Assembly (NCBI GenBank): GCA_944393575.1
Contig: CALYAP010000029.1
Span: forward strand, 1,987 to 65,986
Reading direction: 5' to 3'
Length of the DNA: 64,000 nucleotides
From: an uncultured Clostridia bacterium
GTDB taxonomy: Bacteria; Bacillota; Dehalobacteriia; UBA4068
Shown: in pieces, positions 1 to 64,000 of the stretch
Layout: each line of letters starts with the position of its first letter
Position numbering within the stretch: position 1 is the stretch's first letter
Made by a program: the position numbers and the translations under genes
Notes under the pieces: generated by a model
What the model saw: only the letters and a program-made list of their open reading frames with translations
Told to the model about the DNA's origin: nothing
The model's database searches: none

Positions 1-190
1 GCAGGCCATTGGGCAGCATCAGCGGCACAAAGCCCGGCACAATGGTCATACCGCGCTTTTTCTCCTCAGGGAGACGGTCAGTATTGATGCCGGTCAAGGC
101 GGCGGTCAGCTCGGTCTTGCCATGATCGACATGCCCGGCTGTGCCGACGATGATATGTCTGGGGTCGATAAAAGGGGTGTTATCGCTCAT
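1..190 (-). CDS. selB: Selenocysteine-specific elongation factor SelB, N-terminal part (runs off the window edge)
   Basis: Manual translation [54 protein letters not shown]; G1 motif [11 protein letters not shown] plus [14 protein letters not shown] typical of SelB; lies downstream of selA. Not in the ORF track. Confidence 0.93.
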
Positions 191-348
191 CTGTTTACCT
201 CTGTTTATTATTTATTGGTTACTTTTTATTGGTTTTATGTTATAGAAAGAAATCTCTTTATGCCTGTCCTCCGTGTTTATCAGCCCCGTAAAAATGCTCT
301 GCATTTTTGCTGGCTGGGATAAGCCCAAATGCTTAAAAAAATCCGCAT

Positions 349-777
349 TTATTGATTAAAGCTCTCTTTTCTGTTTGGCTTCCTTTTAATGCTCAACAAT
401 CTGATAAAATCATCAAACAAAGAAGTATCTATTGGCTCAAACATCATCCATTTACCATCATGATAAGTTTGAGTTTCATCATAAATTTTTTGAACTTCCT
501 TTGAGTAATTTTCTCTATCCTTGGCAAATTTCAAACGTTCATCTTTTCCTAAGATGATCATAAATCCTATACAGTTTTCTCTTGCATATAATGCGCATAG
601 GGTTTTACCGCCTCGACGGTATTTATATTCATAGGTCCATGCTTTACCGCCTTTATCCCAGAAACACTCCATATCATATTTTTCATCAATTAAAGTGCAT
701 AATTTATTCCATATCTCATATAAAGATTTGCCAACTAAAGCTGTCATTTGTTCTGCATTAGGTATTATATCAAGCAT
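349..777 (-). CDS. DUF3788-family protein
   Basis: 142 aa; W-x-YKYRRGGKTLCALY and YHDGKW motifs resemble DUF3788; markedly AT-rich compared with neighbours. Confidence 0.7.
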   Translation of the reverse strand: MLDIIPNAEQMTALVGKSLYEIWNKLCTLIDEKYDMECFWDKGGKAWTYEYKYRRGGKTLCALYARENCIGFMIILGKDERLKFAKDRENYSKEVQKIYDETQTYHDGKWMMFEPIDTSLFDDFIRLLSIKRKPNRKESFNQ

Positions 778-882
778 GATAGACTCTTCCCTAAATGATA
801 ATTTATTGTTGAGATGGCAGCCAACAGCGCTATGGCAGCAATTTTCTTTTTAGCAGCTCTTTCTTTTACCAACGGGCTTCTC

Positions 883-2277
883 TTAGAGGGTAAATTTTGC
901 CGCCTGCTCGGCAGTGGCGCGGGCAGCATCGACAATATCCTCTTCGCTCATGGTTCGGGGGTCGTAAAGCAGCTTATCCTCGCGGATATAGGCCAGCAGT
1001 GGCCGGCTGCCGCCACGCAGCAGCGCCATCAATTCCTGTGCCTTGGTGGTCAGCGGCGTCAGCTCCACCAAATATGTGGGCAGCTCTATACCGGGCAAGG
1101 ACCCGCCGCCAGACTCGGAATATCCCTGGCGTACCTGGGTGGTATAAAGGCGGTGCTCGGGATCAGCCTTTGCCAGCAGCTGTTCCAGCAGCTCAGCTTT
1201 GGCTTTCAGCTCGTCAAGCGGTGCGGTGAGCATCGAGACCACCGGCACCAGCTGTTGCTCCTCGCCGCGGCGGTAGATGCGCAGGGTAGCTTCCAACGCG
1301 GCCAGGGTGAATTTATCGACACGCAGCGCACGGGTCAGCGGATTCTTCTTGATCTTGGCGATATACTCACGCCGGCCAAGGATAATACCAGCCTGCGGTC
1401 CGCCCAGCAGCTTATCGCCGGAACAGGTCACGATATCCGCTCCGGTCGCTACCACGCGCGAGACCAGCGGTTCTTCGCCGATACCCTGCTCAGCCAGAGG
1501 GTAGAGGCAACCCGCACCCAGATCGTCCATCACCGGTATGCCCAAAGGCTTAGCTAGGGCTACCAGGTCGGAGGTAGGTACGCTCTCATGGAAGCCGATG
1601 ACCTTGAAATTGCTGGGATGCACCTGCATGATCATGCGGGTCTGCTCGGTGACAGCGTTTTGATAATCACTGAGACGGGTTTTATTGGTAGCGCCGACTT
1701 CGATCAGCTCGACGCCGCTTTTTTTCATGATATCGGGAATGCGGAAGCTCTCGCCGATCTCCACCAGCTGCCCGCGGGAAACTATTGCCTCGCCGCCCTT
1801 AGCCAGGGTATCGAGCACCAGCAGCACTGCGGCGGCATTATTATTGACCACCAGCGCGTCTTCTGCACCGGTGAGGGCGATCAGCAGATCAGCCACATGG
1901 TTATAGCGGCTGCCGCGCTTGCCGGTGGCCAGCGACAGCTCCAGATTGCAGTAGCCGCGCGCTACTGCCGCCATGGTATCGACCGCCTCTGCTGCCAGAG
2001 GAGCGCGGCCGAGATTAGTATGTAACGGTACGCCGGTGGCATTGATCACCGGGCGCAGGGAAAAGGTGGTCTTGTCAGTATAAATCTCGCGGGTAAAGGA
2101 ACATGCCAGCTCGAACAGCTCTTCTTTATCAGCCTGGGCAAACTGCCCTTCCAGCATAGCATGACGCAGACGGTCAATGCCCTCCTTAGCGCTCTCAGCC
2201 AGCAATAGGCTATTATAATCCTCATCTTCCAGGGCGAGAATCACCCGGTCTACCTTAGGGATCAGCGATAAATCCAT
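883..2277 (-). CDS. selA: L-seryl-tRNA(Sec) selenium transferase
   Basis: VINATGVPLHTNLGRAPL, VVNNNAAAVLL, SGDKLLGGPQAG (PLP lysine), RALRVDK. Confidence 0.97.
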   Translation of the reverse strand: MDLSLIPKVDRVILALEDEDYNSLLLAESAKEGIDRLRHAMLEGQFAQADKEELFELACSFTREIYTDKTTFSLRPVINATGVPLHTNLGRAPLAAEAVDTMAAVARGYCNLELSLATGKRGSRYNHVADLLIALTGAEDALVVNNNAAAVLLVLDTLAKGGEAIVSRGQLVEIGESFRIPDIMKKSGVELIEVGATNKTRLSDYQNAVTEQTRMIMQVHPSNFKVIGFHESVPTSDLVALAKPLGIPVMDDLGAGCLYPLAEQGIGEEPLVSRVVATGADIVTCSGDKLLGGPQAGIILGRREYIAKIKKNPLTRALRVDKFTLAALEATLRIYRRGEEQQLVPVVSMLTAPLDELKAKAELLEQLLAKADPEHRLYTTQVRQGYSESGGGSLPGIELPTYLVELTPLTTKAQELMALLRGGSRPLLAYIREDKLLYDPRTMSEEDIVDAARATAEQAAKFTL

Positions 2278-2423
2278 GGGTTCCTCCTTCTATGCTCCGA
2301 TAGGCGTCCCGCCTACCGCTTTCTTATCAACAGCAGCCAAAATAACGGCTGCAGCAGCCTTTTATCAACTACCGATTATTATAACACAAGCCTGCGGTCT
2401 TGTCACCGCAGGCCAATAGCGCT

Positions 2424-2957
2424 TTACAGATCGAGCACCGGAGAAGCTTCATTCTCCATATAGAAGATCAGATGCGGCATATCCTCACCATAATAATGTT
2501 TGACAAAGCTGCCGACCTCATCCATGCCGAGACGCTTGGCCACCTGCTGAGAGGGCAGATTATTATCGCGGACCAGTGCGTAGACTGCTGGAACAAAGAG
2601 GGTGGTAAAGGCGTATTCGACGCAGCCCTTAGCCGCCTCGGTAGCATAGCCCTGATGCCAGTACTCCTTGCGCAGCAGATACCCGACCTCGAGAACCTCT
2701 TCGCCAGCGCAATCCTGAATGGTGAGGCCGCATTGGCCGATCATCTCGCCGCTCTCCTTCAAAATCATCGCCCAGAGGCCAAAGCCATCGCGCAGATAAT
2801 TATCTAGCTGTTTATCCAGCCATTGATGCGCTTCCTCATCGCTGAAAGCATGGCCATAAGCATACATCACCTCCGGGTCTTGCAGCATCAGACAAAGGGC
2901 GGGAAAATCATCCTCTGTCATCTCCCGCAGGTAGAGGCGCTCTGTTTCTAAAATCAT
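2424..2957 (-). CDS. GNAT N-acetyltransferase (RimJ/RimL-like)
   Basis: ILETERLYLRE start; EVGYLLRKEYWHQGYATEAA; N-x-PSQQVAKRLGM. Confidence 0.9.
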   Translation of the reverse strand: MILETERLYLREMTEDDFPALCLMLQDPEVMYAYGHAFSDEEAHQWLDKQLDNYLRDGFGLWAMILKESGEMIGQCGLTIQDCAGEEVLEVGYLLRKEYWHQGYATEAAKGCVEYAFTTLFVPAVYALVRDNNLPSQQVAKRLGMDEVGSFVKHYYGEDMPHLIFYMENEASPVLDL

Positions 2958-3200
2958 CTTTGGTTCCTCCTCATCATTTACGCTTATCCACCGGCTCTCC
3001 CCGGCTCAAAGCGGCACTATCCCGTTTAATCAGAGGTTCTGCTATTCTAAGCAGTCTGACAGCGATTGTTACTGTTAATAACCGCTGGGGAAAATAACTA
3101 TTGCTTATATTCGCCCTTGGGGGCAGCTTTCCCCTGCTGCACGGTTGGCAAAAGCGGATTTTCTACCCCTGCCTGCACAAGACAGGAGCCCAAAGCGGAT

Positions 3201-3226
3201 AAAAAACGCCCGGACAAACCGGGCGC
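3201..3226 (-). terminator. Intrinsic terminator of the symporter gene
   Basis: CGCCCGG-ACAAA-CCGGGCG hairpin with an A-tract on the + strand (U-tract on -). Confidence 0.6.
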
Positions 3227-3320
3227 TTAAATATCTGCACTTCTTTATCTTTATTAGCTATTTTCTTGAGCTATTTTTCTTACTGTTGTTTATTTTCCTT
3301 GCTGCTTAATCACTGCACTG

Positions 3321-4856
3321 CTATTTATCATCATGGCGCAGTTGATATTTACGCGCTACTGTGACCTTCTCCTCATAGCAGGCAAAGGACTGCTCGATCT
3401 GTTCCTTAGGCAGCGGCTTGGTCAGCAATGAGACTACGGGGACGATTATCAGGCTCACCAGCATGGTGATGGCGCCGGCATTGATTGCAGAATCGATAAA
3501 ACCGATGAACATATTGGCCACGGTGATACCTACGCCAGTAGCAAAGCTGGCCCAGACTGCCGCACGTGTGGTGCGCTTCCAATAGAGGCCATAGAGGAAA
3601 GGCGCCAGGAAAGCACCGGAAAGTGCGCCCCAGCTGATGCCCATCAGCTGAGCGATGAAAGTCGGCGGATCGATAGCCAAAATCACCGAGATCAGCAGGA
3701 AGACCGCTACCAATACCCGCAGCCAGATCATCTGTTTCTTCTCAGAAAGATCCTTGACCACTGTGCCTTTGATGAAGTCCAGCGTCAAGGTGCTGGCGCT
3801 GGTCAGTACTAACGAAGCCAGGGTGGACATCGAGGCAGAAAGCACCAGCATGATCACTACGCCGATCACGACATCGGGCAGAGTAGAAAGCATCGTCGGA
3901 ATGATGCTATCATAGACGATATTACCGGCTGCATCATAGATAGCAGGAGAATCATAGAGACGGGAGAAACCACCAAGGAAGTAAGAACCGCCGGCCACGA
4001 TCAGGGCGAAGAAGGTGGAGATGATGGTACCGGTATAAACAGCCTTCTCGCTCTTGATGGCATAAAATTTATGTACCATCTGCGGCAGTCCCCAGGTACC
4101 CAGCGAAGTCAGCAGCACTACACCCAGCAGGTTGAGCGGATCCGGCCCGAAAAAGCTGGTATACGCTCCCGGCTGCCCGGCAGTCACTGCCTCCACGCTC
4201 TCGATCTGCGCCAGCTGGCCGATAGCATCGATAAAACCGCCATTATTGGCGAGCACTGCAGCTATCACCAGCACGATACCGAAGAGCATCACGATGCCCT
4301 GGATCAGGTCATTGACCGCTGTGGCCATATAGCCGCCCAGCACCACATAGATGCAGGTCAGCACCGCCATACCGATCACGCAATAAATATACGGGATACC
4401 AAAAGCCATCTCAAAGAGGCGGGAAAGCCCATTATAGACCGAAGCGGTATACGGCACCAGAAAGACGAAAACAATAGCTGAGGCCACGACCTTCAGCGCC
4501 TGGGAATTATAGCGGCTGCCAAAGAATTCTGGCATGGTACGCGAGCCCAGATGATTACTCATCACCCGAGTGCGGCGTCCTAGGATCACCCAGGCCAAGA
4601 GGCTGCCGATCAGGGCGTTGCCTAGGCCGATCCAAGTAGAAGCCAGTCCGTATTTGAAGCCGAACTGCCCGGCATAGCCCACAAAAATAACCGCGGAAAA
4701 ATAGGTGGTTCCGTAAGCAAAAGCCGTCATCCACGGCCCGATACTCCGCCCGCCCAGCACAAAGCTGTTGACGGAATCAGCCTTCTTGCGGCTGACGATA
4801 CCCACTATTATCAACACGGTGAAAAAAACTACTAGTAAAGCGATTTTGATAAACAT
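3321..4856 (-). CDS. Sodium:solute symporter (SSS family)
   Basis: 511 aa, ~13 TM segments; F-x-LGGRSIGPW, GLPQMVHKFY, LSASMSTLAS, GLYWKRTT motifs. Confidence 0.92.
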   Translation of the reverse strand: MFIKIALLVVFFTVLIIVGIVSRKKADSVNSFVLGGRSIGPWMTAFAYGTTYFSAVIFVGYAGQFGFKYGLASTWIGLGNALIGSLLAWVILGRRTRVMSNHLGSRTMPEFFGSRYNSQALKVVASAIVFVFLVPYTASVYNGLSRLFEMAFGIPYIYCVIGMAVLTCIYVVLGGYMATAVNDLIQGIVMLFGIVLVIAAVLANNGGFIDAIGQLAQIESVEAVTAGQPGAYTSFFGPDPLNLLGVVLLTSLGTWGLPQMVHKFYAIKSEKAVYTGTIISTFFALIVAGGSYFLGGFSRLYDSPAIYDAAGNIVYDSIIPTMLSTLPDVVIGVVIMLVLSASMSTLASLVLTSASTLTLDFIKGTVVKDLSEKKQMIWLRVLVAVFLLISVILAIDPPTFIAQLMGISWGALSGAFLAPFLYGLYWKRTTRAAVWASFATGVGITVANMFIGFIDSAINAGAITMLVSLIIVPVVSLLTKPLPKEQIEQSFACYEEKVTVARKYQLRHDDK

Positions 4857-5064
4857 TTTCCTATACCTTCCATTCTACCATTTTACCTGCAGGCAAACAC
4901 AAGTTTGCTGCTAATTACCTGATGAATTTTATCAGATAGAAGGGTTTCTGTCAATAAAAGCTAATATATTTTAGTAGTGTTGTAAGTTTAGCCAATTTTT
5001 AGACAATTTTACCGGATCAAGATTTAGACCAAAAAAAATGATCCAAGATAGGGGAGGCAAAGTA

Positions 5065-5406
5065 ATGGCAAAAACACTCTCTTTTAAAACGCGACTCACC
5101 ATGCGTGCAGACGGGCGGAACGATCCCCATCATGGCTTTGGCAAGGGAATCGAAATGCTTCTCTTGGGCGTGGACAAATATGGCTCGCTGAACAGAGCTG
5201 CCAAAGAAATGGGTATGGCCTACTCCAAGGCCTGGAATGTCCTACGCCTCAATGAAAGCGAATTCGGCATCAAATTTATCAACCGCAATGGTGCCCATGG
5301 CTCTGAGCTAACGCCGGAGGGACGCGCTTTTCTGGAGCACTATCAGGAAATGGAGTTAGCAGCAGAGCGCGCCGCCCAGGAAGTTTTCGATAAGTATTTC
5401 CGCTAA
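5065..5406 (+). CDS. ModE-like winged-HTH regulator (DNA-binding domain only)
   Basis: FGKGIEMLL...GSLNRAAKEMGMAYSKAW...GSELTPEG; RBS GGAGG upstream of ATG 5065. Confidence 0.82.
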   Translation: MAKTLSFKTRLTMRADGRNDPHHGFGKGIEMLLLGVDKYGSLNRAAKEMGMAYSKAWNVLRLNESEFGIKFINRNGAHGSELTPEGRAFLEHYQEMELAAERAAQEVFDKYFR

Positions 5407-5597
5407 AGCAAGAATTCGCCAGCCAGGCTAACAAACTAGCAGCATCAGCCCCGTGAAAAACGGCTTGCCGTTACCCCTAATTTTAGTCTACTCTTAGTTA
5501 TCCTCTACAAAGAATAATTCAATCATCAACCAAGAATCATTAAGGAGCAACGCTTTTTAATCAAGAGACAAGAAGCATAACCAAACAAGCAATAATC

Positions 5598-5636
5598 GCA
5601 AAAACCGCCTTCCTCATCAGAAGAAGGCGGTTTTGC
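5598..5636. terminator. Bidirectional terminator between the ModE-like gene and rubrerythrin
   Basis: AAAACCGCCTTC...GAAGGCGGTTTT inverted repeat. Confidence 0.75.
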
Positions 5637-5678
5637 CAGCTTTAAGCTGTATGGGAATAAAGGAAGTTTGATTTCGGT

Positions 5679-6218
5679 TTACCAGCAATCATCCGGTTTG
5701 ACTTCAAAGAAAGCCTGAGGATGAGCGCAGACCGGGCAAACAGCCGGAGCGCTGGTGCCAATGTGGAGATGGCCGCAGTTACGGCAGCGCCATACCACTA
5801 CGTCCTCGCAGACAAAGACAGCGCCTTTTTCCAACATATCAACAAAAGCGCGATATCTTTCTTCATGGTGCTTTTCGATATCAGCGACCTTTTCAAAGAG
5901 GTAAGCGATCTTGTCAAAGCCCTCTTCTTTAGCGGTCTTGGCAAACTCAGCATACATCTCGGTCCATTCATAATTTTCCCCAGCTGCAGCAGCTTTGAGG
6001 TTATCTACAGTGGTGCCGATACCGTCGTTGATCAGCTTGAACCAAATTTTAGCATGTTCTTTTTCGTTATGGGCGGTTTCGCTGAAGATGGCAGAGATCA
6101 GCTCATAGCCTTCTTTTTTCGCAGCAGAAGCAAAATAATCATACTTATTTCTGGCCATGGACTCGCCAGCAAAAGCGGTGTTCAGGTTAGCTTCAGTCTT
6201 ACTTCCCTTGAGTTCCAT
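5679..6218 (-). CDS. rbr: Rubrerythrin
   Basis: [22 protein letters not shown]; EKEH, EKHH di-iron motifs; C-terminal WRCRNCG...CPVCAHP rubredoxin domain; start moved to ATG 6218 after RBS GGAGG. Confidence 0.95.
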
Positions 6219-6309
6219 AAGTATCCTCCTTTGATAAACAGTATTTGCTATTTTCTTGATGCTAAAAAGCTTAAAACAGTCTTGTTTCAAGCATAAACTT
6301 GATACTTAT

Positions 6310-6375
6310 ATCATATATGCAAAATGTTGATTTGTCAATAAATAATAATATTTCTTAATAAGAAATATTATTATT
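6310..6375 (-). promoter_or_regulatory. rbr sigma-A promoter with a 35-bp palindromic operator (probably PerR/Fur family)
   Basis: Minus strand TTGACA (6338-6333)-17-TATGAT (6315-6310); palindrome with perfect 17-bp arms AATAATAATATTTCTTA-A-TAAGAAATATTATTATT at 6341-6375. Confidence 0.7.
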
Positions 6376-6625
6376 CTCGTTAACCTGATTTTAACCATGA
6401 AAAGCGGCTTACCAGCTAAAAAGATAACGGCATAACAATTTACATCGGTGCAGCACGGATCATCACAAAAGAGATCGACTATTTTTACTTAAAGTCGGAT
6501 TAAGACGGATTCGCTCAGAAAATGTTATTTTATTATACAATGAAATATATTGATAAAAAAAGATTTATGCTTTGACAACAACGTATTCTTGCCGGAAAAT
6601 AGCGAAAACTTCGATAAAATCCCCC

Positions 6626-6654
6626 TTGCAATTATCGAACAAATGTTCTATAAT
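6626..6654 (+). promoter_or_regulatory. Sigma-A promoter containing a LexA (Cheo) SOS box
   Basis: TTGCAA (6626)-17-TATAAT (6649); spacer holds CGAAC-AAAT-GTTC (6636-6648), matching the Gram-positive GAAC-N4-GTTC consensus. Confidence 0.8.
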
Positions 6655-6660
6655 AAAAAC

Positions 6661-6804
6661 ATGTTATATATCTGCCAATGCTGTGGCGCCCACTTTAGCA
6701 GGCCAGGCTATTATTATGAATATCAGGGGGAATGCTTCGGCAACCCTGCTTATGAAACCATCGAGTGCTGTCCTTTTTGCGGCGGCTCTTACGAAGGAGG
6801 GTAA
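6661..6804 (+). CDS. Small zinc-ribbon protein (47 aa), phage-like, probably leaderless
   Basis: MLYICQCCGAHF...ECCPFCGGS with CxxC...CPxC pairs; ATG 6 nt after TATAAT with no RBS; its 3' end holds the GGAGG RBS of the next gene. Confidence 0.65.
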   Translation: MLYICQCCGAHFSRPGYYYEYQGECFGNPAYETIECCPFCGGSYEGG

Positions 6805-6807
6805 GTT

Positions 6808-7263
6808 ATGACCAATATCTCTTGGCGCAGAGATGCCAAAAACATACTATATAATTATCCAGAAAACCTACGTTATCTCAAATCTTTAGAACAAGATCTT
6901 ATCTTTGCCCAATCACCACACCGTGAGGTCAGGCGGCGCGGCGGAATATCCGACCCCACGGCAGTCAAGGGAATGATGTTGGATAAAGGGGAAATCAAAG
7001 CCTTGAAAGAGCAATTAGCAGCAGTAGGGCGGTTGCTGGAACGGCTAGACAGCGCCCGGCGTGATGCCAAATATAAGCGTCTACTGCTGGAAATGGTCTA
7101 TTTTCGCCGCAGCCACAGTCTCTATGGCGCTGCCGCCTATCTGGGAATACCAGAGCGTACCGCTCACCGCTGGAATGCCAAAATACTGCATGCTCTAGCA
7201 GAGGAGCTGGGATATTTTGACGAGGATGAACAGTCTTATCTACCGCACCATACCCGTCTCTAG
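6808..7263 (+). CDS. RinA/ArpU-like phage transcriptional activator
   Basis: LYNYP...GGISDPT...LLEMVYF...GAAAYLGIPERTAHRW...LAEELG, C-terminal sigma4-like HTH typical of the RinA family. Confidence 0.72.
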   Translation: MTNISWRRDAKNILYNYPENLRYLKSLEQDLIFAQSPHREVRRRGGISDPTAVKGMMLDKGEIKALKEQLAAVGRLLERLDSARRDAKYKRLLLEMVYFRRSHSLYGAAAYLGIPERTAHRWNAKILHALAEELGYFDEDEQSYLPHHTRL

Positions 7264-7423
7264 ATAAGCTCCCAACACCGTTAGCACTGATTAAAATCTC
7301 ATCAAGGTAATACAGCCTACATGTTCTGCGGGCTGTGGTGTACAGTAGTCTGCTAAAGAGATTACCGTCCTAAGTAAAATCGAAAAGCAATGTTCCCTTT
7401 TAATCAAATTCCAGAAAAGGGTC

Positions 7424-8038
7424 TTAAAAATCAATAAAAACATCCTGCTCAAACTGCTTAGCTAAGCAGTCATAGAGCTGGGAAAGATACTCGTCTCCGC
7501 CGCTATAGCCCAAGCGGGACAGCAGATTGCAACAGCTCTCATAGCCGTGAACAAAGGAGCAAAGATATTCCCAACGAGCCAGGAGCAAGCAATTATCAAC
7601 ATAATCGGTGACGATCGGCAAGTAGATGGAAGTGACTGCATCCATCAGCCGAAGATAGGCATCATGCACTTCTTCAAAACGGTAAAGTTGAACCCGCTGC
7701 TCATCAATGGTTGGCGGATTCTCCATACCCAGCCAATCACTCTCTGTCAACTCTGTTGCTGCCTTAACGGGCTGCTGGAGATAGTTGCGCATCGCTATCG
7801 CCATTCCCTGAACCCAGCAGCGGTGAACAGCAATGGAAAGGACGTTTTCTACCGTATAGCGGAAGTCTTCAAACAGCTCGTGTTTTTCGCTGCCAACACA
7901 AAATTGCATCATATCGTCCAGCTCCAGCCGCAGCTCATCACGCCGTTTGAACAGCGGCCAGTTATTGCGGAGATAAAAAAAGACCTCTTCCTCACTATTA
8001 TCAAGCCAACTTTGCAAATCAGGTGTTAATTTATCCAT
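7424..8038 (-). CDS. Hypothetical helical protein, possibly two DUF6809-like repeats
   Basis: 204 aa with RBS GGAGG; two similar segments ending CWVQGMAIA and SFVHGYESC; divergent from an XRE gene. Confidence 0.5.
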   Translation of the reverse strand: MDKLTPDLQSWLDNSEEEVFFYLRNNWPLFKRRDELRLELDDMMQFCVGSEKHELFEDFRYTVENVLSIAVHRCWVQGMAIAMRNYLQQPVKAATELTESDWLGMENPPTIDEQRVQLYRFEEVHDAYLRLMDAVTSIYLPIVTDYVDNCLLLARWEYLCSFVHGYESCCNLLSRLGYSGGDEYLSQLYDCLAKQFEQDVFIDF

Positions 8039-8167
8039 ATCCCTTGCACCTCCAAAAGCAGCTATTTTAGCAGCAAAAACCTATCGGGACAGACAAAAAA
8101 CCACATGTGATGTTGTGTATAACCGCTGGTTCTTTAGATATACTCCTATAATAGGAGAGATTTAAGC

Positions 8168-8392
8168 ATGGGCCAGCATCAAAAGGAATATGAGTTAATA
8201 GGCGCAAATATTTTATACTACCGTAAGCAAGCTGGCTTAACACAAGCACAGCTGGCTGAAAAGGTTTCGCTCAGCACCAATCATCTGCAGCGAATAGAAA
8301 CTGCGGTCTCGGTGCCTTCATTACCCACGCTCTTGGATATTGCCAAAGCATTGGGGATCACTGTGGACAGACTTTTTATTAGAAATCACTAA
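8168..8392 (+). CDS. XRE-family HTH transcriptional regulator
   Basis: IGANILYYRKQAGLTQAQLAEKVSLS..HLQRIE...PSLPTLLDIAKALG. Confidence 0.9.
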   Translation: MGQHQKEYELIGANILYYRKQAGLTQAQLAEKVSLSTNHLQRIETAVSVPSLPTLLDIAKALGITVDRLFIRNH

Positions 8393-8444
8393 GCAAAAGC
8401 ATGCTGCAGACCAAAAGCTACTATAAATATCTTAATCAACAGCT

Positions 8445-8475
8445 ACGGTATCGTCAATAGCGATACCGTTTTTTT
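8445..8475 (+). terminator. Intrinsic terminator
   Basis: ACGGTATCG-TCAATAG-CGATACCGT followed by a T-tract. Confidence 0.8.
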
Positions 8476-8503
8476 AACAAAAATAACTGCCACCCCAACT
8501 TTC

Positions 8504-8553
8504 TATATGGCTAAATAATGGCCATATATTATGGCTATTATATCGGCCATAAT
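8504..8553. promoter_or_regulatory. Tandem palindromic operators upstream of the HTH gene
   Basis: TATATGGC-N9-GCCATATA and ATTATGGC-N10-GCCATAAT back to back. Confidence 0.6.
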
Positions 8554-8584
8554 AAAAAAAGTAAAGGGGATGAGTTGTTAGATC

Positions 8585-8794
8585 ATGATTAGATACGACC
8601 CATTATGGACCACTATGGCAGCGCAGCGGGTAACAACTTATACTCTCCGGGTCAAGCATGGGATGAGCCACGCTACAGTACAACGGTTACAAAAGAACTT
8701 GCCTGTATCTACCCACACGCTTAACCGGCTCTGCTGCATTCTTAATTGCCGGCTAGAGGATATTGCCGAATATGTGCCTGACGAACAGAAGTGA
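8585..8794 (+). CDS. Cro/C1-type HTH protein (HTH_26-like)
   Basis: MIRYDPLW...TTYTLR...MSHATVQRL...VSTHTLNRLC..LNC.LEDIAEY. Confidence 0.88.
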   Translation: MIRYDPLWTTMAAQRVTTYTLRVKHGMSHATVQRLQKNLPVSTHTLNRLCCILNCRLEDIAEYVPDEQK

Positions 8795-9007
8795 GTCAGG
8801 ATAAATTCACCGCAAAAAGGAGCCACAGAGATGGCTCTGAACAAAATTTGTGGTGACAGAATATTGAGCTCATTGCTAAAAAATCATGCCTCATCAGCGC
8901 CAAATAGCTATCTGTAATGCATGAAAAGAAAACAGGCGAAAAGGCATTTTATGTCAAGACGGATACCCCTTCCTGACAGAAAAAACCAGATAAAAAGGGG
9001 TCTTATC

Positions 9008-9057
9008 CAACAATATTGTAGCATATTTAAACATGGCATGCAACAAAATAGTAGCAT
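9008..9057. promoter_or_regulatory. Repeated 17-bp operator-like motif upstream of the XRE gene
   Basis: CAACAATATTGTAGCAT (9008-9024) and CAACAAAATAGTAGCAT (9041-9057), each pseudo-palindromic. Confidence 0.55.
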
Positions 9058-9084
9058 TGCTTTAAAAAAGGAGCTGATGCTACT

Positions 9085-9312
9085 ATGTTTTTTCAGCGGT
9101 TGGAAGATCTAAGGATCGACGCCGATAAAACACAAGCCGACATCGCCCAAGTGCTTTCCTGCAACAGAGAAGTGTACCGCCGCTATGAAAAAGGCAAATA
9201 CGAGCTTCCTGTCTGGGCATTAATCAAATTAGCTAAATATTATCACACCAGCACCGACTATATTTTGGGTTTGACCGATAATCCCAAGCCCTACCGGGAA
9301 GCACATAAATAA
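9085..9312 (+). CDS. XRE-family HTH transcriptional regulator
   Basis: FQRLEDLRIDADKTQADIA..L...Y.RYEKG...LIKLAKYY.TSTDYILGLTD. Confidence 0.9.
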   Translation: MFFQRLEDLRIDADKTQADIAQVLSCNREVYRRYEKGKYELPVWALIKLAKYYHTSTDYILGLTDNPKPYREAHK

Positions 9313-9412
9313 CACCGAGTACGATAAACAAGGTAAATGCTCTTCCAACCGTCAATCAGACTTGTCTTCCCCGCGGCAAGACCAAGACTAGCGGTTAACA
9401 ATCAACAACACA

Positions 9413-9439
9413 AGAGGCAGCCTAAATGCTGCCTCTTTG
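9413..9439 (+). terminator. Intrinsic terminator
   Basis: AGAGGCAGC-CTAAAT-GCTGCCTCT then TTG. Confidence 0.6.
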
Positions 9440-9835
9440 ATGTCTGATCGTTTTCCGACAAAAAGCGACAGTCGCCTCTGGGATCTGGAAAAACAAGCTG
9501 ATATTTGTCAGCTGGCCGGAGCTGCCACAGCCCCAAAACAGGTAGCGCTGAGAAAGATAATAATCCGCATTAGCAATCATCTTGCCCCCTGTTTTCTCTC
9601 TGCAGGCCAAACCGACATAAGCCGACAGTACCCTATTCCTCTAGGGTCAAAACGACATCGCCCGACACTGTCTGAGCATTTCCCCTTTTCTCCAGCACTA
9701 ATCCTGCATTCTCTGACACTGTCCGATGATTTCGGAGGATATTCGTTCGCATTCAGCGTTATCCTCTATTATCCGAGCTGCTCCATGGCTAGTCGAGATC
9801 AGCAGCTGTGGCAATATACTTATGCTGTCCCAACA

Positions 9836-9875
9836 AAAAACTCCTGTCATCAGCTACAAGCCCATGACAGGAGTT
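9836..9875 (-). terminator. Terminator of the VUT transporter gene
   Basis: AACTCCTGTCAT...ATGACAGGAGTT with a flanking A-tract on +. Confidence 0.7.
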
Positions 9876-9949
9876 CTCCAAAGTTAAATTACTGTGAAAA
9901 TCCACATACTGTGGAAAAGTTTTATACCCAAACCCGTTTAGCGATAAAG

Positions 9950-10564
9950 CTAGTCATTATCCTCTTTGACCAGGTAAACGCCACCAAAGCTCAGCAGTGA
10001 GACCACATACTTGATAATCAGGTTGGAGAGGAACATCCCTACCAGCACCGAAAAATCATACAAGCCAGTATAAGCGATCAGCAGGAAAACAGCGGTATCG
10101 ATCGGCACCGAGATAGTATTGGAAAGGATAACACGTAGCCATTGCTTGCGGGTACCGTATTTACGCCGCACTGCTGAATAGACCACGGTATCGATCAACT
10201 CGGCGATAGTCATCGCCACCACCGATGCTGCTACCAAGCGCAGCCCCGGGGCCAGCACCAAAGAATATTCAGCCTGGGCACCCACCGTAGGATCTGCCGG
10301 CAGCGCGCCAACCATCCAGACAAAAGCAAAGAGCAGGATATTGATTCCTGCTGCCAGCCAGATGGTGAAACGGGTGATCTGCGCACCAGTCTTCTTATGC
10401 AGCAGGTCGCGCATGGTAAAAGTAAACGGATAAAGCAACGCGCCGCCGTCTACCGAGAGGCCGGCGATATTGAGAATACGCAGCGAACCCAGATTGGAAA
10501 AGATGATCAGGCTGATGTAGCCGGCTGCTGCGGCAATGATTATTTTAAGTCTTTTATTGTCCAT
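9950..10564 (-). CDS. VUT-family (YhhQ-like) queuosine precursor transporter
   Basis: GGALLYPFTFTMRDLL, WLRVILSNTISVPIDTAVF; start at ATG 10564, 6 nt after an extended -10 (TGCTATAAT). Confidence 0.85.
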   Translation of the reverse strand: MDNKRLKIIIAAAAGYISLIIFSNLGSLRILNIAGLSVDGGALLYPFTFTMRDLLHKKTGAQITRFTIWLAAGINILLFAFVWMVGALPADPTVGAQAEYSLVLAPGLRLVAASVVAMTIAELIDTVVYSAVRRKYGTRKQWLRVILSNTISVPIDTAVFLLIAYTGLYDFSVLVGMFLSNLIIKYVVSLLSFGGVYLVKEDND

Positions 10565-10678
10565 GGCGCTATTATAGCACAAGCCTATCCTGATGAAAAG
10601 AATAAAATTTTGTCGCCGGCAAGGAAGCAGGAAAAGCTTTCTTAGGCAGCGAACAGATAGGCGAAAGGGGGTCTGAGC

Positions 10679-11152
10679 ATGCAGGAAAGAATGGAAAAAT
10701 ATCAGCTCAGCAAGGAAGAAATCACTACCGTACTGACAGAGAGCAGCAGCGGAGTACTAGCTACCATCAATAGCGATGGTTCTCCCTATGCCACACCGAT
10801 TCAATTCGTCTATCAGGGTGGACGGCTCTATTTTCATGGCAGGAGTGCCGGGCAGAAGCTGGATAATCTGCGTGCCGACGCCAGAGTCAGCTTCACTGCC
10901 TATCAGGAGCAAGGTCTACAGCGCAGTCCGCAGGGTAAGCCATGCGGCACCAACACCTGCTACCGCAGTGTCATCATCAGCGGAACCGCCCGTGAGCTGA
11001 GCGATCCCGCTGCTAAGACCGCAGCATTGGCAGCTATCGTGGCTAAATACACGCCTGAGCTGGCAGGAGTACCCCTACCTGAAACATCAGTGGCCAAAAC
11101 AGCAGTGATCGAGCTGACCCCAGATGCTATCACCGGCAAATATTACGGCTAG
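10679..11152 (+). CDS. Pyridoxamine 5'-phosphate oxidase-like flavin-binding protein (NimA-like)
   Basis: GVLAT..DGSPYATP..F...GRLYFHG...GQKLDNL; YRSVIISG; ITGK end. Confidence 0.85.
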   Translation: MQERMEKYQLSKEEITTVLTESSSGVLATINSDGSPYATPIQFVYQGGRLYFHGRSAGQKLDNLRADARVSFTAYQEQGLQRSPQGKPCGTNTCYRSVIISGTARELSDPAAKTAALAAIVAKYTPELAGVPLPETSVAKTAVIELTPDAITGKYYG

Positions 11153-11525
11153 GCTGCCCCTTCTATCTGGCGGACAGCCCAACTGCGCTATTGATATCTT
11201 GAGCCAAGCAACAGCATCATTCACAAATATCGAATAGACTGAAGCAGTGGGTCAACCAAGCAAACCGGCAGACTGGATAACCGACTAGCTGATAGCTCGT
11301 GCAGCTGGAAGCCAGCAAAGACTTTGCACTATCACAGCTGCTAGCCCATCAAGCCAAATTTCAGCAGCAGTCATCTCCATTTGGCTAAAGCCAGGCACGA
11401 CTGCCAGCAGCTCTGGCGGCTGCCGGCATTTCTTCTGCGATAGGAGCTCCTTGGCTGCTAGCCGCTTGCTCTGTAAGAGCAGCTGTTGAGAACAGATATA
11501 TTAATCAATCCTTGGCATAACAAAC

Positions 11526-11557
11526 AGCGGGTATGTTTCACGTGAAACATACCCGCT
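11526..11557. promoter_or_regulatory. parS site within a 32-bp perfect palindrome
   Basis: AGCGGGTA-TGTTTCACGTGAAACA-TACCCGCT; core is the exact parS consensus. Confidence 0.95.
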
Positions 11558-11660
11558 AATATTTACCTTCTTATCAACAGCCGGCAGTAGCAGGCGGCAA
11601 TGACCCGCTGCTTACAGCAGCCCAAAAAGCATTATCCAGTAGCTAAGTTACAGCAATTGA

Positions 11661-12539
11661 TCAGCGTTTGCGCTCCGGCAGCAGCTTCTCGATCAGGTTT
11701 TCCAGATCGTCCGCGCTGTGGTAGGAGATCACCAGGCGCCCTTTTTGCAGATCTCCCTGCAAACGTGCTGGCAGCCCCAGGGTGGAGGTAAAACGCTTTT
11801 CCAAATCGTGCAGATGCGCTGGGTGGGCAAGAGGCTTCCGCTGATTTGGACGCTTTTCTTCGCTCCAGCTCTTGGCCAAAGCCTCGGCCTGGCGGACCGA
11901 TAGATTGCGTCGGCAAATCTCCTCAGCCAGACGCGCCTGCAAACGGGAATCGCTCAATGACAGCAATGCCCGGGCATGGCCGGCGCTGAGGCGCCCATCC
12001 TCGACCATCTTCTGATATTGCGGCGCCAGCTGCAACAGGCGAAGGGTATTGGCCACATAGGGACGGCTCTTGCCGAGACGTTCCGCCAACTGCTCCTGAG
12101 TATAACCAAAATTATCGATCAGACGGCGGTAAGCCGCGGCCTCCTCCATGGCGGTCAAATTCTCGCGCTGGATATTCTCGATCAGCGAAACCTCAGCCTG
12201 TTCAGACTCATTATAAGTAGAGATAATGCAGGGCAGCTCGGCTAAAGCTGCCATCTGGGCGGCGCGGAAACGCCGCTCGCCAACGATGATGCGGTAACTG
12301 CCATCACCAAGGCTGGTCACCAGCAATGGCTGCATCACGCCAAATTGGCGGATCGACTCGGCCAGCTCAGACAGCTTATCCTCATCAAAAATCTGGCGCG
12401 GTTGATCAGGGTCGGCCTGCAATTTGCCGATCGGGAGCATCACTATTTTTTGCTGAGGGCTGGTTTCCTCAAAAATCGGCTTATCCGGCATCAGTGCCGA
12501 AAGACCACGTCCGAGAGCCTGTTTTTTCGCCTTTACCAT
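11661..12539 (-). CDS. parB: Chromosome partitioning protein ParB/Spo0J
   Basis: ALGRGLSAL N-terminus, QPR..F, IIVGERRFRAA, IENIQRENL, GKSRPYVANTLRLL, LSAGHARALL. Confidence 0.97.
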   Translation of the reverse strand: MVKAKKQALGRGLSALMPDKPIFEETSPQQKIVMLPIGKLQADPDQPRQIFDEDKLSELAESIRQFGVMQPLLVTSLGDGSYRIIVGERRFRAAQMAALAELPCIISTYNESEQAEVSLIENIQRENLTAMEEAAAYRRLIDNFGYTQEQLAERLGKSRPYVANTLRLLQLAPQYQKMVEDGRLSAGHARALLSLSDSRLQARLAEEICRRNLSVRQAEALAKSWSEEKRPNQRKPLAHPAHLHDLEKRFTSTLGLPARLQGDLQKGRLVISYHSADDLENLIEKLLPERKR

Positions 12540-12592
12540 AGAGACCTCCTTAAATTCAGCAGCCGGGCTGCTGGTATTTGCTCGCTATCCCG

Positions 12593-13357
12593 CTACTCCT
12601 GGCGGGTAAGAAATTCATCAGCCAGAGCCTGGTATTCCACTGCGCCGCGCGATTTCGGATCATAGATAATGCCGGGTAATCCGTGGCTGGGAGCCTCGGA
12701 CAAGCGCACCGAGCGGGAAATCTGCGTATCATAGACTTTGCGCCCAAAATAATTACGCGCCTCATCAGCAACCTGCGAAGAAAGATTGGTGCGGGCGTCA
12801 AACATGGTCAGCAGCACCCCTTCGATCTCCAGATCCGGATTGAGGTTTTTGCGGATCATCTCATAAGTATTGAGCAGCTGAGTTACCCCCTCCAGCGCAT
12901 AGTACTCGCATTGTAGGGGCAGCAACGCCCGGTCTGCAGCGGAGAGGGCATTGATAGTCAGCAGGCCCAAGGAAGGCGGACAGTCGATGAAAATATAATC
13001 ATAGCGCTCCTTTTGTGGGCGAAGTATCTGCCGCAAACGGTTTTCCCGCGAGATCGCCGAAACCAGTTCGACTTCTGCGCCAGCCAGCTGAATGGTAGCA
13101 GGGATCAGGTCTAGCTGCTGATAATCAGTATGGAGCAGCACTGCTTCCAGCGGAGCATCATTGATCAGCAGATCATAAACACAATGCTCGATCTGCCGGC
13201 GGTCAATACCCAATCCACTGGTGGCATTGCCCTGTGGGTCCAGATCCACCAGCAGGGTATGATGACCGCGCTGCGCTATGGCGGCAGAAAGATTGATGGC
13301 AGTGGTGGTCTTGGCCACACCGCCTTTTTGGTTGACGATAGCGATGATTTTTCCCAT
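12593..13357 (-). CDS. parA: Chromosome partitioning ATPase ParA/Soj
   Basis: NQKGGVAKTTT, DLDPQGNAT, IDCPPSLG, LQCEYYALEG. Confidence 0.97.
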   Translation of the reverse strand: MGKIIAIVNQKGGVAKTTTAINLSAAIAQRGHHTLLVDLDPQGNATSGLGIDRRQIEHCVYDLLINDAPLEAVLLHTDYQQLDLIPATIQLAGAEVELVSAISRENRLRQILRPQKERYDYIFIDCPPSLGLLTINALSAADRALLPLQCEYYALEGVTQLLNTYEMIRKNLNPDLEIEGVLLTMFDARTNLSSQVADEARNYFGRKVYDTQISRSVRLSEAPSHGLPGIIYDPKSRGAVEYQALADEFLTRQE

Positions 13358-13780
13358 GAAGCTCCTCCTGATCGTTTCGCTTTTAGTTGTGGCGCACTGA
13401 GCAGCCTGCGCTAAACTCTTGGCCCTATCAGCCTTCCCCTATATCATACTCCACTATCGGCATTGATGCAAGTAGGCCTACTTTCATCTATCAGAACCGC
13501 GGCGATCTTTTTATTCTCAACAGCAGGGCGGTCTCTGACATCATGCAGGCAGATAGCCTTCTGTGCAATTTCCACCGACAAAAGGAGGGGCCGTCAGCCA
13601 TTAGCTGACACATCATGCCGCGGCGGCAGAATGCCTGCCAGCTATGGAGACATTGGCAGCAGTCCCCTGCTAAGATAAAAAAGCGCGGGGTACTCCCGCA
13701 CCGACGACGAGCTTCACCCGCCTGAGCAGATTTTTCCTCAAAAGAGCAAGACAAGCAAACGGAAAAAAATAAACTACCGT

Positions 13781-13796
13781 TGTTTCACGTGAAACG
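13781..13796. promoter_or_regulatory. parS site
   Basis: TGTTTCACGTGAAACG (1 mismatch to consensus). Confidence 0.88.
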
Positions 13797-13849
13797 TTTC
13801 CCAACAGCAAACAGGAATGTTAGCAAAAGCACCCCATCTCGACCATCTC

Positions 13850-13865
13850 TGTTTCACGTGAAACT
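13850..13865. promoter_or_regulatory. parS site
   Basis: TGTTTCACGTGAAACT (1 mismatch to consensus). Confidence 0.88.
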
Positions 13866-13995
13866 ATTATCTCGATGCAGAACTGCCAAAAGATGCTCTG
13901 AGCAGAGACCATAAATATCACGGGCATACATCTAACCCGTCGCTACATGCCTCAGCCGTCGCATAACGGCAAGAGCCCTGTCAAACATCCAGCAG

Positions 13996-14739
13996 CTACA
14001 GGGGACGCTTGGTCGGCATACCGGGACGGCGGGGGTATTTCTCAGGGGTAGGCGCGTTCTTGCGCACCAAGACCACACTGCGCCCTTCACCGGAAAGCGG
14101 CAGCTGATAGTAAACGACCTGCTCCATGCTGCCGCCCAATAGCTCTACAGCATGCGCGCTGGCAGTCAGCTCCTCCTGCGGATCCGGCCCTTTTAGAGCT
14201 ATGAACAGCCCGCCTTCTCGCAACAAAGGCAGGGCGTACTCCGCCAGTACCGCCAAGTCAGCCACTGCGCGGGCTGTCACCAAATGGAAGCTGCCGCGCA
14301 AAGCAGGGTCGCGTCCAGCCTCTTCTGCCCGTAGCGGCAAAGCCTGCAGCCGTTCCAAACCCATCTCTGCTGCGCTGCGTTCCAGGAAGGCCGTTTTTTT
14401 CTGCGAGGATTCGATCAGCGTGAAAGAAAGCTCTGGATATGCCGCAGCCCAAACCAGCCCGGGGAAACCGCCGCCGCTGCCGATATCAGCCACCTGCCCT
14501 GACTGAGGCAGCCAAGAGCGTACCGCTGCCGCTGCCTGCAGACAATCCAGATAATGCTTCTGCGCTGCGGTCTCAGGATCAGTGATGGCGGTAAGATTGA
14601 ATTGGCGGTTAGCTTCGGTTAAAAGCTGCCAATGCAGCGCCAGCTTTTCCGCCAGCCCTGGCTTTAATGGCAACCCTGCCTCCTGCGCCAGTTTTTCGAT
14701 CAGCTGCTGCAATGTTGCTTCCTCCCTTTCTTGCATCAT
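13996..14739 (-). CDS. rsmG: 16S rRNA m7G527 methyltransferase
   Basis: NLTAI, DIGSGGGFPG, TARAVA, KYPRRPGMP. Confidence 0.96.
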   Translation of the reverse strand: MMQEREEATLQQLIEKLAQEAGLPLKPGLAEKLALHWQLLTEANRQFNLTAITDPETAAQKHYLDCLQAAAAVRSWLPQSGQVADIGSGGGFPGLVWAAAYPELSFTLIESSQKKTAFLERSAAEMGLERLQALPLRAEEAGRDPALRGSFHLVTARAVADLAVLAEYALPLLREGGLFIALKGPDPQEELTASAHAVELLGGSMEQVVYYQLPLSGEGRSVVLVRKNAPTPEKYPRRPGMPTKRPL

Positions 14740-15654
14740 TTTTCTATCCTGATGGCTTCTGCTGTTTCCTGCTCTTTTATCTTCTTTTGTCTTTGATAGC
14801 AGATACTTTCTCTTTACCCATTTTTATGCCAATAATCAGGATTTGGCGTTAATTTTTTCATTTTATGGCAATAAAGCACCTTTTCAGCTAATTTACGCTA
14901 GTAATCACTAAAAAACAAGTTTATCCGTAGTTTTTCTGCTGTTTTCTCTAATAAACATGATTATCCGCTATTTTAAAATAATAGGTAACAAAAAGCGTGA
15001 TTTTAGCAAATTCTCTGCTACTAAACAACAATGACCGAGATTCTCAGTGCCATTACGGCATTATCCGTCTGCCTATATTCTTTTTCGACCCTCTCCGCGA
15101 TTCAACGATAATAACCGTTCTTTTAGCCTGTTTTCCGTTGCTGACCGACAGCAACCGCTTTTTATCGCCCCGTTTCATTTCCAACCGCGAAGCTGCGAAA
15201 AATTCAGCCAAAAATCGCCCCCAAACGCTATTTTGCATAGCTAAGCGGCTTTTTCCGTCAATAACCGTCTTCTGCTGTCAATCAGTGTCATTTTCCGTGA
15301 AGATACGAGCCATTCCCGCAACAAACCGTCAATATTCCGCTTTAACTGAGCTGCTCCGCGCCTTTCCGCGCAGTCACGAGCTTAAACAAGCATCGCCGAC
15401 ACTGTCCGCTACTAGGAGACAGCTTCCGTCAACAACCGCACTGCCTTGCAAAGAAAAAGCAGCATAGCATACCGCCCGCCAACCGGCAAGAGCCGAGTTT
15501 TTACGCCGGTCTCCGGGGCATTCCGCTCTTATGCGACATTATCTGTGCGGTTCCGTCATCAAGCTATCAAGCAGCTTGTACGAGCTGTTTCGACTGTCAT
15601 CGGCAATATGCCGACCTTTTCCGGCATTGAACGTATCCATTCCGCGCTCTTGCG

Positions 15655-17532
15655 TCAATGTCCGCGGCTGCGCAGATAGACCAGCAGCACATTGATATCA
15701 GCCGGAGAGACGCCGCTGATCCGGGCAGCCTGTCCTACTGACTGCGGCTGCCGCTTATTGAGCTTCTGGGCTGATTCTACCGACAATCCGCGAATCTGCA
15801 AATAATCAGTCCCCTCCGGCAGGCGTTTGTTTTCCAGGTTGCGAAAACGCTCTACTTGTTCTTCTTGTTTTTTGATATATCCGGCATATTTGAGGCTGAT
15901 ATCCACCTGTTCGGCAGCCTGTGACTCTAGCGGCTCAGCCGGGGGAAAAGCCTGGCTGACCTGTGCATAATCTAGCTCCGGACGCTGCATCAGCGTGGCC
16001 AGATCGCTGCCGGGAATCGCCTCGATACCAGCGGCGGCAAATTGCTCCTGAGTGGGTTTATAGTTGCGCAAACGCTCTATTTCTGCTTCCACCGCCGCTT
16101 TTTTGGCCAAGAAGCGCTCTGCCCGCTGAGGCGAGATCAGTCCGTATTGCAGCCCTTTTTCTGTCAAACGCAGATCGGCATTATCCTGCCGCAGCAGCAG
16201 CCGGTATTCCGAGCGCGAGGTGAACAGGCGGTAAGGCTCGTCCACTCCCTTGGTTACCAGGTCATCAGCGAGCACACCGATATAAGCGTCAGCGCGCGAA
16301 AGGATAAAAGGCGGCAGGCCCTTCAAAGAAGCAGCAGCATTGATCGCAGCCAGCAGTCCCTGGCCGGCAGCCTCCTCATAACCGCTGGTACCATTGATCT
16401 GGCCAGCGCAATAAAGTCCGTGGATAGCCTTGGTCTCGAGAGTAATTTTGAGCTCCGTGGGGTCGATGCAGTCATATTCGATAGCATAGGCCGGACGGAT
16501 AATGCGGCAGTGCTCCAGGCCGGGAATAGTGTGATAAAAAGCAGCCTGCACCTCTTCCGGTAGTGAGGAGCTCATGCCCTGGACATAATACTCATTGCAC
16601 TGCTCTCCCTCTGGCTCCAGAAACAACTGATGGCTATCGCGCTCGGAAAAGCGCACCACCTTATCCTCAATGCTGGGACAGTAGCGCGGACCAATACCCT
16701 TGATCCGTCCGGAGTAGAGCGGCGCCCGGTGCAGATTAGCGCGGATGATCTCATGGGTCTGCTCATTGGTATGCGAAAGCCAGCAGGGGATCGAGGGGCG
16801 TTGATATTGTCCCGGCTCTGTGAGGAAGGAAAAAGCCAGCCCCTGATCGCCATCTTGGCGCACGGTTTTACTAAAATCAATCGTCCGGGCATCGAGTCGC
16901 GCCGGAGTGCCGGTCTTGAAACGGGCCATCGGCAAGCCCAGGTCACGCAGGTATTCTCCCAGCGCGCAGGAGGGGGGATAACCGGTAGGGCCGGAGCTTT
17001 TTTCATATTCGCCAATGATGATCTTGCCGTTAAGATAGGTTCCGGTACAGATGATCACCCGCGGCGCCAGGAAAACTGCTCCCGAAGAGGTAGCACAGCC
17101 AATGACGCGGTCTCCCTCCAGCAGCAGCGCAGAGGCTTCAGCCTGGCGGATATCCAATCCCGGAGTGGTCTCCATCCGCCGGCGCATCGTCCGCTGATAG
17201 AGCGATTTATCGATCTGCGCACGCAGCGCCCGCACTGCCGGCCCGCGAGAAATATTGAGCATTCTGATCTGGATCAGGCTCTGATCAGTGACCTCAGCCA
17301 TTGCCCCGCCCAGGGCGTCGATCTCCCGCACCACCACGCTTTTTGCCGGTCCGCCGATCGCCGGGTTGCAGGGAGCCATGGCGATCGATTCCGGGTTCAT
17401 GGTGATCAGCACAGTCGCCATACCCATCCGCGCGGCTGCTAAAGCCGCCTCACAGCCGGCATGACCGCCACCAATCACCGCTACCTGGTATTCTCCAGCA
17501 ATATATTGATTACTTCCCAGCTTGATATCCAT
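15655..17532 (-). CDS. mnmG: tRNA uridine-34 carboxymethylaminomethyl modification enzyme
   Basis: [44 protein letters not shown]. Confidence 0.98.
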
Positions 17533-17562
17533 TTGCTTCTCCGTTTACCCCTAAATGACTGC

Positions 17563-18948
17563 CTATTTGCCGAGGCAGAAGCGGCTGAAAATCTCCTTTA
17601 GCACCTCATCAGAAACGCTATTGCCGGTGATCTTACCCAGAGCAGAGCAAGCGTTCTCGATATCGATACCAGCCATATCACAAGGGAGATCCTCGTCCAA
17701 AGCAGCAATGGCTGCTTCCAGATGCTGCTGCGCCTCGCGCAGCGCCTCGATATGGCGCAGATTATTGACCAGCGGCGAAACAGCCACCGCATCCAGCTCA
17801 TCACCGCACTGCTGACGGATCGCATCACGCAGCTCATCCATGCCCTGGCCAGTCTTAGCGCTGATAACAATAGAGGGCACGCCGCCGGCTGCTGCTAAAT
17901 GGGCATTAATCCGGTCCTGAGAGGCGATGTCCGCTTTATTAAATACCGCCAGCCGCCGCCGTCCCTTGGTCTCGGTAATCAGTTTGCGCTCGCTGCCGGA
18001 TAAGGGCAGGCTGGCGTCAATGACCAGCAAAAGCAGCTGAGCCTGTTCCAAGGCGATATAAGAACGCTTGATCCCGATCTTTTCCACCTCATCGGCCTCT
18101 TCTTCCGGACGCAAGCCGGCAGTATCGCAGAGGATGATGGGAATACCGCCGATATTGAGCGGCTCCTCCAGCAGGTCGCGGGTAGTGCCGGGGACACTGG
18201 TGACAATCGCCCGGTCACGCTGCAGCAGCGCATTCATCAGCTTGGATTTACCAGCATTGACAGAGCCCAGCAGGGCGGTACGCACGCCTTCGCGGCAGGA
18301 GAGACCTAGCTCTGCTCCATGTAACAGCTCATCGATGCGCAGCCGCTGCTGATCCAGCAGCTGGATCAGCTCACCATTGCTAGGCGCATCGGCATCTTCG
18401 GGGAAATCAACCGCTACAGTGATCAGCGAAAGAACATGGAGCAACCCCTCTTCGATACTCAACACCTGCTTAGAGAGCACCCCAGCCAACTGTCGTGCCG
18501 CCAGGGAAGCAGCACGGGGAGTTTTGGCCTCGATCAGGTCGCAGACAGCCTCCGCCTGAGCCAGGTCGATCCGCCCGTTCAAAAAAGCGCGGAGGGTAAA
18601 TTCTCCCGGTGTGGCCAGCCGCGCTCCCTCGCGCAGAGTCAGATCAAGCACCGCGTGCATCACCTGCGGTCCGCCATGACATTGCAGTTCTACCACATCT
18701 TCGGTAGTAAAAGAGTGAGGCGCCGGCATGAAGACAGCCATAGCCTGATCCAGAGCAACCTGATGTTCATGGTCGTAGACCTCGCCATAGGCAAGCCTTC
18801 TGGGCTCCATGGCTTCGGCCCCGCCCCGGGGAATAAAAACCCGCTCCAGGATCTGGTGAGCCGCTGGCCCACTAATCCTCACTATGCCAATGCCGCCCCG
18901 TCCCATCGGAGTAGCTATCGCCGCAATAGTATCCTTGCTGGCCTCCAT
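17563..18948 (-). CDS. mnmE: tRNA modification GTPase
   Basis: DTIAAIAT, GEFTLRAFLNG, GSVNAGKS, GTTRD, DTAG, NKAD, FCLGK C-terminus. Confidence 0.98.
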   Translation of the reverse strand: MEASKDTIAAIATPMGRGGIGIVRISGPAAHQILERVFIPRGGAEAMEPRRLAYGEVYDHEHQVALDQAMAVFMPAPHSFTTEDVVELQCHGGPQVMHAVLDLTLREGARLATPGEFTLRAFLNGRIDLAQAEAVCDLIEAKTPRAASLAARQLAGVLSKQVLSIEEGLLHVLSLITVAVDFPEDADAPSNGELIQLLDQQRLRIDELLHGAELGLSCREGVRTALLGSVNAGKSKLMNALLQRDRAIVTSVPGTTRDLLEEPLNIGGIPIILCDTAGLRPEEEADEVEKIGIKRSYIALEQAQLLLLVIDASLPLSGSERKLITETKGRRRLAVFNKADIASQDRINAHLAAAGGVPSIVISAKTGQGMDELRDAIRQQCGDELDAVAVSPLVNNLRHIEALREAQQHLEAAIAALDEDLPCDMAGIDIENACSALGKITGNSVSDEVLKEIFSRFCLGK

Positions 18949-19260
18949 CTTGATCCCTCCTTAGGTTTTCTTCATATGTAAAAATAAATATCAGTGCTGA
19001 AGCTGCGTATTCCAGCATCCCTTGCCGCCAGCTGCTACAGGTAAACCTCTACTGGTTATTCTTCAGCAACGGCAATACTCCCCCATAACCGATGTCAGTC
19101 TTTTCCTCCTGATAGGGATTAGACCCATACCCGACAGAGCTATCGACAGACAGCTGCATTCACCATATCGGGAGGCATTAGGCAGACTATTGCTGCCTTT
19201 GCCTGGTATACCGTCATACTTTGGTGATTTTGTCGGCAAGCATCTGCCATTTAGCGACAA

Positions 19261-19288
19261 AGAAAGGGCGGCCCCGGTGAGCCGCCCC
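19261..19288 (-). terminator. Possible terminator after jag
   Basis: GGGCGGC-CCCGGTGA-GCCGCCC with a flanking A-rich tract. Confidence 0.5.
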
Positions 19289-19421
19289 ATCGGCGTCTAG
19301 CATTACTCTTATATTAGCTAAGCGAAACGCTTGTAGCATTCAAAGACCAAACCGGCTCAACTGCAATGAGCAAATAGTCAAGCCGCAGTTAGCCAACCGG
19401 CCGCTAATTAGCAACCAAAGC

Positions 19422-20381
19422 TTACTGGTCGTCGTCAGTATCGTGAGTGATGATCACCTGTGGCAAAGGCTCGCCCCTGCGCTCAGCTTTATGCTGTCCG
19501 CCGCCGCGTTTATGCCGCTTCGGAGTGATGACCACCCGGCGGTATGGTTCCTCGCCATGGCTGGCAGTCTCAACCCGCTTATCGTTTTGCAGAGCGATGT
19601 GGACGATACGCCGCTCATGCGGATTCATCGGCTCCAGCTCTACCCGGCGGCCAGAACGGACCGCCTTATCAGCCATTTTTTTGGCCAGGGCATGCAGGGT
19701 CTGCTCGCGGCTCTCGCGGTAGCCTTCAACATCAAGCACCAGGCGAACCCGCTCGCCACGCTTGCGGTTAACAGCCAGATTGGCCAAATACTGGATGGCG
19801 TTGAGGGTCTCGCCCCGTCTGCCGATCAGCAGTCCCAGCTTTTCGCCGCTCAAAATGATCCAGAGAATACCGTCCTTGATCTCCGTGCGGTATTCCGGGC
19901 TAACGCCCAGCTCGGTGAAGATTGGCTCGACAAAAGAACGAGCCGTCTCAAAGATCTCTATCTCCATCTCGCCGCTGGTGATCTCGATGGCGTGGCTTTC
20001 GCGCTTACTTTCGTTTTTGGCAGCAGCTTTTTCCCCTCCCTTGCGGGATTGGCCTTTTGCCGGTTGCTGCTTAGCAGTCGCCGGTGGCTCCACCACCTCG
20101 ATAGCTTTGATCTCCAACTCTGCTGCTGGTTTTTTCTTCTTCTGTTCTACTTTACTTTTCTTTTTGCCAAAGGTGGTAGCAGGCTTAGTCTCTTCCGGCT
20201 CCGGCATATCTTCAACGGTGATCCGCACCTTAGCATCTTTGTGGCCAAAGCCAAACAAGCCTTTACCGCCGAGTTCCAAAATTTCTATCTCAACGTTTTC
20301 AATGGTAGTGCCAGCCAACATACAGGCATTATCGATAGCCTCGTCAACTGTTTTGCCGCTGGCCTCATAAGTCTTTGCCAT
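19422..20381 (-). CDS. jag: Jag/EloR/KhpB RNA-binding protein
   Basis: Jag_N (GKTVDEAI...KGLFG), KH (LLIGRRGETL), R3H (PMNPHERRIVH); RBS GGAGG upstream of ATG 20381. Confidence 0.95.
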   Translation of the reverse strand: MAKTYEASGKTVDEAIDNACMLAGTTIENVEIEILELGGKGLFGFGHKDAKVRITVEDMPEPEETKPATTFGKKKSKVEQKKKKPAAELEIKAIEVVEPPATAKQQPAKGQSRKGGEKAAAKNESKRESHAIEITSGEMEIEIFETARSFVEPIFTELGVSPEYRTEIKDGILWIILSGEKLGLLIGRRGETLNAIQYLANLAVNRKRGERVRLVLDVEGYRESREQTLHALAKKMADKAVRSGRRVELEPMNPHERRIVHIALQNDKRVETASHGEEPYRRVVITPKRHKRGGGQHKAERRGEPLPQVIITHDTDDDQ

Positions 20382-20536
20382 CTTATTATTACCTCCCAAG
20401 ACAGCTCCACCGCCGCTGCGCTAGACAGCCATGCAGCAGCTGAGGGGAAGCCGTCTGCTCTTCTTCTCCGGGGTCGGCGCCCAAGCGCCTGGTATCATCA
20501 TCCAAAGAGAATTTATTTTTTGTTATTCCCCTTAGA

Positions 20537-21724
20537 TTATTTTTTGCTATTATTATCCTCAGTATCTGCGGCATTCTTTTTCTTTCTTTGATAATTGGGC
20601 TTCTTGATGCCGAAGATTTCTGGGGCATTCTCTCTTTCTTTGAGATGCTGATAGTATTTGCGCAGCGAGGTCATCTCATGCTCGTTGCCGTAAACATCAT
20701 AAACCGCCTCTACCAGCTCTGTCTTGCCGGAGTAGGGGTGTTTCTTTCTCTTTTCGCGGCGTACGGAATAGTTGTTGTCCCGCAGCCATTTGCGGAAGAG
20801 CCGCTCTGGATCGGTCTCATCTTCGCTGAAATCTTCATCTTCATAATAGAGCATTTCCAGCTCTTCCTCGGTCAGTTCCCGGGTATGGCCTTTAGCTTTG
20901 TGCCGTTCCTTAGCCAGTGCTTTGGCAGCGGCTTTTCTCTTTTTACGCGCTTCTTCAGCAGCCTCTTTCTCACGGCGTTTGCGCTCGATAGCCTCCTGGT
21001 CAATACGGGTCCAGCGGCGCAGCAGCGGATAGCTGATAGCAGTACCGATCAGGCCGTAGAAAATCCAGTAGAAGGCCATTATGACAGGGAAATTCATTAC
21101 GACAAAGAAGAATACCACCGGCATGATGATCATCATGATCTTGGTCGTCCGCTCCTTGCGGTTAGGCGTAGTCACCCACTGCTGGAGGAAGGTCGCGCCG
21201 GCGGCCAACAAGGGTAGCAGCCACGGCACCGGGCCGTCGCTGACGATCGTGGCAAGATCATCCCAGATCAGGAAATGGAAATATTCCGGATACACCGGAT
21301 GGGTAGATCCGGCCACACCGAAGGTGCTGATAGTGCTGAAAAGGGCGAAGAGGATCGGGATCTGGATCAACAGCGGCAGACAACCGGCTGTTGGCGAAGC
21401 ACCATGCTCTTTGTAGAGAGCCATGATCTTTTCCTGCTGCTTTCTCGGGTCATTAGCATATTGCTTACGGATCTGTTCCATCTCCGGCGCCAGCATCTGC
21501 ATCTTTCTGCTGGAACGCATCTGCTTATTCTGCAAGGGCTGAGTGAGCAGCTTGATGATCAGGGTGAAGATAAAAATCGCCAGTATGTAGCTGGGGATGC
21601 CCAGCGTATTGGTTACGCCGAACAACCATTCCAAGCAATCGGCGAAAAATTCCAGCACCGCATTCCAGGCGCCGCCTCTCTCACCGCTGGTGGCCAAAAT
21701 CTGAATTGAAGCTAGAAAATCCAC
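20537..21724 (-). CDS. yidC: Membrane protein insertase YidC with a long charged C-terminal extension
   Basis: GCLPLLIQIPILFALF; conserved position after yidD. Confidence 0.92.
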   Translation of the reverse strand: MDFLASIQILATSGERGGAWNAVLEFFADCLEWLFGVTNTLGIPSYILAIFIFTLIIKLLTQPLQNKQMRSSRKMQMLAPEMEQIRKQYANDPRKQQEKIMALYKEHGASPTAGCLPLLIQIPILFALFSTISTFGVAGSTHPVYPEYFHFLIWDDLATIVSDGPVPWLLPLLAAGATFLQQWVTTPNRKERTTKIMMIIMPVVFFFVVMNFPVIMAFYWIFYGLIGTAISYPLLRRWTRIDQEAIERKRREKEAAEEARKKRKAAAKALAKERHKAKGHTRELTEEELEMLYYEDEDFSEDETDPERLFRKWLRDNNYSVRREKRKKHPYSGKTELVEAVYDVYGNEHEMTSLRKYYQHLKERENAPEIFGIKKPNYQRKKKNAADTEDNNSKK

Positions 21725-21781
21725 GTTTTTAATACCTCCGGTTTTTCCTTAAACCAAACTATTGCAACACAGCGCAGACCT

Positions 21782-21991
21782 TTAAGGCACTGGGTCGTAG
21801 CCCCCTTCATGGAAGGGATGGCAACGGCAGATCCGCTTGATGCCCAGCCAACCGCCTTTGATGGCCCCATACTTGGTGACCGCCTCCAGCATATACTGCG
21901 AGCAGGTCGGGGAATAGATGCAGCGGGGCAGAAGCATCGGGGAAATAAATTTTTGATAACCCTTTATCAATAATATCAAGAGCTTTTTCAT
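21782..21991 (-). CDS. yidD: Membrane protein insertion efficiency factor
   Basis: YQKFISP...[10 protein letters not shown]...[14 protein letters not shown]. Confidence 0.96.
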
Positions 21992-22217
21992 TGGTCTACG
22001 CCTTTGCTTGACCGGCTATACGGGCTTGCGTCCGTTGTCATCGAGCCAGGTCGAAGCCTCTTAAAACTGCTGGTAATCGTCGGCGGTTGCTTCTTTAATG
22101 ATAAGCCTTGCCCGCCGCTACCGGGGAAATCGTCCTGCCTGGCGCAAAGTCTGCCGCGACAGGAACTCCGCTAGTAATTTGCCTGCTTAGGAAATGGGCC
22201 GCTGTCCCAAGACAGCG

Positions 22218-22658
22218 TTATGCTTGCTGGTCGGATGTGCCGCCATGGGCTTGAGCCTGCACAGTGCTGCTGTTACGGGCCTGCTTTTTGGCGCAGCCTT
22301 GTGGCTTGCTGTTATGGCCCGGCACCGCAGGAGAGCTGCGCAGCATCTTGGCCATCTGCCGGCTGATCCGCTCAAAACTCTGCTCCAGCGCGGCGCCGCG
22401 GATGACGAAAATATAATCGCATCCCGGCGGGAACAGCTCCAGCAAAGAGGCGGCAACATGGCGGAAGACCCGCTTGATGCGGTTACGCTCTACCGCATGG
22501 CCGAGCTTTTTGGAAGCAGAAAAGCCGATGCGCACCTCGGTGCTACCCCTGCGCGGAAGGCAATACAGGATAAAAGCTGAGCAGGCGTCATGCCTTCCCC
22601 GCGCATAGATGCGGCTAAAATCGCGCCGCTTTTTGAGACGGTAATTATCCGGCAGCAT
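22218..22658 (-). CDS. rnpA: Ribonuclease P protein component
   Basis: RLKKRRDF, RIGFSASKKLGHAVERNRIKR (RNR motif). Confidence 0.95.
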   Translation of the reverse strand: MLPDNYRLKKRRDFSRIYARGRHDACSAFILYCLPRRGSTEVRIGFSASKKLGHAVERNRIKRVFRHVAASLLELFPPGCDYIFVIRGAALEQSFERISRQMAKMLRSSPAVPGHNSKPQGCAKKQARNSSTVQAQAHGGTSDQQA

Positions 22659-22669
22659 GTCTTTACGCC

Positions 22670-22807
22670 TTAGGCGGAAAGAACTTTTCTACCGCGGGCG
22701 CGGCGACGGGCCAGGACTTTACGTCCGCCTTTGGTGCTCATTCTGGCCATAAAGCCATGAACTCTCTTATGCACTCTTCTCTTGGGTTGATAGGTTCTTT
22801 TTACCAT
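22670..22807 (-). CDS. rpmH: 50S ribosomal protein L34
   Basis: Manual translation [45 protein letters not shown] (45 aa, below the ORF-track cutoff); RBS AGGAGG. Confidence 0.98.
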
Positions 22808-22898
22808 GATTGATTCTCCTCCTAATTTTCAGGGAAAGCCCTTCAGCGGCCTGACCGCTGATACGGACATAATTCCCGTAGTTTACACTAATAGATGA

Positions 22899-23055
22899 AT
22901 TATATCCCAAGTGGCGGTACTTGTCAATCGCAATCTCCGCCTTGTCTGTGGATAACCCGCCTTTTTTGCCTGTTTTGTCTTCTCATGGGCGAAAAAAATT
23001 CTTGAAAATGTGGATAACTTTTGCTATTATAATTATTGCATTTAAGTTATCCACA
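22899..23055. promoter_or_regulatory. rpmH/dnaA divergent promoters with DnaA boxes (incAB-like half of oriC)
   Basis: rpmH: TTGACA (22927-22922)-17-TATAAT on -; dnaA: TTGAAA (23002)-17-TATTAT (23025); perfect boxes TGTGGATAA 22947 and 23009, TTATCCACA 23047. Confidence 0.88.
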
Positions 23056-23198
23056 GGAGAAAACAGTGTCATGCTGTCTTTTGCCGGCAGCTTCCCGCAC
23101 CTGATGCGGTGTTCCGGCCCCTCCTGCTTGGGGCAAAATATCAGCTGGGGCCGATGTGCCAAAAGCGCGCGGCCTCCCATTCAGAGGGGGTTCATCAG

Positions 23199-24530
23199 GT
23201 GGAAGCATTTTGGCAGGACGCTTTGGCAAAAATCAAAAACGAGGTTCGGGAAACCAGCTATGAGCAATGGTTCTCTCCTGCGACAGTGATTAGGGTCGAG
23301 AAGCAGAATGATACCGTTTATATCTGCGTAGTCGATAAATTCGCTAAAAACGCTATCGAGACCCTGTATATGCCAATGCTGACCGAAGTGCTGAGCGAAA
23401 CCCTGGGCGAGGCTGTTTTCCCTGAAATCATTGATCTTTCTAATGAAAGCGTGCCGGAAAACCGGCCTAGCCCTGCTGCTAAAAAAAGCGACTATGCCGG
23501 CGCGCCCTATTTCAACCCCCGTTATACCTTTGATTCTTTCGTGGTCGGCAGCTCCAACCGTTTTTCCCATGCCGCGGCGATGGCAGTGGCCGAAAGCCCC
23601 AGCCGTACCTATAACCCCTTGTTCATCTATGGCGGCAGCGGCCTGGGCAAGACCCATCTGATGCATGCCATCGGCCAGGCGGTGCTGAAAAACTCGCCGG
23701 GCAAAAAGGTGGTCTATGTCAGCTCCGAGGCCTTTACCAACGAATTCATCACCATGCTGCGGGAAAACCGGCTCGACGCCTTCAAGACACGCTACCGCAA
23801 TACCGATATTCTGCTGATCGACGATATTCAGTTCCTTACCGAGAAAGACCGCATCCAGGAAGAATTTTTCCATACCTTCAATGCGCTCCATGATGCCGGC
23901 AAGCAGATCGTCATCAGCTCCGACCGTCCGCCCAAGGAGATCAATCCTCTGGAGGAGCGGCTGCGTTCCCGCTTTGAGTGGGGGCTGATCACCGATATCC
24001 AGCCGCCGGACTGGGAGACCCGCTGCGCCATTTTGCAGCGGAAAGCGCTTTCCGAACATATCAAGGTTGATAATGAAGTCATCTCCTTGATCGCCGATAA
24101 TATCAAGACCAATATCCGCGAGCTGGAGGGCGCGCTCAACAAAGTCATCTATAGCTGCATCATTCACAAGCGCAGCTATGCAGATATGGAATTCGCTAAA
24201 GAAGCGCTCAAGGAGATCTTGGTTCCTGATGCTCCGCCTAAGCTGACCATCAATAATGTGCAGAAGCTGGTGGCTGATTATTATCAGATCAGCATCGAGG
24301 ATATGAAGGGCAAAAAGAAAGACCGCTACATCGCCTTTCCCCGCCAGATCGCCATGTTCCTCTGCCGGGAGCTGGTGGGCGCAACCACGCCGCAGATCGG
24401 CCGTGATTTTGGCGGCCGCGACCACACTACAGTGATGTACGCCTGCGAGAAAATCGGCACCGCGCGAAAGACCGATCCGCAGCTGGACCGCTCTTTGAAC
24501 GATATCGAAAAGATGCTGCTTCATAAATAA
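23199..24530 (+). CDS. dnaA: Chromosomal replication initiator DnaA
   Basis: YNPLFIYGGSGLGKTHL, LLIDDIQF, RLRSRFEWG, GGRDHTTV; GTG start at 23199 after RBS GAGGGG. Confidence 0.98.
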   Translation: MEAFWQDALAKIKNEVRETSYEQWFSPATVIRVEKQNDTVYICVVDKFAKNAIETLYMPMLTEVLSETLGEAVFPEIIDLSNESVPENRPSPAAKKSDYAGAPYFNPRYTFDSFVVGSSNRFSHAAAMAVAESPSRTYNPLFIYGGSGLGKTHLMHAIGQAVLKNSPGKKVVYVSSEAFTNEFITMLRENRLDAFKTRYRNTDILLIDDIQFLTEKDRIQEEFFHTFNALHDAGKQIVISSDRPPKEINPLEERLRSRFEWGLITDIQPPDWETRCAILQRKALSEHIKVDNEVISLIADNIKTNIRELEGALNKVIYSCIIHKRSYADMEFAKEALKEILVPDAPPKLTINNVQKLVADYYQISIEDMKGKKKDRYIAFPRQIAMFLCRELVGATTPQIGRDFGGRDHTTVMYACEKIGTARKTDPQLDRSLNDIEKMLLHK

Positions 24531-24578
24531 GCTACATTATATATATTCTACATTATATACATGATAAATATGCTGCAT

Positions 24579-24716
24579 TTATCCCCACCTTATCAACAGG
24601 TGGGGATTTTTATACCTCCAGATATTGCTCTTATACCTGTCAAAAACTACTATATATCCACAAAATAAGCGATAAAAAGACTTTTTTCGTCATTATTGAC
24701 AGGCAGTAATCCACAT
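24579..24716 (+). promoter_or_regulatory. dnaA terminator hairpin plus imperfect DnaA boxes
   Basis: ATCCCCACCT-TATCAAC-AGGTGGGGAT-TTTT; boxes TTATCCCCA, TTATCAACA, ATATCCACA, TAATCCACA. Confidence 0.65.
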
Positions 24717-24804
24717 TTTTTCCCCATCTTTAGCCGCGATACCAGCAATCGCTGCCGTTAGCAGCGGTTTTTGCTTGGGGGAAAGGGAGCAGCGGGAGCA
24801 AAAG

Positions 24805-25236
24805 CTATAAGAAAAATTTCTCGATCTGGGATTCGCCGATGACGGTGATCCCTTTTTCTTTGAGCGCTGCGGCCAGCACGCCGTCGCCCGCCACCAGCGT
24901 GGCGGAGAAATTGCCATCATAAACCTGTCCGCTGCCGCAGGAGGGGCTGCGTTCTTTGAGAATGGCGTAGCGGCACTGGTACAGCTCGGCCAGATGGAGC
25001 ACCTCAGCAGCTCCGCGCGCAAAGGCGGCGGTGATATCCCTGCCGCTGCGGTCATAGACTCTCCCCTGGCACAGCTCAGCGGGCTGCCGCGGAGTAGGCA
25101 GGCCGCCCATGATCTCCGGACAGACCGGGATCAGCTGATAATGCTGCTGCAGCTGCGCCAAATGCGGACAAACAGAGGCTTGTCCATCATAGCGGCAATG
25201 TACTCCCAGCAGACAAGCGCTGATCAGAATATTCAC
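24805..25236 (-). CDS. DUF523 / thiouracil desulfidase-like Fe-S protein
   Basis: ISACLLG..CRYDG, VCPE..GGLPTPR, LKERSPSCG. Confidence 0.9.
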   Translation of the reverse strand: MNILISACLLGVHCRYDGQASVCPHLAQLQQHYQLIPVCPEIMGGLPTPRQPAELCQGRVYDRSGRDITAAFARGAAEVLHLAELYQCRYAILKERSPSCGSGQVYDGNFSATLVAGDGVLAAALKEKGITVIGESQIEKFFL

Positions 25237-25388
25237 CGGCTCTCCCTCCCTATTAACAGACTGCTGCTATCTATAAGCCGTTTTATCTTAAATTAGCTAT
25301 TAATAGAACCTTTTTACTAATACCTCTTTATTTTAAACAGCGGTTTTATTTGTGTTCTCTTCTTTTCCCTCTTCTATTAATCACTTAA

Positions 25389-26495
25389 TCACTGCAAATG
25401 CGCCACGCCGTCGATGGCTTGGACCAGCCATTTAGTGCCCTGGTTGATCGCGGACGGCAGGGTGGCGGCGCTGATAAAGGTCTGCGTTTTGGCCGGCAGC
25501 TCCAAAATGCGGCGGCCGCGCTGATCGTCAAGCTCAGAGAGAGCATCATCAAGCAGCAGCACCGGGTACTCGCCCTTTTCCGCATAAGCCAGCTCCAGCT
25601 CAGAAAGCTTCAGCGAAAGCGCCAGGGTGCGCTGCTGTCCCTGGGAAGCGAAATCGCGCGCCGCATCACCATTGATCAGGATATTGATATCGTCCCGATG
25701 CGGGCCGACCAGAGTAGCGCCGCGCAGCCGCTCAGCGTGGCTGTGCCGCTGCAGCTCGCGCCGGTACAGCTCCGCCAGCTCCGCAGCTGAGGAAAAGCTT
25801 TCGCGGCCAGCAATATTGCACTGATAGCGCAGCTCCAGACCCTCGCCTGTGGCCAGATCATCATGGAGCGGCGCAGCTATCTGATTGAGAGCAGCGATGA
25901 TCTGCTGACGGCGCAGGCTGATCTGGCTGCCATATTCCACCAGCTGATCATTCCAAACCGCCAAAGTATCCTCATCGGGCATTCTCTCCCAGGCCTTGAG
26001 GCAGGCATTGCGTTGGCGCAGGATATGATTATAATTGACCAGCGTATGACAATAAGCCGGATCGATCTGGGAGATCTGGCGGTTGAGCCAGCGGCGGCGG
26101 CAACCGGGACCGCCTTTGACCAGGTAAATATCCTCCGGCGAAAAAATGACCGTATGAAAAATACCCACGATATCCACCAGACGGCGGCGCGGTTGGCCAT
26201 TGACTACCCATTTGCGCTTTTTATCGCGGTTCATCGCCGCTGAAATAGTCAGCCTGCCCTGAGTGGCAGAATAGGCCTCTGCTTCCAGATAAAAATGCTG
26301 TTTATTTTTATTGATTAAATCCAAATCATCTGTCGTGCGGAAAGAAGAAGCCATTCCCAGATAGGAAATGGCTTCGAGCAGATTAGTCTTTCCCTGGGCA
26401 TTGGCGCCATAGATGATATTGACGCTTTCGTCAAAAAGCGCTTCCTGATGAAGATAATTACGCCAATTTTCCAGTTTCAACCTTTTGATTATCAT
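25389..26495 (-). CDS. recF: DNA replication and repair protein RecF
   Basis: GANAQGKTNLLEAI, GPHRDD, SQGQQR, LLLDD..SELD. Confidence 0.97.
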   Translation of the reverse strand: MIIKRLKLENWRNYLHQEALFDESVNIIYGANAQGKTNLLEAISYLGMASSFRTTDDLDLINKNKQHFYLEAEAYSATQGRLTISAAMNRDKKRKWVVNGQPRRRLVDIVGIFHTVIFSPEDIYLVKGGPGCRRRWLNRQISQIDPAYCHTLVNYNHILRQRNACLKAWERMPDEDTLAVWNDQLVEYGSQISLRRQQIIAALNQIAAPLHDDLATGEGLELRYQCNIAGRESFSSAAELAELYRRELQRHSHAERLRGATLVGPHRDDINILINGDAARDFASQGQQRTLALSLKLSELELAYAEKGEYPVLLLDDALSELDDQRGRRILELPAKTQTFISAATLPSAINQGTKWLVQAIDGVAHLQ

Positions 26496-26496
26496 C

Positions 26497-27642
26497 TTAT
26501 TTGCTTACTCTGACTGGCAAGACCAGGTAGAGATATTTATTTTCCTTTTCTGCAGCAGCTTCTTCATCATCGGCGGCAGCGGCGATGATGCCAGGGGTAG
26601 TAGGGCCGGTAAGGCTGAAGGTGACCTGATCGTCATCCATCACCCGAAGCGCATCCAGCAGATAGCGGGCATTATAGTTAAGGGTCATCGGTTCGCCGCT
26701 GATGACAGCCTCCTGATTTTCATCAAAGGTACCATCATCAGGCGAGGAAGAATAGATATTGACGCTATGCTCATCTAAACGCAGACGGACGATATTGCCC
26801 TTGCCACGGGCGATCTCCCGGCTGATCACTGAGGCCAGCTCTAAAGACTCGATCATCCGCAGACGGGAAATAGTCAAAAAGCTGCGGAAAAGCTCCTGAT
26901 CAGGCAATACTTGATGATAATCCGGGAACTGGCCGACGATCAGGCGCGAGGTTACTGAAAGATTGGCGAAGCTGAAAAAGATCTGGCTCTTGCTGACCGT
27001 GATGATGATATTATCATCGTCATTGTTAGCCAAGCGGGCGATCTCCTGCATCACCTTATTGGGGACGATGACCGTAGCCTTGCCCTGTCCCTGCCAGGTA
27101 TCATTGCTGACTGCCAGGCGGTGGGTATCGGTAGCTACCATAGTGATATTATCGCCATCTAGTTCCAGCATAATACCGGTGAAGACCGGTCGCAGCTCAT
27201 CGGCTGAGGCGGCAATGCCGGTCTGGCGCACCATGCGCTTAAAGACGCGTACCGGGATCGTGCCCTGGATATCGCCCTCACGCGGCGGCAGCAGAGGAAA
27301 TTCTTCAGTAGTATAGCAGGGCATAGATATCTGGCCGCGGTCATATTTGATCAGCAGCTGCTCCTGGCCGACAGATTCCAGAGTCAACGGGCCGGATCCT
27401 AAACCTTTGGCCAGCGCGGAAAGCTTACGCCCCGGAGCGACCAGCTCGCCCTCTTCCTCAATGGCGGCATTGATCACACATTCAATAGCTATTTCCAGGT
27501 CGGTAGCGCGGAAGCTGAGCTGATTGCCATGAGCAGAGATCATGATGCCGCTTAATACCGGCAGGGTGTTTTTGGTACTGACAGCTCTTTCCACAGCATT
27601 GACCGCATAGAGAAGATCTTCCCGTAAAAGCTCGATTTTCAT
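26497..27642 (-). CDS. dnaN: DNA polymerase III beta sliding clamp
   Basis: LPVLSGI, ATDLE, RPVFTG, VATDTHRL, GQFPDY, YLVLPVR. Confidence 0.97.
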   Translation of the reverse strand: MKIELLREDLLYAVNAVERAVSTKNTLPVLSGIMISAHGNQLSFRATDLEIAIECVINAAIEEEGELVAPGRKLSALAKGLGSGPLTLESVGQEQLLIKYDRGQISMPCYTTEEFPLLPPREGDIQGTIPVRVFKRMVRQTGIAASADELRPVFTGIMLELDGDNITMVATDTHRLAVSNDTWQGQGKATVIVPNKVMQEIARLANNDDDNIIITVSKSQIFFSFANLSVTSRLIVGQFPDYHQVLPDQELFRSFLTISRLRMIESLELASVISREIARGKGNIVRLRLDEHSVNIYSSSPDDGTFDENQEAVISGEPMTLNYNARYLLDALRVMDDDQVTFSLTGPTTPGIIAAAADDEEAAAEKENKYLYLVLPVRVSK

Positions 27643-27769
27643 AGATAATCTTTCCTTTCGCTAAAATTTACGCTTATTGTCAACTTATACTTCTTCATCA
27701 TAAAAAAGATGATTGTTGGTCTCTACAGCGATGATAATGTTCAATGGAAGTAAAGCATAAGTTAATTAG

Positions 27770-28160
27770 GAGTATTAGTATATATAAAATAGTATTAGTA
27801 ATAGGGGGTGTGGATTAAGGGGATAAAGATCGCTTAGCAAAAGTTTTAGTGGTTGTTTGCCAAAAAAATGCTTGTGGAAGAGATAAACAGAGATATCCAC
27901 AAATTAACAGTGCTTAACAAAAGGGCAAAAGTTATTAACTTTCTGCCATTTTTTGTATCCAGTTTATCAACAAGCCTTTCCACCGAAAAAGAGGCTTTTT
28001 CCAACGCTATTCCCCAACTTTTCCCCAAAAAAAGAGGGGTGCCCTGTGTATTTCTTTGATAATACCAGTATAAACGATTTTCTCCTAAAAGAAAAGAGGC
28101 AGCGGGAAAAAAGTAGCTGCCAACCCCTGGCTATTTCTCTTTAACTTATGTGTGGATAAG
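27770..28160 (-). other. oriC DNA-unwinding region (DnaA boxes, GC motif, DnaA-trios, AT cluster)
   Basis: Minus strand 27826->27770: TTATCCCCT-TAATCCACA-CCCCC-TATTACTAATACTAT-TTTATATATA, the Bacillus-type basal unwinding layout; more boxes near 27893, 27964 and 28152. Confidence 0.85.
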
Positions 28161-28449
28161 CTTTTTTAGTACTGTTTATTAAAGGGAAAGAAAAGCATCT
28201 TTGGTCTGAAAAAGACGAAGCAGTAGTTTATCGATGCCACTGATGTTAAAATAAAGGCACAGAATTATTAAAAGTTTATTAAGATTATTTATCAATACAG
28301 GAAAAAGATTAAATCTATAGAAAAAAGAATAAAGGATAAACTTGGCTCTTTGTTGATAACGCTTGATAATCTATCACTTTAGTTACTATCAGCTGCGGCT
28401 GAGTTAACAAGATTTATCCTGCTAGTTAAATAAAATAAAGGAGAAAACA

Positions 28450-29163
28450 ATGCTCAAGATCAGCCATTTTTCAAAATCATATGATAGCCGCCATAAGGCT
28501 GTCGATGATCTCTCCTTAGAGGTTTGCTCTGGAGATATTTTTGCTTTTATCGGTCATAATGGCGCCGGTAAAACCACTACTCTCAAAGCGGTAGTAGGGA
28601 TTCTCCCCTTTGAAGAGGGAACGATCAAAATCGATGATCTGGATATCAATGAATATCCGCTAGAGGTTAAAAAACGCCTCGCCTATATTCCTGATGAACC
28701 AAAACTCTATGATATGCAGACCGGCGCGCAGTATCTCAATTTTATCGCCGATATTTTTGACGTCAATGCTGTTGACCGGCGGGAGCGGATCGAAAAATAT
28801 GCTGAGCTGCTGGAAATCAGAAAAGCACTCAATGATCCGATCAATTCTTATTCTCATGGTATGAAGCAAAAATTGCAGATCATCTCCGCTTTTATCCATA
28901 ATCCTAAGCTGATGGTGATGGATGAGCCTTTTGTTGGTTTGGACCCCAAAGCTGCTTTTAGCTTCAAGCAGTTGATGCGCGAATTCTGCGAAAATGGTGG
29001 GGCGATTTTCTTCTCCACCCATGTCTTGGAAGTAGCGGAAAAACTCTGCGATAAAGTAGCGGTGATCAAAGGCGGCAAACTGATCGCCAGCGGCACCATG
29101 GATGAGGTCAAGGGCGATAGCTCGCTGGAAGAAGTCTTTTTGGAGTTAACAGAACATGAATAA
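28450..29163 (+). CDS. ABC transporter ATP-binding protein
   Basis: GHNGAGKTT, YSHGMKQK, DEPFVGLDP, STH. Confidence 0.93.
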   Translation: MLKISHFSKSYDSRHKAVDDLSLEVCSGDIFAFIGHNGAGKTTTLKAVVGILPFEEGTIKIDDLDINEYPLEVKKRLAYIPDEPKLYDMQTGAQYLNFIADIFDVNAVDRRERIEKYAELLEIRKALNDPINSYSHGMKQKLQIISAFIHNPKLMVMDEPFVGLDPKAAFSFKQLMREFCENGGAIFFSTHVLEVAEKLCDKVAVIKGGKLIASGTMDEVKGDSSLEEVFLELTEHE

Positions 29164-30718
29164 ACTAGGCATATTGATCAAAAATTATCTGCTCCTGGCA
29201 TGGGGCGAAATCAAATATAAGAAAAAGAAAGGCGGCCGCACCATCGGCTCACTGGCCTTAATCGTTGTGCTTGGCGCTTTTCTCATTTTTGTCATGGGCA
29301 GTTCAGCTGCTGGGCAAATCTATTCATACCAGCCTTTCGGTATGGCCCATATTGCCTTGGCTTATAGTTTGATGTTGGCTTTAGTGGTCAGCTTGTTGAT
29401 GGCGATTATGCGCGGTTCTATGGGTAGCAATACCGCTGATGCTGAGCTTTTGTTATCACTGCCGGTAACACGCCAAACAGTGATCGTGGCCAAGAGCTGT
29501 TCCAAATATCTTTTTGAGCTGTGGCCCATGGTGGTCTTTTTCCTGCCGGCCCTAGTCGTCTATACTGTTATCATGGATAGCGGCATCGGCCTCTTGCTAC
29601 GCGGCATTCTCTTGGTATTGATGATCCCGCTGCTTTCGGTCGGCCTTTCCTATATTCTTAACTGGCTGTTTTTCAAGGCCGGCAGCAAGATCAAAAATCC
29701 GCAGAATGTAACTACAGCGCTGACCATGATCTTTTTAGTGCTGTACCTGGTCTTTGTTTTCACTATCAATAGCGGTGCTGCTACTATGGCGGATATTTCC
29801 GAGCTGGAAGAGCAGTATTATTCCTTTGCGCCGATCGCCTGGGGAACGGAGTTTATGCTCACTGGCTCCATCGTGCAGCTGCTGCTCTTTGCCTGTGTCA
29901 CGGTACTGCCTTTTATTATCGGCGTTTGGCTCTATGCTAGTATCTTCGGCCGCTCTCACCGTACCTGGCATTCGACCAAAACTACTATTGATTACCGGAG
30001 CAGAACCCCTTATCAGGCTCTGCTGAAAAAGGAGATCAGCCGTTATTTCGGCTCCTCGGCCTATTTTATCAATACCGGCTTTGGCATGGTGATGCTGTTG
30101 ATCTTGACCGTCGTCATCATTATCGGCAAAAACAGTTTTCTGGCAGAGATCTTGCCTTTCTTAGGCAATCTGGTGCCGGTTATCATTATTCTTTTTGCTT
30201 GTTTCTGCATCGCTACCTGCTATGTCAGCGCCTGCTCCATTTCTCTGGAGGGGAAAAATTTGTGGATTCTCAAGGTAGCGCCGGTTAGAACTCGCGATAT
30301 CTTCCTGGCCAAGCTTACCACTCACCTGGTGGTGACCCTGCCGGTGACCCTCATCTGCTCAATAGTATTGGTGCTGGTATTGGGTCTGCCTGCTGGCCAG
30401 GCCTGTCCTGTGATCCTGCTGCCCAGCGCCTATTGCCTGCTGACTGGGGTGATGGGTCTGGTGATCAATCTCAAAAACCCCAAGATGGATTGGGATGGTG
30501 AAGACAAGGTAGTCAAACAAAGCACGGCGGCTGTTTTGGGTATGCTCTGCGGCATGTTGCCGGCAGCAATCGTCTTTATCCCCTATTTTGTTTTTCTCCA
30601 GGGAATAGTTAGCTGGACCGCGATTTATCTGATCGCTCTAGCGCTCTTCATCTGCGCAGCGCTGATCATGTGGCTATGGCTCCGTGACCGTGGGGAAGAA
30701 ATTTTTGAGGCGCTGTAA
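29156..30718 (+). CDS. ABC-2 type exporter permease
   Basis: Multi-TM 520 aa; LLLSLPV and ISLEGKNLWILK motifs; overlaps the ATPase stop. Confidence 0.85.
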   Translation: MNKLGILIKNYLLLAWGEIKYKKKKGGRTIGSLALIVVLGAFLIFVMGSSAAGQIYSYQPFGMAHIALAYSLMLALVVSLLMAIMRGSMGSNTADAELLLSLPVTRQTVIVAKSCSKYLFELWPMVVFFLPALVVYTVIMDSGIGLLLRGILLVLMIPLLSVGLSYILNWLFFKAGSKIKNPQNVTTALTMIFLVLYLVFVFTINSGAATMADISELEEQYYSFAPIAWGTEFMLTGSIVQLLLFACVTVLPFIIGVWLYASIFGRSHRTWHSTKTTIDYRSRTPYQALLKKEISRYFGSSAYFINTGFGMVMLLILTVVIIIGKNSFLAEILPFLGNLVPVIIILFACFCIATCYVSACSISLEGKNLWILKVAPVRTRDIFLAKLTTHLVVTLPVTLICSIVLVLVLGLPAGQACPVILLPSAYCLLTGVMGLVINLKNPKMDWDGEDKVVKQSTAAVLGMLCGMLPAAIVFIPYFVFLQGIVSWTAIYLIALALFICAALIMWLWLRDRGEEIFEAL

Positions 30719-30788
30719 GCATCTTTAGCCAAAAAGCGCTCTTTGGCGCTAACAGTAGCCAGAGCGCTAAAAAAGCAGTTATTAGCAG

Positions 30789-30829
30789 CAAAACCCGCTT
30801 TCTTGCGACAGGAAGCGGGTTTTTATTTA
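30789..30829 (+). terminator. Intrinsic terminator
   Basis: AAAACCCGCTTTC...GGAAGCGGGTTTTTATTT. Confidence 0.75.
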
Positions 30830-30860
30830 TCCATAGCGCCAAGAAGGGACAAAAAGAGAC

Positions 30861-30889
30861 TTGCATTAAAGCAGCTATAAATATATAAT
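30861..30889 (+). promoter_or_regulatory. Sigma-A promoter of arcA
   Basis: TTGCAT-17-TATAAT. Confidence 0.65.
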
Positions 30890-30996
30890 GTTATCATACT
30901 ACAGTAGAACAGCAGACCCGTCAGCCGGGTTTTGAATAGAAAAAGTGAAGAGTTTAATAAAGAGGCAGACAGCCGTTACCTGGAGGAGGTGCCGGA

Positions 30997-32220
30997 TTGA
31001 GCAGCTATGTATGTGTACGGAGCGAGATCGGCAAGCTGAAAAGGGTAATGCTCCACCGTCCCGGGAAGGAGCTAGAACATTTTACCCCGTCTCAGATGCA
31101 CGAGATGCTTTTTGATGAGATCCCCTGGATCTCGCGGATGCGGGAGGAGCATGACGCTTTTGCTGAGGTATTGCGGCAGGAAGGCGCTCAGGTAGTCTAT
31201 ATTGAGGACTTTCTGCGCGATATTTTTGCTATCCCAGCAGTAGCGGAAAAATTTGTCGACCATCTGCTTAATACCGAGATCCGTCGCGACCGGCAGGAAA
31301 GCAGGCGTTTTCGCGAGTTGTTTATGACCAGCCGCCCGGAGGTCAAGGCCGCCTTTGCTATCTGCGGCGTTTATCCCCGCGATATCCAAGGCAAGCGGGA
31401 GAGCCTGGCGGATTATCTGCCGATGGATAAGACCCATTTGCTGAACCCACTGCCGAATATGTATTTTGCCCGCGACCCGGCAGCTGCAGTGGGCACTTCG
31501 ATGATCCCCAGCTATATGTCCACGCCGGCCCGCCACCGCGAGGGTGTGCTGATGAACCTGATTCTCAATCACCATTCCTGCTTTACCGGGACAGTGTTGC
31601 TTTATAATACCGAGCATTATAATATGCCGGTAGAAGGCGGTGATATCCTGGTTCTTTCTGATAAGGTGGTTGCCATCGGCTGTTCGCAGCGGACCAATTT
31701 CCATACTGCCGAATATCTTGCCCGCCAGATTCTCAATATGCATTCTACCTTTGAGAGCGTACTAGCAGTTTATCTGCCACCAGAGCGGGCTTTCATGCAC
31801 TTGGATACGGTGATGACCATGGTTCATCATGATGCTTTTGTTATCTATCCGCGGGTGATCGAAGACGTCACCGTGGTGGAGATGAAACGCCATCCTTCGG
31901 AAAATGGCCAGCTGGTCTATAAGCGCCATGATGATCTGCGCTCCGCCCTCTCCAAAGCCCTGGGTATCGGCAGCGTGCGGATGATCCTCTCCGGCGGCGG
32001 CGATAGCCGTACCGCTGCCCGCGAACAGTGGAATGACGGCGCCAACACCCTCTGTGTAGCTCCGGGACGGGTCATCGTCTATAACCGTAATGAAGCTACC
32101 AACCGTTGCTTGCGTCAGGCTGGCATCGAAACCATCGAGATCGAAGGCAGCGAGCTGGTTCGCGGCCGTGGCGGCCCGCGTTGTATGAGCATGACACTGG
32201 TCCGGGAAAGCGTTAAATAA
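30997..32220 (+). CDS. arcA: Arginine deiminase
   Basis: SEIGKLKRVMLHRPG, PLPNMYFARDP, EGGD, FMHLDTV, EQWNDG.N, GRGGPRCMS; TTG start after RBS GGAGG. Confidence 0.92.
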   Translation: MSSYVCVRSEIGKLKRVMLHRPGKELEHFTPSQMHEMLFDEIPWISRMREEHDAFAEVLRQEGAQVVYIEDFLRDIFAIPAVAEKFVDHLLNTEIRRDRQESRRFRELFMTSRPEVKAAFAICGVYPRDIQGKRESLADYLPMDKTHLLNPLPNMYFARDPAAAVGTSMIPSYMSTPARHREGVLMNLILNHHSCFTGTVLLYNTEHYNMPVEGGDILVLSDKVVAIGCSQRTNFHTAEYLARQILNMHSTFESVLAVYLPPERAFMHLDTVMTMVHHDAFVIYPRVIEDVTVVEMKRHPSENGQLVYKRHDDLRSALSKALGIGSVRMILSGGGDSRTAAREQWNDGANTLCVAPGRVIVYNRNEATNRCLRQAGIETIEIEGSELVRGRGGPRCMSMTLVRESVK

Positions 32221-32320
32221 AGCAGTAACTGCCAAGTAGGCTTTGATCGGCTCAAAAATTTAGAGAATTTTAGTTTATCAGCAAAAGATTTAATAGCAAA
32301 GCAAAAAGTAAAGGAAGCTT

Positions 32321-33685
32321 ATGGATATCATCAAGTTTGGCATCGAAAAGATCCTCTACCCTTTGATGGAGGCTAAACGGGGCAATCATGTCCGCGCTAA
32401 CACCAAGGTCTTATTGGCCTCGGAGCGTTTGTCCCTGCATGATTTGAAATCACTGCGCGAGGAGCGGCTGCGGCGGCTCCTCCTTCATTGCGTGGAGCAT
32501 GTTCCAGCCTACCGGCAGTATAAGGAGCTGGTGCCGCAGATCGTGACCGATCCTTTCACTGCCTTAACCAATTTCCCAGTGCTTACCAAAGACGCCTTTC
32601 GCATGGATCCAGAGAGCTTCATCGCTGATGATGCTGACCGTTCGACGCTGATCGCCAATAATTCCGGCGGCAGCAGCGGCCACCCGGTACAGTTTTATAT
32701 GAACCGTCATACTGTAGAGTATTATGAAGCCGCCCGTTGGCGTGGGCTGAGCTGGTATGGCATCACTCCCGGCAGCCGCAGCCTGTTGATCTGGGGTAAT
32801 CCTTTTGAACTGGATAAGATGGCGGAGCGGCGTTACCGCCTCACGGAGCGCTACCTGAAAAACCGGCGGATCATCCCGGCTTATGCTCTGGATCCGGCAG
32901 CCATGCCTGAGCATGTGCGCCTGTTCAATAGCTATCGTCCTGAATATATCTATGGCTATGCCGGGGCGATCGCCCTCTTTGCCCGGCTGATGAAGGAGCA
33001 GGGACTCCAGCTCAAGCACCGGCTGAAGGCAGTCGTTTCTACTTCGGAAACGCTTCAGCCCTGGCAGCGGGAGCTGATGGAAGAAGTCTTCCAGGCGCCG
33101 GTGGTCAATGAATACGGCGCCCGCGATGGCGGCATTATCGCCTACCAGTGTCCGGAGGGCGGCATGCATCTCTCAGCCGAGAACCTGGTGGCAGAGGTGA
33201 TCGACCTGCTGACCGGCGAGCTGCTACCAGCTGGCGAGCGGGGCTTGCTGTTGGTGACAGATCTCAATAATTTCGTTCAGCCGCGTCTGCGCTATCAGCT
33301 GGGCGATGAAGTAATCATGAGTGATCAGCTGTGTTCCTGCGGCCGGACTCTGCCGCTGCTGGCGGAGGTTTGTGGGCGAGAAGATGATATCTTTGTCACT
33401 GCTGACGGACAGTTTGTTCACGGCGTGGCCTTTGCTAACTGCATCAAGCGTCTGCCGGAGGTGGATGCTTTTCAGATCATCCAGCTCTCGCCGACAGAGG
33501 CCAAGGTGCTGCTGGTGACCAGGGACGGACTGGAACCGCCGGGATTGGACGGGGTCAAGGCTGATTATCAGGCTCTGCTGCCGGGAGCCAAGATCACCTA
33601 TCAGCTGGTGGATGCGATCCCTCCCAGCCCTTCCGGCAAGACTCGCTATGCTATCCGCCAGTTCCCCTTGGAAAACACTCGCTGA
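32321..33685 (+). CDS. Phenylacetate-CoA ligase / CapK-like adenylate-forming enzyme
   Basis: PVLTK, SGGSSG P-loop, NEYGARD, P.LRY.LGD, GREDD, SGKTR. Confidence 0.82.
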   Translation: MDIIKFGIEKILYPLMEAKRGNHVRANTKVLLASERLSLHDLKSLREERLRRLLLHCVEHVPAYRQYKELVPQIVTDPFTALTNFPVLTKDAFRMDPESFIADDADRSTLIANNSGGSSGHPVQFYMNRHTVEYYEAARWRGLSWYGITPGSRSLLIWGNPFELDKMAERRYRLTERYLKNRRIIPAYALDPAAMPEHVRLFNSYRPEYIYGYAGAIALFARLMKEQGLQLKHRLKAVVSTSETLQPWQRELMEEVFQAPVVNEYGARDGGIIAYQCPEGGMHLSAENLVAEVIDLLTGELLPAGERGLLLVTDLNNFVQPRLRYQLGDEVIMSDQLCSCGRTLPLLAEVCGREDDIFVTADGQFVHGVAFANCIKRLPEVDAFQIIQLSPTEAKVLLVTRDGLEPPGLDGVKADYQALLPGAKITYQLVDAIPPSPSGKTRYAIRQFPLENTR

Positions 33686-33847
33686 AAACCAACTCAAAAA
33701 TAAAACGGCAAGAGCTTTCACGATAATGCTGCTGTTGCCGTCATCAAAGCCGCTGTCTGATGAGACAGCGGCGCCGACCCCCCAAGCGGGCTGGCTGCTG
33801 GCCATTCCTCTGGGGGTTTTTTATGCGAAGTTTTTTATGAGAATGGT

Positions 33848-34273
33848 TTATTGCTCTAGTTCTTTGTGCATCCAAATATGCGGGCAGTATTCTTCCAAGA
33901 ATTCTTCTCCCTTGGCTGCGTAGCCTTGCTTTTCATAAAAGCCCTTTGCCCGCACCTGCGCTGCCAGGAGCAGCCTGCTGCCTCCCTGCTGGCGGATCTG
34001 TTGCTCTGCTTCCCGCAAAATGGCCGCGCCCAGCGCTTGTCCGCGAAACTCTTTTACTACCGCGATCCGCCCTACCACATAGCCTTGTTGTTCGTCGTCC
34101 CAAAAATAGCGGCAGGTGGCGATTGGCTGCTGCTCATCATAGAGAACGATATGATCGGCCTGTGGATCTATCGCGTCAAATTCATCGACAAACCCCTGCT
34201 CCTCCATAAATACTTTTTGGCGGATCAGCGCAGCGTCCTCTGGCAAAGAGTGATAGGTTTTAAAATGCAGCAT
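33848..34273 (-). CDS. GNAT acetyltransferase (ElaA/YjcF-like)
   Basis: IRQKVFMEEQG, GRIAV..EFRG, AQVRAKGFYEKQGY, PHIWM. Confidence 0.9.
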   Translation of the reverse strand: MLHFKTYHSLPEDAALIRQKVFMEEQGFVDEFDAIDPQADHIVLYDEQQPIATCRYFWDDEQQGYVVGRIAVVKEFRGQALGAAILREAEQQIRQQGGSRLLLAAQVRAKGFYEKQGYAAKGEEFLEEYCPHIWMHKELEQ

Positions 34274-34576
34274 TAGTCTTTCCCCTCTGGACAAATTCCC
34301 ACTGTGATGGCAGAAATTCCCCTTGTTTTCCCGGTAGAGTATTGCTTTTGAAGATCGTTATTTGATCCGATCTGCTGTTTAGATACTAGGAAGCGGCATG
34401 GAACATCTCCGCATGGGAACTCGTTATTTCCCCATTGGTATGGAAATAAAGGGGATAGAAATAAAGCCATCTTTTTCATAGAGATGAAGTGCTGGCTTTA
34501 AAATCTGGTTGACAAGCAAAAAACAACTCGCATCTATCCCGGTGCTGTTCAAGCTTTTTCGAGAAGCACGCTTTTT

Positions 34577-34873
34577 CTAGCCCAGCGCTATCCATAGCGC
34601 CAGTGCTAGCTGTAAGCAGAAGATCAGCGGTACCCCGAGGGTGAATTTGCGGCGGCGCGTCTTGTGATGGCATATCCAGATGGCAGCCCAGGCGCCGAGC
34701 GAGCCTCCCAGCACTGCCAGCAGCAGCAAGGTGCTCTCGGGAATGCGCCAGGCGTGGCGGCGGGCACGCTGTTTATCCACAGCAAAAATGATCAGCGTCA
34801 GCAGATTGATCAGCAGCAGATAGATGGCGAAAGCTGTGATATGTTGGCTGAAAAAAAGCTTGATACTGCTCAC
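34577..34873 (-). CDS. DUF1294 membrane protein
   Basis: DKQRARRHAWRIPESTL...GGSLGA...HHKT..KF. Confidence 0.9.
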   Translation of the reverse strand: MSSIKLFFSQHITAFAIYLLLINLLTLIIFAVDKQRARRHAWRIPESTLLLLAVLGGSLGAWAAIWICHHKTRRRKFTLGVPLIFCLQLALALWIALG

Positions 34874-35079
34874 TTCTGCTTTAATACCTCTCCTGAATTA
34901 TCTATCCTTGACTGATACCTGCCCAGAGCTTTTTTATACCTCAAAAGAGCAGCCGTTCCAAGCTGGTCTTTTTTGTTTTTGAGGCTTTTGGCCGGCTGCT
35001 TCGGTAGCTAAAAAAGTATTATTTTTAACTGAGATAGTAAAAGTCGCTATTTGTCAAGTTCTTTTTTTAACACGCTTTT

Positions 35080-35171
35080 TGTCGAATAATGCCACCTCAA
35101 AAGCATTATCCACAGAGTTATCCACATTATCCACAGGGTAGTATCCACAACAAATTTTCATTAGTGGATAA
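35080..35171. promoter_or_regulatory. DnaA-box cluster with an adjacent Spo0A box
   Basis: TTATCCACA at 35106, 35118, 35127; GTATCCACA 35141; AGTGGATAA 35163; TGTCGAA at 35080. Confidence 0.85.
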
Positions 35172-35176
35172 TTTTG

Positions 35177-37504
35177 TTATTTGCAAAAATAGCGGACAGT
35201 GACGCTCTCTCCGCCATAGCTGTTGATATAGCAGACATTCAAGAAAGAATTGGTTTCTTGGGGGATAAAGGAATTATAGAGGAACGCATATTCTGAGTAG
35301 CTGTTCTGGATCAGCTCTGCAATATCCTCAGCACCGCGATAGATGGTCTCGCGGTCCTTGCCCTCCGGATAGTAATAGGTAACTGTATCCTCAGTTTTGA
35401 TCAACTGGTTATTGAAGGAGACAAAGCCGTTCTCGATGGTTATTTCCGCCGGCCTATTCTCCAGATAGGGTGAGTTATTCACCGCTGGGCCAGAATTTGG
35501 CGATTGGTTATTATTTTGATTAAAGCCTTGTTCACGGTGCTCGCTGACCTTAATTTCGGTGATAGAATCAAGATCCGGTTGCCAGTATTGCGGCTCGATG
35601 TCAAAATCTGTCAGCAGTTCGATAGTCTGGGTGAAGCTGGCATAAATAGGGTAAGTGAGGGAGATATAACTATCCCGGTGCGTGTGTTTGCTGATCTGCC
35701 CCGGATCAGCATTATAGACCTGGAAGGTGATAGAGCCGATCGGCAGCTCTTCACGCATGGCAGTGCCGTTGAGCGCTTGCAGCTCCTGACGGTAGACCTG
35801 CAGCAGCTCATTGCAGTCCTTATCCAGGTTGTCGTTAGTGAGAGAATTATCATACTGCTGAATATGTTCCGCTTCAAAGGCTATAGCGCCGGCAAAACGA
35901 ATCTGCTCCGGAGCAAAGGAGAACAGCTGGTAGACATTTTGCCGGTAGACGGGATCATTATAGATGACTTCCATCTCATCGGCAATATCGCTGGCCAGGA
36001 TCTCCTGGGGGAAATATTGGCGGGTCACCACACTGCCGTCCTTGAGCAGATAGCGGATAAAAACAGAGGTGGTCTGCGGATAGGCATAATAGTTATTTTC
36101 CCAGTAATAGCTGTTATCGGCCGTATTGCTATTATTATTGATACATTTTTCCGCGATCGAGATCGCTGCCGCGATGCCGCTGGGACTTTCAATTTGCCCC
36201 AGCCTGATGCGGCTGTCAATGGTGACCGATTTGCTGAGATCCGCATATTCACCGGGATTTTCTTCCAGATAGCCAGCGCTGGAATATTCATAATAGCCGG
36301 CAGAAACATAGTTGGTACTGGTGTAGCTATTGAAGCCATCCAGCAGCAGCTCCACTTTAGCCACCTCTTCACTTTTGGGCAGATAAGTATTGTAGCCGCC
36401 AACATCGGTGACAAAGAGAGCGCAGATGCCCATGAACAGCACCATAGTAATGCCCAGCGGAGCCAGTCTTTTCGTGACAGCGCGGAAATCAGCGTGATAG
36501 ACGATCTCCATCAGCTGGCTGGCGATAACGCCGCCAAGAAAAGCGCCGATGAAGAACCATAGCCAGGAATTGTTTTGGATATCGCCCATGCTGTGCAGGA
36601 ACATCCCTGCCATAGCTGAGCTCAGTACTACCAGCGGATATTTGATAAAGGCGCGGCTTTTGGGAAAGGCCAGCGCTTTGCCGGCGGCCTCAGAGGGCCG
36701 GGCCTGGTAGAGACGTATTGCCAGCCAGATGAGCAGCGCAGTCAGCAGAAGCATGATCACTGCTTCCAGCCAGCCGATCGCGTATCGATCTCCGTTAAAA
36801 AAGAGCGTGGTATAGCGGGCTACCGGCGAGCTATGGCTGGTTAGGGCCACCCAGTCAGTAGTGCTGAACCAGGTGGGTTGCATTTCTGCACGCAGCCAAC
36901 GGTAAGAGTTGATTACTGCTGGGCCAAAGCTGAGAAAGACGATGGCCAAAATGCCGCTGACCACGCCGTTGCCGCTGAGGATCACTGCAATGACAGTGAT
37001 GGTGTAGATGAGTAAAAAGAGCAAGATATTGAGCCCAACTCCGGCCAGCATCGTCGGGATATTGAGCACTGGGAAGAGACCCATCGCAGCTACTACGATG
37101 AGCGTGAAAATCAGGTTGATCAGATAGGGCGCCAGCACCGAGATGGCTCCGGCCAGGTAATTACCCATCAATAGACGTGCTCTGGAGCAGGGCAGGCTAT
37201 GATAGAGATCGACTTTGTGGCGGCTATGCATCCAGGTGAAGAAGATCAGCCCCGCAGCAAATGCAGCGATGCAGAAAATCAGGATAGTATTGAAATTATC
37301 ACCAGCGGAGAAAAGCTTGGCTATTTCCTGGCTGATCTTTTGCGCCGCTACTGGTTCGCTGCGCCAGGTAGCGAAGAAAGACTGGAAGGTCATTCCGGCA
37401 TTGATCGGCATGGCAAAGAGGAAGGCCAGCAGGACGATGGCCGAGAACCACAGTTTCTTACGCAGGTTGAAGCGGATATTATAGGCCAAGATGGGGGAAT
37501 TCAT
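35177..37504 (-). CDS. ABC transporter permease with a large extracellular C-terminal domain (ytr-like operon)
   Basis: N-terminal TM bundle with VDLYHSLPCSR and R.SEAAG motifs; follows the ABC ATPase. Confidence 0.8.
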   Translation of the reverse strand: MNSPILAYNIRFNLRKKLWFSAIVLLAFLFAMPINAGMTFQSFFATWRSEPVAAQKISQEIAKLFSAGDNFNTILIFCIAAFAAGLIFFTWMHSRHKVDLYHSLPCSRARLLMGNYLAGAISVLAPYLINLIFTLIVVAAMGLFPVLNIPTMLAGVGLNILLFLLIYTITVIAVILSGNGVVSGILAIVFLSFGPAVINSYRWLRAEMQPTWFSTTDWVALTSHSSPVARYTTLFFNGDRYAIGWLEAVIMLLLTALLIWLAIRLYQARPSEAAGKALAFPKSRAFIKYPLVVLSSAMAGMFLHSMGDIQNNSWLWFFIGAFLGGVIASQLMEIVYHADFRAVTKRLAPLGITMVLFMGICALFVTDVGGYNTYLPKSEEVAKVELLLDGFNSYTSTNYVSAGYYEYSSAGYLEENPGEYADLSKSVTIDSRIRLGQIESPSGIAAAISIAEKCINNNSNTADNSYYWENNYYAYPQTTSVFIRYLLKDGSVVTRQYFPQEILASDIADEMEVIYNDPVYRQNVYQLFSFAPEQIRFAGAIAFEAEHIQQYDNSLTNDNLDKDCNELLQVYRQELQALNGTAMREELPIGSITFQVYNADPGQISKHTHRDSYISLTYPIYASFTQTIELLTDFDIEPQYWQPDLDSITEIKVSEHREQGFNQNNNQSPNSGPAVNNSPYLENRPAEITIENGFVSFNNQLIKTEDTVTYYYPEGKDRETIYRGAEDIAELIQNSYSEYAFLYNSFIPQETNSFLNVCYINSYGGESVTVRYFCK

Positions 37505-38378
37505 ACCCTACCACCTCCGTTTCGGTGATAAACACTTCTTCCAGCGAGAGCGGCAGCATCTCGATGAAGATCGGGTTGGCGGCCTGGATCTGCTGGAGAA
37601 TCTGCTCCTCATCGCCGCGGATAACCATCGTTTGCAGCCGTCCGCTGAATTTATTGCTGATGATATCCAGCGCAGGGAAATCATCTTCACTTTTATTATG
37701 GTCAAAAACGACCTGCAGCTTATGCACGCTGAGCTTCATCTCCTCCAGCTCTTTGGAGAGCAGCAACCCGCCCTTATGTAGCAGACCGACATGGTCGCAG
37801 ATATCCTCCAGTTCACGCAGATTATGCGAGGCGATGATCGGCGTCATTCCGCGGCTAGCCATGGCGTCGGCCATCAGGCTTTTGACCGCCTGACGGATCA
37901 CCGGATCGAGCCCGTCGAAGGTCTCATCGCAGATGATATAGGTAGTATTGGCAGCCAGCGCCAGGAAGACTGACAACTGTTTTTTCATGCCCTTGGAAAA
38001 GGTATTGACCTTGCGTTCACAGCCTAGTTCAAAGGTGTGCAGCAGCTGGTTAAAGATTTTTTTGTCGAAGCGGGGATAATAGGCTGCATAAAAAGAACCT
38101 TGTTCCCTCGGTGTGGTGTTGGGGAAGAAGTATTGCTCATCAGCGATATAGAAAATTTCCTGTTTAATGGGGGGATTTTCATAGACCTCTGCCCCATCGA
38201 CCAGGATAGTTCCCTCATTAGGGCGCAGAATACCACACATCATGCGTAGAAAAGTGCTTTTCCCCGCGCCATTAGTGCCCAGCAGGCCAAAGGCGCTGCC
38301 CTGCTTGATCGTTGCATCAACATGGTCCACGGCGCAGATATCGCCGAAATATTTAGTGAGCCCTTTGCTCTCAATCAT
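37479..38378 (-). CDS. ABC transporter ATP-binding protein (YtrB-like)
   Basis: GTNGAGKST, FSKGMKKQ, DETFDGLDP, LSLEEVF; start at 38378 overlapping the GntR stop. Confidence 0.93.
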   Translation of the reverse strand: MIESKGLTKYFGDICAVDHVDATIKQGSAFGLLGTNGAGKSTFLRMMCGILRPNEGTILVDGAEVYENPPIKQEIFYIADEQYFFPNTTPREQGSFYAAYYPRFDKKIFNQLLHTFELGCERKVNTFSKGMKKQLSVFLALAANTTYIICDETFDGLDPVIRQAVKSLMADAMASRGMTPIIASHNLRELEDICDHVGLLHKGGLLLSKELEEMKLSVHKLQVVFDHNKSEDDFPALDIISNKFSGRLQTMVIRGDEEQILQQIQAANPIFIEMLPLSLEEVFITETEVVGYEFPHLGL

Positions 38379-38769
38379 CTTTTTGATCACGCTCCTTAGC
38401 CTTAGCCTCTTGCCAGGCCTGCTCACAGATACCGATAAAATCGCCTTTGCTCATTCCCAGCGAACGGATCTCCTCCGCTAGCGCCCGCAGCTTATCTGCC
38501 AGCCGCTTGAGCGTTTCCTGCCGCAGGGTATCGGTATTATCAGAAACAAAGCTGCCTCTACCAGGCACAGAATAGATAACGCCCTTAGCCTCCAGCTCAC
38601 TGTAGGCCTTGGCGATGGTATTGGGATTGATGGAGAGCTCCACTGCCAGCGCCCGCACTGAAGGAAGCTGGCTGCCGGGAGAAAGCAGTCCGCGCGCTGC
38701 CAGATATTCCACACGGTCTACCAACTGACGGTAGATCGGCACTCTCGATTTGTAATCGATAGTAAACAT
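38371..38769 (-). CDS. GntR-family regulator, YtrA subfamily
   Basis: PIYRQL, LPSVRALA..L.INPNTIAKAY..LE..G.I....GRGSFV; short C-terminal domain. Confidence 0.92.
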   Translation of the reverse strand: MFTIDYKSRVPIYRQLVDRVEYLAARGLLSPGSQLPSVRALAVELSINPNTIAKAYSELEAKGVIYSVPGRGSFVSDNTDTLRQETLKRLADKLRALAEEIRSLGMSKGDFIGICEQAWQEAKAKERDQKDD

Positions 38770-39108
38770 AAACTCTTCTCTCCTGCCCGGCCACTGCCCG
38801 TTTACCTGCGCTGCTGTGATGCAGCTATCTACAAGACTGATGGCAGTGGTCTTGGTTCAGCACCGGCGCAGTTGCCTGGAGAATGCTGCCCAAACCGGCT
38901 TTGAACCCAAAGGTAATGATCCCACAAGTTTTATAATAATGTTTTGCTAAAGAAAAGTGCTTTAATAATGACGAATAAAGTTATCTTACAATAAGAAATT
39001 TATTTAGGATAATAAAATTTTAATAAATGAAAAAATGGCCAATAAGATAAAAATTAGCTTTAGCAGCTAAAGATCCTGCTTCTCGCCTATTTTTTATCAA
39101 TGCCGCTT

Positions 39109-39163
39109 AGTGTACTATTATGACTAATACAGCTAGTGTAGCTTATCTTTAGCGATTTGTCAA
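39109..39163 (-). promoter_or_regulatory. ytr operon promoter and YtrA-type operator
   Basis: Minus strand TTGACA (39163-39158)-17-TACACT (39140-39135); operator AGTGTA-N13-TACAGC at 39109-39133 resembles the YtrA AGTGTA-N13-TACACT site and overlaps the predicted start site. Confidence 0.78.
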
Positions 39164-39281
39164 GATTATTTCTTGACTAACCTAGACGTTTAGCACTTTA
39201 TGTCGGAAAAGTAGAGAATTTGACGCAAATAACCTGCTAAATCAGCCAGGAAAATCTTTCCATAAGAGCGAACACCACAGT

Positions 39282-40019
39282 ATGAAAACAAAACAGCAAG
39301 AGTCAATTACAGCTGGCCGCCGCGCCGAACAAGAGGAAGCGCTGCGGGTCATCGGGGAAAACGCCGCTGAGATCATCCATGAACTGAAGGCACCTCTATC
39401 CAATATCATGGCGTACATGCAATTGATAGAAAGGAGGCTGCAAAAGGCAGGAGTGGATACGCAGGATCTGCCCTTTCCTGTCTTGTATCAGGAAATCAAG
39501 AGGATGGGTAGTCTTTGCCAACAGTCTATGGCCCTGATCTCTGCCACGGAGGAGCAGCCAGGACCTTTGGATATGGGCGAGTTATGCAATGGCACCGCTG
39601 TCTTGTTCCGGGCGTTGACCATTGCGCAGGGGATCGATCTGGTGTTGGAGATCCCGAAAGAGCTCGTCTATGTTTTCGCTGATGAAAACCAGCTGCGCCG
39701 CTTATTGATCAATCTGGTGGCCAATGCCGCGCAGGTGCTGCGCGGATACCGGGAAGACGGTCGAATCAAGGTCTCGCTCAAAAACGCGGATGAGGGGCTC
39801 GTCCTGATGGTGCAGGATAACGGCCCAGGCATGGACGCGCAGACCTTGGAAAGGATTTTTGACCGCTTCTATACCACCAAAAAGGATGGCTCTGGCATGG
39901 GCTTGCCCATTTGCGCTCAGATCGCCAAAGACTGCCACGGTACCCTGACTGTTTTCAGTGAAGTAGGACAGGGATCTTCCTTTGTCCTCTGGCTGCCCGC
40001 TGCCCAAAAGGCGGTTTAG
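39282..40019 (+). CDS. Orphan histidine kinase (HisKA + HATPase, no sensor domain)
   Basis: IIHELKAPL H-box, NLVANA N-box, DNGPG, F..FYTTK, GSGMGL. Confidence 0.85.
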   Translation: MKTKQQESITAGRRAEQEEALRVIGENAAEIIHELKAPLSNIMAYMQLIERRLQKAGVDTQDLPFPVLYQEIKRMGSLCQQSMALISATEEQPGPLDMGELCNGTAVLFRALTIAQGIDLVLEIPKELVYVFADENQLRRLLINLVANAAQVLRGYREDGRIKVSLKNADEGLVLMVQDNGPGMDAQTLERIFDRFYTTKKDGSGMGLPICAQIAKDCHGTLTVFSEVGQGSSFVLWLPAAQKAV

Positions 40020-40025
40020 CAACGG

Positions 40026-41423
40026 TCAGCGCAGGCAACGGCTCAGCCTGGCTATGGCCTCGGCTATCCTGTCGCTTTCGATACCCGAGTAATTGATGAT
40101 CAGGATATGTTCTGCCCCCTCCCGCTGTTGATGATAGTATTGGGAAAGGCAGGAGATTCTAACCCCTTCCCGCTGGGCACGGCGGATGAGCTCCTCATCC
40201 GATAATGTTGTCGCTAGCTTCATCAGGAAATGCAGCCCCGCATCCTCCTCGGTGATCTCAACCATAGAGGATAACGGGCTTTTTTTGATCGCATCCAGCA
40301 GCAGGTCGCGCTGGCGGTGATAAAAGGTGCGCATCCGGTTGACATGCTTTTCAAAGTAGCCCTGGCTGATAAAAGCGGCCAGGGTATATTGTTCAAAATT
40401 AGAAACCGTGCAGGAATAAAAGCCCAGCTGCTGATAGTAGCTGGCCAGTAGACGCGGCGGCAGTACCATATAGCTGATGCGGATGGTAGAGGCCAGGCTT
40501 TTGGTGAAGGTGTTCATATAGATCACCTTTTCGGTCTGGTCGATGCTTTGCAGCGCAGGGATCGGCTTGCCCAGCAGGCGGAATTCACAGTCATAGTCGT
40601 CTTCGATAATATAGCGCGAGTCATCGCGCGCGGCCCAGCCCAGCAGCTCATAGCGGCGGCTGATCGGCGTGATGATGCCGGTGGGGAAATGATGCGAAGG
40701 CGAAGTGTGGAGGATTTGTGCTCCGCTGGCTTCCAGCGCCGCCACATCAACGCCGGAGCTGTCGAGCGGCAGATAACAGCATTTAACGCAGTTGCTGGCA
40801 TAGATCTGGGCGATCTTGCGGTAGCCCGGATCCTCCACGGCGAAGATCTTGTCGCGCCCCAGCAGCTGGATCAGTAGGCCATAGAGGTATTCCGTCCCAG
40901 CGCCGATGATGATTTGCTCTGGTGAGACGCTCATACCGCGGAACTGGAAAAGATAATCAGCGATGGCTTCCCGCAGCTCGCGGATACCGCCAGGCGGCGG
41001 ATTGGTCAGCAGCTCCTCGCTCTTGCCGGAGATGGTCTCGCGCATCAGTCGCGCCCAGATCGAAAAAGGGAAATTAGCCTGGTTAGTGCTGTTGCTGACA
41101 AAGTCGGCGAAATAATCCGCCTGCTCCGGAGAGATGACGACTTCTTCCGGCGTTCCGGCTGCTGCGGCCTTGACCTCATTGGTGATATCAGCGACAAAAT
41201 AACCCTTTTTCGGCACAGAATAAAGATACCCTTCCGCCATCAGCTGCTGGTAAGCGTTTTCCACCGTGATGGTGCTGATGCCCAGATTCTTGGCAAAAGC
41301 GCGCTTGGAGGGCAGGCGGGTTCCTGGTGCCAAAACGCCTTTGAGAATATCGTTGCGGATACATTTATAGAGATGTCCGTAAAGCGAATCTGACCCTAAA
41401 TCAGCAAAAGAATAAGTCAACAT
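40026..41423 (-). CDS. pdxR: MocR/GabR-family PLP-responsive regulator PdxR
   Basis: LPSKR wHTH, SPSHHFPTG, IIEDDYD, TFTKSL..IRISY; divergent from pdxST; start taken at MLTYSF. Confidence 0.85.
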   Translation of the reverse strand: MLTYSFADLGSDSLYGHLYKCIRNDILKGVLAPGTRLPSKRAFAKNLGISTITVENAYQQLMAEGYLYSVPKKGYFVADITNEVKAAAAGTPEEVVISPEQADYFADFVSNSTNQANFPFSIWARLMRETISGKSEELLTNPPPGGIRELREAIADYLFQFRGMSVSPEQIIIGAGTEYLYGLLIQLLGRDKIFAVEDPGYRKIAQIYASNCVKCCYLPLDSSGVDVAALEASGAQILHTSPSHHFPTGIITPISRRYELLGWAARDDSRYIIEDDYDCEFRLLGKPIPALQSIDQTEKVIYMNTFTKSLASTIRISYMVLPPRLLASYYQQLGFYSCTVSNFEQYTLAAFISQGYFEKHVNRMRTFYHRQRDLLLDAIKKSPLSSMVEITEEDAGLHFLMKLATTLSDEELIRRAQREGVRISCLSQYYHQQREGAEHILIINYSGIESDRIAEAIARLSRCLR

Positions 41424-41440
41424 TCCCGTTTTAACCGCCA

Positions 41441-41501
41441 ATCTGACCATTCTGATTATTTTTGATTTGGATATTTTAATATGGTCAGATCTGATTATAA
41501 T
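41441..41501. promoter_or_regulatory. PdxR operator and pdxS -10 element
   Basis: Perfect 10-bp inverted repeat ATCTGACCAT (41441)/ATGGTCAGAT (41481) containing CTGACC; TATAAT at 41496. Confidence 0.7.
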
Positions 41502-41673
41502 AGAACCCATCGCTGTTGTAAAGTCTTTTTTAGGCCAAAGAGCCGGGCTCTGCCCCGACTACAAGCCTCTTCCGGCAGGGCATAAAGGGTTAGGCTGCCG
41601 GAGCTGGATGAAGAAAAAGCAGAAAAGAAAGTAAAACAGGCTATAATGCAGCAGAAGAAAGGATGGAAAAATC

Positions 41674-42549
41674 ATGGAACAAAGCAGATATGAGTTGAAT
41701 AAGGAATTAGCGCAGATGCTCAAAGGCGGCGTCATCATGGACGTCACTACTCCGGAGCAGGCTAAAATCGCCGAAGCAGCCGGCGCCTGCGCTGTCATGG
41801 CCCTGGAGCGGATCCCGGCGGATATCCGTGCTGCCGGCGGCGTCTCCCGTATGAGCGATCCCAAGATGATCAAAGGCATTCAGAACGCTGTCTCCATTCC
41901 GGTAATGGCTAAATGCCGTATCGGTCATTTTGTCGAAGCGCAGATTCTCGAGGCGATCGAGATCGACTACATCGATGAGAGCGAAGTCCTCTCCCCGGCT
42001 GATGATATCTATCATATTGATAAGACCAAATTTAAGGTGCCTTTTGTCTGTGGTTCGCGCGATCTGGGCGAGGCTCTGCGCCGCATCAATGAGGGCGCAT
42101 CGATGATCCGTACCAAGGGCGAGCCCGGCACCGGCGATATCGTCCAGGCTGTCCGCCATATGCGCTTGATGAATGCCGAGATTGCCAAGATAGTCTCCAT
42201 GCGTGAGGACGAGCTCTTCAACGAAGCCAAAGAATTGCAGGTCCCTTATGATTTGGTTCTGTACGTACATCAGCATGGCCGTCTGCCGGTGGTCAATTTC
42301 GCTGCTGGCGGTGTCGCTACCCCTGCTGACGCGGCGCTGATGATGCAGCTGGGCGCGGAAGGTGTCTTTGTCGGCTCCGGCATCTTCAAATCAGGCAATC
42401 CGGAGAAGCGCGCCGCCGCTATCGTCAAAGCTGTAACCAATTTTGAGGATAAAGAGATGCTGGCAGCCCTTTCCGAAGATCTGGGCGAGGCGATGGTCGG
42501 CATCAATGAGCAGGAGATCGAGCTGCTGATGGCTGAAAGGGGCAGATAG
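41674..42549 (+). CDS. pdxS: Pyridoxal 5'-phosphate synthase lyase subunit
   Basis: [43 protein letters not shown]. Confidence 0.98.
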
Positions 42550-42551
42550 AG

Positions 42552-43136
42552 ATGCGTATTGCAGTATCAGCAGTCCAGGGCGCTTTTATTGAGCATGAGC
42601 AGATGCTGAGCTCCCTGGGTGTAGAATGTTTTGAGCTGCGCCAACGCGCCGATCTGCTGCGTTCCTTCGACGGTTTAGTGCTGCCGGGCGGCGAGAGCAC
42701 GGTCCAGGGCAAGCTCCTGCGAGAGCTGGATATGTTTGATGAGCTGCATCAGCAGATCCGCGCCGGCCTGCCGGTATTGGGTACCTGCGCCGGGCTGATC
42801 CTGCTGGCCGAGCAGCTCAGCAATGACCCGAACGTCTATTTCGGCACCTTGCCAGTGACGGTGCGGCGCAATGCCTATGGCCGTCAGCTGGGCAGTTTCT
42901 ATGCCGAGGAGAGCTTCCAGGGACAGGGTGTCGTGCCGATGAAATTCATCCGCGCTCCTTATATCGAGAGCGTGCGCGAGGGAGTGGAGATCATGGCCCG
43001 GGTAGAGGGAAATATCGTCGCCGTACGCTATCACAATCAGCTGGGCCTGTCCTTCCATCCGGAATTATGCAGCGATACCCGTATTCACCAGCTCTTTTTA
43101 TCCTTGGTTGGCCAGGGCAGCAGCTCCGCTGCCTAG
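42552..43136 (+). CDS. pdxT: PLP synthase glutaminase subunit
   Basis: PGGEST, GTCAG, RNAYGRQ, FIRAP, FHPE. Confidence 0.97.
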   Translation: MRIAVSAVQGAFIEHEQMLSSLGVECFELRQRADLLRSFDGLVLPGGESTVQGKLLRELDMFDELHQQIRAGLPVLGTCAGLILLAEQLSNDPNVYFGTLPVTVRRNAYGRQLGSFYAEESFQGQGVVPMKFIRAPYIESVREGVEIMARVEGNIVAVRYHNQLGLSFHPELCSDTRIHQLFLSLVGQGSSSAA

Positions 43137-43220
43137 CTACGCCAAAAAGCTAAGCTTAAATAAAAAATCATCAGCAAAAAAGAATAGCGTGCGCAAAAAC
43201 ATGATTCAGCCCGCGAAAAC

Positions 43221-43252
43221 AACCCCGCCTGTTAAAAAAATAGGCGGGGTTT
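43221..43252 (+). terminator. Intrinsic terminator after pdxT
   Basis: AACCCCGCCT...AGGCGGGGTTT. Confidence 0.7.
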
Positions 43253-43362
43253 GATTATCCGAGCCCTTTTCCTGGCGGCGGTGCGGCATTTGTCGCAAAT
43301 GCTCGTTGTAAATATCGCCTTTTTGGCTTATAATAATAATGACTAATTAAGGAGCGTGAACA

Positions 43363-44754
43363 ATGACCAGGATCAAATTTCTGCTCGCCCTGTGGCTGGC
43401 GCGTCTGTGCCGCTGGGCCATCAACATCGTGGCTCCCGGCCGCGGCACCAATCTGCCGGGACAAATCGCCCTCAAGATCGATCATGGCTTCAATGGCCAT
43501 TTTGAAGGGCTCGATGCCGGCAAGGTGATCTTCATCACCGGCACCAATGGCAAATCCACTACCACCAATTTGCTGGCTGCTATCCTCAAGGAAGCCGGTA
43601 TTCCGGCTGCAGTTAATCTAGAAGGCGCTAATCTGGAGGGCGGCGTGGCCGCTACCCTGATGGCCCATTCCACCTTGAAAGGCAAGCTCAAATGCAGATA
43701 TATCGTGATGGAGACCGATGAGCGCTTTTTGCCGGTGATCAGCCGCTCGCTGCCGCCAGCCTGGCTGTGCGTGACCAATATACAAAAAGACCAGGTGCAG
43801 CGCAATGGCGAGCCGGATATCATCTACCGCAAGATCGCCTCGGCTATCACTGAGGATACGGTGCTCTTCCTCAATAATGAGGAGCCCAATGCCGCCTCCT
43901 TGTCCCGTCTGGTCAAACACAGCGTTTTCTATGGGGTGGACGAGCATGCCAAGAGCTTCGTCAAACAGGGCTTCTTTACCACCACCATGCCCTGCCCGGT
44001 CTGCGGCGAGCCGATCCGCTTTTACCGTTATAATGTCGATAATATCGGCGCGTTCACCTGCACCGGCTGCGGTCTGAAGAGCTCGCCGGCGCCGGCCTAC
44101 TTTGCTCATAGCATCAACTTTGCCGATCACACCTTTGCCGCGGAAGGCCAAACCTATCCGCTGCCCTATGAAGCGCCGTATTTTCTTTATTGCTATATTG
44201 CCGCCATTGCTATGGCCCGGGAGATCGGCATCGCCAAGGAAACCATTGCTGCGGCGCTGGCTCGCTTCGTCAATATCGGCGGACGTCTGGAGACGCTGCA
44301 TACTGGCGGCAAAACTATCCAGTATATCCGCATGAAGCAGGAAAACCCCGAGACTCTGCAGAGCGCACTGGACTATATCTCTCAGGATAAGAGTCCCAAA
44401 ATCTTCCTGCTCGGCCTCGATGAGCTGGTTGATTTCCACCCGCATTATACCAATACTTTCTATGCTTTTGACTGCGATTTTGACCAGCTGATCGCTTCTC
44501 ATGTTGAGCATTATATCTGTTTTTCCGGCACCGTGGCTTATGACGCCGCCAACCGCTTGGTTTACGCCGGCGTACCCAAGGAGCAGATCACTGTGCTGCC
44601 AACTAATGACGATGCGACTATTGTGGCGGAGCTAGCCAAATACTCTTGCCCGAATATCTACCTCATTACCTGGCTTTATAAGTATAAGTCACTGGAAAAA
44701 TACCTCATCGAACACGAGGGTGAAAAAGATAGTACACCCAGCACAGCTGTTTAA
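43363..44754 (+). CDS. MurT-like Mur ligase (divergent C-terminal domain)
   Basis: GTNLPG, ITGTNGKSTT, GANL, ETDE, CPVC...CTGC zinc finger, GGRLE; promoter TTGTAA-17-TATAAT at 43306-43334. Confidence 0.82.
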   Translation: MTRIKFLLALWLARLCRWAINIVAPGRGTNLPGQIALKIDHGFNGHFEGLDAGKVIFITGTNGKSTTTNLLAAILKEAGIPAAVNLEGANLEGGVAATLMAHSTLKGKLKCRYIVMETDERFLPVISRSLPPAWLCVTNIQKDQVQRNGEPDIIYRKIASAITEDTVLFLNNEEPNAASLSRLVKHSVFYGVDEHAKSFVKQGFFTTTMPCPVCGEPIRFYRYNVDNIGAFTCTGCGLKSSPAPAYFAHSINFADHTFAAEGQTYPLPYEAPYFLYCYIAAIAMAREIGIAKETIAAALARFVNIGGRLETLHTGGKTIQYIRMKQENPETLQSALDYISQDKSPKIFLLGLDELVDFHPHYTNTFYAFDCDFDQLIASHVEHYICFSGTVAYDAANRLVYAGVPKEQITVLPTNDDATIVAELAKYSCPNIYLITWLYKYKSLEKYLIEHEGEKDSTPSTAV

Positions 44755-44781
44755 ACCTGTGGGGAAAGAAGGAGCGCTGCT

Positions 44782-45528
44782 ATGGCTGATAAAATAACTG
44801 TTCTCTGGCTTTATCCGGATATCTTGAATCTGCATGGCGACCGGGGCAATCTGATGGCCCTGGAACGTATTGGCAAGCTGATGGAGCTGCCAGTGGAGGT
44901 ACGCCGGGTGGACAAGCTCACTGATCCGCTGCCTTTGGATGAGGCGGATCTGCTGGTGCTGACCTCTGGCGAGGTCAAAAATATGCCCCATGTGATCGAC
45001 GCCCTGCGCCAGGAGCAGGCTGCGCTGGATGAATATGTAGCGCGCGGCGGATATATCCTGGCTATCGGCACTGCCGGTGCCGTATTGGCCAAGGAGACTG
45101 AGCGGCTTGATGGCACCAGCTTCGCCGGGCTGTCCCTGCTGCCGATGCGCTGTCAGGAACGCGCCAAAGTTTATGGTGATGATATCTGGTTCTCTCTGTG
45201 CGATGATCCGCAGCTGAAACTGATGGGCAATCAGATCCAGGTCATCGATACCGAGCTGCTGGAGGGCGCGCAGCCCTTAGGCAAGCTGATCTATGGCTAT
45301 GGCAATGATGGCGCCGATGATGAGGGCTGCCAGGCCGGGCGGATTATTTTTACCAATACCTTAGGCCCGCTGCTGGTCAAAAATCCCCGTTATACGGAGC
45401 GGCTCCTCACTGCCCTCGCGGCCGATCATGGTCTTGCTCCCGGACGCCAGCTCAGTGCGGAGGATACTGATTATGAGGACCACTCCTATCAGCTGATCGA
45501 GCAATTCATCCGCAAGAAGATGGCCTAG
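44782..45528 (+). CDS. GatD/CobQ-like glutamine amidotransferase, catalytically degenerate
   Basis: LYPDILNLHGDRGN, GYGN, EG, GPLL.KNP motifs of GatD; catalytic Cys and His not present. Confidence 0.82.
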   Translation: MADKITVLWLYPDILNLHGDRGNLMALERIGKLMELPVEVRRVDKLTDPLPLDEADLLVLTSGEVKNMPHVIDALRQEQAALDEYVARGGYILAIGTAGAVLAKETERLDGTSFAGLSLLPMRCQERAKVYGDDIWFSLCDDPQLKLMGNQIQVIDTELLEGAQPLGKLIYGYGNDGADDEGCQAGRIIFTNTLGPLLVKNPRYTERLLTALAADHGLAPGRQLSAEDTDYEDHSYQLIEQFIRKKMA

Positions 45529-45574
45529 AGTCACAACAGACCGCTTCATAAGCATCTCTAGCATAAGGTTAGCT

Positions 45575-45662
45575 TAGGATAAAGATGTTCTGATACAAAG
45601 ATATCCTAGCTCAAAGATATTGTGATACAAAATAGCTTGATAGATTGAGGATAAAGATGCCT
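45575..45662. repeat. Degenerate 16-bp tandem repeat
   Basis: TAGGATAAAGATGTTC / TGATACAAAGATATCC / TAGCTCAAAGATATTG / TGATACAAAATAGCTT, plus GAGGATAAAGATGCCT. Confidence 0.6.
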
Positions 45663-45861
45663 CAGTCTGGGGAGATTGCCATGAAGTCATGGCATAAAAC
45701 AGCTAGACTCAAAGAGCATAGCGATACAATAACCGCATGATGGTAGCAGTAGTGAAGATAGGCATAGCAGATAGCTGATAAAAACAGCCTGCTGCTTGGG
45801 CCGGACTGGGCAGCAAGAACAAGCAGCCTAGCCTGCTATCAGGAGCAGAAAGGGGATACTG

Positions 45862-46776
45862 ATGGAACAGTTTTGGCAGTCGATCAAGGAGTTTTTTTCC
45901 AGCTCTTTTGGTGAGTTTCTGGTCAGCTTAGCGGTGGCAATATTGGTGCTGGTCATCGGCTGGATACTCATCAAATGGATCCTTAAGCTGCTTTCCCGCA
46001 GTAAGCTGTCCAAAAAAATGGATAAAAGCGCTTTTACTTTTTTCCGCAGCGCTATCTCCATTACGCTCAAGGTGGTGCTGATCCTGACTGCAGCCAGCAT
46101 CGTCGGTGTGCCCTCAGCCAGCATCATCGCTCTGATCGGCTCGATCGGCGTGGCTATCGGCCTGGCGTTGCAGGGCAGCCTCAGCAATCTGGCCGGCGGC
46201 CTGATGATTTTGATTTTTAAACCTTTTGCTGTAGGCGATTATATCCAGCCGCAGGATACCGAAGGCGGTACGGTCAAGGATATCAGCATTTTCTATACCA
46301 CGCTGCTGACTGTAGATAACCGCACTATCGTCCTGCCAAATGGTGATCTTTCCAATAAACCGATGGAGAATTATACCAAAATGGACAAGCGCCGTCTGGA
46401 TATGCGCTTCTCTGTTGGCTATGATAGCGATATCGAAAAGGTCAAGATGGTGATGCAGAAGGTCATCGACCGTCAGGAGAAACTGCACCGTGAACCAGCG
46501 CCTTTTGCCCGCCTGCGTGAGATGGGCGATAGCGCGCTGATTTTTGAAATGCGCTCCTGGTGCAATACCGATGATTATTGGAGCTGCTATTTTGATATTA
46601 ATGAGCAGATGAAAGAAGCTTTTGATGCGGCAGGATTCAATATCCCCTATCCGCAGATGGATGTCCATATGGTGCCGCCCGGCGCACCGACCTCAGCCAG
46701 CAACGGTGCTGCCCCAGCACCCGCAGCAACTGACAGCGTTGCCTCTGCAGAGAGCTCTCAAGGTGATGCAAATTAA
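45862..46776 (+). CDS. mscS: Small-conductance mechanosensitive channel
   Basis: AIGLALQGSLSNLAGG, PFAVGDYI, LPNG, IPYPQMDV. Confidence 0.93.
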   Translation: MEQFWQSIKEFFSSSFGEFLVSLAVAILVLVIGWILIKWILKLLSRSKLSKKMDKSAFTFFRSAISITLKVVLILTAASIVGVPSASIIALIGSIGVAIGLALQGSLSNLAGGLMILIFKPFAVGDYIQPQDTEGGTVKDISIFYTTLLTVDNRTIVLPNGDLSNKPMENYTKMDKRRLDMRFSVGYDSDIEKVKMVMQKVIDRQEKLHREPAPFARLREMGDSALIFEMRSWCNTDDYWSCYFDINEQMKEAFDAAGFNIPYPQMDVHMVPPGAPTSASNGAAPAPAATDSVASAESSQGDAN

Positions 46777-46847
46777 GCTATACTGTTGGCGCAGCTGATG
46801 CGCGTATTGCCGTAGCGCTTATCCTAGTGTTTGATTAGCAGTAAAAT

Positions 46848-46880
46848 AATAATACTCCGTCCTAAACGGAGTATTATTTT
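46848..46880. terminator. Bidirectional terminator
   Basis: AATAATACTCCGT-CCTAA-ACGGAGTATTATT between convergent genes. Confidence 0.8.
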
Positions 46881-46962
46881 AATAACGGCAGGAGACCACT
46901 TGTAATAGCAGCATAATACCGCTTGATCGCTGCTAAAGAGAGTATTTTGCTATTATCAGCGT

Positions 46963-47634
46963 TTATTTGACTGCCAGGAGATAGCTTTCATCGATGCGGA
47001 GAAAAAGCTCGTCCAGGGGAACGGTACCATTGAGGCAGACGGTGTACCAGTGCTTTTTATTCATATGGTATCCAGGGAAATATTTTTGGTTATCTAGCAG
47101 CTTAGCCAGTTTCCCTGGCTCCATCCGCAGATCGATGATCTCGATATCATCTGTTCCATCCAGCCCGAGCTTGCTGGGATGCACTAACAGCAGAGCGCCA
47201 TACCATTTGTGAGTGTCTTGGCGCCGCCAGACTGCATTATGAGGAAATTTGGGCCAGAGAAACTCCAGCTGATCATGGTAGGTAGCATCGATATAGTCAA
47301 TGACCTTTTGTGCATACGTACTGCGGAAAACATCGGGCTCAAAGCATTGTTGGGCTATTTTCTCCAGCAGTTCGTCATGCGCGCTTCTGACCATTCCCAC
47401 AAACGGGCCGGCTGTTTCGGCCAGACGGTGCAACAGGTATTCGTCTCCGGATTCCGGGTCGCGGATACAGGTCGTGACCATGCTGTCTGCATCAATGGTG
47501 ACTGTCATGAGCAGCTGTGTCTCAGTAAGAGGGTGTTCATAGACATAGGCGCCGTTTTGGTGACGAAAACCAAAGGCCTTGAGCTTATCTGCATTGGCTT
47601 TTTTATGCTGGAAAAGAGCGGCTGTTTCTAACAT
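46963..47634 (-). CDS. MmcQ/YjbR-family DNA-binding protein
   Basis: EFLW.KFP..AVWR....KWYG, PGYHMNKKHWYTV, IDESY. Confidence 0.88.
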   Translation of the reverse strand: MLETAALFQHKKANADKLKAFGFRHQNGAYVYEHPLTETQLLMTVTIDADSMVTTCIRDPESGDEYLLHRLAETAGPFVGMVRSAHDELLEKIAQQCFEPDVFRSTYAQKVIDYIDATYHDQLEFLWPKFPHNAVWRRQDTHKWYGALLLVHPSKLGLDGTDDIEIIDLRMEPGKLAKLLDNQKYFPGYHMNKKHWYTVCLNGTVPLDELFLRIDESYLLAVK

Positions 47635-47872
47635 GCTTAATTATCCTTTTAATGGGTAATCTTTGTGTGGCTATTTGTAATTTTCGGTTTTGTTTGATAG
47701 AGGGGAGCCCTAGAACAGAGCTGCCTCTTGATGATAAATCAACTGTTTATTGCTATTACATTATTATAACAAGGAAAGCTTAACCGGACAAGGGCACGGC
47801 TTAGCTGCTACCGTTTCCTTTACGGCTGCTATAATGGCTGTATCTGCCTGGTTATGCTTCAGGAGGTGCCTG

Positions 47873-48139
47873 ATGAAAAAAGTCAAGTCTGTGCAGAGCG
47901 ATCTGCGCCAGATCCCCGGGGTAGGCATCCAGACCGAACAGGATCTGCTCCGCCTAGGTTATCCGACCGTGGCTTCACTGCGCGGGGCGGATCCGGAGGA
48001 ACTCTACCGGCGTGATTGTACTCAGCGCGGCTTTACTATTGACCGCTGCCAGCTCTATGTTTATCGTTGCGCCGTCTACTATGCCTCTACTCCAGATCCT
48101 GATCCCGAGCTGCTCCAGTGGTGGAAATGGAAGGATTAG
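47873..48139 (+). CDS. Helix-hairpin-helix protein (Cdd1/pathogenicity-locus-like)
   Basis: LRQIPGVG...L.GADPEELY...DRCQLYVYRCAVYYA...WWKWKD; RBS AGGAGG. Confidence 0.85.
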   Translation: MKKVKSVQSDLRQIPGVGIQTEQDLLRLGYPTVASLRGADPEELYRRDCTQRGFTIDRCQLYVYRCAVYYASTPDPDPELLQWWKWKD

Positions 48140-48470
48140 CTCCCGCTGACCGCAGGGTCTTGTTCTGCAAAGGAGCTGCCGTCAAAAATTAAAAAGCCCA
48201 AAGACAATGGCCAAGATCAGCTATCAGCTGGTCTATGGTTTTGTCTAGGCATTGCTCACCTTGCTCTGCTCGTTGGATATCGCTCACAGAAGAGTTGCCG
48301 TTACCGCCATATTGGTTGATGAGTTATCTGAGCAGCATCAGTGGAACAATATCCCGTTGGCAAGGGTTGAGCTGGTATGGCACTACGACCGGCAGCCGCA
48401 GTCTGTTGATAAGCTCATTATTGAGGACAGATCCTGCCTACTGTTGGTGCAGATGAGAAAAATTCTTTGG

Positions 48471-48502
48471 TTTAAGTTGGCTTAAGGTTGAGATGCTATC
48501 AT
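48471..48502 (+). promoter_or_regulatory. OmpR-type direct repeat plus extended -10 promoter
   Basis: TTAAG-N5-TTAAG (48472/48482), then 10 bp later TG-C-TATCAT. Confidence 0.55.
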
Positions 48503-48761
48503 TCTCCTATCAGCCGGAATCTATGCCGGCGGCGATACTCCCTGCGGCGGCTATTAGCCGAGCCGGGCTTTTGCCGCAGAACTGGTTATGCTTATCCGGC
48601 AGCATCTATCTTATAGAATATACTAGGCAGAGAGCATATACTAGGCAGAAGCTATCCGCCTGGATTTATCCAACAGGTTGGTATTTTCTCCCGGGCTGGC
48701 TAATGGGTAGCGGCGTCCCAGCTGCTGGTAATATTGCTCAGGAAAGAGAGGAGGGGTACAG

Positions 48762-49529
48762 ATGTTTTACCCCCGTATCAAATCAGAGATCAGAGAACCC
48801 GATCCGCGTGATGAAGAATTTTATCAGGATAAGCTCTATATACTTGAGCATGTCCGCGACGTGCTGCTGCGCAATATCGAGCAATTACGGCTGGAAAGCG
48901 AGGAACAGCAGGGGCGGGATCCGGTCGATCACTGCAAATCACGCATCAAGTCGGCGCTGAGCATGGAAGAAAAGCTGACCCGCCGCGGCTTGCCGGTTAC
49001 ACTCACCGCTGCCTTGGAAAATATCCGTGATGCTGTTGGCGTGAGGGTAGTCTGTCCTTTTCTCGATGATGTCTATCTGGTTCGCGATTGGTTGTCCGGC
49101 TGTCCAGGTCTGCGGCTGGTGGAGGAAAAAGACTATATCGCTAACCCCAAGCCCAACGGCTACCGCAGCCTCCATCTGATCGTGGCAGTGCCGGTGCCGA
49201 TGATCCGCGGCCACCAGGAATGTATGGCAGAGATCCAGATCCGTACTCTGGCGATGGATTTCTGGGCAGCGTTGGAGCATCAGCTGAAATATAAACAGCA
49301 GATCGGCGATGAGGAGACCATCGTTGCCGAGCTGAAACGCTGTGCTGATGAGACCTCTTCGACTGATATCAATCTCTTAGCGCTGCGCGAGCTGATCACT
49401 GCCGGCAAAGAAGAGCTGTCTCCGGCAGGAAGCGATAAGCAGCAGCCCGAAATAAAGAAACACAGCGCACTGAGGCCGAGCCTCAAGAGGCGTCACCAAT
49501 ACCGCCATCTCAAAGAGGCGGTTCACTAG
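48762..49529 (+). CDS. Small alarmone ((p)ppGpp) synthetase, RelP/RelQ-like
   Basis: KSRIKS, DAVGVRVV, KDYI.NPKPNGYRSLH, EIQIRT.AMDFWA.LEH. Confidence 0.92.
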   Translation: MFYPRIKSEIREPDPRDEEFYQDKLYILEHVRDVLLRNIEQLRLESEEQQGRDPVDHCKSRIKSALSMEEKLTRRGLPVTLTAALENIRDAVGVRVVCPFLDDVYLVRDWLSGCPGLRLVEEKDYIANPKPNGYRSLHLIVAVPVPMIRGHQECMAEIQIRTLAMDFWAALEHQLKYKQQIGDEETIVAELKRCADETSSTDINLLALRELITAGKEELSPAGSDKQQPEIKKHSALRPSLKRRHQYRHLKEAVH

Positions 49530-49558
49530 GGCGCTGGCAGGAAGGAGCGTAAACAGCG

Positions 49559-50233
49559 ATGCGATTATTATTAGCGGAAGATGAAAAAGAGCTCTCCGCT
49601 GCTCTGACAGCGGTTTTGGAGCATAACCATTATTCGGTCGATGCTGTCTATGACGGACAGGACGCTCTCGACTATGCTCTGACCGAAAACTATGACGGCA
49701 TTATCCTCGATATCATGATGCCTAAAAAGAGCGGATTGGAGGTTTTGGCTGAGCTGCGGCGCAGCAATATCAATACGCCGATTTTGATGCTCACTGCCAA
49801 ATCAGAGGTCAACGACCGGGTGACCGGACTGGATACCGGCGCTGACGATTATCTGACCAAGCCCTTTGCCATGAGCGAGCTGCTGGCGCGGATACGGGCA
49901 ATGACCCGTCGCCGCAGCGAGTTTTCTCCCAATGTCCTCTCCATGGGGCGGATCACCCTCAACCGGGCCAATTTTGAGCTCTCCGGCGAGAAGGCCTCTT
50001 ACCGCCTGGGTAATAAGGAATTTCAGATGCTGGAAATGCTGATGTCCAATCCCGGCCGCCTGATCTCCACCGAGCAGTTCATGGAGCGCATCTGGGGGTA
50101 TGATACCGAGGCCGAGGTCAGCGTGGTATGGGTTTATATCTCCTATCTGCGTAAAAAGCTGGCAGCTCTTGATGCCGGAGTAGAGATCCGCGCCACCCGC
50201 GGCGTAGGCTATAGTCTGGAGGAATGTCAATGA
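49559..50233 (+). CDS. OmpR-family response regulator
   Basis: LAEDE, LDIMMP, LTAK, GADDYLTKPF, VYISYLRKK, RGVGY. Confidence 0.95.
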   Translation: MRLLLAEDEKELSAALTAVLEHNHYSVDAVYDGQDALDYALTENYDGIILDIMMPKKSGLEVLAELRRSNINTPILMLTAKSEVNDRVTGLDTGADDYLTKPFAMSELLARIRAMTRRRSEFSPNVLSMGRITLNRANFELSGEKASYRLGNKEFQMLEMLMSNPGRLISTEQFMERIWGYDTEAEVSVVWVYISYLRKKLAALDAGVEIRATRGVGYSLEECQ

Positions 50234-51468
50234 TCCGCCGTTTGCAGCGTCAATTCGTGGCCATAGCCATGATCTCTTTGCTGTTTATCATCGTGGCGAT
50301 CGTCGGGGCTATCAATGGCTTTAACCTGCGCCAGATCAACAGCACTGCTGACGCTATCCTGGAGCTGCTGGCCAGAAACGGCGGTGTTTTTCCGGACGCC
50401 GATTCTTCCGGCCTGGTCTCTTCTCCTGACAGCGACCTGGTGCTGACCCCGGAGACCCGTTTTGAGACGCGTTATTTTGTGGTCTTTATCAGGGAAGATG
50501 GCGAGATCAGCGGCGTGCTTACTGATAATATCGCCTCTACCACTGTTGAGCAGGCCAGTGAATATGCCCAGCAGGTGCTCAATAGTGGTAAAACCTCCGG
50601 ATATCTGAAAAACTTCCGTTATCTGGTGACAGAGAGCGAAACGACCGGTCCGATGATCATTTTCCTTGACCGCCAGGTACAGCTGCGGTCTTTGGAGACG
50701 ATGATGCAGCTTTCCTTTACCATCGGCGTGATCGCCCTGCTGGTGATGTTCATTCTGGTCTACTATCTCTCGCGGCGGGCTATCCGCCCGGTGATCGAGA
50801 GCGTAGAGAAGCAAAAGCGCTTCATCACTGACGCGGGTCATGAGCTGAAGACGCCGCTGGCGATCATCTCCGCTGATACCGAGGTCTTGGAGATGAATGG
50901 TCAGAATAATGAGTGGACAGCCAGTATCCGTAATCAGATTAAAAGGCTCAATACTCTGGTGGCTGATCTGCTGACCCTCAGCAAGCTGGAAGAAGGACAG
51001 GCTCGCCAATCTTTCCGCGAGTTCTGCCTCAGTGACGCCGTGATGGAAGCTGCTGAGAGCTTCGACCCGATGGCTGAGGCTCAGGAAAAGCTGCTGGAAC
51101 TCAATATCACCCCGGGCATCAATTTGCGCGGTGATGAGACGGCAGTGCGCAAGATGGTCTCGGTGCTGGTGGAAAATGCCATCAAATATACTCTGCCGAA
51201 CGGTGAGGTCAATGTCACCCTGGAGCGGCGGGGCAAGTATCCCACCCTGGAAGTGGTCAATCCCACTGACGCCATGCCGGAGGGCGATCTCAATATCCTC
51301 TTTGAGCGCTTCTACCGGGCTGATGAATCGCGCGCCCGTGGCACCGGCGGCTATGGCGTGGGCCTGTCTATCGCCAAGGCTATTGCTGAGGAGCACCGGG
51401 CCAAAATCTCTGCCCATGCCCTGGATCAGCAGCATATCGCCTTTACTGTGGTCTTTGTCAAATCCTGA
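50230..51468 (+). CDS. Sensor histidine kinase
   Basis: Two TM segments, DAGHELKTPL, ENAIKY, FERFYR, GYGVGLSIA. Confidence 0.94.
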   Translation: MIRRLQRQFVAIAMISLLFIIVAIVGAINGFNLRQINSTADAILELLARNGGVFPDADSSGLVSSPDSDLVLTPETRFETRYFVVFIREDGEISGVLTDNIASTTVEQASEYAQQVLNSGKTSGYLKNFRYLVTESETTGPMIIFLDRQVQLRSLETMMQLSFTIGVIALLVMFILVYYLSRRAIRPVIESVEKQKRFITDAGHELKTPLAIISADTEVLEMNGQNNEWTASIRNQIKRLNTLVADLLTLSKLEEGQARQSFREFCLSDAVMEAAESFDPMAEAQEKLLELNITPGINLRGDETAVRKMVSVLVENAIKYTLPNGEVNVTLERRGKYPTLEVVNPTDAMPEGDLNILFERFYRADESRARGTGGYGVGLSIAKAIAEEHRAKISAHALDQQHIAFTVVFVKS

Positions 51469-51487
51469 ACTTGATCTTTTTCGGCAT

Positions 51488-51520
51488 AAAAAGCGGAAAG
51501 AGCTGCTCTTTCCGCTTTTC
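51488..51520 (+). terminator. Intrinsic terminator
   Basis: AAAAGCGGAAAGAG-CTG-CTCTTTCCGCTTTT. Confidence 0.75.
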
Positions 51521-51568
51521 TTGATTTGCTTTTTGGTATATACTAAAGGGAGACAAGGAAGTGATCCG

Positions 51569-52423
51569 ATGAAAACCGGTCTGGTACTTGAGGGCGGCGC
51601 GATCCGCACTATTTTTTCTTCCGGCGCCTGCGATGCCCTGTTGACGAGGGATATCATGTTCGATTATGTGGTCGGCGTTTCTGCCGGCATTGCTTATGGC
51701 GTTAGCTATCTTTCCCGCCAAAGCGGCAGAAACCTCACCATTCTCCAGCGCTATGTTAATGATAAGCGCTATATGGGAGGACGCAATCTGCTGCGTCCCG
51801 ATAACCGCTCCTATTTTGGGCTGGAATTTGCCTATGAGATCATCCCCAATGAGCTGGTGCCTTTTGATTATGAAGCCTTTGCCGCTTTTCCTGGGGAAGC
51901 GGAGGCGGTAGTGACTAATCTCAATACCGGTCAGGCGGAATATCTGCCTGTGCCCAAGCGCGACGACCATTGGCTGGTGCTGCAGGCCACCTGCGCGCTG
52001 CCTTTTCTTTTCCCCATCTATCATCTCAATGGCCAGCCTTATCTGGACGGCGGTATCGCCGACGGCATTCCCTATCAGCATGCCTTTGATAAGGGCTGCG
52101 ACCGGGTAGTGGTCTTTCTCACCCGCGAGCGTTCTTATGTCCGCCGGCCCAAGAAGCTGAGCTATCTTTTTGATGTCTTTTATCATCAATATCCTCAGCT
52201 CAAGGAAGTGATGCTGCGCCGCGCCGAGGGCTATAACGCCTGTAGGGAGCGCCTTTTTGCCCTGGAAAAAGAAGGAAAAGTGCTGATCGTTGAGCCGGAG
52301 GATACCCGCGGCTTTGCGTTGACTGAGCGCGATGTCGATAAAATCAATGCCCTCTATCAGGATGGCTATAATAAGACGCTGACCCGCCTGGATGAGATCA
52401 GCCGCTTCATGGCTGGCGAATAG
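51569..52423 (+). CDS. Patatin-like phospholipase
   Basis: LVLEGGA, GVSAG nucleophile elbow, DGG; start at 51569 (ORF-track start is over-extended). Confidence 0.9.
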   Translation: MKTGLVLEGGAIRTIFSSGACDALLTRDIMFDYVVGVSAGIAYGVSYLSRQSGRNLTILQRYVNDKRYMGGRNLLRPDNRSYFGLEFAYEIIPNELVPFDYEAFAAFPGEAEAVVTNLNTGQAEYLPVPKRDDHWLVLQATCALPFLFPIYHLNGQPYLDGGIADGIPYQHAFDKGCDRVVVFLTRERSYVRRPKKLSYLFDVFYHQYPQLKEVMLRRAEGYNACRERLFALEKEGKVLIVEPEDTRGFALTERDVDKINALYQDGYNKTLTRLDEISRFMAGE

Positions 52424-52455
52424 ATTGGACGAAACAACTATCATCACTTGCTAAA

Positions 52456-52489
52456 AAGACCGCCATACAGCAATAGTATGGCGGTCTTT
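52456..52489. terminator. Bidirectional terminator
   Basis: AAAGACCGCCATAC...GTATGGCGGTCTTT. Confidence 0.8.
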
Positions 52490-52547
52490 AGTATCGGTGT
52501 TATTTATTATCTGATTAAGGCCGTAAGGCCAAAGCAGCTTGCCGAGT

Positions 52548-52979
52548 TTATTTATTCTGTTCTTTGAGCAGGTCGCGGATCTCTGCCAGCAGCAGCTCCT
52601 CTTTAGATGGTTCCGGTGGCGGCGGGGGAGCAGCTTCTTCTTTTCTATGCAGGCGGTTGATCGCCTTGACAATCAGGAAGATGACAAAAGCCATGATTAG
52701 GAAATTGACCACTGCCTGAATGAAAAGGCCGATATTGATCACTGCTGGTTCAGCGCCGGCAAAAATGGCCGGGATGGTGAATGACCAGGTAGAGAAATCG
52801 ATACCGCCGATAAAGAGGCCGATAAACGGCATCAGCACATCATTGACCAGCGAATTGGTGATGGTGGCAAAAGCGCCGCCGATGATAACGCCGACAGCCA
52901 GGTCGATGACATTGCCCCGCATGACGAATTTTTTGAATTCTGCGCGGAAGCCCGCGCTTTTTTCTTTGATGCCCTTCAT
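52548..52979 (-). CDS. mscL: Large-conductance mechanosensitive channel
   Basis: EFKKFVMRGNVIDLAVGVIIG, LLAEIRDLL. Confidence 0.96.
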   Translation of the reverse strand: MKGIKEKSAGFRAEFKKFVMRGNVIDLAVGVIIGGAFATITNSLVNDVLMPFIGLFIGGIDFSTWSFTIPAIFAGAEPAVINIGLFIQAVVNFLIMAFVIFLIVKAINRLHRKEEAAPPPPPEPSKEELLLAEIRDLLKEQNK

Positions 52980-53596
52980 TTATCCTCCTGCTCTTTTATT
53001 TCCTGGCGGCCGTTGATCGCCAGCGCCAGAGTGGCCTCATCAGCATAGGCCAGATTGCCGCCTACCGGCATACCGTGAGCGATACGGCTGATCTTGATAC
53101 CCAGAGGACGGATCTTTTTGGCCAGATAGAGCGCTGTGGCTTCTCCCTCTACTGTGGGGTTGGTGGCCATGATGATCTCCTTGATGCTGCCGCTGCGCAG
53201 ACGCTCGCCCAGACTTTTCAGGTTGAGCCGTTCCGGACCGATCCCGTCCATCGGCGAGATGGCGCCGCCCAACACATGGTAGACGCCGTTATAACTGTGC
53301 GCCCGCTCCATCGAGATGATATCCGCTACGCTTTCAACAATGCATAGCAGGCTCGCATCACGCGTGCGGTCAGTGCAGATCGAACAGCGGTCAGCATCGG
53401 TGAAATTACCGCAAACCGGACAGCTATGCACCAGGCTCCTGGCTTCGGTCAGAGCTTCCGCCAGCTCACTGGCGCTGTCCTCCGGAGAGGTCATCAGGTA
53501 GAAAGCCAGCCTTTGCGCTGCTTTAGGCCCCAGCCCGGGCAGACGGGAAAGCTCGTTGATCAGTCTTTGCAGCGGAGCAGGGTATTGGTAAGCCAT
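52976..53596 (-). CDS. recR: Recombination mediator RecR
   Basis: LPGLGPK.AQR, C4 zinc finger, YHVLGG.ISP, NPTVEGEATA. Confidence 0.97.
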   Translation of the reverse strand: MAYQYPAPLQRLINELSRLPGLGPKAAQRLAFYLMTSPEDSASELAEALTEARSLVHSCPVCGNFTDADRCSICTDRTRDASLLCIVESVADIISMERAHSYNGVYHVLGGAISPMDGIGPERLNLKSLGERLRSGSIKEIIMATNPTVEGEATALYLAKKIRPLGIKISRIAHGMPVGGNLAYADEATLALAINGRQEIKEQEDK

Positions 53597-53608
53597 TGCT
53601 GCCTCCGC

Positions 53609-53926
53609 TTAAAACATACCGCCGGGCAGGCCCATACCGCCGGTGACTGCACCCATCTTCTCGGCAGAAAGAGCAGCCGCAGCTGCCAAAGCATCCTTGA
53701 CTGCAGCCAAGACCATATCTTCCAGCATTTCGGCATCATCAGGATCGATGATCTCCGGATCGATAGAGATGGACAGGATCTCCGAGCTGCCATTGGCCAC
53801 TACCTTGACCATGCCGCCGCCGGAGACTCCCTCTACCTCGGTATTACGCAGCTCTTCCTGGACTCGTGCCATATCCTGCTGCATTTTCTGCGCCTGTTTC
53901 ATCAGTTTTTGCATATTGAATCCCAT
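53609..53926 (-). CDS. ybaB: YbaB/EbfC nucleoid-associated protein
   Basis: MKQAQKMQ, SGGGMVKV, DPDDAEMLEDMV; between dnaX and recR. Confidence 0.95.
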   Translation of the reverse strand: MGFNMQKLMKQAQKMQQDMARVQEELRNTEVEGVSGGGMVKVVANGSSEILSISIDPEIIDPDDAEMLEDMVLAAVKDALAAAAALSAEKMGAVTGGMGLPGGMF

Positions 53927-54075
53927 GCTTGTTCCTCCGTTTTTCTTTATTATTATCCTTATCAGTTATTTTACTAGTACCAGTTGAGGCTAGCCATCTG
54001 ATGATAGTCTTGTTTTCTGTTTCTGCGTCCGGCGGCAAGAATCCTTTTTCGCCGCGGTGGTCCGCCAGCATGGCG

Positions 54076-55818
54076 CTAAAAAAGGCTGTCCTGCTTAAGC
54101 TCGGCCGGTTGTTCCTCCTCCGCTGGCGCTTCAGTTGCTGCTGGTTCTTCTTCCTGCTGCGGGGCATAGAAATCGCCGATCTGTCCGCGCAGGCGGGGAC
54201 GGCAGCCGCAAACGCTTTCGATCGCGGCAATAACGACGTCCTTCTGCTGCTGATTGCCATGGATATAGCGGTAATCATCGCTGCGGTCAGCGGGGAACTG
54301 CAGCAGCAATTCGCCTTCATCGGTGACTGCGGGGTGGCAGTTCTCGATGCGGAAAAAGGTGCTGGGGTTGAGATTTTCGATCGCCGTCAGCACCAGCTCC
54401 CACTGGCTGACTACCTGTTCCGCCATTGCTGTTGCGGATGCGGCGGCAGCTTTGCCTTCATTTGCCGCTGGCTTTTGCGGTGCGTCATTAGCAGTTATCC
54501 GTTGCTGGGGCTGTGGCTCCGCCGGGGAGCTGTTCACCGGCTCTGTTGGTGTTTGCGGCTGCACCTGGGGCTTAGAGTCTGTATTTGACGGCGAGGGAGC
54601 AGCTTTTGCTGCCCGCTTGGCTGCTGATGGTTGATTGATTGATCTGGAGCCGGTGCTCCTGGCAGCGGGTGCCGCTGTTGGCGCCGCCGCTGCTCTTGAT
54701 GCAGCAGTTGGTTGGCCGCCATTGCCCGGTATTGTCGCAGCTGCCTGCTGGGCCGAGGAGCTGTGTGGCTCCGGCGGCGCGTTGAGCGCGCAGGCGCGGA
54801 TCATGGCCAGTTCCAGAGTGATGCGCGGGGAAGCGGCGGTCCGCAGCTTGTTGTCTGCATCAGTCAGCGAGGTCAGCAGATCCAGATAAGCCTGGGCCGG
54901 ATAGGGAGAGGACTGGTTGTCCGCCAGCTTAGCCAATAGTTCATCCCGCAGCTCTTCGCAGAGATCGGCCACTGCCTGGCGCAGATCCTTGCCGGAGCTG
55001 ACCAGCTCCTCTACTGCCAGCAGTGCGGAGGGGATATCATGTTCCAGCAGCTGCTGTGCCAGCGCGCTGATGAAACTGTGATCGACGATGCCGAGAATCG
55101 CCGTTACCGTATCAGTAGAGATCGGCCCTTCACTGGCAGCGGCGCATTGGTCGAGCAAGCTGACTGCATCGCGCATACCGCCATCAGCCTTGCGGGCAAT
55201 CAGCGCTGCGGCGTCAGCCGCGATCTCGATCTGTTCCTGCTGGGCGATGTAGAGCAGATGTTCTTTGATCTCCTCATCGCTGATGCGGCGGAAATCAAAG
55301 CGCTGGCAGCGCGAGAGAACAGTCATCGGCAGCTTATGCGGCGCTGTGGTGGCGAAGATAAAAATCACATGAGCCGGCGGCTCCTCCAGGGTTTTGAGGA
55401 TAGCATTGAAAGCGTCATTGGTCAGCATATGCACTTCGTCGATGATATAGATCTTATAGCGTTCCTGGGCCGGAGCGTATTTGACCCGCTCGCGCAGATC
55501 ACGGATCTCATCGATGCCGCGGTTGGAAGCGCCGTCGATCTCGATGATATCCATGCTCTCGCCATGCAGTGAGCGCTGGCAGGCGGCGCAGCTATTGCAG
55601 GGATTGCCGTCCTCGCGGGGAGAGAGGCAGTTGATGGCCCGCGCCAGGATACGCGCGGTGGAAGTCTTGCCGGTGCCGCGTGGTCCGCAGAAAAGATAAG
55701 CGTGGACAAAGCTCCCCCGGCGGATAGCGGTGGAGAGCACCTTGGCGATATGAGGTTGGCCGACCAGAGCTGAAAAATCATCGGGCCGGTAACGGCGATA
55801 GAGTGCGGTATAAGACAT
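54076..55818 (-). CDS. dnaX: DNA polymerase III subunit gamma/tau
   Basis: ALYRRYRP, GPRGTGKT, IIDEVHML, LKTLEEPP, SRC; Ala/Pro-rich linker. Confidence 0.96.
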   Translation of the reverse strand: MSYTALYRRYRPDDFSALVGQPHIAKVLSTAIRRGSFVHAYLFCGPRGTGKTSTARILARAINCLSPREDGNPCNSCAACQRSLHGESMDIIEIDGASNRGIDEIRDLRERVKYAPAQERYKIYIIDEVHMLTNDAFNAILKTLEEPPAHVIFIFATTAPHKLPMTVLSRCQRFDFRRISDEEIKEHLLYIAQQEQIEIAADAAALIARKADGGMRDAVSLLDQCAAASEGPISTDTVTAILGIVDHSFISALAQQLLEHDIPSALLAVEELVSSGKDLRQAVADLCEELRDELLAKLADNQSSPYPAQAYLDLLTSLTDADNKLRTAASPRITLELAMIRACALNAPPEPHSSSAQQAAATIPGNGGQPTAASRAAAAPTAAPAARSTGSRSINQPSAAKRAAKAAPSPSNTDSKPQVQPQTPTEPVNSSPAEPQPQQRITANDAPQKPAANEGKAAAASATAMAEQVVSQWELVLTAIENLNPSTFFRIENCHPAVTDEGELLLQFPADRSDDYRYIHGNQQQKDVVIAAIESVCGCRPRLRGQIGDFYAPQQEEEPAATEAPAEEEQPAELKQDSLF

Positions 55819-55972
55819 AATGGCTCCTGACTGTTTCTTCCCCGCTCAACGATAGCTGCTGTCCAGTGAAAGCAGCGGGCTTTTTCGTACTTTATGTGCA
55901 GAAAATAGCATATCCACCGCTCCTGAGCAATAAGTATGGAGTATCAACAACTTCGCGGTGAGGAGAGAAACC

Positions 55973-56230
55973 ATGGCTATTTGGCAATATTTATTGATTC
56001 TGGCAGGGGGACTGTTACTTGTGTTCGCAGCCTGCATGCTGCCTGGACGTTTTTTCCGTATTTTCGGCACAGTCGCTATCAATGCCGCCAGCGGGTTGGC
56101 GCTGCTCTTTGCGCTCAATCTGATCTTCGGCGAGACTTTTACTTTGCCGCTTAATGCCCTGACCTTGGGCGTCTCCGGAGTTTTGGGCGTGCCGGGAATG
56201 GCAACTCTGGCGGTGATTGCCGCTATTTGA
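55973..56230 (+). CDS. bofA: Pro-sigmaK processing inhibitor BofA family protein
   Basis: Small TM protein with PLNALT..VSGVLGVPG motif; next to the dnaX-recR cluster; RBS GAGGAG. Confidence 0.78.
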   Translation: MAIWQYLLILAGGLLLVFAACMLPGRFFRIFGTVAINAASGLALLFALNLIFGETFTLPLNALTLGVSGVLGVPGMATLAVIAAI

Positions 56231-56352
56231 GTGCTGCTGTCCCAGGGGTTACCCCTAGCGGCTGTACGGATAAGTGGTTTTAACTGTTTTTTGCCAGTAT
56301 TCTGGCTGCTAGCATGCCCTACAGCAGCGGAATGTAGCGCTGTCTTGACTGC

Positions 56353-57273
56353 TTATGGCGTAGCCTGTCCTGTCAAGGCTTGCCTTGGCTCAATGCCGAG
56401 AAAGGCGGCGATCCGCGCTATTGCTTTGGCCGATTCAGCGGTGGGATAGAGTACATAGGCATGCCACATATATTCCTCTATCAACAGTTCTGCTTCACAG
56501 CCGTCCTGAGAAAGCTTGTTCGCCAACAGCTTGGCATCGTCCAGCAACAGCTCGTCGCCGCCGCAGATGATCAGCGAACGCGGAGTGCCGGAGAGCTGAC
56601 CATAGAGCGGTGAGACTAGCGGGTCTTCAAGATGTCCCGCAGCATACATTGCCGCGTCTTCATGCAGTTTTTGCTCATTGAGCGAGGGGTCGCGGCTTTG
56701 GTTCTGCTGATAGGATGCGCCGCGCATCAGCAGGTCTACCCAGGGCGAGAGCGCGATGATCGCTTTTGGTTGGGCCATTCCTTTCTGCCGCAGCAGCAGC
56801 GAGAGCGCGTAGAGCAGTCCGCCGCCGGCAGATTCGCCGATCAAGGTGATCTCCTCCGGCGCATAGCCCATTTGCAGCAGCTGCTGATACCCGGCCAGAG
56901 CATCGTCCAGCGCAGCCGGAAAGGGGTTCTCCGGCGCCAGGCGGTAGGCTAAGCAGAAAACGTCAAGATGCAGTTTGCTAGCTAGGCGGCGGCCCATTCC
57001 CTGGGCATAATTGAGGCCCCCGGCAGTATAAGCGCCGCCATGCAGATAGAAGAGGATCTGCCGCTGGTCAGCATTAGCTTTAACGCGGATCAGCGCAGCA
57101 GAGCAATGCTCCAGCTGCTGTGGGGTGGCAGCGACCCGCCGTCCCGCCAGCCAGGAGGCGATGCGGCCCAGCTGGTTTTGGGTTTTACGCGTTGTTGCGA
57201 TATTCTTTTGCTTAAGCCTGGGGGTGACCACAGCGAGAACTTTTTTGATCAGGATAGCAGACAGACTGGGCAT
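56353..57273 (-). CDS. Alpha/beta hydrolase (HSL-family esterase)
   Basis: HGGAY, YRLAPE.PFPA, GESAGG, D and H of the catalytic triad (ELLLDD, MWH). Confidence 0.9.
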   Translation of the reverse strand: MPSLSAILIKKVLAVVTPRLKQKNIATTRKTQNQLGRIASWLAGRRVAATPQQLEHCSAALIRVKANADQRQILFYLHGGAYTAGGLNYAQGMGRRLASKLHLDVFCLAYRLAPENPFPAALDDALAGYQQLLQMGYAPEEITLIGESAGGGLLYALSLLLRQKGMAQPKAIIALSPWVDLLMRGASYQQNQSRDPSLNEQKLHEDAAMYAAGHLEDPLVSPLYGQLSGTPRSLIICGGDELLLDDAKLLANKLSQDGCEAELLIEEYMWHAYVLYPTAESAKAIARIAAFLGIEPRQALTGQATP

Positions 57274-57291
57274 AGGTACTCCTTGGCCGCT

Positions 57292-58536
57292 CTAACGGAT
57301 CTGTCCGTTGCCATAGATGCGGTATTTGGTCGAGGTCAGCTCACGCAGACCCAGCGGGCCGCGCGCATGCAGCTTCTGGGTGGAGATGCCGATCTCCGCC
57401 CCCAGGCCGAATTCGCCGCCATCAGTAAAGCGGGTAGAAGCATTCCAATAGACAGCGGCCGCATCTACCTCATTGAGAAAACGCTGGGCTTCCTCAGCAT
57501 CATTGGTAACGATGCATTCGCTGTGCATGGTGCCGTAACGACGAATGAAATCCATCGCCTCATCAACATCGGCCACGATATGGGCGGCGATGATATAGTC
57601 GTTATATTCTTTGCCCCAGTCTTCTTCAGTAGCTGGTACTGCCTGAGGCAGGATCGCGCAGACTTCCTTGTCACCACGGATCTCCACTTGCTTTTCAGTC
57701 AGGCGCGCAGCGATGCGGGGCAAAAAGGCGGGAGCGATATCGCGCTGGATCAGCATGCATTCACAGGCATTGCAGACCGAAGGACGCGAGGTTTTGGCAT
57801 TGTTGATGATCTCCTCGGCCATCGCCAGATCAGCGCTTTTGGCCACATAGGTGTGGCAGGTACCGGCTCCGGTCTCGATCACCGGCACTGTGGAATTAGC
57901 CACTACCGATTGAATCAGTCCGCGGCCGCCGCGGGGAATCAGCAGATCGATGTAGCCGTTGAGGCGCATCATCTGATTGGCTGTCTCGCGGTCGGTATCT
58001 TCCACCAGGCAGACGCAGTCCGCCGGCAGACCCGCCGCAGCGATAGCAGCGCGCATAGTATCGGCAATCGCCTTATTGGAGCGGATCGCTTCCTTGCCGC
58101 CGCGCAGGATCACTGCATTGCCGCTTTTAAGGCACAGCGCCGCTGAGTCAGCTGTGACATTGGGACGGGCCTCATAGATGACGCCGATCACACCCACCGG
58201 CACTGAGATTTTCTCGATCTTCAAGCCATTGGGACGGAGGATCGTCTCCAGTATCCTGCCCAGCGGATCAGGCAGGGCGATCACCTCACGCACGCTTTTG
58301 GCAATGCCGCTGATGCGTTCTTCAGTCAAGGTCAAGCGGTCCAGCAGCGCTTCGCTCAGTCCTGCCTGGCGTCCGGCAATCAGATCTGCGGCATTTTCCG
58401 CGATGATCGTCTCTGCTTGTTCTTCCAGGGCAGCGGCGATCGCCTCCAGGGCGGCATTTCGCAGCGTCTCTGGGCTGGTAGCTAGTTTCCGTGATGCTTC
58501 TTTGGCTCTTTGGCCAAGAGTGATAAGGTCTGTCAT
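57292..58536 (-). CDS. proA: Gamma-glutamyl phosphate reductase
   Basis: IYEARPNVT, IPRGG, PSVCNA, NASTRFTDGGEFG.GAEIGISTQKLHARGP. Confidence 0.97.
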   Translation of the reverse strand: MTDLITLGQRAKEASRKLATSPETLRNAALEAIAAALEEQAETIIAENAADLIAGRQAGLSEALLDRLTLTEERISGIAKSVREVIALPDPLGRILETILRPNGLKIEKISVPVGVIGVIYEARPNVTADSAALCLKSGNAVILRGGKEAIRSNKAIADTMRAAIAAAGLPADCVCLVEDTDRETANQMMRLNGYIDLLIPRGGRGLIQSVVANSTVPVIETGAGTCHTYVAKSADLAMAEEIINNAKTSRPSVCNACECMLIQRDIAPAFLPRIAARLTEKQVEIRGDKEVCAILPQAVPATEEDWGKEYNDYIIAAHIVADVDEAMDFIRRYGTMHSECIVTNDAEEAQRFLNEVDAAAVYWNASTRFTDGGEFGLGAEIGISTQKLHARGPLGLRELTSTKYRIYGNGQIR

Positions 58537-59318
58537 GGTTTCACCGCCTTGAAATAGGTTCCTATTGGTTCATTATCAAGAATTTTATAGATATTAGCCG
58601 CTGGAGTACCGTTGATAATATAGGTATCAATCCCGGACTCAGTGGCGATACGGGCTGCATGGAGTTTGGTGACCATTCCACCGGTGCCCAGATGCGTACC
58701 AGCGCCACCGGCATGGCTTTCCATCTCATCGGTTATCTGTTCCACCGAGGTGATCAGATGTGCTTGGGGGTTGACGGCCGGGTTGTCGTCAAACAGCCCG
58801 TCGATATCGGTAAGAATAATCAGCGTATCTGCACCTACCAGCTTGGCAACAATGGCAGAAAGACAGTCATTATCACCGTAGACGATCTCCTCCACAGCTA
58901 CGCAGTCGTTTTCATTGACGATTGGCACCACATTGAGTTCAAAAAGCTTGGCAAAGGCATTGATCAGGTTGTGCCGGCGTTCATCATCGTCAACATCGCT
59001 TTTGGTGATCAGCAGCTGCCCCACAGGGTAGCCATATTCGCTGAACATGCGGTCATACATGGTCATCAGCTCGCATTGTCCGACAGTAGCTGCTGCCTGA
59101 CGGCTGAGCGTATCGCTGGGACGTCCTTTCATTCCCAGCTTGCCTGCGCCGACGCCGATAGCGCCGGAGGTGACCAAAACGGTCTCGATGCCGGAATTCA
59201 TCAGGTCGGACAGCACCTTCACTAGCTCTGACATATGGCGCAGATTGCTTTTGCCATTGGCATAGGTGAGCGTCGAGGTGCCGACTTTAACCACGATGCG
59301 GCGTTTTTGTTGCGACAT
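58533..59318 (-). CDS. proB: Glutamate 5-kinase (no PUA domain)
   Basis: VVKVGTS, SGA, NEND, GDND.LSA, GTGGM.TK; start at 59318 after RBS GAGGAG. Confidence 0.96.
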   Translation of the reverse strand: MSQQKRRIVVKVGTSTLTYANGKSNLRHMSELVKVLSDLMNSGIETVLVTSGAIGVGAGKLGMKGRPSDTLSRQAAATVGQCELMTMYDRMFSEYGYPVGQLLITKSDVDDDERRHNLINAFAKLFELNVVPIVNENDCVAVEEIVYGDNDCLSAIVAKLVGADTLIILTDIDGLFDDNPAVNPQAHLITSVEQITDEMESHAGGAGTHLGTGGMVTKLHAARIATESGIDTYIINGTPAANIYKILDNEPIGTYFKAVKP

Positions 59319-59524
59319 GAATATCCTCCTCATTGTCTCGATGCATTTATCGTTTAATTTTACCATAAAAAAGCACAAATGACAACAGAACAGCGGCTCT
59401 GATCGCCGTTTTCGCAGGGATTATTGTTTTTTTGCGCTGGATCGCCATGGCTGGTAAAAGCACTGTCCGCGCCTGTTGCTCCACAGGATTTAAAATGAGG
59501 AAAAACGATTATATATTTTTAGGA

Positions 59525-59553
59525 TAGACAAAAAGGGCAAGTGGTATTATAAT
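59525..59553 (+). promoter_or_regulatory. Sigma-A promoter upstream of PFOR
   Basis: TAGACA-17-TATAAT. Confidence 0.7.
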
Positions 59554-59576
59554 AGAGTGGTCTATTTATCGCTTAG

Positions 59577-59763
59577 AATAGTTATAAGCGGACCGAGGCC
59601 GCCTGAGCAGTGCTTGCCCCGGGAGCTAAATAGCGGAGAGACTATGTCCTTCCGGCGCGTCTGGATTATGGAAAGGAGAGACAAGCGGAGCCAGATCTCG
59701 GCTTGATCCCAGACCCTGCGCCGGATTCCGATATTTAGCTGCCGGAGTGATGCTGTAACTATT
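59577..59763 (+). ncRNA. Candidate structured RNA in the PFOR leader (unclassified)
   Basis: Nested complementary arms 59577-59586/59754-59763, 59619-59637/59727-59745, 59651-59664/59709-59725. Confidence 0.4.
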
Positions 59764-59796
59764 AAAGCAAAATTTCGTGAGGAGGTTTAATAGTCT

Positions 59797-62700
59797 ATGG
59801 CGAAAAAGATGAAAACAATGGACGGAAATAAAGCCGCAGCTTATGTGTCCTATGCTTTTACTGAAGTAGCGGCTATTTATCCGATTACCCCTAGTTCACC
59901 AATGGCTGAAAGCGTGGACGAATGGGCTGCCCAGGGGCAAAAGAATATTTTTGGCCGCGAGGTTAAGGTCATTGAGATGCAGTCCGAGGCCGGCGCTGCC
60001 GGCGCGGTACACGGCTCGCTTTCCGCGGGCTCTCTGACTACCACCTATACCGCTTCCCAAGGCCTACTGCTGATGATACCTAATATGTATAAGATCGCCG
60101 GCGAGCTGCTGCCGGGCGTGATGCATGTTTCTGCCCGTTCCTTGGCAACACATGCTTTGAATATCTTCGGTGATCATTCCGATGTCATGGCCTGCGCCAA
60201 TACTGGCTATGCCATGCTCTGCTCCGGCTCTGTCCAAGAGGTAATGGATCTGGGCGGCGTGGCTCACTTATCTGCTATCAAAGCCCGCGTGCCGTTCCTC
60301 CATTTCTTCGACGGCTTCCGCACCAGCCATGAGCAGCAGAAGATCGAGGTCATGGATTACGCGGAGTTTGACCGCCTGCTCGACCGCGAGGCTTTGCAGG
60401 AATTCCGCAACCGCGCGCTCAATCCTGAGCACCCGGTGATCCGCGGCACCAATCAGAATCCGGATATCTTCTTCCAGGCCCGTGAGGCTTGCAATCCTTT
60501 CTTTGCCGCTGTGCCGGAAATCGTTGCCGGCTATCTGGCGGAGATCAGCAAAATCACTGGGCGTGATTATCAGCTGTTCAATTATTATGGAGCTCCTGAT
60601 GCCGAACGGGTCGTCGTTGCCATGGGCTCGGTCTGCGATACCATCGAGACCGTTGTCGATGAGCTGATGGCCAAGGGCGAGAAAGTCGGTATGGTCAAGG
60701 TTCGTCTCTACCGTCCTTTTGCTACCCAGTATTTCCTGGACTGCCTGCCTAAGACCGTCAAACGCATCGCAGTGATGGACCGCGTGAAAACCCCCGGCGC
60801 TCCTGGCGAGCCGCTGTTTATGGACGTGATGTCCGCTTTCTACGGCAGCGCCAATGCTCCGCTGGTAATCGGCGGCCGCTATGGTCTGGGTTCCAAGGAT
60901 ACTATCCCTGCCGATATCGAGGCTGTCTTCACCAATTTGGCGGCTGACCAGCCTAAGCATAATTTCACCATCTCCATCGTGGATGATGTGACCAATCTCT
61001 CGCTGCCCCGCCCGAAGATTCACGATATCCTGCCCAAGGGCACGATTCAGTGCAAATTCTGGGGTCTGGGCTCTGACGGTACGGTTGGCGCCAACAAGCA
61101 GGCTGTTGATATTATCGGTACTCATACTGATATGCACGCACAGGCTTATTTTGATTATGATAGTAAAAAATCCGGCGGTCTGACCATCTCCCATCTGCGT
61201 TTTGGCAATAAGGAGATCAAAGCCCCGTATCTGATCAACCAGGCGGATTTCATCTCCTGCTCCAATCAGAGCTATATGTATAAATACAATCTGCTCGACG
61301 GTCTCAAGGATGGCGGCACCTTCCTCTTCAATACCACGATGAGCCCGGAAGAGCTGGCCGAGAAAATGCCGGCTGCCATGAAGCGCACCTTGGCTGAAAA
61401 ACAGGCTAAGTTCTATATCATCGATGCCGTCAATATCGCCAAGGATTTAGGCCTGGGCAATCATACTAATATGATCATGCAGGCTGCTTTCTTCAAACTG
61501 ACCGGCGTTATCCCTGAGGATACCGCAGTCAGCGCCCTCTATGAGAGCATTGAGCACTCCTATGGCCGCAAGGGTAAGAAAGTAGTTAATATGAATAAAG
61601 AAGCGGTTACTGCCGGTATGAGCAGCTTCCGCGAGGTAGCTGTTCCCGCTGAGTGGGCCACTGCTGCTGATGATGCTGACCAGAGCAAGGATAAAAGCGC
61701 TTTCGTCCGCGAAGTGCTGCGGCCGATGGCCGCCAACCGCGGTAACGATCTGCCGGTCTCGGCCTTCAGCGGCCGCGAGGACGGTACCTTCCCCTCTGGC
61801 GGTTCGCAGTATGAAAAACGCGGCGTAGCTTCCTTTGTTCCCCGCTGGATCAAAGAGAACTGCATCCAGTGCAACCAGTGCTCGCTGGTCTGCCCGCATG
61901 CCTCTATCCGTCCGATCATCATTGAGGATGGCGCGGATAAGCCCGATACCTTCGCTACGGTCAAGGCCAATGGCAAGGATTTCGCCGGCAAACAATTCCG
62001 GATGCAGGTCAGCCCTTATGATTGCCAGGGCTGCGGCGTCTGCGTCAATGTCTGCCCAGCTAAGGAAAAGGCCCTGGAGATGGATACCTTTGCTAATCAG
62101 GAGCATGAAGCTGCCAACTGGGATTTCGCCATGCAGCAGCCGGAGATCGAGATCGCTCCTACCAATATCAAGAACAGTCAGTTCCGCCGTCCGTTGCTGG
62201 AGTTCTCCGGCGCCTGTGCCGGTTGCGGCGAGACTCCTTATGCCAAGCTGGTCACCCAGCTCTATGGTGACCGTATGCTGGTGGCCAATGCTACCGGTTG
62301 CTCCTCCATCTGGGGCGCGGCAGTTCCGGCGATGCCTTACTGCAAAAATGCCAAGGGCCAAGGTCCGGCTTGGAGCAACAGCTTGTTTGAGGACTGCGCT
62401 GAGTTCGGCTTCGGTATGTTGCTGGGCGCCGGCGAACAGCGCGAGCAACTGAAGGGCATTGTGGAGCAGGCCCTAGCTGGTAAGTGCGAGAGCGAAAATA
62501 ATGAAGTGCGCGCTGCCCTGCAAGAGTGGCTCGATAACTATGCTGATGGTGAGGGATCCAAGGCCGCTACCGCTAAGCTGCTGCCATTGCTGGAAGCCAG
62601 CGATTGCCCCACTGCCAAAGAGATTTTGCGGCGCAAAGATCATTTGGTCAAGAAGAGCGTTTGGGCCTTTGGCGGCGATGGCTGGGCTTATGATATCGGT

Positions 62701-63303
62701 TACGGCGGCGTGGATCATGTTCTGGCCTCTGGTGAAGATATCAATCTGCTGGTCTTTGATACCGAGGTTTATTCCAATACCGGCGGTCAGAGCTCCAAAG
62801 CTACCCCGGCAGCGGCGATCGCCAAATTTGCCGCCTCTGGTAAAAAGGTCAAGAAAAAAGACCTGGGCCGGATGGCGATGAGCTATGGCTATGTTTATGT
62901 GGCACAGATCGCTATGGGTGCGGATATGAATCAGACCCTGAAGGCGATCCGCGAGGCCGAGGCTTATCCGGGACCATCGCTGATTATCGCCTATGCCACC
63001 TGCATCAACCACGGTGTTAAAACCGGCATGAGCACTGCCCAGCAGCAGATGAAAAAGGCTGTCCAGTGTGGTTATTGGCATCTCTACCGCTTTGACCCAC
63101 GTCGTAAAGAGGCGGGCGAAAATCCGTTTATTTTGGATAGCAAAGAGCCTGATTTGAGCCTCTTCCGCGATTTTATCATGGGCGAGGTGCGTTATAACTC
63201 CCTGCTCAAGCAGAATCCAGAGCATGCAGAAGCTCTCTTCGAGAAGACCGAGCAGGATGCAAGAGACCGTCTGGAAAGCTACTTGCAACTGGCCAGGGGC
63301 TAA
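59797..63303 (+). CDS. nifJ: Pyruvate:ferredoxin (flavodoxin) oxidoreductase
   Basis: YPITPS, QSEAGAAG, FDGFRTSH, GLGSDGTVG, two 4Fe-4S motifs, GACAGCGE, GGDGWAYDIG. Confidence 0.97.
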   Translation: MAKKMKTMDGNKAAAYVSYAFTEVAAIYPITPSSPMAESVDEWAAQGQKNIFGREVKVIEMQSEAGAAGAVHGSLSAGSLTTTYTASQGLLLMIPNMYKIAGELLPGVMHVSARSLATHALNIFGDHSDVMACANTGYAMLCSGSVQEVMDLGGVAHLSAIKARVPFLHFFDGFRTSHEQQKIEVMDYAEFDRLLDREALQEFRNRALNPEHPVIRGTNQNPDIFFQAREACNPFFAAVPEIVAGYLAEISKITGRDYQLFNYYGAPDAERVVVAMGSVCDTIETVVDELMAKGEKVGMVKVRLYRPFATQYFLDCLPKTVKRIAVMDRVKTPGAPGEPLFMDVMSAFYGSANAPLVIGGRYGLGSKDTIPADIEAVFTNLAADQPKHNFTISIVDDVTNLSLPRPKIHDILPKGTIQCKFWGLGSDGTVGANKQAVDIIGTHTDMHAQAYFDYDSKKSGGLTISHLRFGNKEIKAPYLINQADFISCSNQSYMYKYNLLDGLKDGGTFLFNTTMSPEELAEKMPAAMKRTLAEKQAKFYIIDAVNIAKDLGLGNHTNMIMQAAFFKLTGVIPEDTAVSALYESIEHSYGRKGKKVVNMNKEAVTAGMSSFREVAVPAEWATAADDADQSKDKSAFVREVLRPMAANRGNDLPVSAFSGREDGTFPSGGSQYEKRGVASFVPRWIKENCIQCNQCSLVCPHASIRPIIIEDGADKPDTFATVKANGKDFAGKQFRMQVSPYDCQGCGVCVNVCPAKEKALEMDTFANQEHEAANWDFAMQQPEIEIAPTNIKNSQFRRPLLEFSGACAGCGETPYAKLVTQLYGDRMLVANATGCSSIWGAAVPAMPYCKNAKGQGPAWSNSLFEDCAEFGFGMLLGAGEQREQLKGIVEQALAGKCESENNEVRAALQEWLDNYADGEGSKAATAKLLPLLEASDCPTAKEILRRKDHLVKKSVWAFGGDGWAYDIGYGGVDHVLASGEDINLLVFDTEVYSNTGGQSSKATPAAAIAKFAASGKKVKKKDLGRMAMSYGYVYVAQIAMGADMNQTLKAIREAEAYPGPSLIIAYATCINHGVKTGMSTAQQQMKKAVQCGYWHLYRFDPRRKEAGENPFILDSKEPDLSLFRDFIMGEVRYNSLLKQNPEHAEALFEKTEQDARDRLESYLQLARG

Positions 63304-63413
63304 GCAGCGCTTTGTCTGCCGCTGAAATAGCAGCAGAACGCGCAACTCGATGAAAGAGCCAAAAACAAAGATTGTCAGGCTAAATGCCAAGAACAGCAAA
63401 TATGATAAATAGT

Positions 63414-63447
63414 AAAGAGAAGGAGCATTGCCTCCTTCTCTTTTATT
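63414..63447 (+). terminator. Intrinsic terminator after PFOR
   Basis: AAAGAGAAGGAG-CATTGC-CTCCTTCTCTTT-TATT. Confidence 0.75.
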
Positions 63448-63735
63448 ACTTTCTGTGTTCCGCAGCTAGTCAAATATACTGATATTGAGATAAAAGATAA
63501 GATAAATTACCTCTCTTGAATGGCTAAATATCATCCATCGGTAGAGTAAGAAAAAGGCCGCCATTGTCTAAGCGCATAGCGGCTAAAGCAGAACAAAAAG
63601 GTACTCACATCTTGTGGGGGACGCAAATCCTGCTATTCATACGCTGTTATAATATAAAGGTGGCATAGAGTTGATCTTTATAGCTTAATTATATTATCAG
63701 CAAAGACTAAAATTAAGAAAATTGTTGGCAGATAC

Positions 63736-63764
63736 TTGACTTTAATACGAATTCGTACTATAAT
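63736..63764 (+). promoter_or_regulatory. Near-consensus sigma-A promoter with a palindrome in the spacer
   Basis: TTGACT-17-TATAAT; TACGAATTCGTA at 63746-63757. Confidence 0.75.
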
Positions 63765-63774
63765 AAACTAAGGT

Positions 63775-63978
63775 ACACTCCGTGCCATGTTTGGAGGGTG
63801 ATAGTTTAATCAAAACAGCCCATAGTGAAAGCCGTCATGAGACGGCGTCAGCACTGCCCTGCTGGAACCTGATTTTTTTGCTTGTTCCGCGTAGGGCTTC
63901 CTGTCAGCACTGTCACCCGGGCAAGCATCATGTTTAGCTATGACCGTTGGGGCAGTATGCTCTAACGGCTTTTTGTTT
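63775..63978 (+). ncRNA. Candidate riboswitch/attenuator leader or sRNA ending in a terminator
   Basis: Multi-stem fold closed by GGGTGATAGT/ACTGTCACCC; terminator CCGTTGGGGCA-GTA-TGCTCTAACGG-CTTTTTGTTT. Confidence 0.45.
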
Positions 63979-64000
63979 GCCCATTAATCCAAACAGAAAG

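Follow-up and report, generated by a model that had tools for sequence, protein, structure and literature searches.

An uncultured Clostridia bacterium of the gut (Bacillota; Dehalobacteriia; UBA4068) carries two small genes close to its replication origin. We propose that together they act as an SOS-repressed master switch, and that what they turn on is a domesticated particle system of phage origin whose genes lie elsewhere in the chromosome, a reading to which, on the strength of sequence comparisons, we give a probability of about 0.6. The genes code for a zinc-ribbon protein of 47 residues and a RinA-family activator of 151 residues, and lie behind a promoter with a LexA box in its spacer. 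The window, by which we mean the whole stretch of DNA analysed (64,000 nt, positions 1,987 to 65,986 of the forward strand of contig CALYAP010000029.1, assembly GCA_944393575.1), is the oriC region of the genome, here labelled G000. The putative target is an unlinked cluster of virion and lysis genes on contigs C27 and C39 of the same genome. All genomes compared are MAGs, fragmented into 20-290 contigs each. Mis-binning of the switch contig, C29, is conceivable given its GC content (0.52, the highest in a bin of about 0.45), and is countered by the finding that three congeners carry the same two loci.

A LexA box within the promoter of the pair

The promoter is of the sigma-70 type and occupies positions 6626-6654 of the forward strand, with a -35 element TTGCAA (6626-6631), a 17-nt spacer (6632-6648) and a -10 element TATAAT (6649-6654); it was read in the sequence and has 10/12 matches in a promoter scan. 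A Cheo-type LexA box, CGAACAAATGTTCT (6636-6649), lies inside the spacer and abuts the -10 element, the final T of the box being the first T of the -10. The consensus of LexA operators of this type in Firmicutes is CGAAC-N4-GTTCG, and the palindromic GAAC-N4-GTTC found here, between -35 and -10, overlaps core promoter elements. It is the one exact match to CGAACNNNNGTTCK in the 64-kb window; when one mismatch is allowed, 4 matches are found vs 4.24 expected, which is not above chance, so that the significance of the box rests on its position and conservation and not on motif statistics. Boxes of the same type in G000 precede lexA (three copies) and recA, uvrB and a Y-family polymerase gene (one each), lexA having been identified by TIGR00498 and the other three named from their translations. 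As to conservation in relatives, which the first-pass annotation had wished to see examined, the box is kept in 11/17 orthologous loci, across four genera, in identical register and abutting the -10 in nine of these 11, and the layout TTGCAA/TTGACT-17-TATAAT is likewise found in nine of the 11.

The ATG of the first ORF (6661-6804, forward strand) follows the -10 by 6 nt, at 6661, with no Shine-Dalgarno sequence between them. The same arrangement in G003 and G004, of the same genus, suggests that the mRNA for the 47-aa ORF is leaderless in this genus; in other genera a leader with a Shine-Dalgarno sequence is present, and the leaderless layout is a trait of the genus, not of the whole system. 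An alternative start is offered by a promoter-like site, TTGACA-17-GAAAAT (6572-6600, forward strand), which comes from the promoter scan alone and could give rise to a leadered transcript. RNA contigs from four runs contain one identical piece of 199 nt (6905-7103), inside rinA and from one metatranscriptome; positions 6644-6904 are uncovered in the two clear RNA runs. All four runs consist of assembled contigs, which show neither start nor level of transcription. The second gene (6808-7263, forward strand) has its own Shine-Dalgarno sequence, GGAGG (6796-6800, forward strand), overlapping the end of the first ORF.

The first-pass annotation had described a promoter with a LexA box in its spacer, an ATG 6 nt past the -10 without ribosome-binding site, a CxxC...CPxC protein closely followed by a RinA-like regulator, and no prophage around them. 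Each of these points holds; for the last, a scan of 57 window ORFs at E<=1e-8 gave no match to PHROGs of virion proteins or integrases.

The zinc-ribbon and RinA-family proteins

The 47-aa protein has the pattern CxxC...CPxCG, and its four cysteines (C5, C8, C37, C40) do not vary among 12 homologues. The AF2 model (pLDDT 92.7) consists of four strands, all beta-hairpin, and carries, on beta-hairpins, the two CxxC knuckles, putatively metal-binding, that characterise zinc ribbons. Foldseek with this model returned no significant match, and a search of the 5.8-billion word index gave no candidate for the protein, probably because small ORFs are rarely called. A profile search retrieved 2009 proteins at E<=1e-3, many of them multi-repeat zinc-finger arrays; the best 150 of the 2009 include about 55 small single-stretch proteins and no fusion of about 200 aa. 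The zinc-ribbon and RinA genes are adjacent in 13/17 loci and fused in frame in two (G003 and G019). The zinc-ribbon gene is missing from G002 and G022 and so is not indispensable. Contig C41 of G000 carries a second small remnant, with a paralogue of the zinc-ribbon gene and a LexA box; this element was considered as a target of the switch and rejected for want of virion genes.

The 151-aa protein passes the cut-off of the NCBIfam profile TIGR01636, phage_rinA (36.2 bits vs 31.9, E 5.7e-9), the match extending over residues 10-136 of the protein and over 9-134 of the profile's 134 positions, and it matches phrog_36 at 4.1e-12 and phrog_248 at 1.5e-6; the profile search recommended at first pass thus bears out the assignment to the RinA family. 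Pfam gave nothing above its cut-offs. The AF2 model (pLDDT 77) is all-helical, with a C-terminal HTH that bears a weak likeness to sigma region 4. Foldseek found no match to it at E<=0.001, the weak rows being mostly -35-binding domains of sigma factors, and VIA-align gave Z scores of 6.2 for sigmaE region 4 (rmsd 2.4, 69 residues) and 6.4 for AlgU, values not above those of unrelated helical rows. A sequence search of the PDB found nothing. In sequence collections, the protein had 0 matches in 'phages', one in viral_contigs, at 30% identity, and in genome_contigs those of the three congeners only. The dN/dS of rinA vs its G002 orthologue is 0.105, with dS saturated.

RinA proteins, in the excerpts cited, bind to the promoter lying upstream of terS and are needed for the late operon to be transcribed (PMC3152322, PMC3753634). 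The functional definition in the excerpt of PMC3152322 is of a phage-encoded protein whose gene lies just upstream of terS; the gene in the window has no such location, which is found only in its relatives G008 and G042.

A phage-derived structural cluster at another site

If the pair were a domesticated late switch, a phage cluster without an activator of its own might be expected elsewhere in the genome, as had been suggested at first pass, and such a cluster, running from terL to an endolysin gene, is present on other contigs of G000. It spans about 11 kb and about 12 genes on C27 and C39, which overlap by 127 nt, and encodes terminase, portal, adaptor, scaffold, an SU10-type capsid, tail proteins, a beta-helix tailspike, a holin and a CHAP endolysin (SU10_MCP, 1e-49; SU10_portal, 4e-31; a PHROG match for terL). 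No integrase, replication gene or regulator was found in the cluster, GAAC-N4-GTTC is absent from C27, and terS was not found in this genus. A search of G000 with four common Pfam families for terminase, portal and capsid gave nothing further. A satellite of the cf-PICI type was rejected as an identity for the cluster, which has tail and lysis genes and neither integrase nor primase.

The cluster occupies the same chromosomal site in G000, G002, G003 and G004, its proteins being about 65-80% identical between them. One flank comprises prfA, prmC, sua5, a sigma-factor gene and a gene for a 231-aa protein; on the terL side lies a gene for an SLH protein in G000, G002 and, more weakly, G004, and a contig break in G003. 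Identities of cluster proteins track those of housekeeping genes, and the capsid, portal, terL and tailspike genes have dN/dS values of 0.03-0.13. There is variation in the lysis genes: a barnase-like RNase/barstar pair occupies the slot expected for the endolysin in G004, and the CHAP endolysin of G015 is encoded at a separate locus. The pair, for its part, has housekeeping genes on both sides for several kb in G000, G002, G003, G004, G013 and G019. Linkage of pair and cluster was judged over 3-10 kb of flanking sequence; G004 makes the strongest case for two unlinked loci, as they are on separate contigs there and each has housekeeping genes around it.

Tailocins proper have no head genes, and a cluster with capsid, portal and terminase does not belong to that class. 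Virion genes that reside in a host genome, lack replication and integration functions and evolve with that host mark GTAs and viriforms (PMC9662315), and the cluster shows these features. A GTA also packages random host DNA, in pieces too small for its own gene set; on this point the intact terL and the lack of terS in this genus are suggestive at most.

A conserved late-type promoter at terL

Upstream of terL on C27 lies a promoter-like sequence, P_late, of the form TGGCA(G/C)TTTTT-N16-TAWRAT, with no usable -35 element. The pattern occurs exactly once per genome in G001 to G004 and twice in G015; the reversed control gave 0 matches. The sites of G001-G004 and one of those in G015 are upstream of terL, and the other in G015 precedes the CHAP endolysin gene at its separate locus. 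The G003 site is the last feature before a contig break, and the tandem repeats that begin there continue at the start of the contig carrying terL. G000 has eight strict matches to the motif, just two of them promoter-like. A variant of P_late lies upstream of rinA itself in G024; the pattern is degenerate or unclean in G019, G022 and G007, and has a gap of 19 nt in G008. The TGGCA element suggested a sigma-54 promoter, an idea that was dropped because the GC element stands at no fixed distance. A search of the orphan promoter region against Rfam gave nothing near gathering scores. The conserved activator-type promoter at terL gives indirect support to the predictions that the 151-aa protein binds the late promoter and is needed for late transcription.

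Activator and cluster in the family

Among the 31 genomes of the family, 17 have RinA and 16 a portal gene: both are present in 15/31, neither in 13/31, RinA only in 2/31 and the portal only in 1/31. The two RinA-only genomes are 78% and 61% complete, and one of them has terL. RinA is present in every genome searched of six genera and in 4/5 of genus g1, the exception being 73% complete. Pairwise identities of RinA and portal are correlated (Spearman coefficient 0.82 for 88 pairs, and 0.76 for those between genera), the pairs not being independent. In genus g5 (G008 and G042) the genes are contiguous: an S24 repressor gene and, divergently from it, the zinc-ribbon gene, rinA, a terS-like gene, terL and the portal gene, a layout that looks like a linked, prophage-type form of the system. 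The only match of the G008 activator in G000 is the gene in the window; the G008 genes for terL, portal, adaptor and tail proteins have their G000 homologues on C27. S24 repressors are used in genera g5 and g10. The comparative series thus comprises three states: late genes with a private S24 repressor linked to them, an unlinked S24 repressor, and an unlinked switch with a host LexA box. The target cluster, the co-occurrence, the adjacency in g5 and the promoter at terL together support the idea, put forward at first pass, of a domesticated late switch wired to LexA for a distant phage-derived system.

Proposed mechanism and its alternatives

In an undamaged cell, LexA bound to the spacer box would block RNA polymerase. 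DNA damage would lead to RecA-stimulated cleavage of LexA and free the promoter, and a short transcript, leaderless in this genus, would give the zinc-ribbon protein and the RinA-family activator, which would probably form a joint complex. RinA would then activate the late-type promoter, TGGCA(G/C)TTTTT-N16-TATAAT, upstream of terL on C27, turning on about 12 genes, from terminase to holin and CHAP endolysin, with podovirus-like particles and then cell lysis as the predicted outcome. Such particles could not carry a self-propagating genome, since the cluster lacks replication genes, an integrase, a regulator and, in this genus, a small terminase. Our bet is that they package host DNA, in the manner of GTAs, and are not purely killer particles. 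More tentatively, we suggest as a possibility an unrecognised GTA lineage, descended from an SU10-like podovirus, in these gut Clostridia, split over several loci (a structural and lysis cluster, sometimes a separate endolysin, an orphan late promoter) and with a zinc-ribbon/RinA switch that has moved from a private S24 repressor to host LexA.

It is somewhat doubtful, and still worth weighing, that the system works as described and that its particles are weapons, like PBSX, or a plain lysis device instead of gene-transfer vehicles. The beta-helix tailspike and the lysis cassette would suit such a function, as would the lysis slot of G004, occupied by a barnase-like RNase and barstar, and SOS-induced, activator-driven killer particles are known from pyocins with PrtR and PrtN (PMC8609362); however, the large terminase, portal and capsid genes are intact and under purifying selection, and if DNA packaging did not matter this would be difficult to account for. 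The switch might instead act on foreign DNA, either firing the late genes of an invading or resident phage or satellite prematurely, as a defence, or helping it, with the resident cluster controlled in some other way. Late activators of the super-family are, in the excerpt of PMC3753634, specific to their cognate late promoters, and the lack of close relatives of RinA in two phage collections is compatible with a host-specialised copy. Nevertheless, we consider action on foreign DNA unlikely: Pfam and PHROG annotation of the flanks reveals no defence-gene context, the cognate-looking promoter has hardly any copies away from the resident cluster, and the linked arrangement in g5 points to the resident cluster as the ancestral target.

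Two further explanations deny that switch and cluster form a domesticated system. The pair could be an orphan, the last piece of a decayed prophage, repressed by LexA and controlling nothing, its co-occurrence with the cluster reflecting common descent. The absence of phage genes from the window, the loss of the zinc-ribbon gene in G002 and G022, flanking genes that vary between species, and the second remnant on C41 are all in keeping with this idea, which is nonetheless rendered quite improbable by an intact RinA in 17/31 genomes of the family, by its dN/dS of 0.105 vs G002 (saturated dS), by conservation of promoter and box base for base in four genera, and by a cluster that has no other regulator yet keeps a conserved activator-type promoter. 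The sporadic, decaying remnant that the first-pass annotation had named as fatal to its proposal is ruled out by the dN/dS of RinA, about 0.1, and its near-universal presence in the genera that have it, with one incomplete g1 genome as the exception. Very improbable, finally, is an ordinary mobile temperate phage whose modules look separate through fragmentation or misassembly of the MAGs. The number of contigs per genome (20-290) and the prophage-like contiguity of the g5 modules beside an S24 repressor would allow for it. Against it stand the housekeeping genes on both sides of the pair in six genomes, the position of the G004 cluster between prfA-prmC-sua5 and the SLH-protein gene, the shared insertion site in four species whose cluster proteins are about 65-80% identical, and the absence of integrase and replication genes adjoining either module; even in the g5 element, annotated by homology to C27, the repressor adjoins the late genes with no early region between. 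We thus retain the SOS-repressed switch for a resident particle cluster as the preferred reading.

Significance

To our knowledge, domesticated phage particles (GTAs, PBSX, tailocins) come from few lineages, and the described GTAs are siphovirus-like, with long tails; the tail of PBSX is contractile. A vertically inherited particle cluster of podovirus type in gut Clostridia would widen the known range of domesticated particles. Its control circuit, from LexA box to activator to a nearly genome-unique promoter, can be read from sequence and would provide a testable regulon in uncultured organisms, and the comparative series may show a phage lysis-lysogeny switch being rewired into a host stress response. 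If the GTA reading is true, part of the cell population would respond to DNA damage by packaging chromosomal DNA and releasing it. Should the particles transfer DNA, then drugs that induce the SOS response in the poultry gut would be a direct stimulus to gene exchange among these bacteria.

Comparison with known systems

PBSX of Bacillus subtilis is an SOS-inducible defective prophage of a Firmicute, with an Xre repressor and a sigma-like factor, Xpf. It resembles the g5 form in that the repressor gene adjoins that of a sigma-like positive factor, immediately ahead of the terminase genes, and differs in being contiguous and myovirus-like, with its own repressor and an activator of the sigma-70 family. 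Direct control of the packaging or lytic genes of mobile elements by LexA is known from GIL01, CTXphi and the tum gene of phage 186. Operon I of SaPI is also under direct LexA control (cited in PMC3152322), and SOS-dependent prophages have been predicted (PMC12527982). Common to SaPI operon I, GIL01, CTXphi, 186 tum and the present pair is a host LexA box on a promoter of phage-derived genes; in those elements the box is inside the mobile element, whereas here it stands before a solitary activator operon in the chromosome, close to oriC.

Among known systems, the RinA/Ltr super-family of late activators, from Gram-positive siphophages such as phi11 and 80alpha, is close to the present one (PMC3152322, PMC3753634). 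The likeness consists in the TIGR01636 score, a small helical protein whose C-terminal half may resemble sigma region 4, a gene directly upstream of terS in g5, and a single conserved promoter before a packaging gene. In contrast to RinA, the gene described here is outside a prophage and unlinked from its presumed target, stands behind a host LexA box where RinA has a phage CI repressor and a place in an early or replication transcription unit, and has a zinc-ribbon partner that is not known to be described for RinA (the word 'zinc' occurs 0 times in PMC3753634). The virion genes belong with podoviruses of the SU10 type and not with siphoviruses.

With the PrtR/PrtN system of the R and F pyocins of Pseudomonas aeruginosa (PMC8609362), the proposed circuit would share its logic, in which damage leads to loss of a repressor and then, through a dedicated activator and a conserved promoter box, to phage-derived particles with holin and lysin and to the death of the producer. 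An autocleaving S24 repressor, as PrtR is, is found in genera g5 and g10. The proteins are unrelated, however, most lineages here appear to use host LexA and not a private repressor, and the predicted product, with its head and terminase, is not a tailocin.

GafA and the GTA of Rhodobacter capsulatus, RcGTA (PMC9638019, PMC6363796 and PMC5026251), differ in that GafA is unrelated to RinA and takes its cues from CtrA and quorum sensing, with LexA involved indirectly, and in that RcGTA is siphovirus-like and alphaproteobacterial. The organisation is nevertheless alike: a vertically inherited structural cluster without regulators, extra genes at other loci (here the endolysin of G015), and an unlinked, direct activator with sigma-like DNA-binding regions, a role that is predicted for RinA here, with LexA taking part in its control in RcGTA and, putatively, in the present system.

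The gene pair, its promoter and the LexA-type box

The promoter of the gene pair reads as the first-pass annotation had described it: a -35 element, TTGCAA (6626–6631, plus strand), a 17-nt spacer and a -10 element, TATAAT (6649–6654, plus strand), with a putative LexA box, CGAACAAATGTTCT (6636–6649), inside the spacer; the box ends on the first T of the -10 element. The site scores 10 of 12 matches in a promoter scan, which also returned a weaker promoter-like site upstream (6572–6600). The ATG of the 47-codon zinc-ribbon (Zn) ORF (MLYICQCCG...CCPFCGGSYEGG; 6661–6804, plus strand) stands six bases past the -10 element, with no Shine–Dalgarno sequence in between, and the 151-codon RinA-family ORF (6808–7263, plus strand) is served at ATG 6808 by GGAGG at 6796–6800. 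The six-base layout behind the proposed leaderless start recurs in the congeners G003 and G004; in other genera a Shine–Dalgarno sequence lies in a leader of about 50 nt, so that leaderless expression would be a local trait.

Exact CGAACNNNNGTTCK has one copy in the 64-kb window, the box itself, but with up to one mismatch the motif occurs 4 times against 4.24 in shuffled sequence, and because this is no excess the count on its own proves nothing. In the source genome, G000 (1.67 Mb, 78 contigs, 96.9% complete), three boxes, AGAACAAATGTTTG, are found upstream of a lexA gene. Its intergenic DNA contains eleven relaxed boxes, a count that leaves out the window's own box because it lies inside a spurious ORF. 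Three of the eleven precede lexA, and one each is found before uvrB, recA, a gene for a Y-family polymerase and a small element of contig C41, seven in all (the names recA, uvrB and Y-family polymerase come from translated sequence, not from a family scan). At the polymerase gene and the C41 element the box again lies within the promoter spacer. The window box thus looks like a genuine SOS operator, as predicted from sequence. On contig C10 (locus L020, 1012–2115) lexA is divergent from a gene for a 103-aa LysM-domain-like protein, with the three boxes in between, a layout that brings to mind the lexA/yneA arrangement of Bacillus. The C41 element (L033, 5427–10650) is a small mobile-element-like island with a large serine recombinase, an XRE repressor and a cro-like gene; its box, AGAACAAATGTTCG, lies inside a TTGATT-17-TATAAT promoter at 7182, upstream of a 70-aa ORF, and it encodes a 53-aa paralogue of the window zinc ribbon (9903–10061; 54% identity) and neither RinA nor virion genes.

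A RinA homologue is found in 17 of 31 family genomes (E≤1e-10). The box is present at 11 of these 17 loci (four in genus g1, three in g2, one in g12 and three in g16), nine times in the identical register, TTGCAA/TTGACT-N4-CGAAC-N4-GTTC-TATAAT, and twice just downstream of the -10 element (G022, G041). A divergent HTH and S24-peptidase repressor gene replaces it at four loci (three genomes of g5, one of g10; the S24 domain was found by Pfam in G008 and G013 and judged from translation at the others), and two loci (g4) have neither. That evolution ran from the S24 repressor to the LexA box is a guess. The Zn gene adjoins rinA at 13 of the 17 loci, upstream at 11 (in a longer form at four) and downstream at two (g4); it is fused in frame with rinA at two (G003, G019) and absent from two (G002, G022). 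The two independent fusions and the adjacency in both orders speak for joint action of the two proteins; the Zn gene is dispensable in the two species that lack it. The fused gene of G019 and its LexA box immediately precede radA, which has the same orientation (contig C2, L026, 9371–11476). In G013 an island of about 4 kb between recO and rpoD-dnaG (contig C9, L027, 9582–13302) has rinA and a long Zn gene on one strand and, opposite, the S24 repressor gene together with five small ORFs without assigned function; terL and the portal gene are on contigs other than C9.

The two proteins and their surroundings

The suspected RinA-like character of the 151-aa protein is borne out by NCBIfam TIGR01636 (phage_rinA; 36.2 bits, above the cut-off of 31.9) and by phrog_36 and phrog_248 (transcription regulators/activators); Pfam gave HTH matches below threshold and nothing else. 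An all-helical AlphaFold model (15 homologues, pLDDT 77) had no significant Foldseek match, the weak rows being mostly the -35-binding region 4 of ECF sigma factors. VIA-align gave Z 6.2 with sigmaE region 4 (rmsd 2.4 over 69 residues) and Z 6.4 with AlgU, scores no higher than those with unrelated helical chains. RinA's C-terminal half is likened to sigma region 4 in the part of PMC3152322 available, and the weak resemblance of our model fits this remark. The 47-aa protein has no match in Pfam or NCBIfam and a weak one in PHROG (phrog_27517, E 0.028). Its four Cys residues and a GE.FG.P core are invariant in 12 homologues from relatives, its model (pLDDT 92.7) consists of beta-hairpins, and we read it as a predicted zinc ribbon. 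Purifying selection is seen on rinA (dN/dS 0.105, G000 vs G002); the value for the short Zn gene is about 0.25, dS being saturated in both cases.

No prophage surrounds the pair, in keeping with the earlier claim: at E≤1e-8, PHROGs for virion proteins or integrases match none of the 57 window ORFs scanned. The window corresponds to the origin region of the chromosome, with parB, parA, mnmG-like and mnmE-like genes, a dnaA-like gene (23109–24527), about 16 kb from the SOS switch, and dnaN (26500–27642) within 11664–27642; its contig, C29, exceeds all others of the bin in GC. Differing housekeeping genes flank the pair in G002, G003, G004, G013 and G019. Between rinA and a Vut_1 transporter gene lie a 204-aa ORF of no family (minus strand, within 7424–9312) and three small XRE/HTH genes (8168–8392, 8585–8794 and 9085–9312); since Vut_1 directly follows rinA in G002, these four genes are either an insertion or a deletion in G002.

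A virion cluster on other contigs

The distant terminase, capsid and tail cluster lacking its own activator, which had been postulated, was found on contigs C27 and C39. Downstream of the pair in G008 come a terS-like gene, terL and genes for an adaptor and a portal, and these G008 proteins used as queries identified homologues on C27. There, on the minus strand, terL (8862–10751) and the portal gene (7058–8791; PF23899, 4e-31) are followed by an 82-aa gene, an adaptor gene, a 210-aa gene, the SU10-type major capsid gene (4471–5631; PF17236, 1e-49), genes for a 581-aa tail or internal-virion protein, a 223-aa protein and a beta-helix tailspike, a 67-aa gene and a 55-aa holin-like gene. The start of C27 is the final 127 bases of C39, and the gene spanning the junction is homologous to a CHAP endolysin (PF05257 in G002 and G003). 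The cluster contains no integrase, replication gene, regulator, terS or GAAC-N4-GTTC motif, and four common terminase/portal/capsid Pfam families match nothing beyond it in the genome. Identity of the capsid protein to its counterparts in known phages, mostly podoviruses of 37–65 kb, does not exceed 34%.

Gene order in the cluster is unchanged in G002, G003 and G004, and all three have it next to the housekeeping block (prfA, prmC, sua5, a sigma-factor gene and a 231-aa gene) that ends C39 in G000; on the terL side an SLH-protein gene is shared by G000 and G002 and, more weakly, G004. Protein identities in the cluster fall within the range of the flanking housekeeping genes (57–92% vs 54–96% for G002; 53–80% vs 50–93% for G004), and dN/dS is low for capsid (0.027–0.064), portal (0.05–0.09), terL (0.09) and tailspike (0.13). 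By these comparisons the cluster appears inherited, with no recent acquisition. A CHAP endolysin follows the holin in G000, G002 and G003; in G004 (contig C20, L054, 6348–7523) its slot holds a 226-aa barnase-type ribonuclease-domain protein, then barstar, and of the endolysin only a 42-aa remnant resembling its C-terminus.

A candidate late promoter and the probable link between pair and cluster

RinA-type proteins bind a promoter upstream of terS and are a required factor for the late operon, according to the available parts of PMC3152322 and PMC3753634. In G008 and G042 the homologous cluster follows the pair directly. Across the 31 family genomes, fragmented MAGs from gut metagenomes with runs labelled mostly chicken gut, 15 have both RinA and portal, two RinA only (G022, 78% complete, which has terL; G041, 61% complete), one portal only (G012) and 13 neither; in G001 (73% complete) there is a fragment of terL. 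RinA and portal pairwise identities are correlated (Spearman 0.82 over 88 pairs; 0.76 between genera), related genomes not being independent.

Upstream of terL, an A/T-rich stretch precedes (G)TGGCA(G/C)TTTTT, exactly 16 nt and TATAAT or TAAAAT, with no recognisable -35 hexamer; this layout occurs in G000, G001, G002, G004, G013 and G015. The pattern TGGCASTTTTT-N16-TAWRAT has exactly one match per genome in G001–G004 and two in G015, and its reversed control none. Of the two G015 sites the second stands ahead of a CHAP endolysin homologue at a locus of its own; the main G015 cluster has none. The sole G003 site is at a contig end and continues into the tandem repeats that open the terL contig, a GC-rich array of gagccgggaagg-like units of about 12–15 nt (C16:1–140 and C2:1–560; L093, L059) that fills the promoter–terL leader and breaks the assembly. 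The strict core occurs eight times in G000, two occurrences being promoter-like: the terL site (C27:10864) and an orphan on contig C30. The orphan, GTGGCAGTTTTT-N16-TAAAAT (C30:62793, plus strand; L089 ~2794), adjoins spoIIID and is followed by about 70 nt, an intrinsic-terminator-like hairpin and then unrelated genes. The region resembles only the terL-upstream region of G001 and has no Rfam match; a comparable short unit lies upstream of the separate G015 endolysin gene, and the orphan unit may represent a conditional terminator or a small RNA. In G024 rinA itself is preceded by a variant, TGGCAGATTTT-N16-TATGAT, and G007 has AGGCAGATTTT at terL, a hint of autoregulation where the LexA box is absent. 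G008 (TGTCACTTTTT, 19-nt gap), G019 and G022 have a less distinct promoter. We infer that RinA acts at this late promoter.

Proposed mechanism and relation to known systems

We propose that LexA sits in the promoter spacer and that DNA damage would take it off, allowing the Zn protein and RinA to be produced. RinA would then bind the TGGCA/T-run element in place of a -35 element, probably through its sigma-region-4-like C-terminus, and bring RNA polymerase to the one late promoter, whereupon the cell would build podovirus-like particles and lyse. For the zinc ribbon we favour a co-activator bound to RinA. Ogr of phage P2 is a small zinc-binding late activator (PMC3152322, in the part available), to which the window protein would be comparable by analogy only.

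With activator and structural genes at separate loci, and replication and integration genes absent from the cluster, the system could not spread as a phage. Particles that package DNA are the reading we prefer, as intact terminase, portal and capsid genes appear to be kept under selection; killer particles are possible. The system as proposed resembles gene transfer agents, which have an unlinked activator, GafA, and a multi-locus genome (PMC9638019, PMC5026251, in the parts available), and its proposed route from SOS through an activator to particles and lysis resembles that of PBSX and of the pyocins (PMC8609362, likewise in part). Among the papers listed by a literature search covering few subscription journals, none describes a RinA-type activator that is chromosomal, under LexA control and unlinked from the particle cluster it activates, which is not proof of absence. 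The kind of system, SOS-induced, activator-driven domesticated phage particles, is already known, and the present one would be a variant of it.

Follow-up and report, generated by a model that had tools for sequence, protein, structure and literature searches.

A dnaN-recF cassette bearing a Bacillus-type unwinding module lies inverted against dnaA in an uncultured Clostridia bacterium

The dnaA-oriC-dnaN arrangement is the default origin marker in Bacillota, and in Bacillus subtilis dnaA and dnaN are co-transcribed. In the DNA of the uncultured Clostridia bacterium studied here, an inhabitant of the gut, the two genes lie on opposite strands and converge, with a DUF523 gene and recF between them, in place of the canonical same-strand order. 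Is this order real, and where does replication start when dnaA and dnaN are arranged in this way? The window analysed is a stretch of 64,000 nucleotides of contig CALYAP010000029.1, and the genome (G000) is a 1.67-Mb draft of 78 contigs that is 96.9% complete. The genes of the region are listed below.

Leftward block rpmH-rnpA-yidD-yidC-jag-mnmE-mnmG-rsmG-parA-parB, all minus strand, with rpmH at its end (Pfam)
22670..22807, minus strand: rpmH, ribosomal protein L34 (Pfam PF00468, E 6e-22)
23199..24530, plus strand: dnaA (Pfam DnaA_N, Bac_DnaA, Bac_DnaA_C)
24805..25236, minus strand: DUF523 / 2-thiouracil desulfurase family gene (Pfam PF04463, E 7e-46)
25389..26495, minus strand: recF (Pfam SMC_N and others)
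26497..27642, minus strand: dnaN, beta clamp (Pfam, three beta-clamp domains)
28450..30718, plus strand: ABC transporter ATPase and permease genes (Pfam)

The start of dnaA agrees with its relatives, whose alignments begin at residues 1-3 of the annotated start. dnaN was found at one locus in the whole genome, with no second copy. By coordinates, the start codon of recF is one nucleotide past the dnaN stop. The DUF523 gene is the last gene of the inverted segment, and no match to it was found within the fetched stretches of relatives. The ABC ATPase gene, from 28450, is the first rightward gene past the origin. The 807-nt spacer upstream of dnaN holds no credible open reading frame; the longest candidate, of 68 aa, starts with TTG and is of low complexity. 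An Rfam scan of 22000-29000 gave just two matches, AsdA inside dnaA (28.4 vs 52 bits) and VqmR (24.4 vs 76), both below the gathering score and taken as chance.

Two traits of the canonical Firmicutes cluster are kept. rnpA-rpmH is divergent from dnaA, and recF comes straight after dnaN, as its orthologues do in relatives. In contrast to that cluster, dnaN-recF is inverted, yaaA does not lie between dnaN and recF, and gyrB-gyrA does not follow recF. gyrB and gyrA are intact and adjacent on another contig (C56), and yaaA (S4_2, PF13275) had no match anywhere in the 96.9%-complete genome. Among the fetched dnaN loci, gyrB was seen after recF only in more distant relatives. An earlier note, made from the letters of this DNA, was therefore right that yaaA and gyrBA are missing from the cluster, but the absence is lineage-wide and does not belong to the inversion.

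An assembly artefact, in which a metagenome-assembled chimera or misjoin hides a canonical order, would also give this picture. The draft state of the genome is in keeping with it. In four Logan runs the contigs break at 24511-24787, and dnaA and DUF523 coding sequence, counted from 31 nt upward, never occurred together on any one of the listed contigs. However, L142, a single 5827-bp metagenome contig from a different assembly, is colinear with 22565-28391, with 24 mismatches and 0 gaps. It carries rnpA, rpmH, dnaA, DUF523, recF, dnaN and 750 nt beyond, in the inverted and not the canonical order. Contigs of the four Logan runs, from four studies, tile 22800-28600, with loose ends only inside dnaA (23540-23944) and none at the junctions. 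Their break points vary by run, each is spanned in other runs, and depth is equal on both sides. The stretch from dnaN to the ABC gene is bridged by two single contigs (X4 record 28 and X1 record 8), the junction DNA is unique within the genome, and the same convergent order is found in G019, a member of a different genus. The earlier concern about misassembly is largely removed by L142 and the contigs from four studies. Misassembly is very unlikely, and this explanation is close to refuted.

The same data bear on a programmed, reversible switch that flips the dnaN cassette within the population. The layout changes repeatedly along the family tree, and oppositely oriented DnaA boxes flank the segment, with TTATCAACA at 24590 mirrored at 28351 by its exact complement. 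However, inverted repeats at the junctions did not exceed the 9-nt boxes themselves, where the earlier note had found none, and the genes scanned between 11.6 and 38.8 kb yielded no recombinase domain. A single orientation, with no alternative joints, was seen in the four runs and L142. Of the marks of a site-specific invertible segment, neither longer repeats, nor a recombinase among the scanned genes, nor a second orientation in these contigs was found, and such a switch has only a very slim chance of being correct. The preferred reading is a real and fixed inversion of about 3.6-3.9 kb that spans the origin, and it is considered probable.

The position of the origin was then sought in the DnaA boxes and the sequence elements next to them, as listed below.

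22947..23055, no strand assigned: box group 1, three perfect DnaA boxes (oriC1 / autoregulation region), overlapping the dnaA promoter-like site
24579..24715, plus strand: box group 2, four one-mismatch DnaA boxes in uniform orientation
24581..24614, plus strand: dnaA intrinsic terminator hairpin with a DnaA-box-like loop (TTATCAACA) and a T run
27756..27826, minus strand: unwinding module of BUS type, identified by sequence, rarity, family conservation and AT content
27893..27972, no strand assigned: two more DnaA boxes of oriC2, conserved across the genus alignment
28043..28102, minus strand: promoter-like block (TATACT / TGgTATTAT), then a box-like site; genus-conserved, putative promoter
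28151..28359, no strand assigned: distal part of the 807-nt dnaN-upstream spacer, with boxes at 28151 (perfect) and 28351

The module reads, on the minus strand, TTATCCCCT (27826-27818), TAATCCACA (27817-27809) and CCCCC (27808-27804), followed by the trios TAT TAC TAA TAC TAT (27803-27789), five with central A, and an AT-rich stretch beyond them (27788-27756). TTATCCCCT has two mismatches and TAATCCACA has one; the two boxes abut, and the first trio comes 5 nt later. Positions 27774-27803 are 90% A+T; within 22.6-28.6 kb one 30-mer, 28263-28292, is more AT-rich, and only 0.18% of all 30-mers of the window reach 87% A+T. A box followed by at least four TAN trios occurs three times on both strands of the 1.67-Mb genome, and the sole strict box-plus-trio match near dnaA is the dnaN-linked one. 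The published BUS search, in the available part of its text (PMC8287927), looks for a DnaA box, often one of a tandem pair with a gap of ≤3 bp, that lies ≤16 bp from the first trio, three or more trios in a row, each with central adenine, a short GC-rich spacer, and AT-rich DNA past the trios. All of these sequence features are present in the module.

The claim that an unwinding element lies upstream of dnaN in minus orientation is thus confirmed at the sequence level, with a complete Bacillus-type module that begins 3.24 kb past the dnaA stop, in line with the roughly 3.2 kb first proposed. It shares with the B. subtilis incC / BUS of Richardson and colleagues, as far as the available part of PMC8287927 describes it, tandem boxes, a GC-rich spacer, central-A trios, an AT-rich stretch and then dnaN. 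It differs from the B. subtilis one in lying outside a dnaA-dnaN interval and facing away from dnaA, in starting kilobases past the dnaA stop, and in having two boxes that abut without a gap.

The window has 41 DnaA boxes with at most one mismatch, where shuffles have 9.98 +/- 3.05. Twelve of the 41 fall within three short spacers, namely group 1, group 2 and the dnaN-linked region. The earlier note had described an oriC split into these three groups, and its box positions are exact (22947, 23009 and 23047, all perfect; 24579, 24590, 24654 and 24707; 27809, 27893, 27964, 28151, perfect, and 28351). However, group 2 has no counterpart 3' of dnaA in four congeners (G001-G004), in which the downstream DNA differs, and a stronger fourth cluster at 35106-35171 had been overlooked. 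Judged by sequence, the middle group appears to be species-specific. It also lacks a box-to-trio arrangement in the right orientation. The distal part of the spacer, 28151..28359, gave no alignment among the four congeners.

The flanks of the two genes point to separate expression. A promoter-like TTGAAA-17-TATTAT with TG lies ahead of dnaA at 23002-23030. The terminator hairpin past dnaA has a 10-bp stem (24581-24607) and a T run, with a folding energy of -17.2 kcal/mol and a z of -3.9, and 0 of 200 shuffles fold as well. This fold, together with the Pfam matches, bears out the reading of dnaA as a plus-strand gene with its own terminator that converges on DUF523-recF-dnaN on the minus strand. 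G002 has a homologous hairpin, placed between its dnaA and an ABC permease gene that converges on it. This shared hairpin did not yield an exact path between the G000 and G002 layouts, as the G002 contig ends inside the permease gene and its dnaN was not found. On the dnaN side, the promoter-like block reads toward the boxes, the module and dnaN, and it is near-invariant in the four-species alignment A1, canonical G001 included. These elements agree with the proposal that dnaN expression is uncoupled from dnaA. dnaA would stop at its own terminator and transcription of dnaN would start at one or more promoters of its own within oriC2, which would give each gene separate expression.

Synteny in relatives supports the inversion. 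In the congener G001, dnaA, the terminator, a homologous oriC2 of about 440 nt and dnaN lie on one strand. Loci of dnaN in relatives were found with an 8-sequence alignment query; a single DnaN protein query found none. Among 31 species genomes of the family, 13 keep dnaA-dnaN, 12 are uncoupled and 6 are unresolved. The family genomes for which a record title was seen, G000 and some relatives not among them, are all metagenome-assembled. The 12 uncoupled genomes show at least five different layouts, which include convergent genes, dnaN after parB, loss of dnaA from between rpmH and dnaN, and separate contigs. The order described earlier as near-universal in Bacillota holds in the sister families (16/16 genomes canonical) but is already eroded in this family, where 12 of the 25 resolved genomes are uncoupled. 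The rearrangement is therefore not unique to this genome, and dnaA-dnaN uncoupling is common in the family.

The module, in contrast, stays with dnaN. It lies upstream of dnaN in 24 of 25 judgeable family genomes regardless of gene order, with 14 assignments made by a strict pattern (of 26 family genomes) and 10 by eye; in G017 no module was found within 450 nt of dnaN. At least eight relatives keep the dnaN-linked module while dnaA and its upstream boxes lie many kb away or on another contig. The strict pattern had no match on six contigs that carry a separated dnaA, and on the seventh its sole match is inside the dnaA coding sequence. A looser pattern (at least five central-A trios) gave 17 of 26 genomes; this count was discarded, since several matches are A-runs and not the module. 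The linkage in 24 of 25 genomes, together with the canonical order of G001, upholds the claim of an inverted dnaN-recF segment that bears the unwinding element. It supports oriC2 with its module, dnaN, recF and DUF523 as a self-contained cassette that was flipped relative to dnaA.

The GC skew was compared with this position. The cumulative minimum of the contig is at 25990 of the window and is flat to 27.5 kb; the skew changes from -0.061 on its left side to +0.032 on its right, and none of 2000 block shuffles is as deep. Its distance is 1.35 kb to group 2 and, over the flat range, 0.3-1.8 kb to the module. A minimum at about 27.8 kb had been expected, and the range of 26.0-27.5 kb is consistent with it but too coarse to prove it. 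As a discriminator among the box groups of G000, the skew was set aside for its low resolution, and gene orientation is a confounder of it in G000 and the relatives alike. G003 carries dnaA and dnaN on different contigs; its V lies 44 nt upstream of dnaN, with none at dnaA. In G007 and G024, both of parA-parB-dnaN type, the minimum is at least 5 kb from the dnaN-linked module, and their coding-strand skews suggest an origin beyond parA. G015, of the same type, has no V at its dnaN-linked module. Either the rearrangements in these genomes happened recently, or firing does not always take place at the module.

These skews are relevant to a second reading of a real inversion, in which the origin is split and groups 1 and 2 loop together with the dnaN-linked region, or unwinding occurs elsewhere. 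This reading is unlikely. All three groups are box-rich, position 25990, the skew minimum, falls between group 2 and the module, and the minima of G007, G024 and G015 are off the module. Bipartite origins that loop out dnaA are known. In Clostridioides difficile, as stated in the available part of PMC7561715, oriC1 lies upstream of dnaA and oriC2 between dnaA and dnaN, and both were required for melting in vitro. However, although groups 1 and 2 flank dnaA, group 2 has no trio module and, as noted, no counterpart in the congeners; the region has only one box-plus-trio module, and the relatives with a distant dnaA keep theirs at dnaN. The likeness to C. difficile is otherwise close within that part of the source: a box cluster upstream of dnaA is combined with a trio-bearing, unwinding-type cluster upstream of dnaN, and the oriC2 trio run, 5'-CACCTACTACTATTACTACTATGA-3', closely resembles that of G000 (PMC7561715). 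The differences are that the halves in G000 are 4.8 kb apart with the oriC2 half inverted, and that the halves in relatives are on different contigs. A role for groups 1 and 2 may remain, because melting in C. difficile required both oriC1 and oriC2 (PMC7561715).

Under the preferred reading of an origin-spanning inversion, replication most likely still starts at 27756-27826, upstream of dnaN. From the two abutting boxes, bound DnaA would spread along the trios and open the adjoining AT-rich DNA. After the flip, dnaN-recF-DUF523 would lie left of the origin on the minus strand and so stay co-oriented with their fork. dnaA would still be a short head-on gene, like in the canonical layout, but 3.2 kb further off. 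The polarity of the change is suggested by the canonical order in G001 and in all 16 sister-family genomes. Separate expression is probably older than the inversion, and it would free the cassette to move.

An origin-spanning inversion is an ordinary type of event, and other phyla are known to have an oriC away from the dnaA cluster. According to a review, oriC lies in another gene context in many bacteria, E. coli included, which makes departure from the cluster a known kind of change. The inversions symmetric about the origin-terminus axis, as described in the available part of PMC5850607, likewise have their ends on either side of the origin and keep co-orientation with replication. Unlike them, the G000 inversion is only about 3.6-3.9 kb long and strongly asymmetric, with one end within about 0.3-0.8 kb of the putative unwinding site and the initiator gene parted from the module. 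No publication on the origin layout of this lineage was found in a limited literature set.

The module follows dnaN and not dnaA, and the dnaA-dnaN linkage is lost in about half of the resolved species of the family. Origin predictors take dnaA as an indicator gene (available part of PMC10225481), and dnaA-based predictions would therefore misplace the origin in these genomes. It is tentatively proposed, as a possibility that is rather doubtful at present, that the oriC2 module with a DnaA-box-controlled promoter, dnaN and recF form an autonomous cassette that has been inverted or moved at least five times in the family. If true, the box cluster upstream of dnaA need not adjoin the unwinding site, and linkage of the initiator gene to the origin would be dispensable in this Bacillota family. 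That the breaks lie so near the boxes is also a hint that recombination at this place may be favoured by initiation itself or by DNA with bound DnaA. The family offers natural variants for the question of whether that cluster must sit near the unwinding site.

The source genome is a draft of 78 contigs (1.67 Mb, 96.9% complete), and the window is part of its contig C29. Gene identities were assigned by Pfam scans.

Genes of the rearranged locus in window coordinates.
Leftward block ending with rpmH at 22670-22807, minus strand: parB, parA, rsmG, mnmG, mnmE, jag, yidC, yidD, rnpA, rpmH
23199-24530, plus strand: dnaA
24805-25236, minus strand: DUF523/2-thiouracil desulfurase gene
25389-26495, minus strand: recF
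26497-27642, minus strand: dnaN
807 nt between dnaN and the ABC ATPase gene: dnaN-upstream spacer
From 28450, plus strand: ABC ATPase gene, then permease gene and arginine deiminase gene

The gene coordinates place dnaA convergent with DUF523-recF-dnaN, as the earlier note had read from the sequence, and dnaN is present as a single copy. The same note counted the absence of yaaA and gyrBA as part of the rearrangement. The absence itself was verified: gyrB and gyrA are located together on contig C56, and PF13275 (yaaA type) has no match in the whole genome, which is 96.9% complete. Among the fetched dnaN loci, gyrB-gyrA follow recF only in more distant relatives (L053, L060, L061, L062, and L064) and were not found within 5 kb after recF in closer relatives. 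The lack of gyrBA and yaaA thus dates further back and is shared across the lineage.

The possibility of a misassembly had been kept in view and was checked against public data. When 30 nt of the left junction were searched against metagenome contigs, a single one was returned, L142 (5827 bp), which aligned over its full length to 22565-28391 with 24 mismatches and 0 gaps. The end of rnpA, rpmH, dnaA, the junction, DUF523, recF, dnaN, and 750 nt of the spacer are carried in this single piece. With 24 mismatches and no gap over the whole length, L142 is a different assembly of a slightly different strain. Similarly, Logan contigs from 4 runs of 4 studies tile 22800-28600 at 95-100% identity, with equal depth on both sides. 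Loose ends were located only inside dnaA at 23540-23944, the part conserved among organisms. The Logan contigs break at differing places within 24511-24787, each bridged in another run; no single contig among those listed for the four runs joins dnaA and DUF523 coding DNA. Two single contigs (X4 record 28 and X1 record 8) bridge dnaN into and past the ABC gene. The junction DNA is unique within the genome, and the only inverted repeats at the junctions are 9-nt DnaA boxes, in line with the original reading. As far as public data can tell, the arrangement is not an assembly error.

The unwinding module was found where the earlier note had described boxes, CCCCC, trios, and an AT cluster upstream of dnaN. 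It runs on the minus strand from 27826 down to 27756 as TTATCCCCT-TAATCCACA-CCCCC-TAT TAC TAA TAC TAT, followed by AT-rich DNA. The search for the Bacillus-type basal unwinding system (BUS) in PMC8287927 looks for two boxes in tandem, a spacer that contains a short GC-rich gap and does not exceed 16 bp, and 3 or more trios whose central base is adenine; every one of these sequence features is present in the module. Its trio run also closely resembles that given for C. difficile oriC2 in PMC7561715. A box with at least 4 TAN trios starting 2-7 nt later is rare, with just 3 occurrences on the two strands of the entire genome. At 90% A+T, the stretch 27774-27803 is the second most AT-rich 30-mer within 22.6-28.6 kb. 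Judged from its sequence, the unwinding module belongs to the BUS kind.

Elsewhere in the locus, the 152-nt DUF523-recF spacer (25237-25388) is rich in A+T. Within it, a trio-like TACTAATAC can pair imperfectly with the unwinding module over 23 nt at 78% complementarity, probably by chance.

DnaA boxes with at most 1 mismatch number 41 in the window, compared with 9.98 +/- 3.05 in shuffles. The three groups proposed previously were recovered with 12 of the 41: group 1 on the dnaA promoter side (22947-23055), group 2 after dnaA (24579-24715), and a third in the dnaN-upstream spacer. The proposed terminator of dnaA was likewise verified as a terminator-like hairpin with a T run at 24581-24607, 3' of the gene (-17.2 kcal/mol, z -3.9, equalled by 0 of 200 shuffles). 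The hairpin loop is a DnaA-box-like 9-mer. The strongest box cluster of the window is located at 35106-35171, 7.3 kb right of the module, past the end of a DUF6449 gene and ahead of the start of a DUF1294 gene. It holds 3 perfect tandem boxes and 2 one-mismatch boxes in 66 nt, contains no trios, and has a lone perfect box nearby at 34773. Titration of DnaA and a promoter under DnaA control are possible roles for this cluster.

Along the contig, cumulative GC skew reaches its lowest point at window position 25990 and is flat to ~27.5 kb. The skew is -0.061 left and +0.032 right of the minimum, and an equally deep minimum was obtained in 0 of 2000 block shuffles. This agrees with an origin at 26-28 kb. 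A minimum near 27.8 kb had been expected, and the flat stretch is consistent with it; box group 2 (1.35 kb from the minimum) and the module (1.8 kb) are too close to be told apart by skew. The comparative evidence is the stronger argument for the origin location.

The family was represented by 31 species genomes, and gene order was taken from match coordinates and fetched contigs. dnaA and dnaN are uncoupled in 12 of the 31.

Layouts of dnaA and dnaN among the 31 family genomes (G000, source genome; G001-G004, congeners).
Canonical, dnaA then dnaN on one strand (13 genomes): G001, G006, G009, G010, G011, G012, G013, G014, G016, G020, G022, G043, G046
Uncoupled, dnaA convergent with recF-dnaN: G000, G019
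Uncoupled, parA-parB-module-dnaN-recF: G007 (contigs C7/C49), G024 (C27/C48), G015 (C20)
Uncoupled, rnpA-rpmH directly facing dnaN, dnaA elsewhere: G044
Uncoupled, dnaN 18 kb upstream of dnaA: G008
Uncoupled, dnaA and dnaN on different contigs, the flanks of each excluding the other: G003, G004, G017
Uncoupled, dnaA convergent on an ABC permease gene: G002
Uncoupled, no dnaA within 6 kb upstream of dnaN: G042
No layout call, genes not found or at contig ends (6 genomes): G005, G018, G021, G023, G041, G045

The canonical layout is present in 16/16 genomes of four sister families in the same order. Phylogenetic analysis of DnaN was performed on 31 rows (25 family genomes and 6 outgroups), leaving out G001 (dnaN divided between two contigs) and G002, G005, G018, G021, and G023, which have no dnaN match. 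The canonical and uncoupled labels need 5 changes on this tree, 4 of them forced by well-supported branches. Adding G001 would add a change, since it is canonical inside an otherwise uncoupled genus. The parA-parB-module-dnaN-recF order recurs in two separate clades. In G044, contig C144 (L029, 4560-6003) shows rpmH with the usual box pair of the dnaA promoter, several hundred nt without a dnaA match, then oriC2 (the DnaA-box region containing the module) and dnaN; dnaA is within a different contig, and seems to have been taken out from its place between the two halves of the origin.

The module stays with dnaN in most of these genomes. In an alignment of four species of the genus (A1), ~440 nt upstream of dnaN are kept block by block, including a promoter-like block, several boxes, and the module; in G001, which is included, the conserved ~440 nt are the ordinary dnaA-dnaN spacer. 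A strict pattern, which demanded a box with no more than 2 mismatches, a spacer up to 16 nt long, and 4 or more TAN trios, matched upstream of dnaN in 14 of the 26 family genomes with a dnaN locus. The module was recognised by eye in 10 more (G003, G008, G019, G022, G042, G006, G010, G044, G045, and weakly G020). G017 has no module within 450 nt of dnaN. G041 offers just 146 nt of dnaN-upstream DNA (contig C157, L126), the first ~50 nt of which resemble what we take to be sequencing-adapter sequence; the 146 nt are not to be trusted because of this contig end. The strict pattern gave 0 matches on six contigs with separated dnaA, and its sole match on a seventh (G024) is inside the dnaA coding sequence.

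The skew of G003 forms a V 44 nt upstream of dnaN and falls straight through dnaA, which is on a different contig. At third codon positions, the coding-strand GC skew of dnaA is below zero in 12/15 family genomes (-0.07 to -0.21), as expected for a gene long read towards the origin. Against the module as firing site, the skew minimum in G007 and G024 is at least 5 kb away from the dnaN-linked module. Third-position skews there are negative for mnmG, mnmE, and jag (to -0.40) and positive for dnaA, the reverse of most relatives, and suggest an origin beyond parA. No skew V was found at the module of G015. In these three genomes, either the layout arose recently or replication fires from a site other than the module.

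The uncoupling of dnaN expression from dnaA, also claimed in the earlier note, follows from gene orientation, because the dnaA promoter cannot drive dnaN. At the far end of oriC2, ~400-460 nt before dnaN, a block at 28043-28102 (minus strand) is near-invariant in four congeners (A1; L008, L004, L006). It points towards dnaN and contains TATACT and TGgTATTAT (CTCTTTTCTTTT ... AAATCGTTTATACTGGTATTAT) followed by a box-like site, resembling a promoter with an extended -10; its -35 is poor in G000, and the block has no Rfam match. We infer a candidate DnaA-controlled promoter that would transcribe through the boxes and the module into dnaN. This block is also present in the canonical G001, where a strong terminator-like hairpin lies ahead of it, 41 nt past dnaA; dnaA and dnaN were therefore probably separate transcription units in the genus before the flip. 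G013, of another genus, has no such terminator after dnaA, and the earlier separation may not be valid family-wide.

The simplest path would start from a G001-like order of dnaA, oriC2, dnaN, recF, DUF523, and ABC genes. A single inversion would then have broken the DNA past the dnaA terminator region, ahead of oriC2, and again after DUF523. With the origin inside the inverted piece, the flipped genes keep the direction of their replication fork, the known reason for the tolerance of origin-spanning inversions (PMC5850607). In G002, dnaA faces a convergent ABC permease orthologue (57% identity). Between the two genes lies a hairpin (L010, 5512-5550) homologous to the G000 dnaA terminator at 24581-24614 (30/34 nt identical), with its loop in the opposite orientation. 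An A run on one side and a T run on the other make it bidirectional. This partly assembled locus may point to another inversion across the origin within the genus.

Reviews describe the rnpA-rpmH-dnaA-dnaN context as conserved among Firmicutes (PMC7561715), and oriC as located elsewhere in many bacteria (PMC4285127). The G000 cluster differs from the canonical Firmicutes cluster by lacking the defining dnaA-dnaN adjacency. Its origin is also not bipartite in the sense of B. subtilis or C. difficile, because the half with the unwinding site is not next to dnaA. A literature search of limited reach found no description of the origin layouts of this lineage. Overall, the inversion of dnaN-recF against dnaA together with the unwinding element was confirmed, and its reading was supported with corrections. 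The inversion event itself is ordinary; what is useful is how faithfully the module accompanies dnaN and how often dnaA and dnaN were uncoupled independently within one family.
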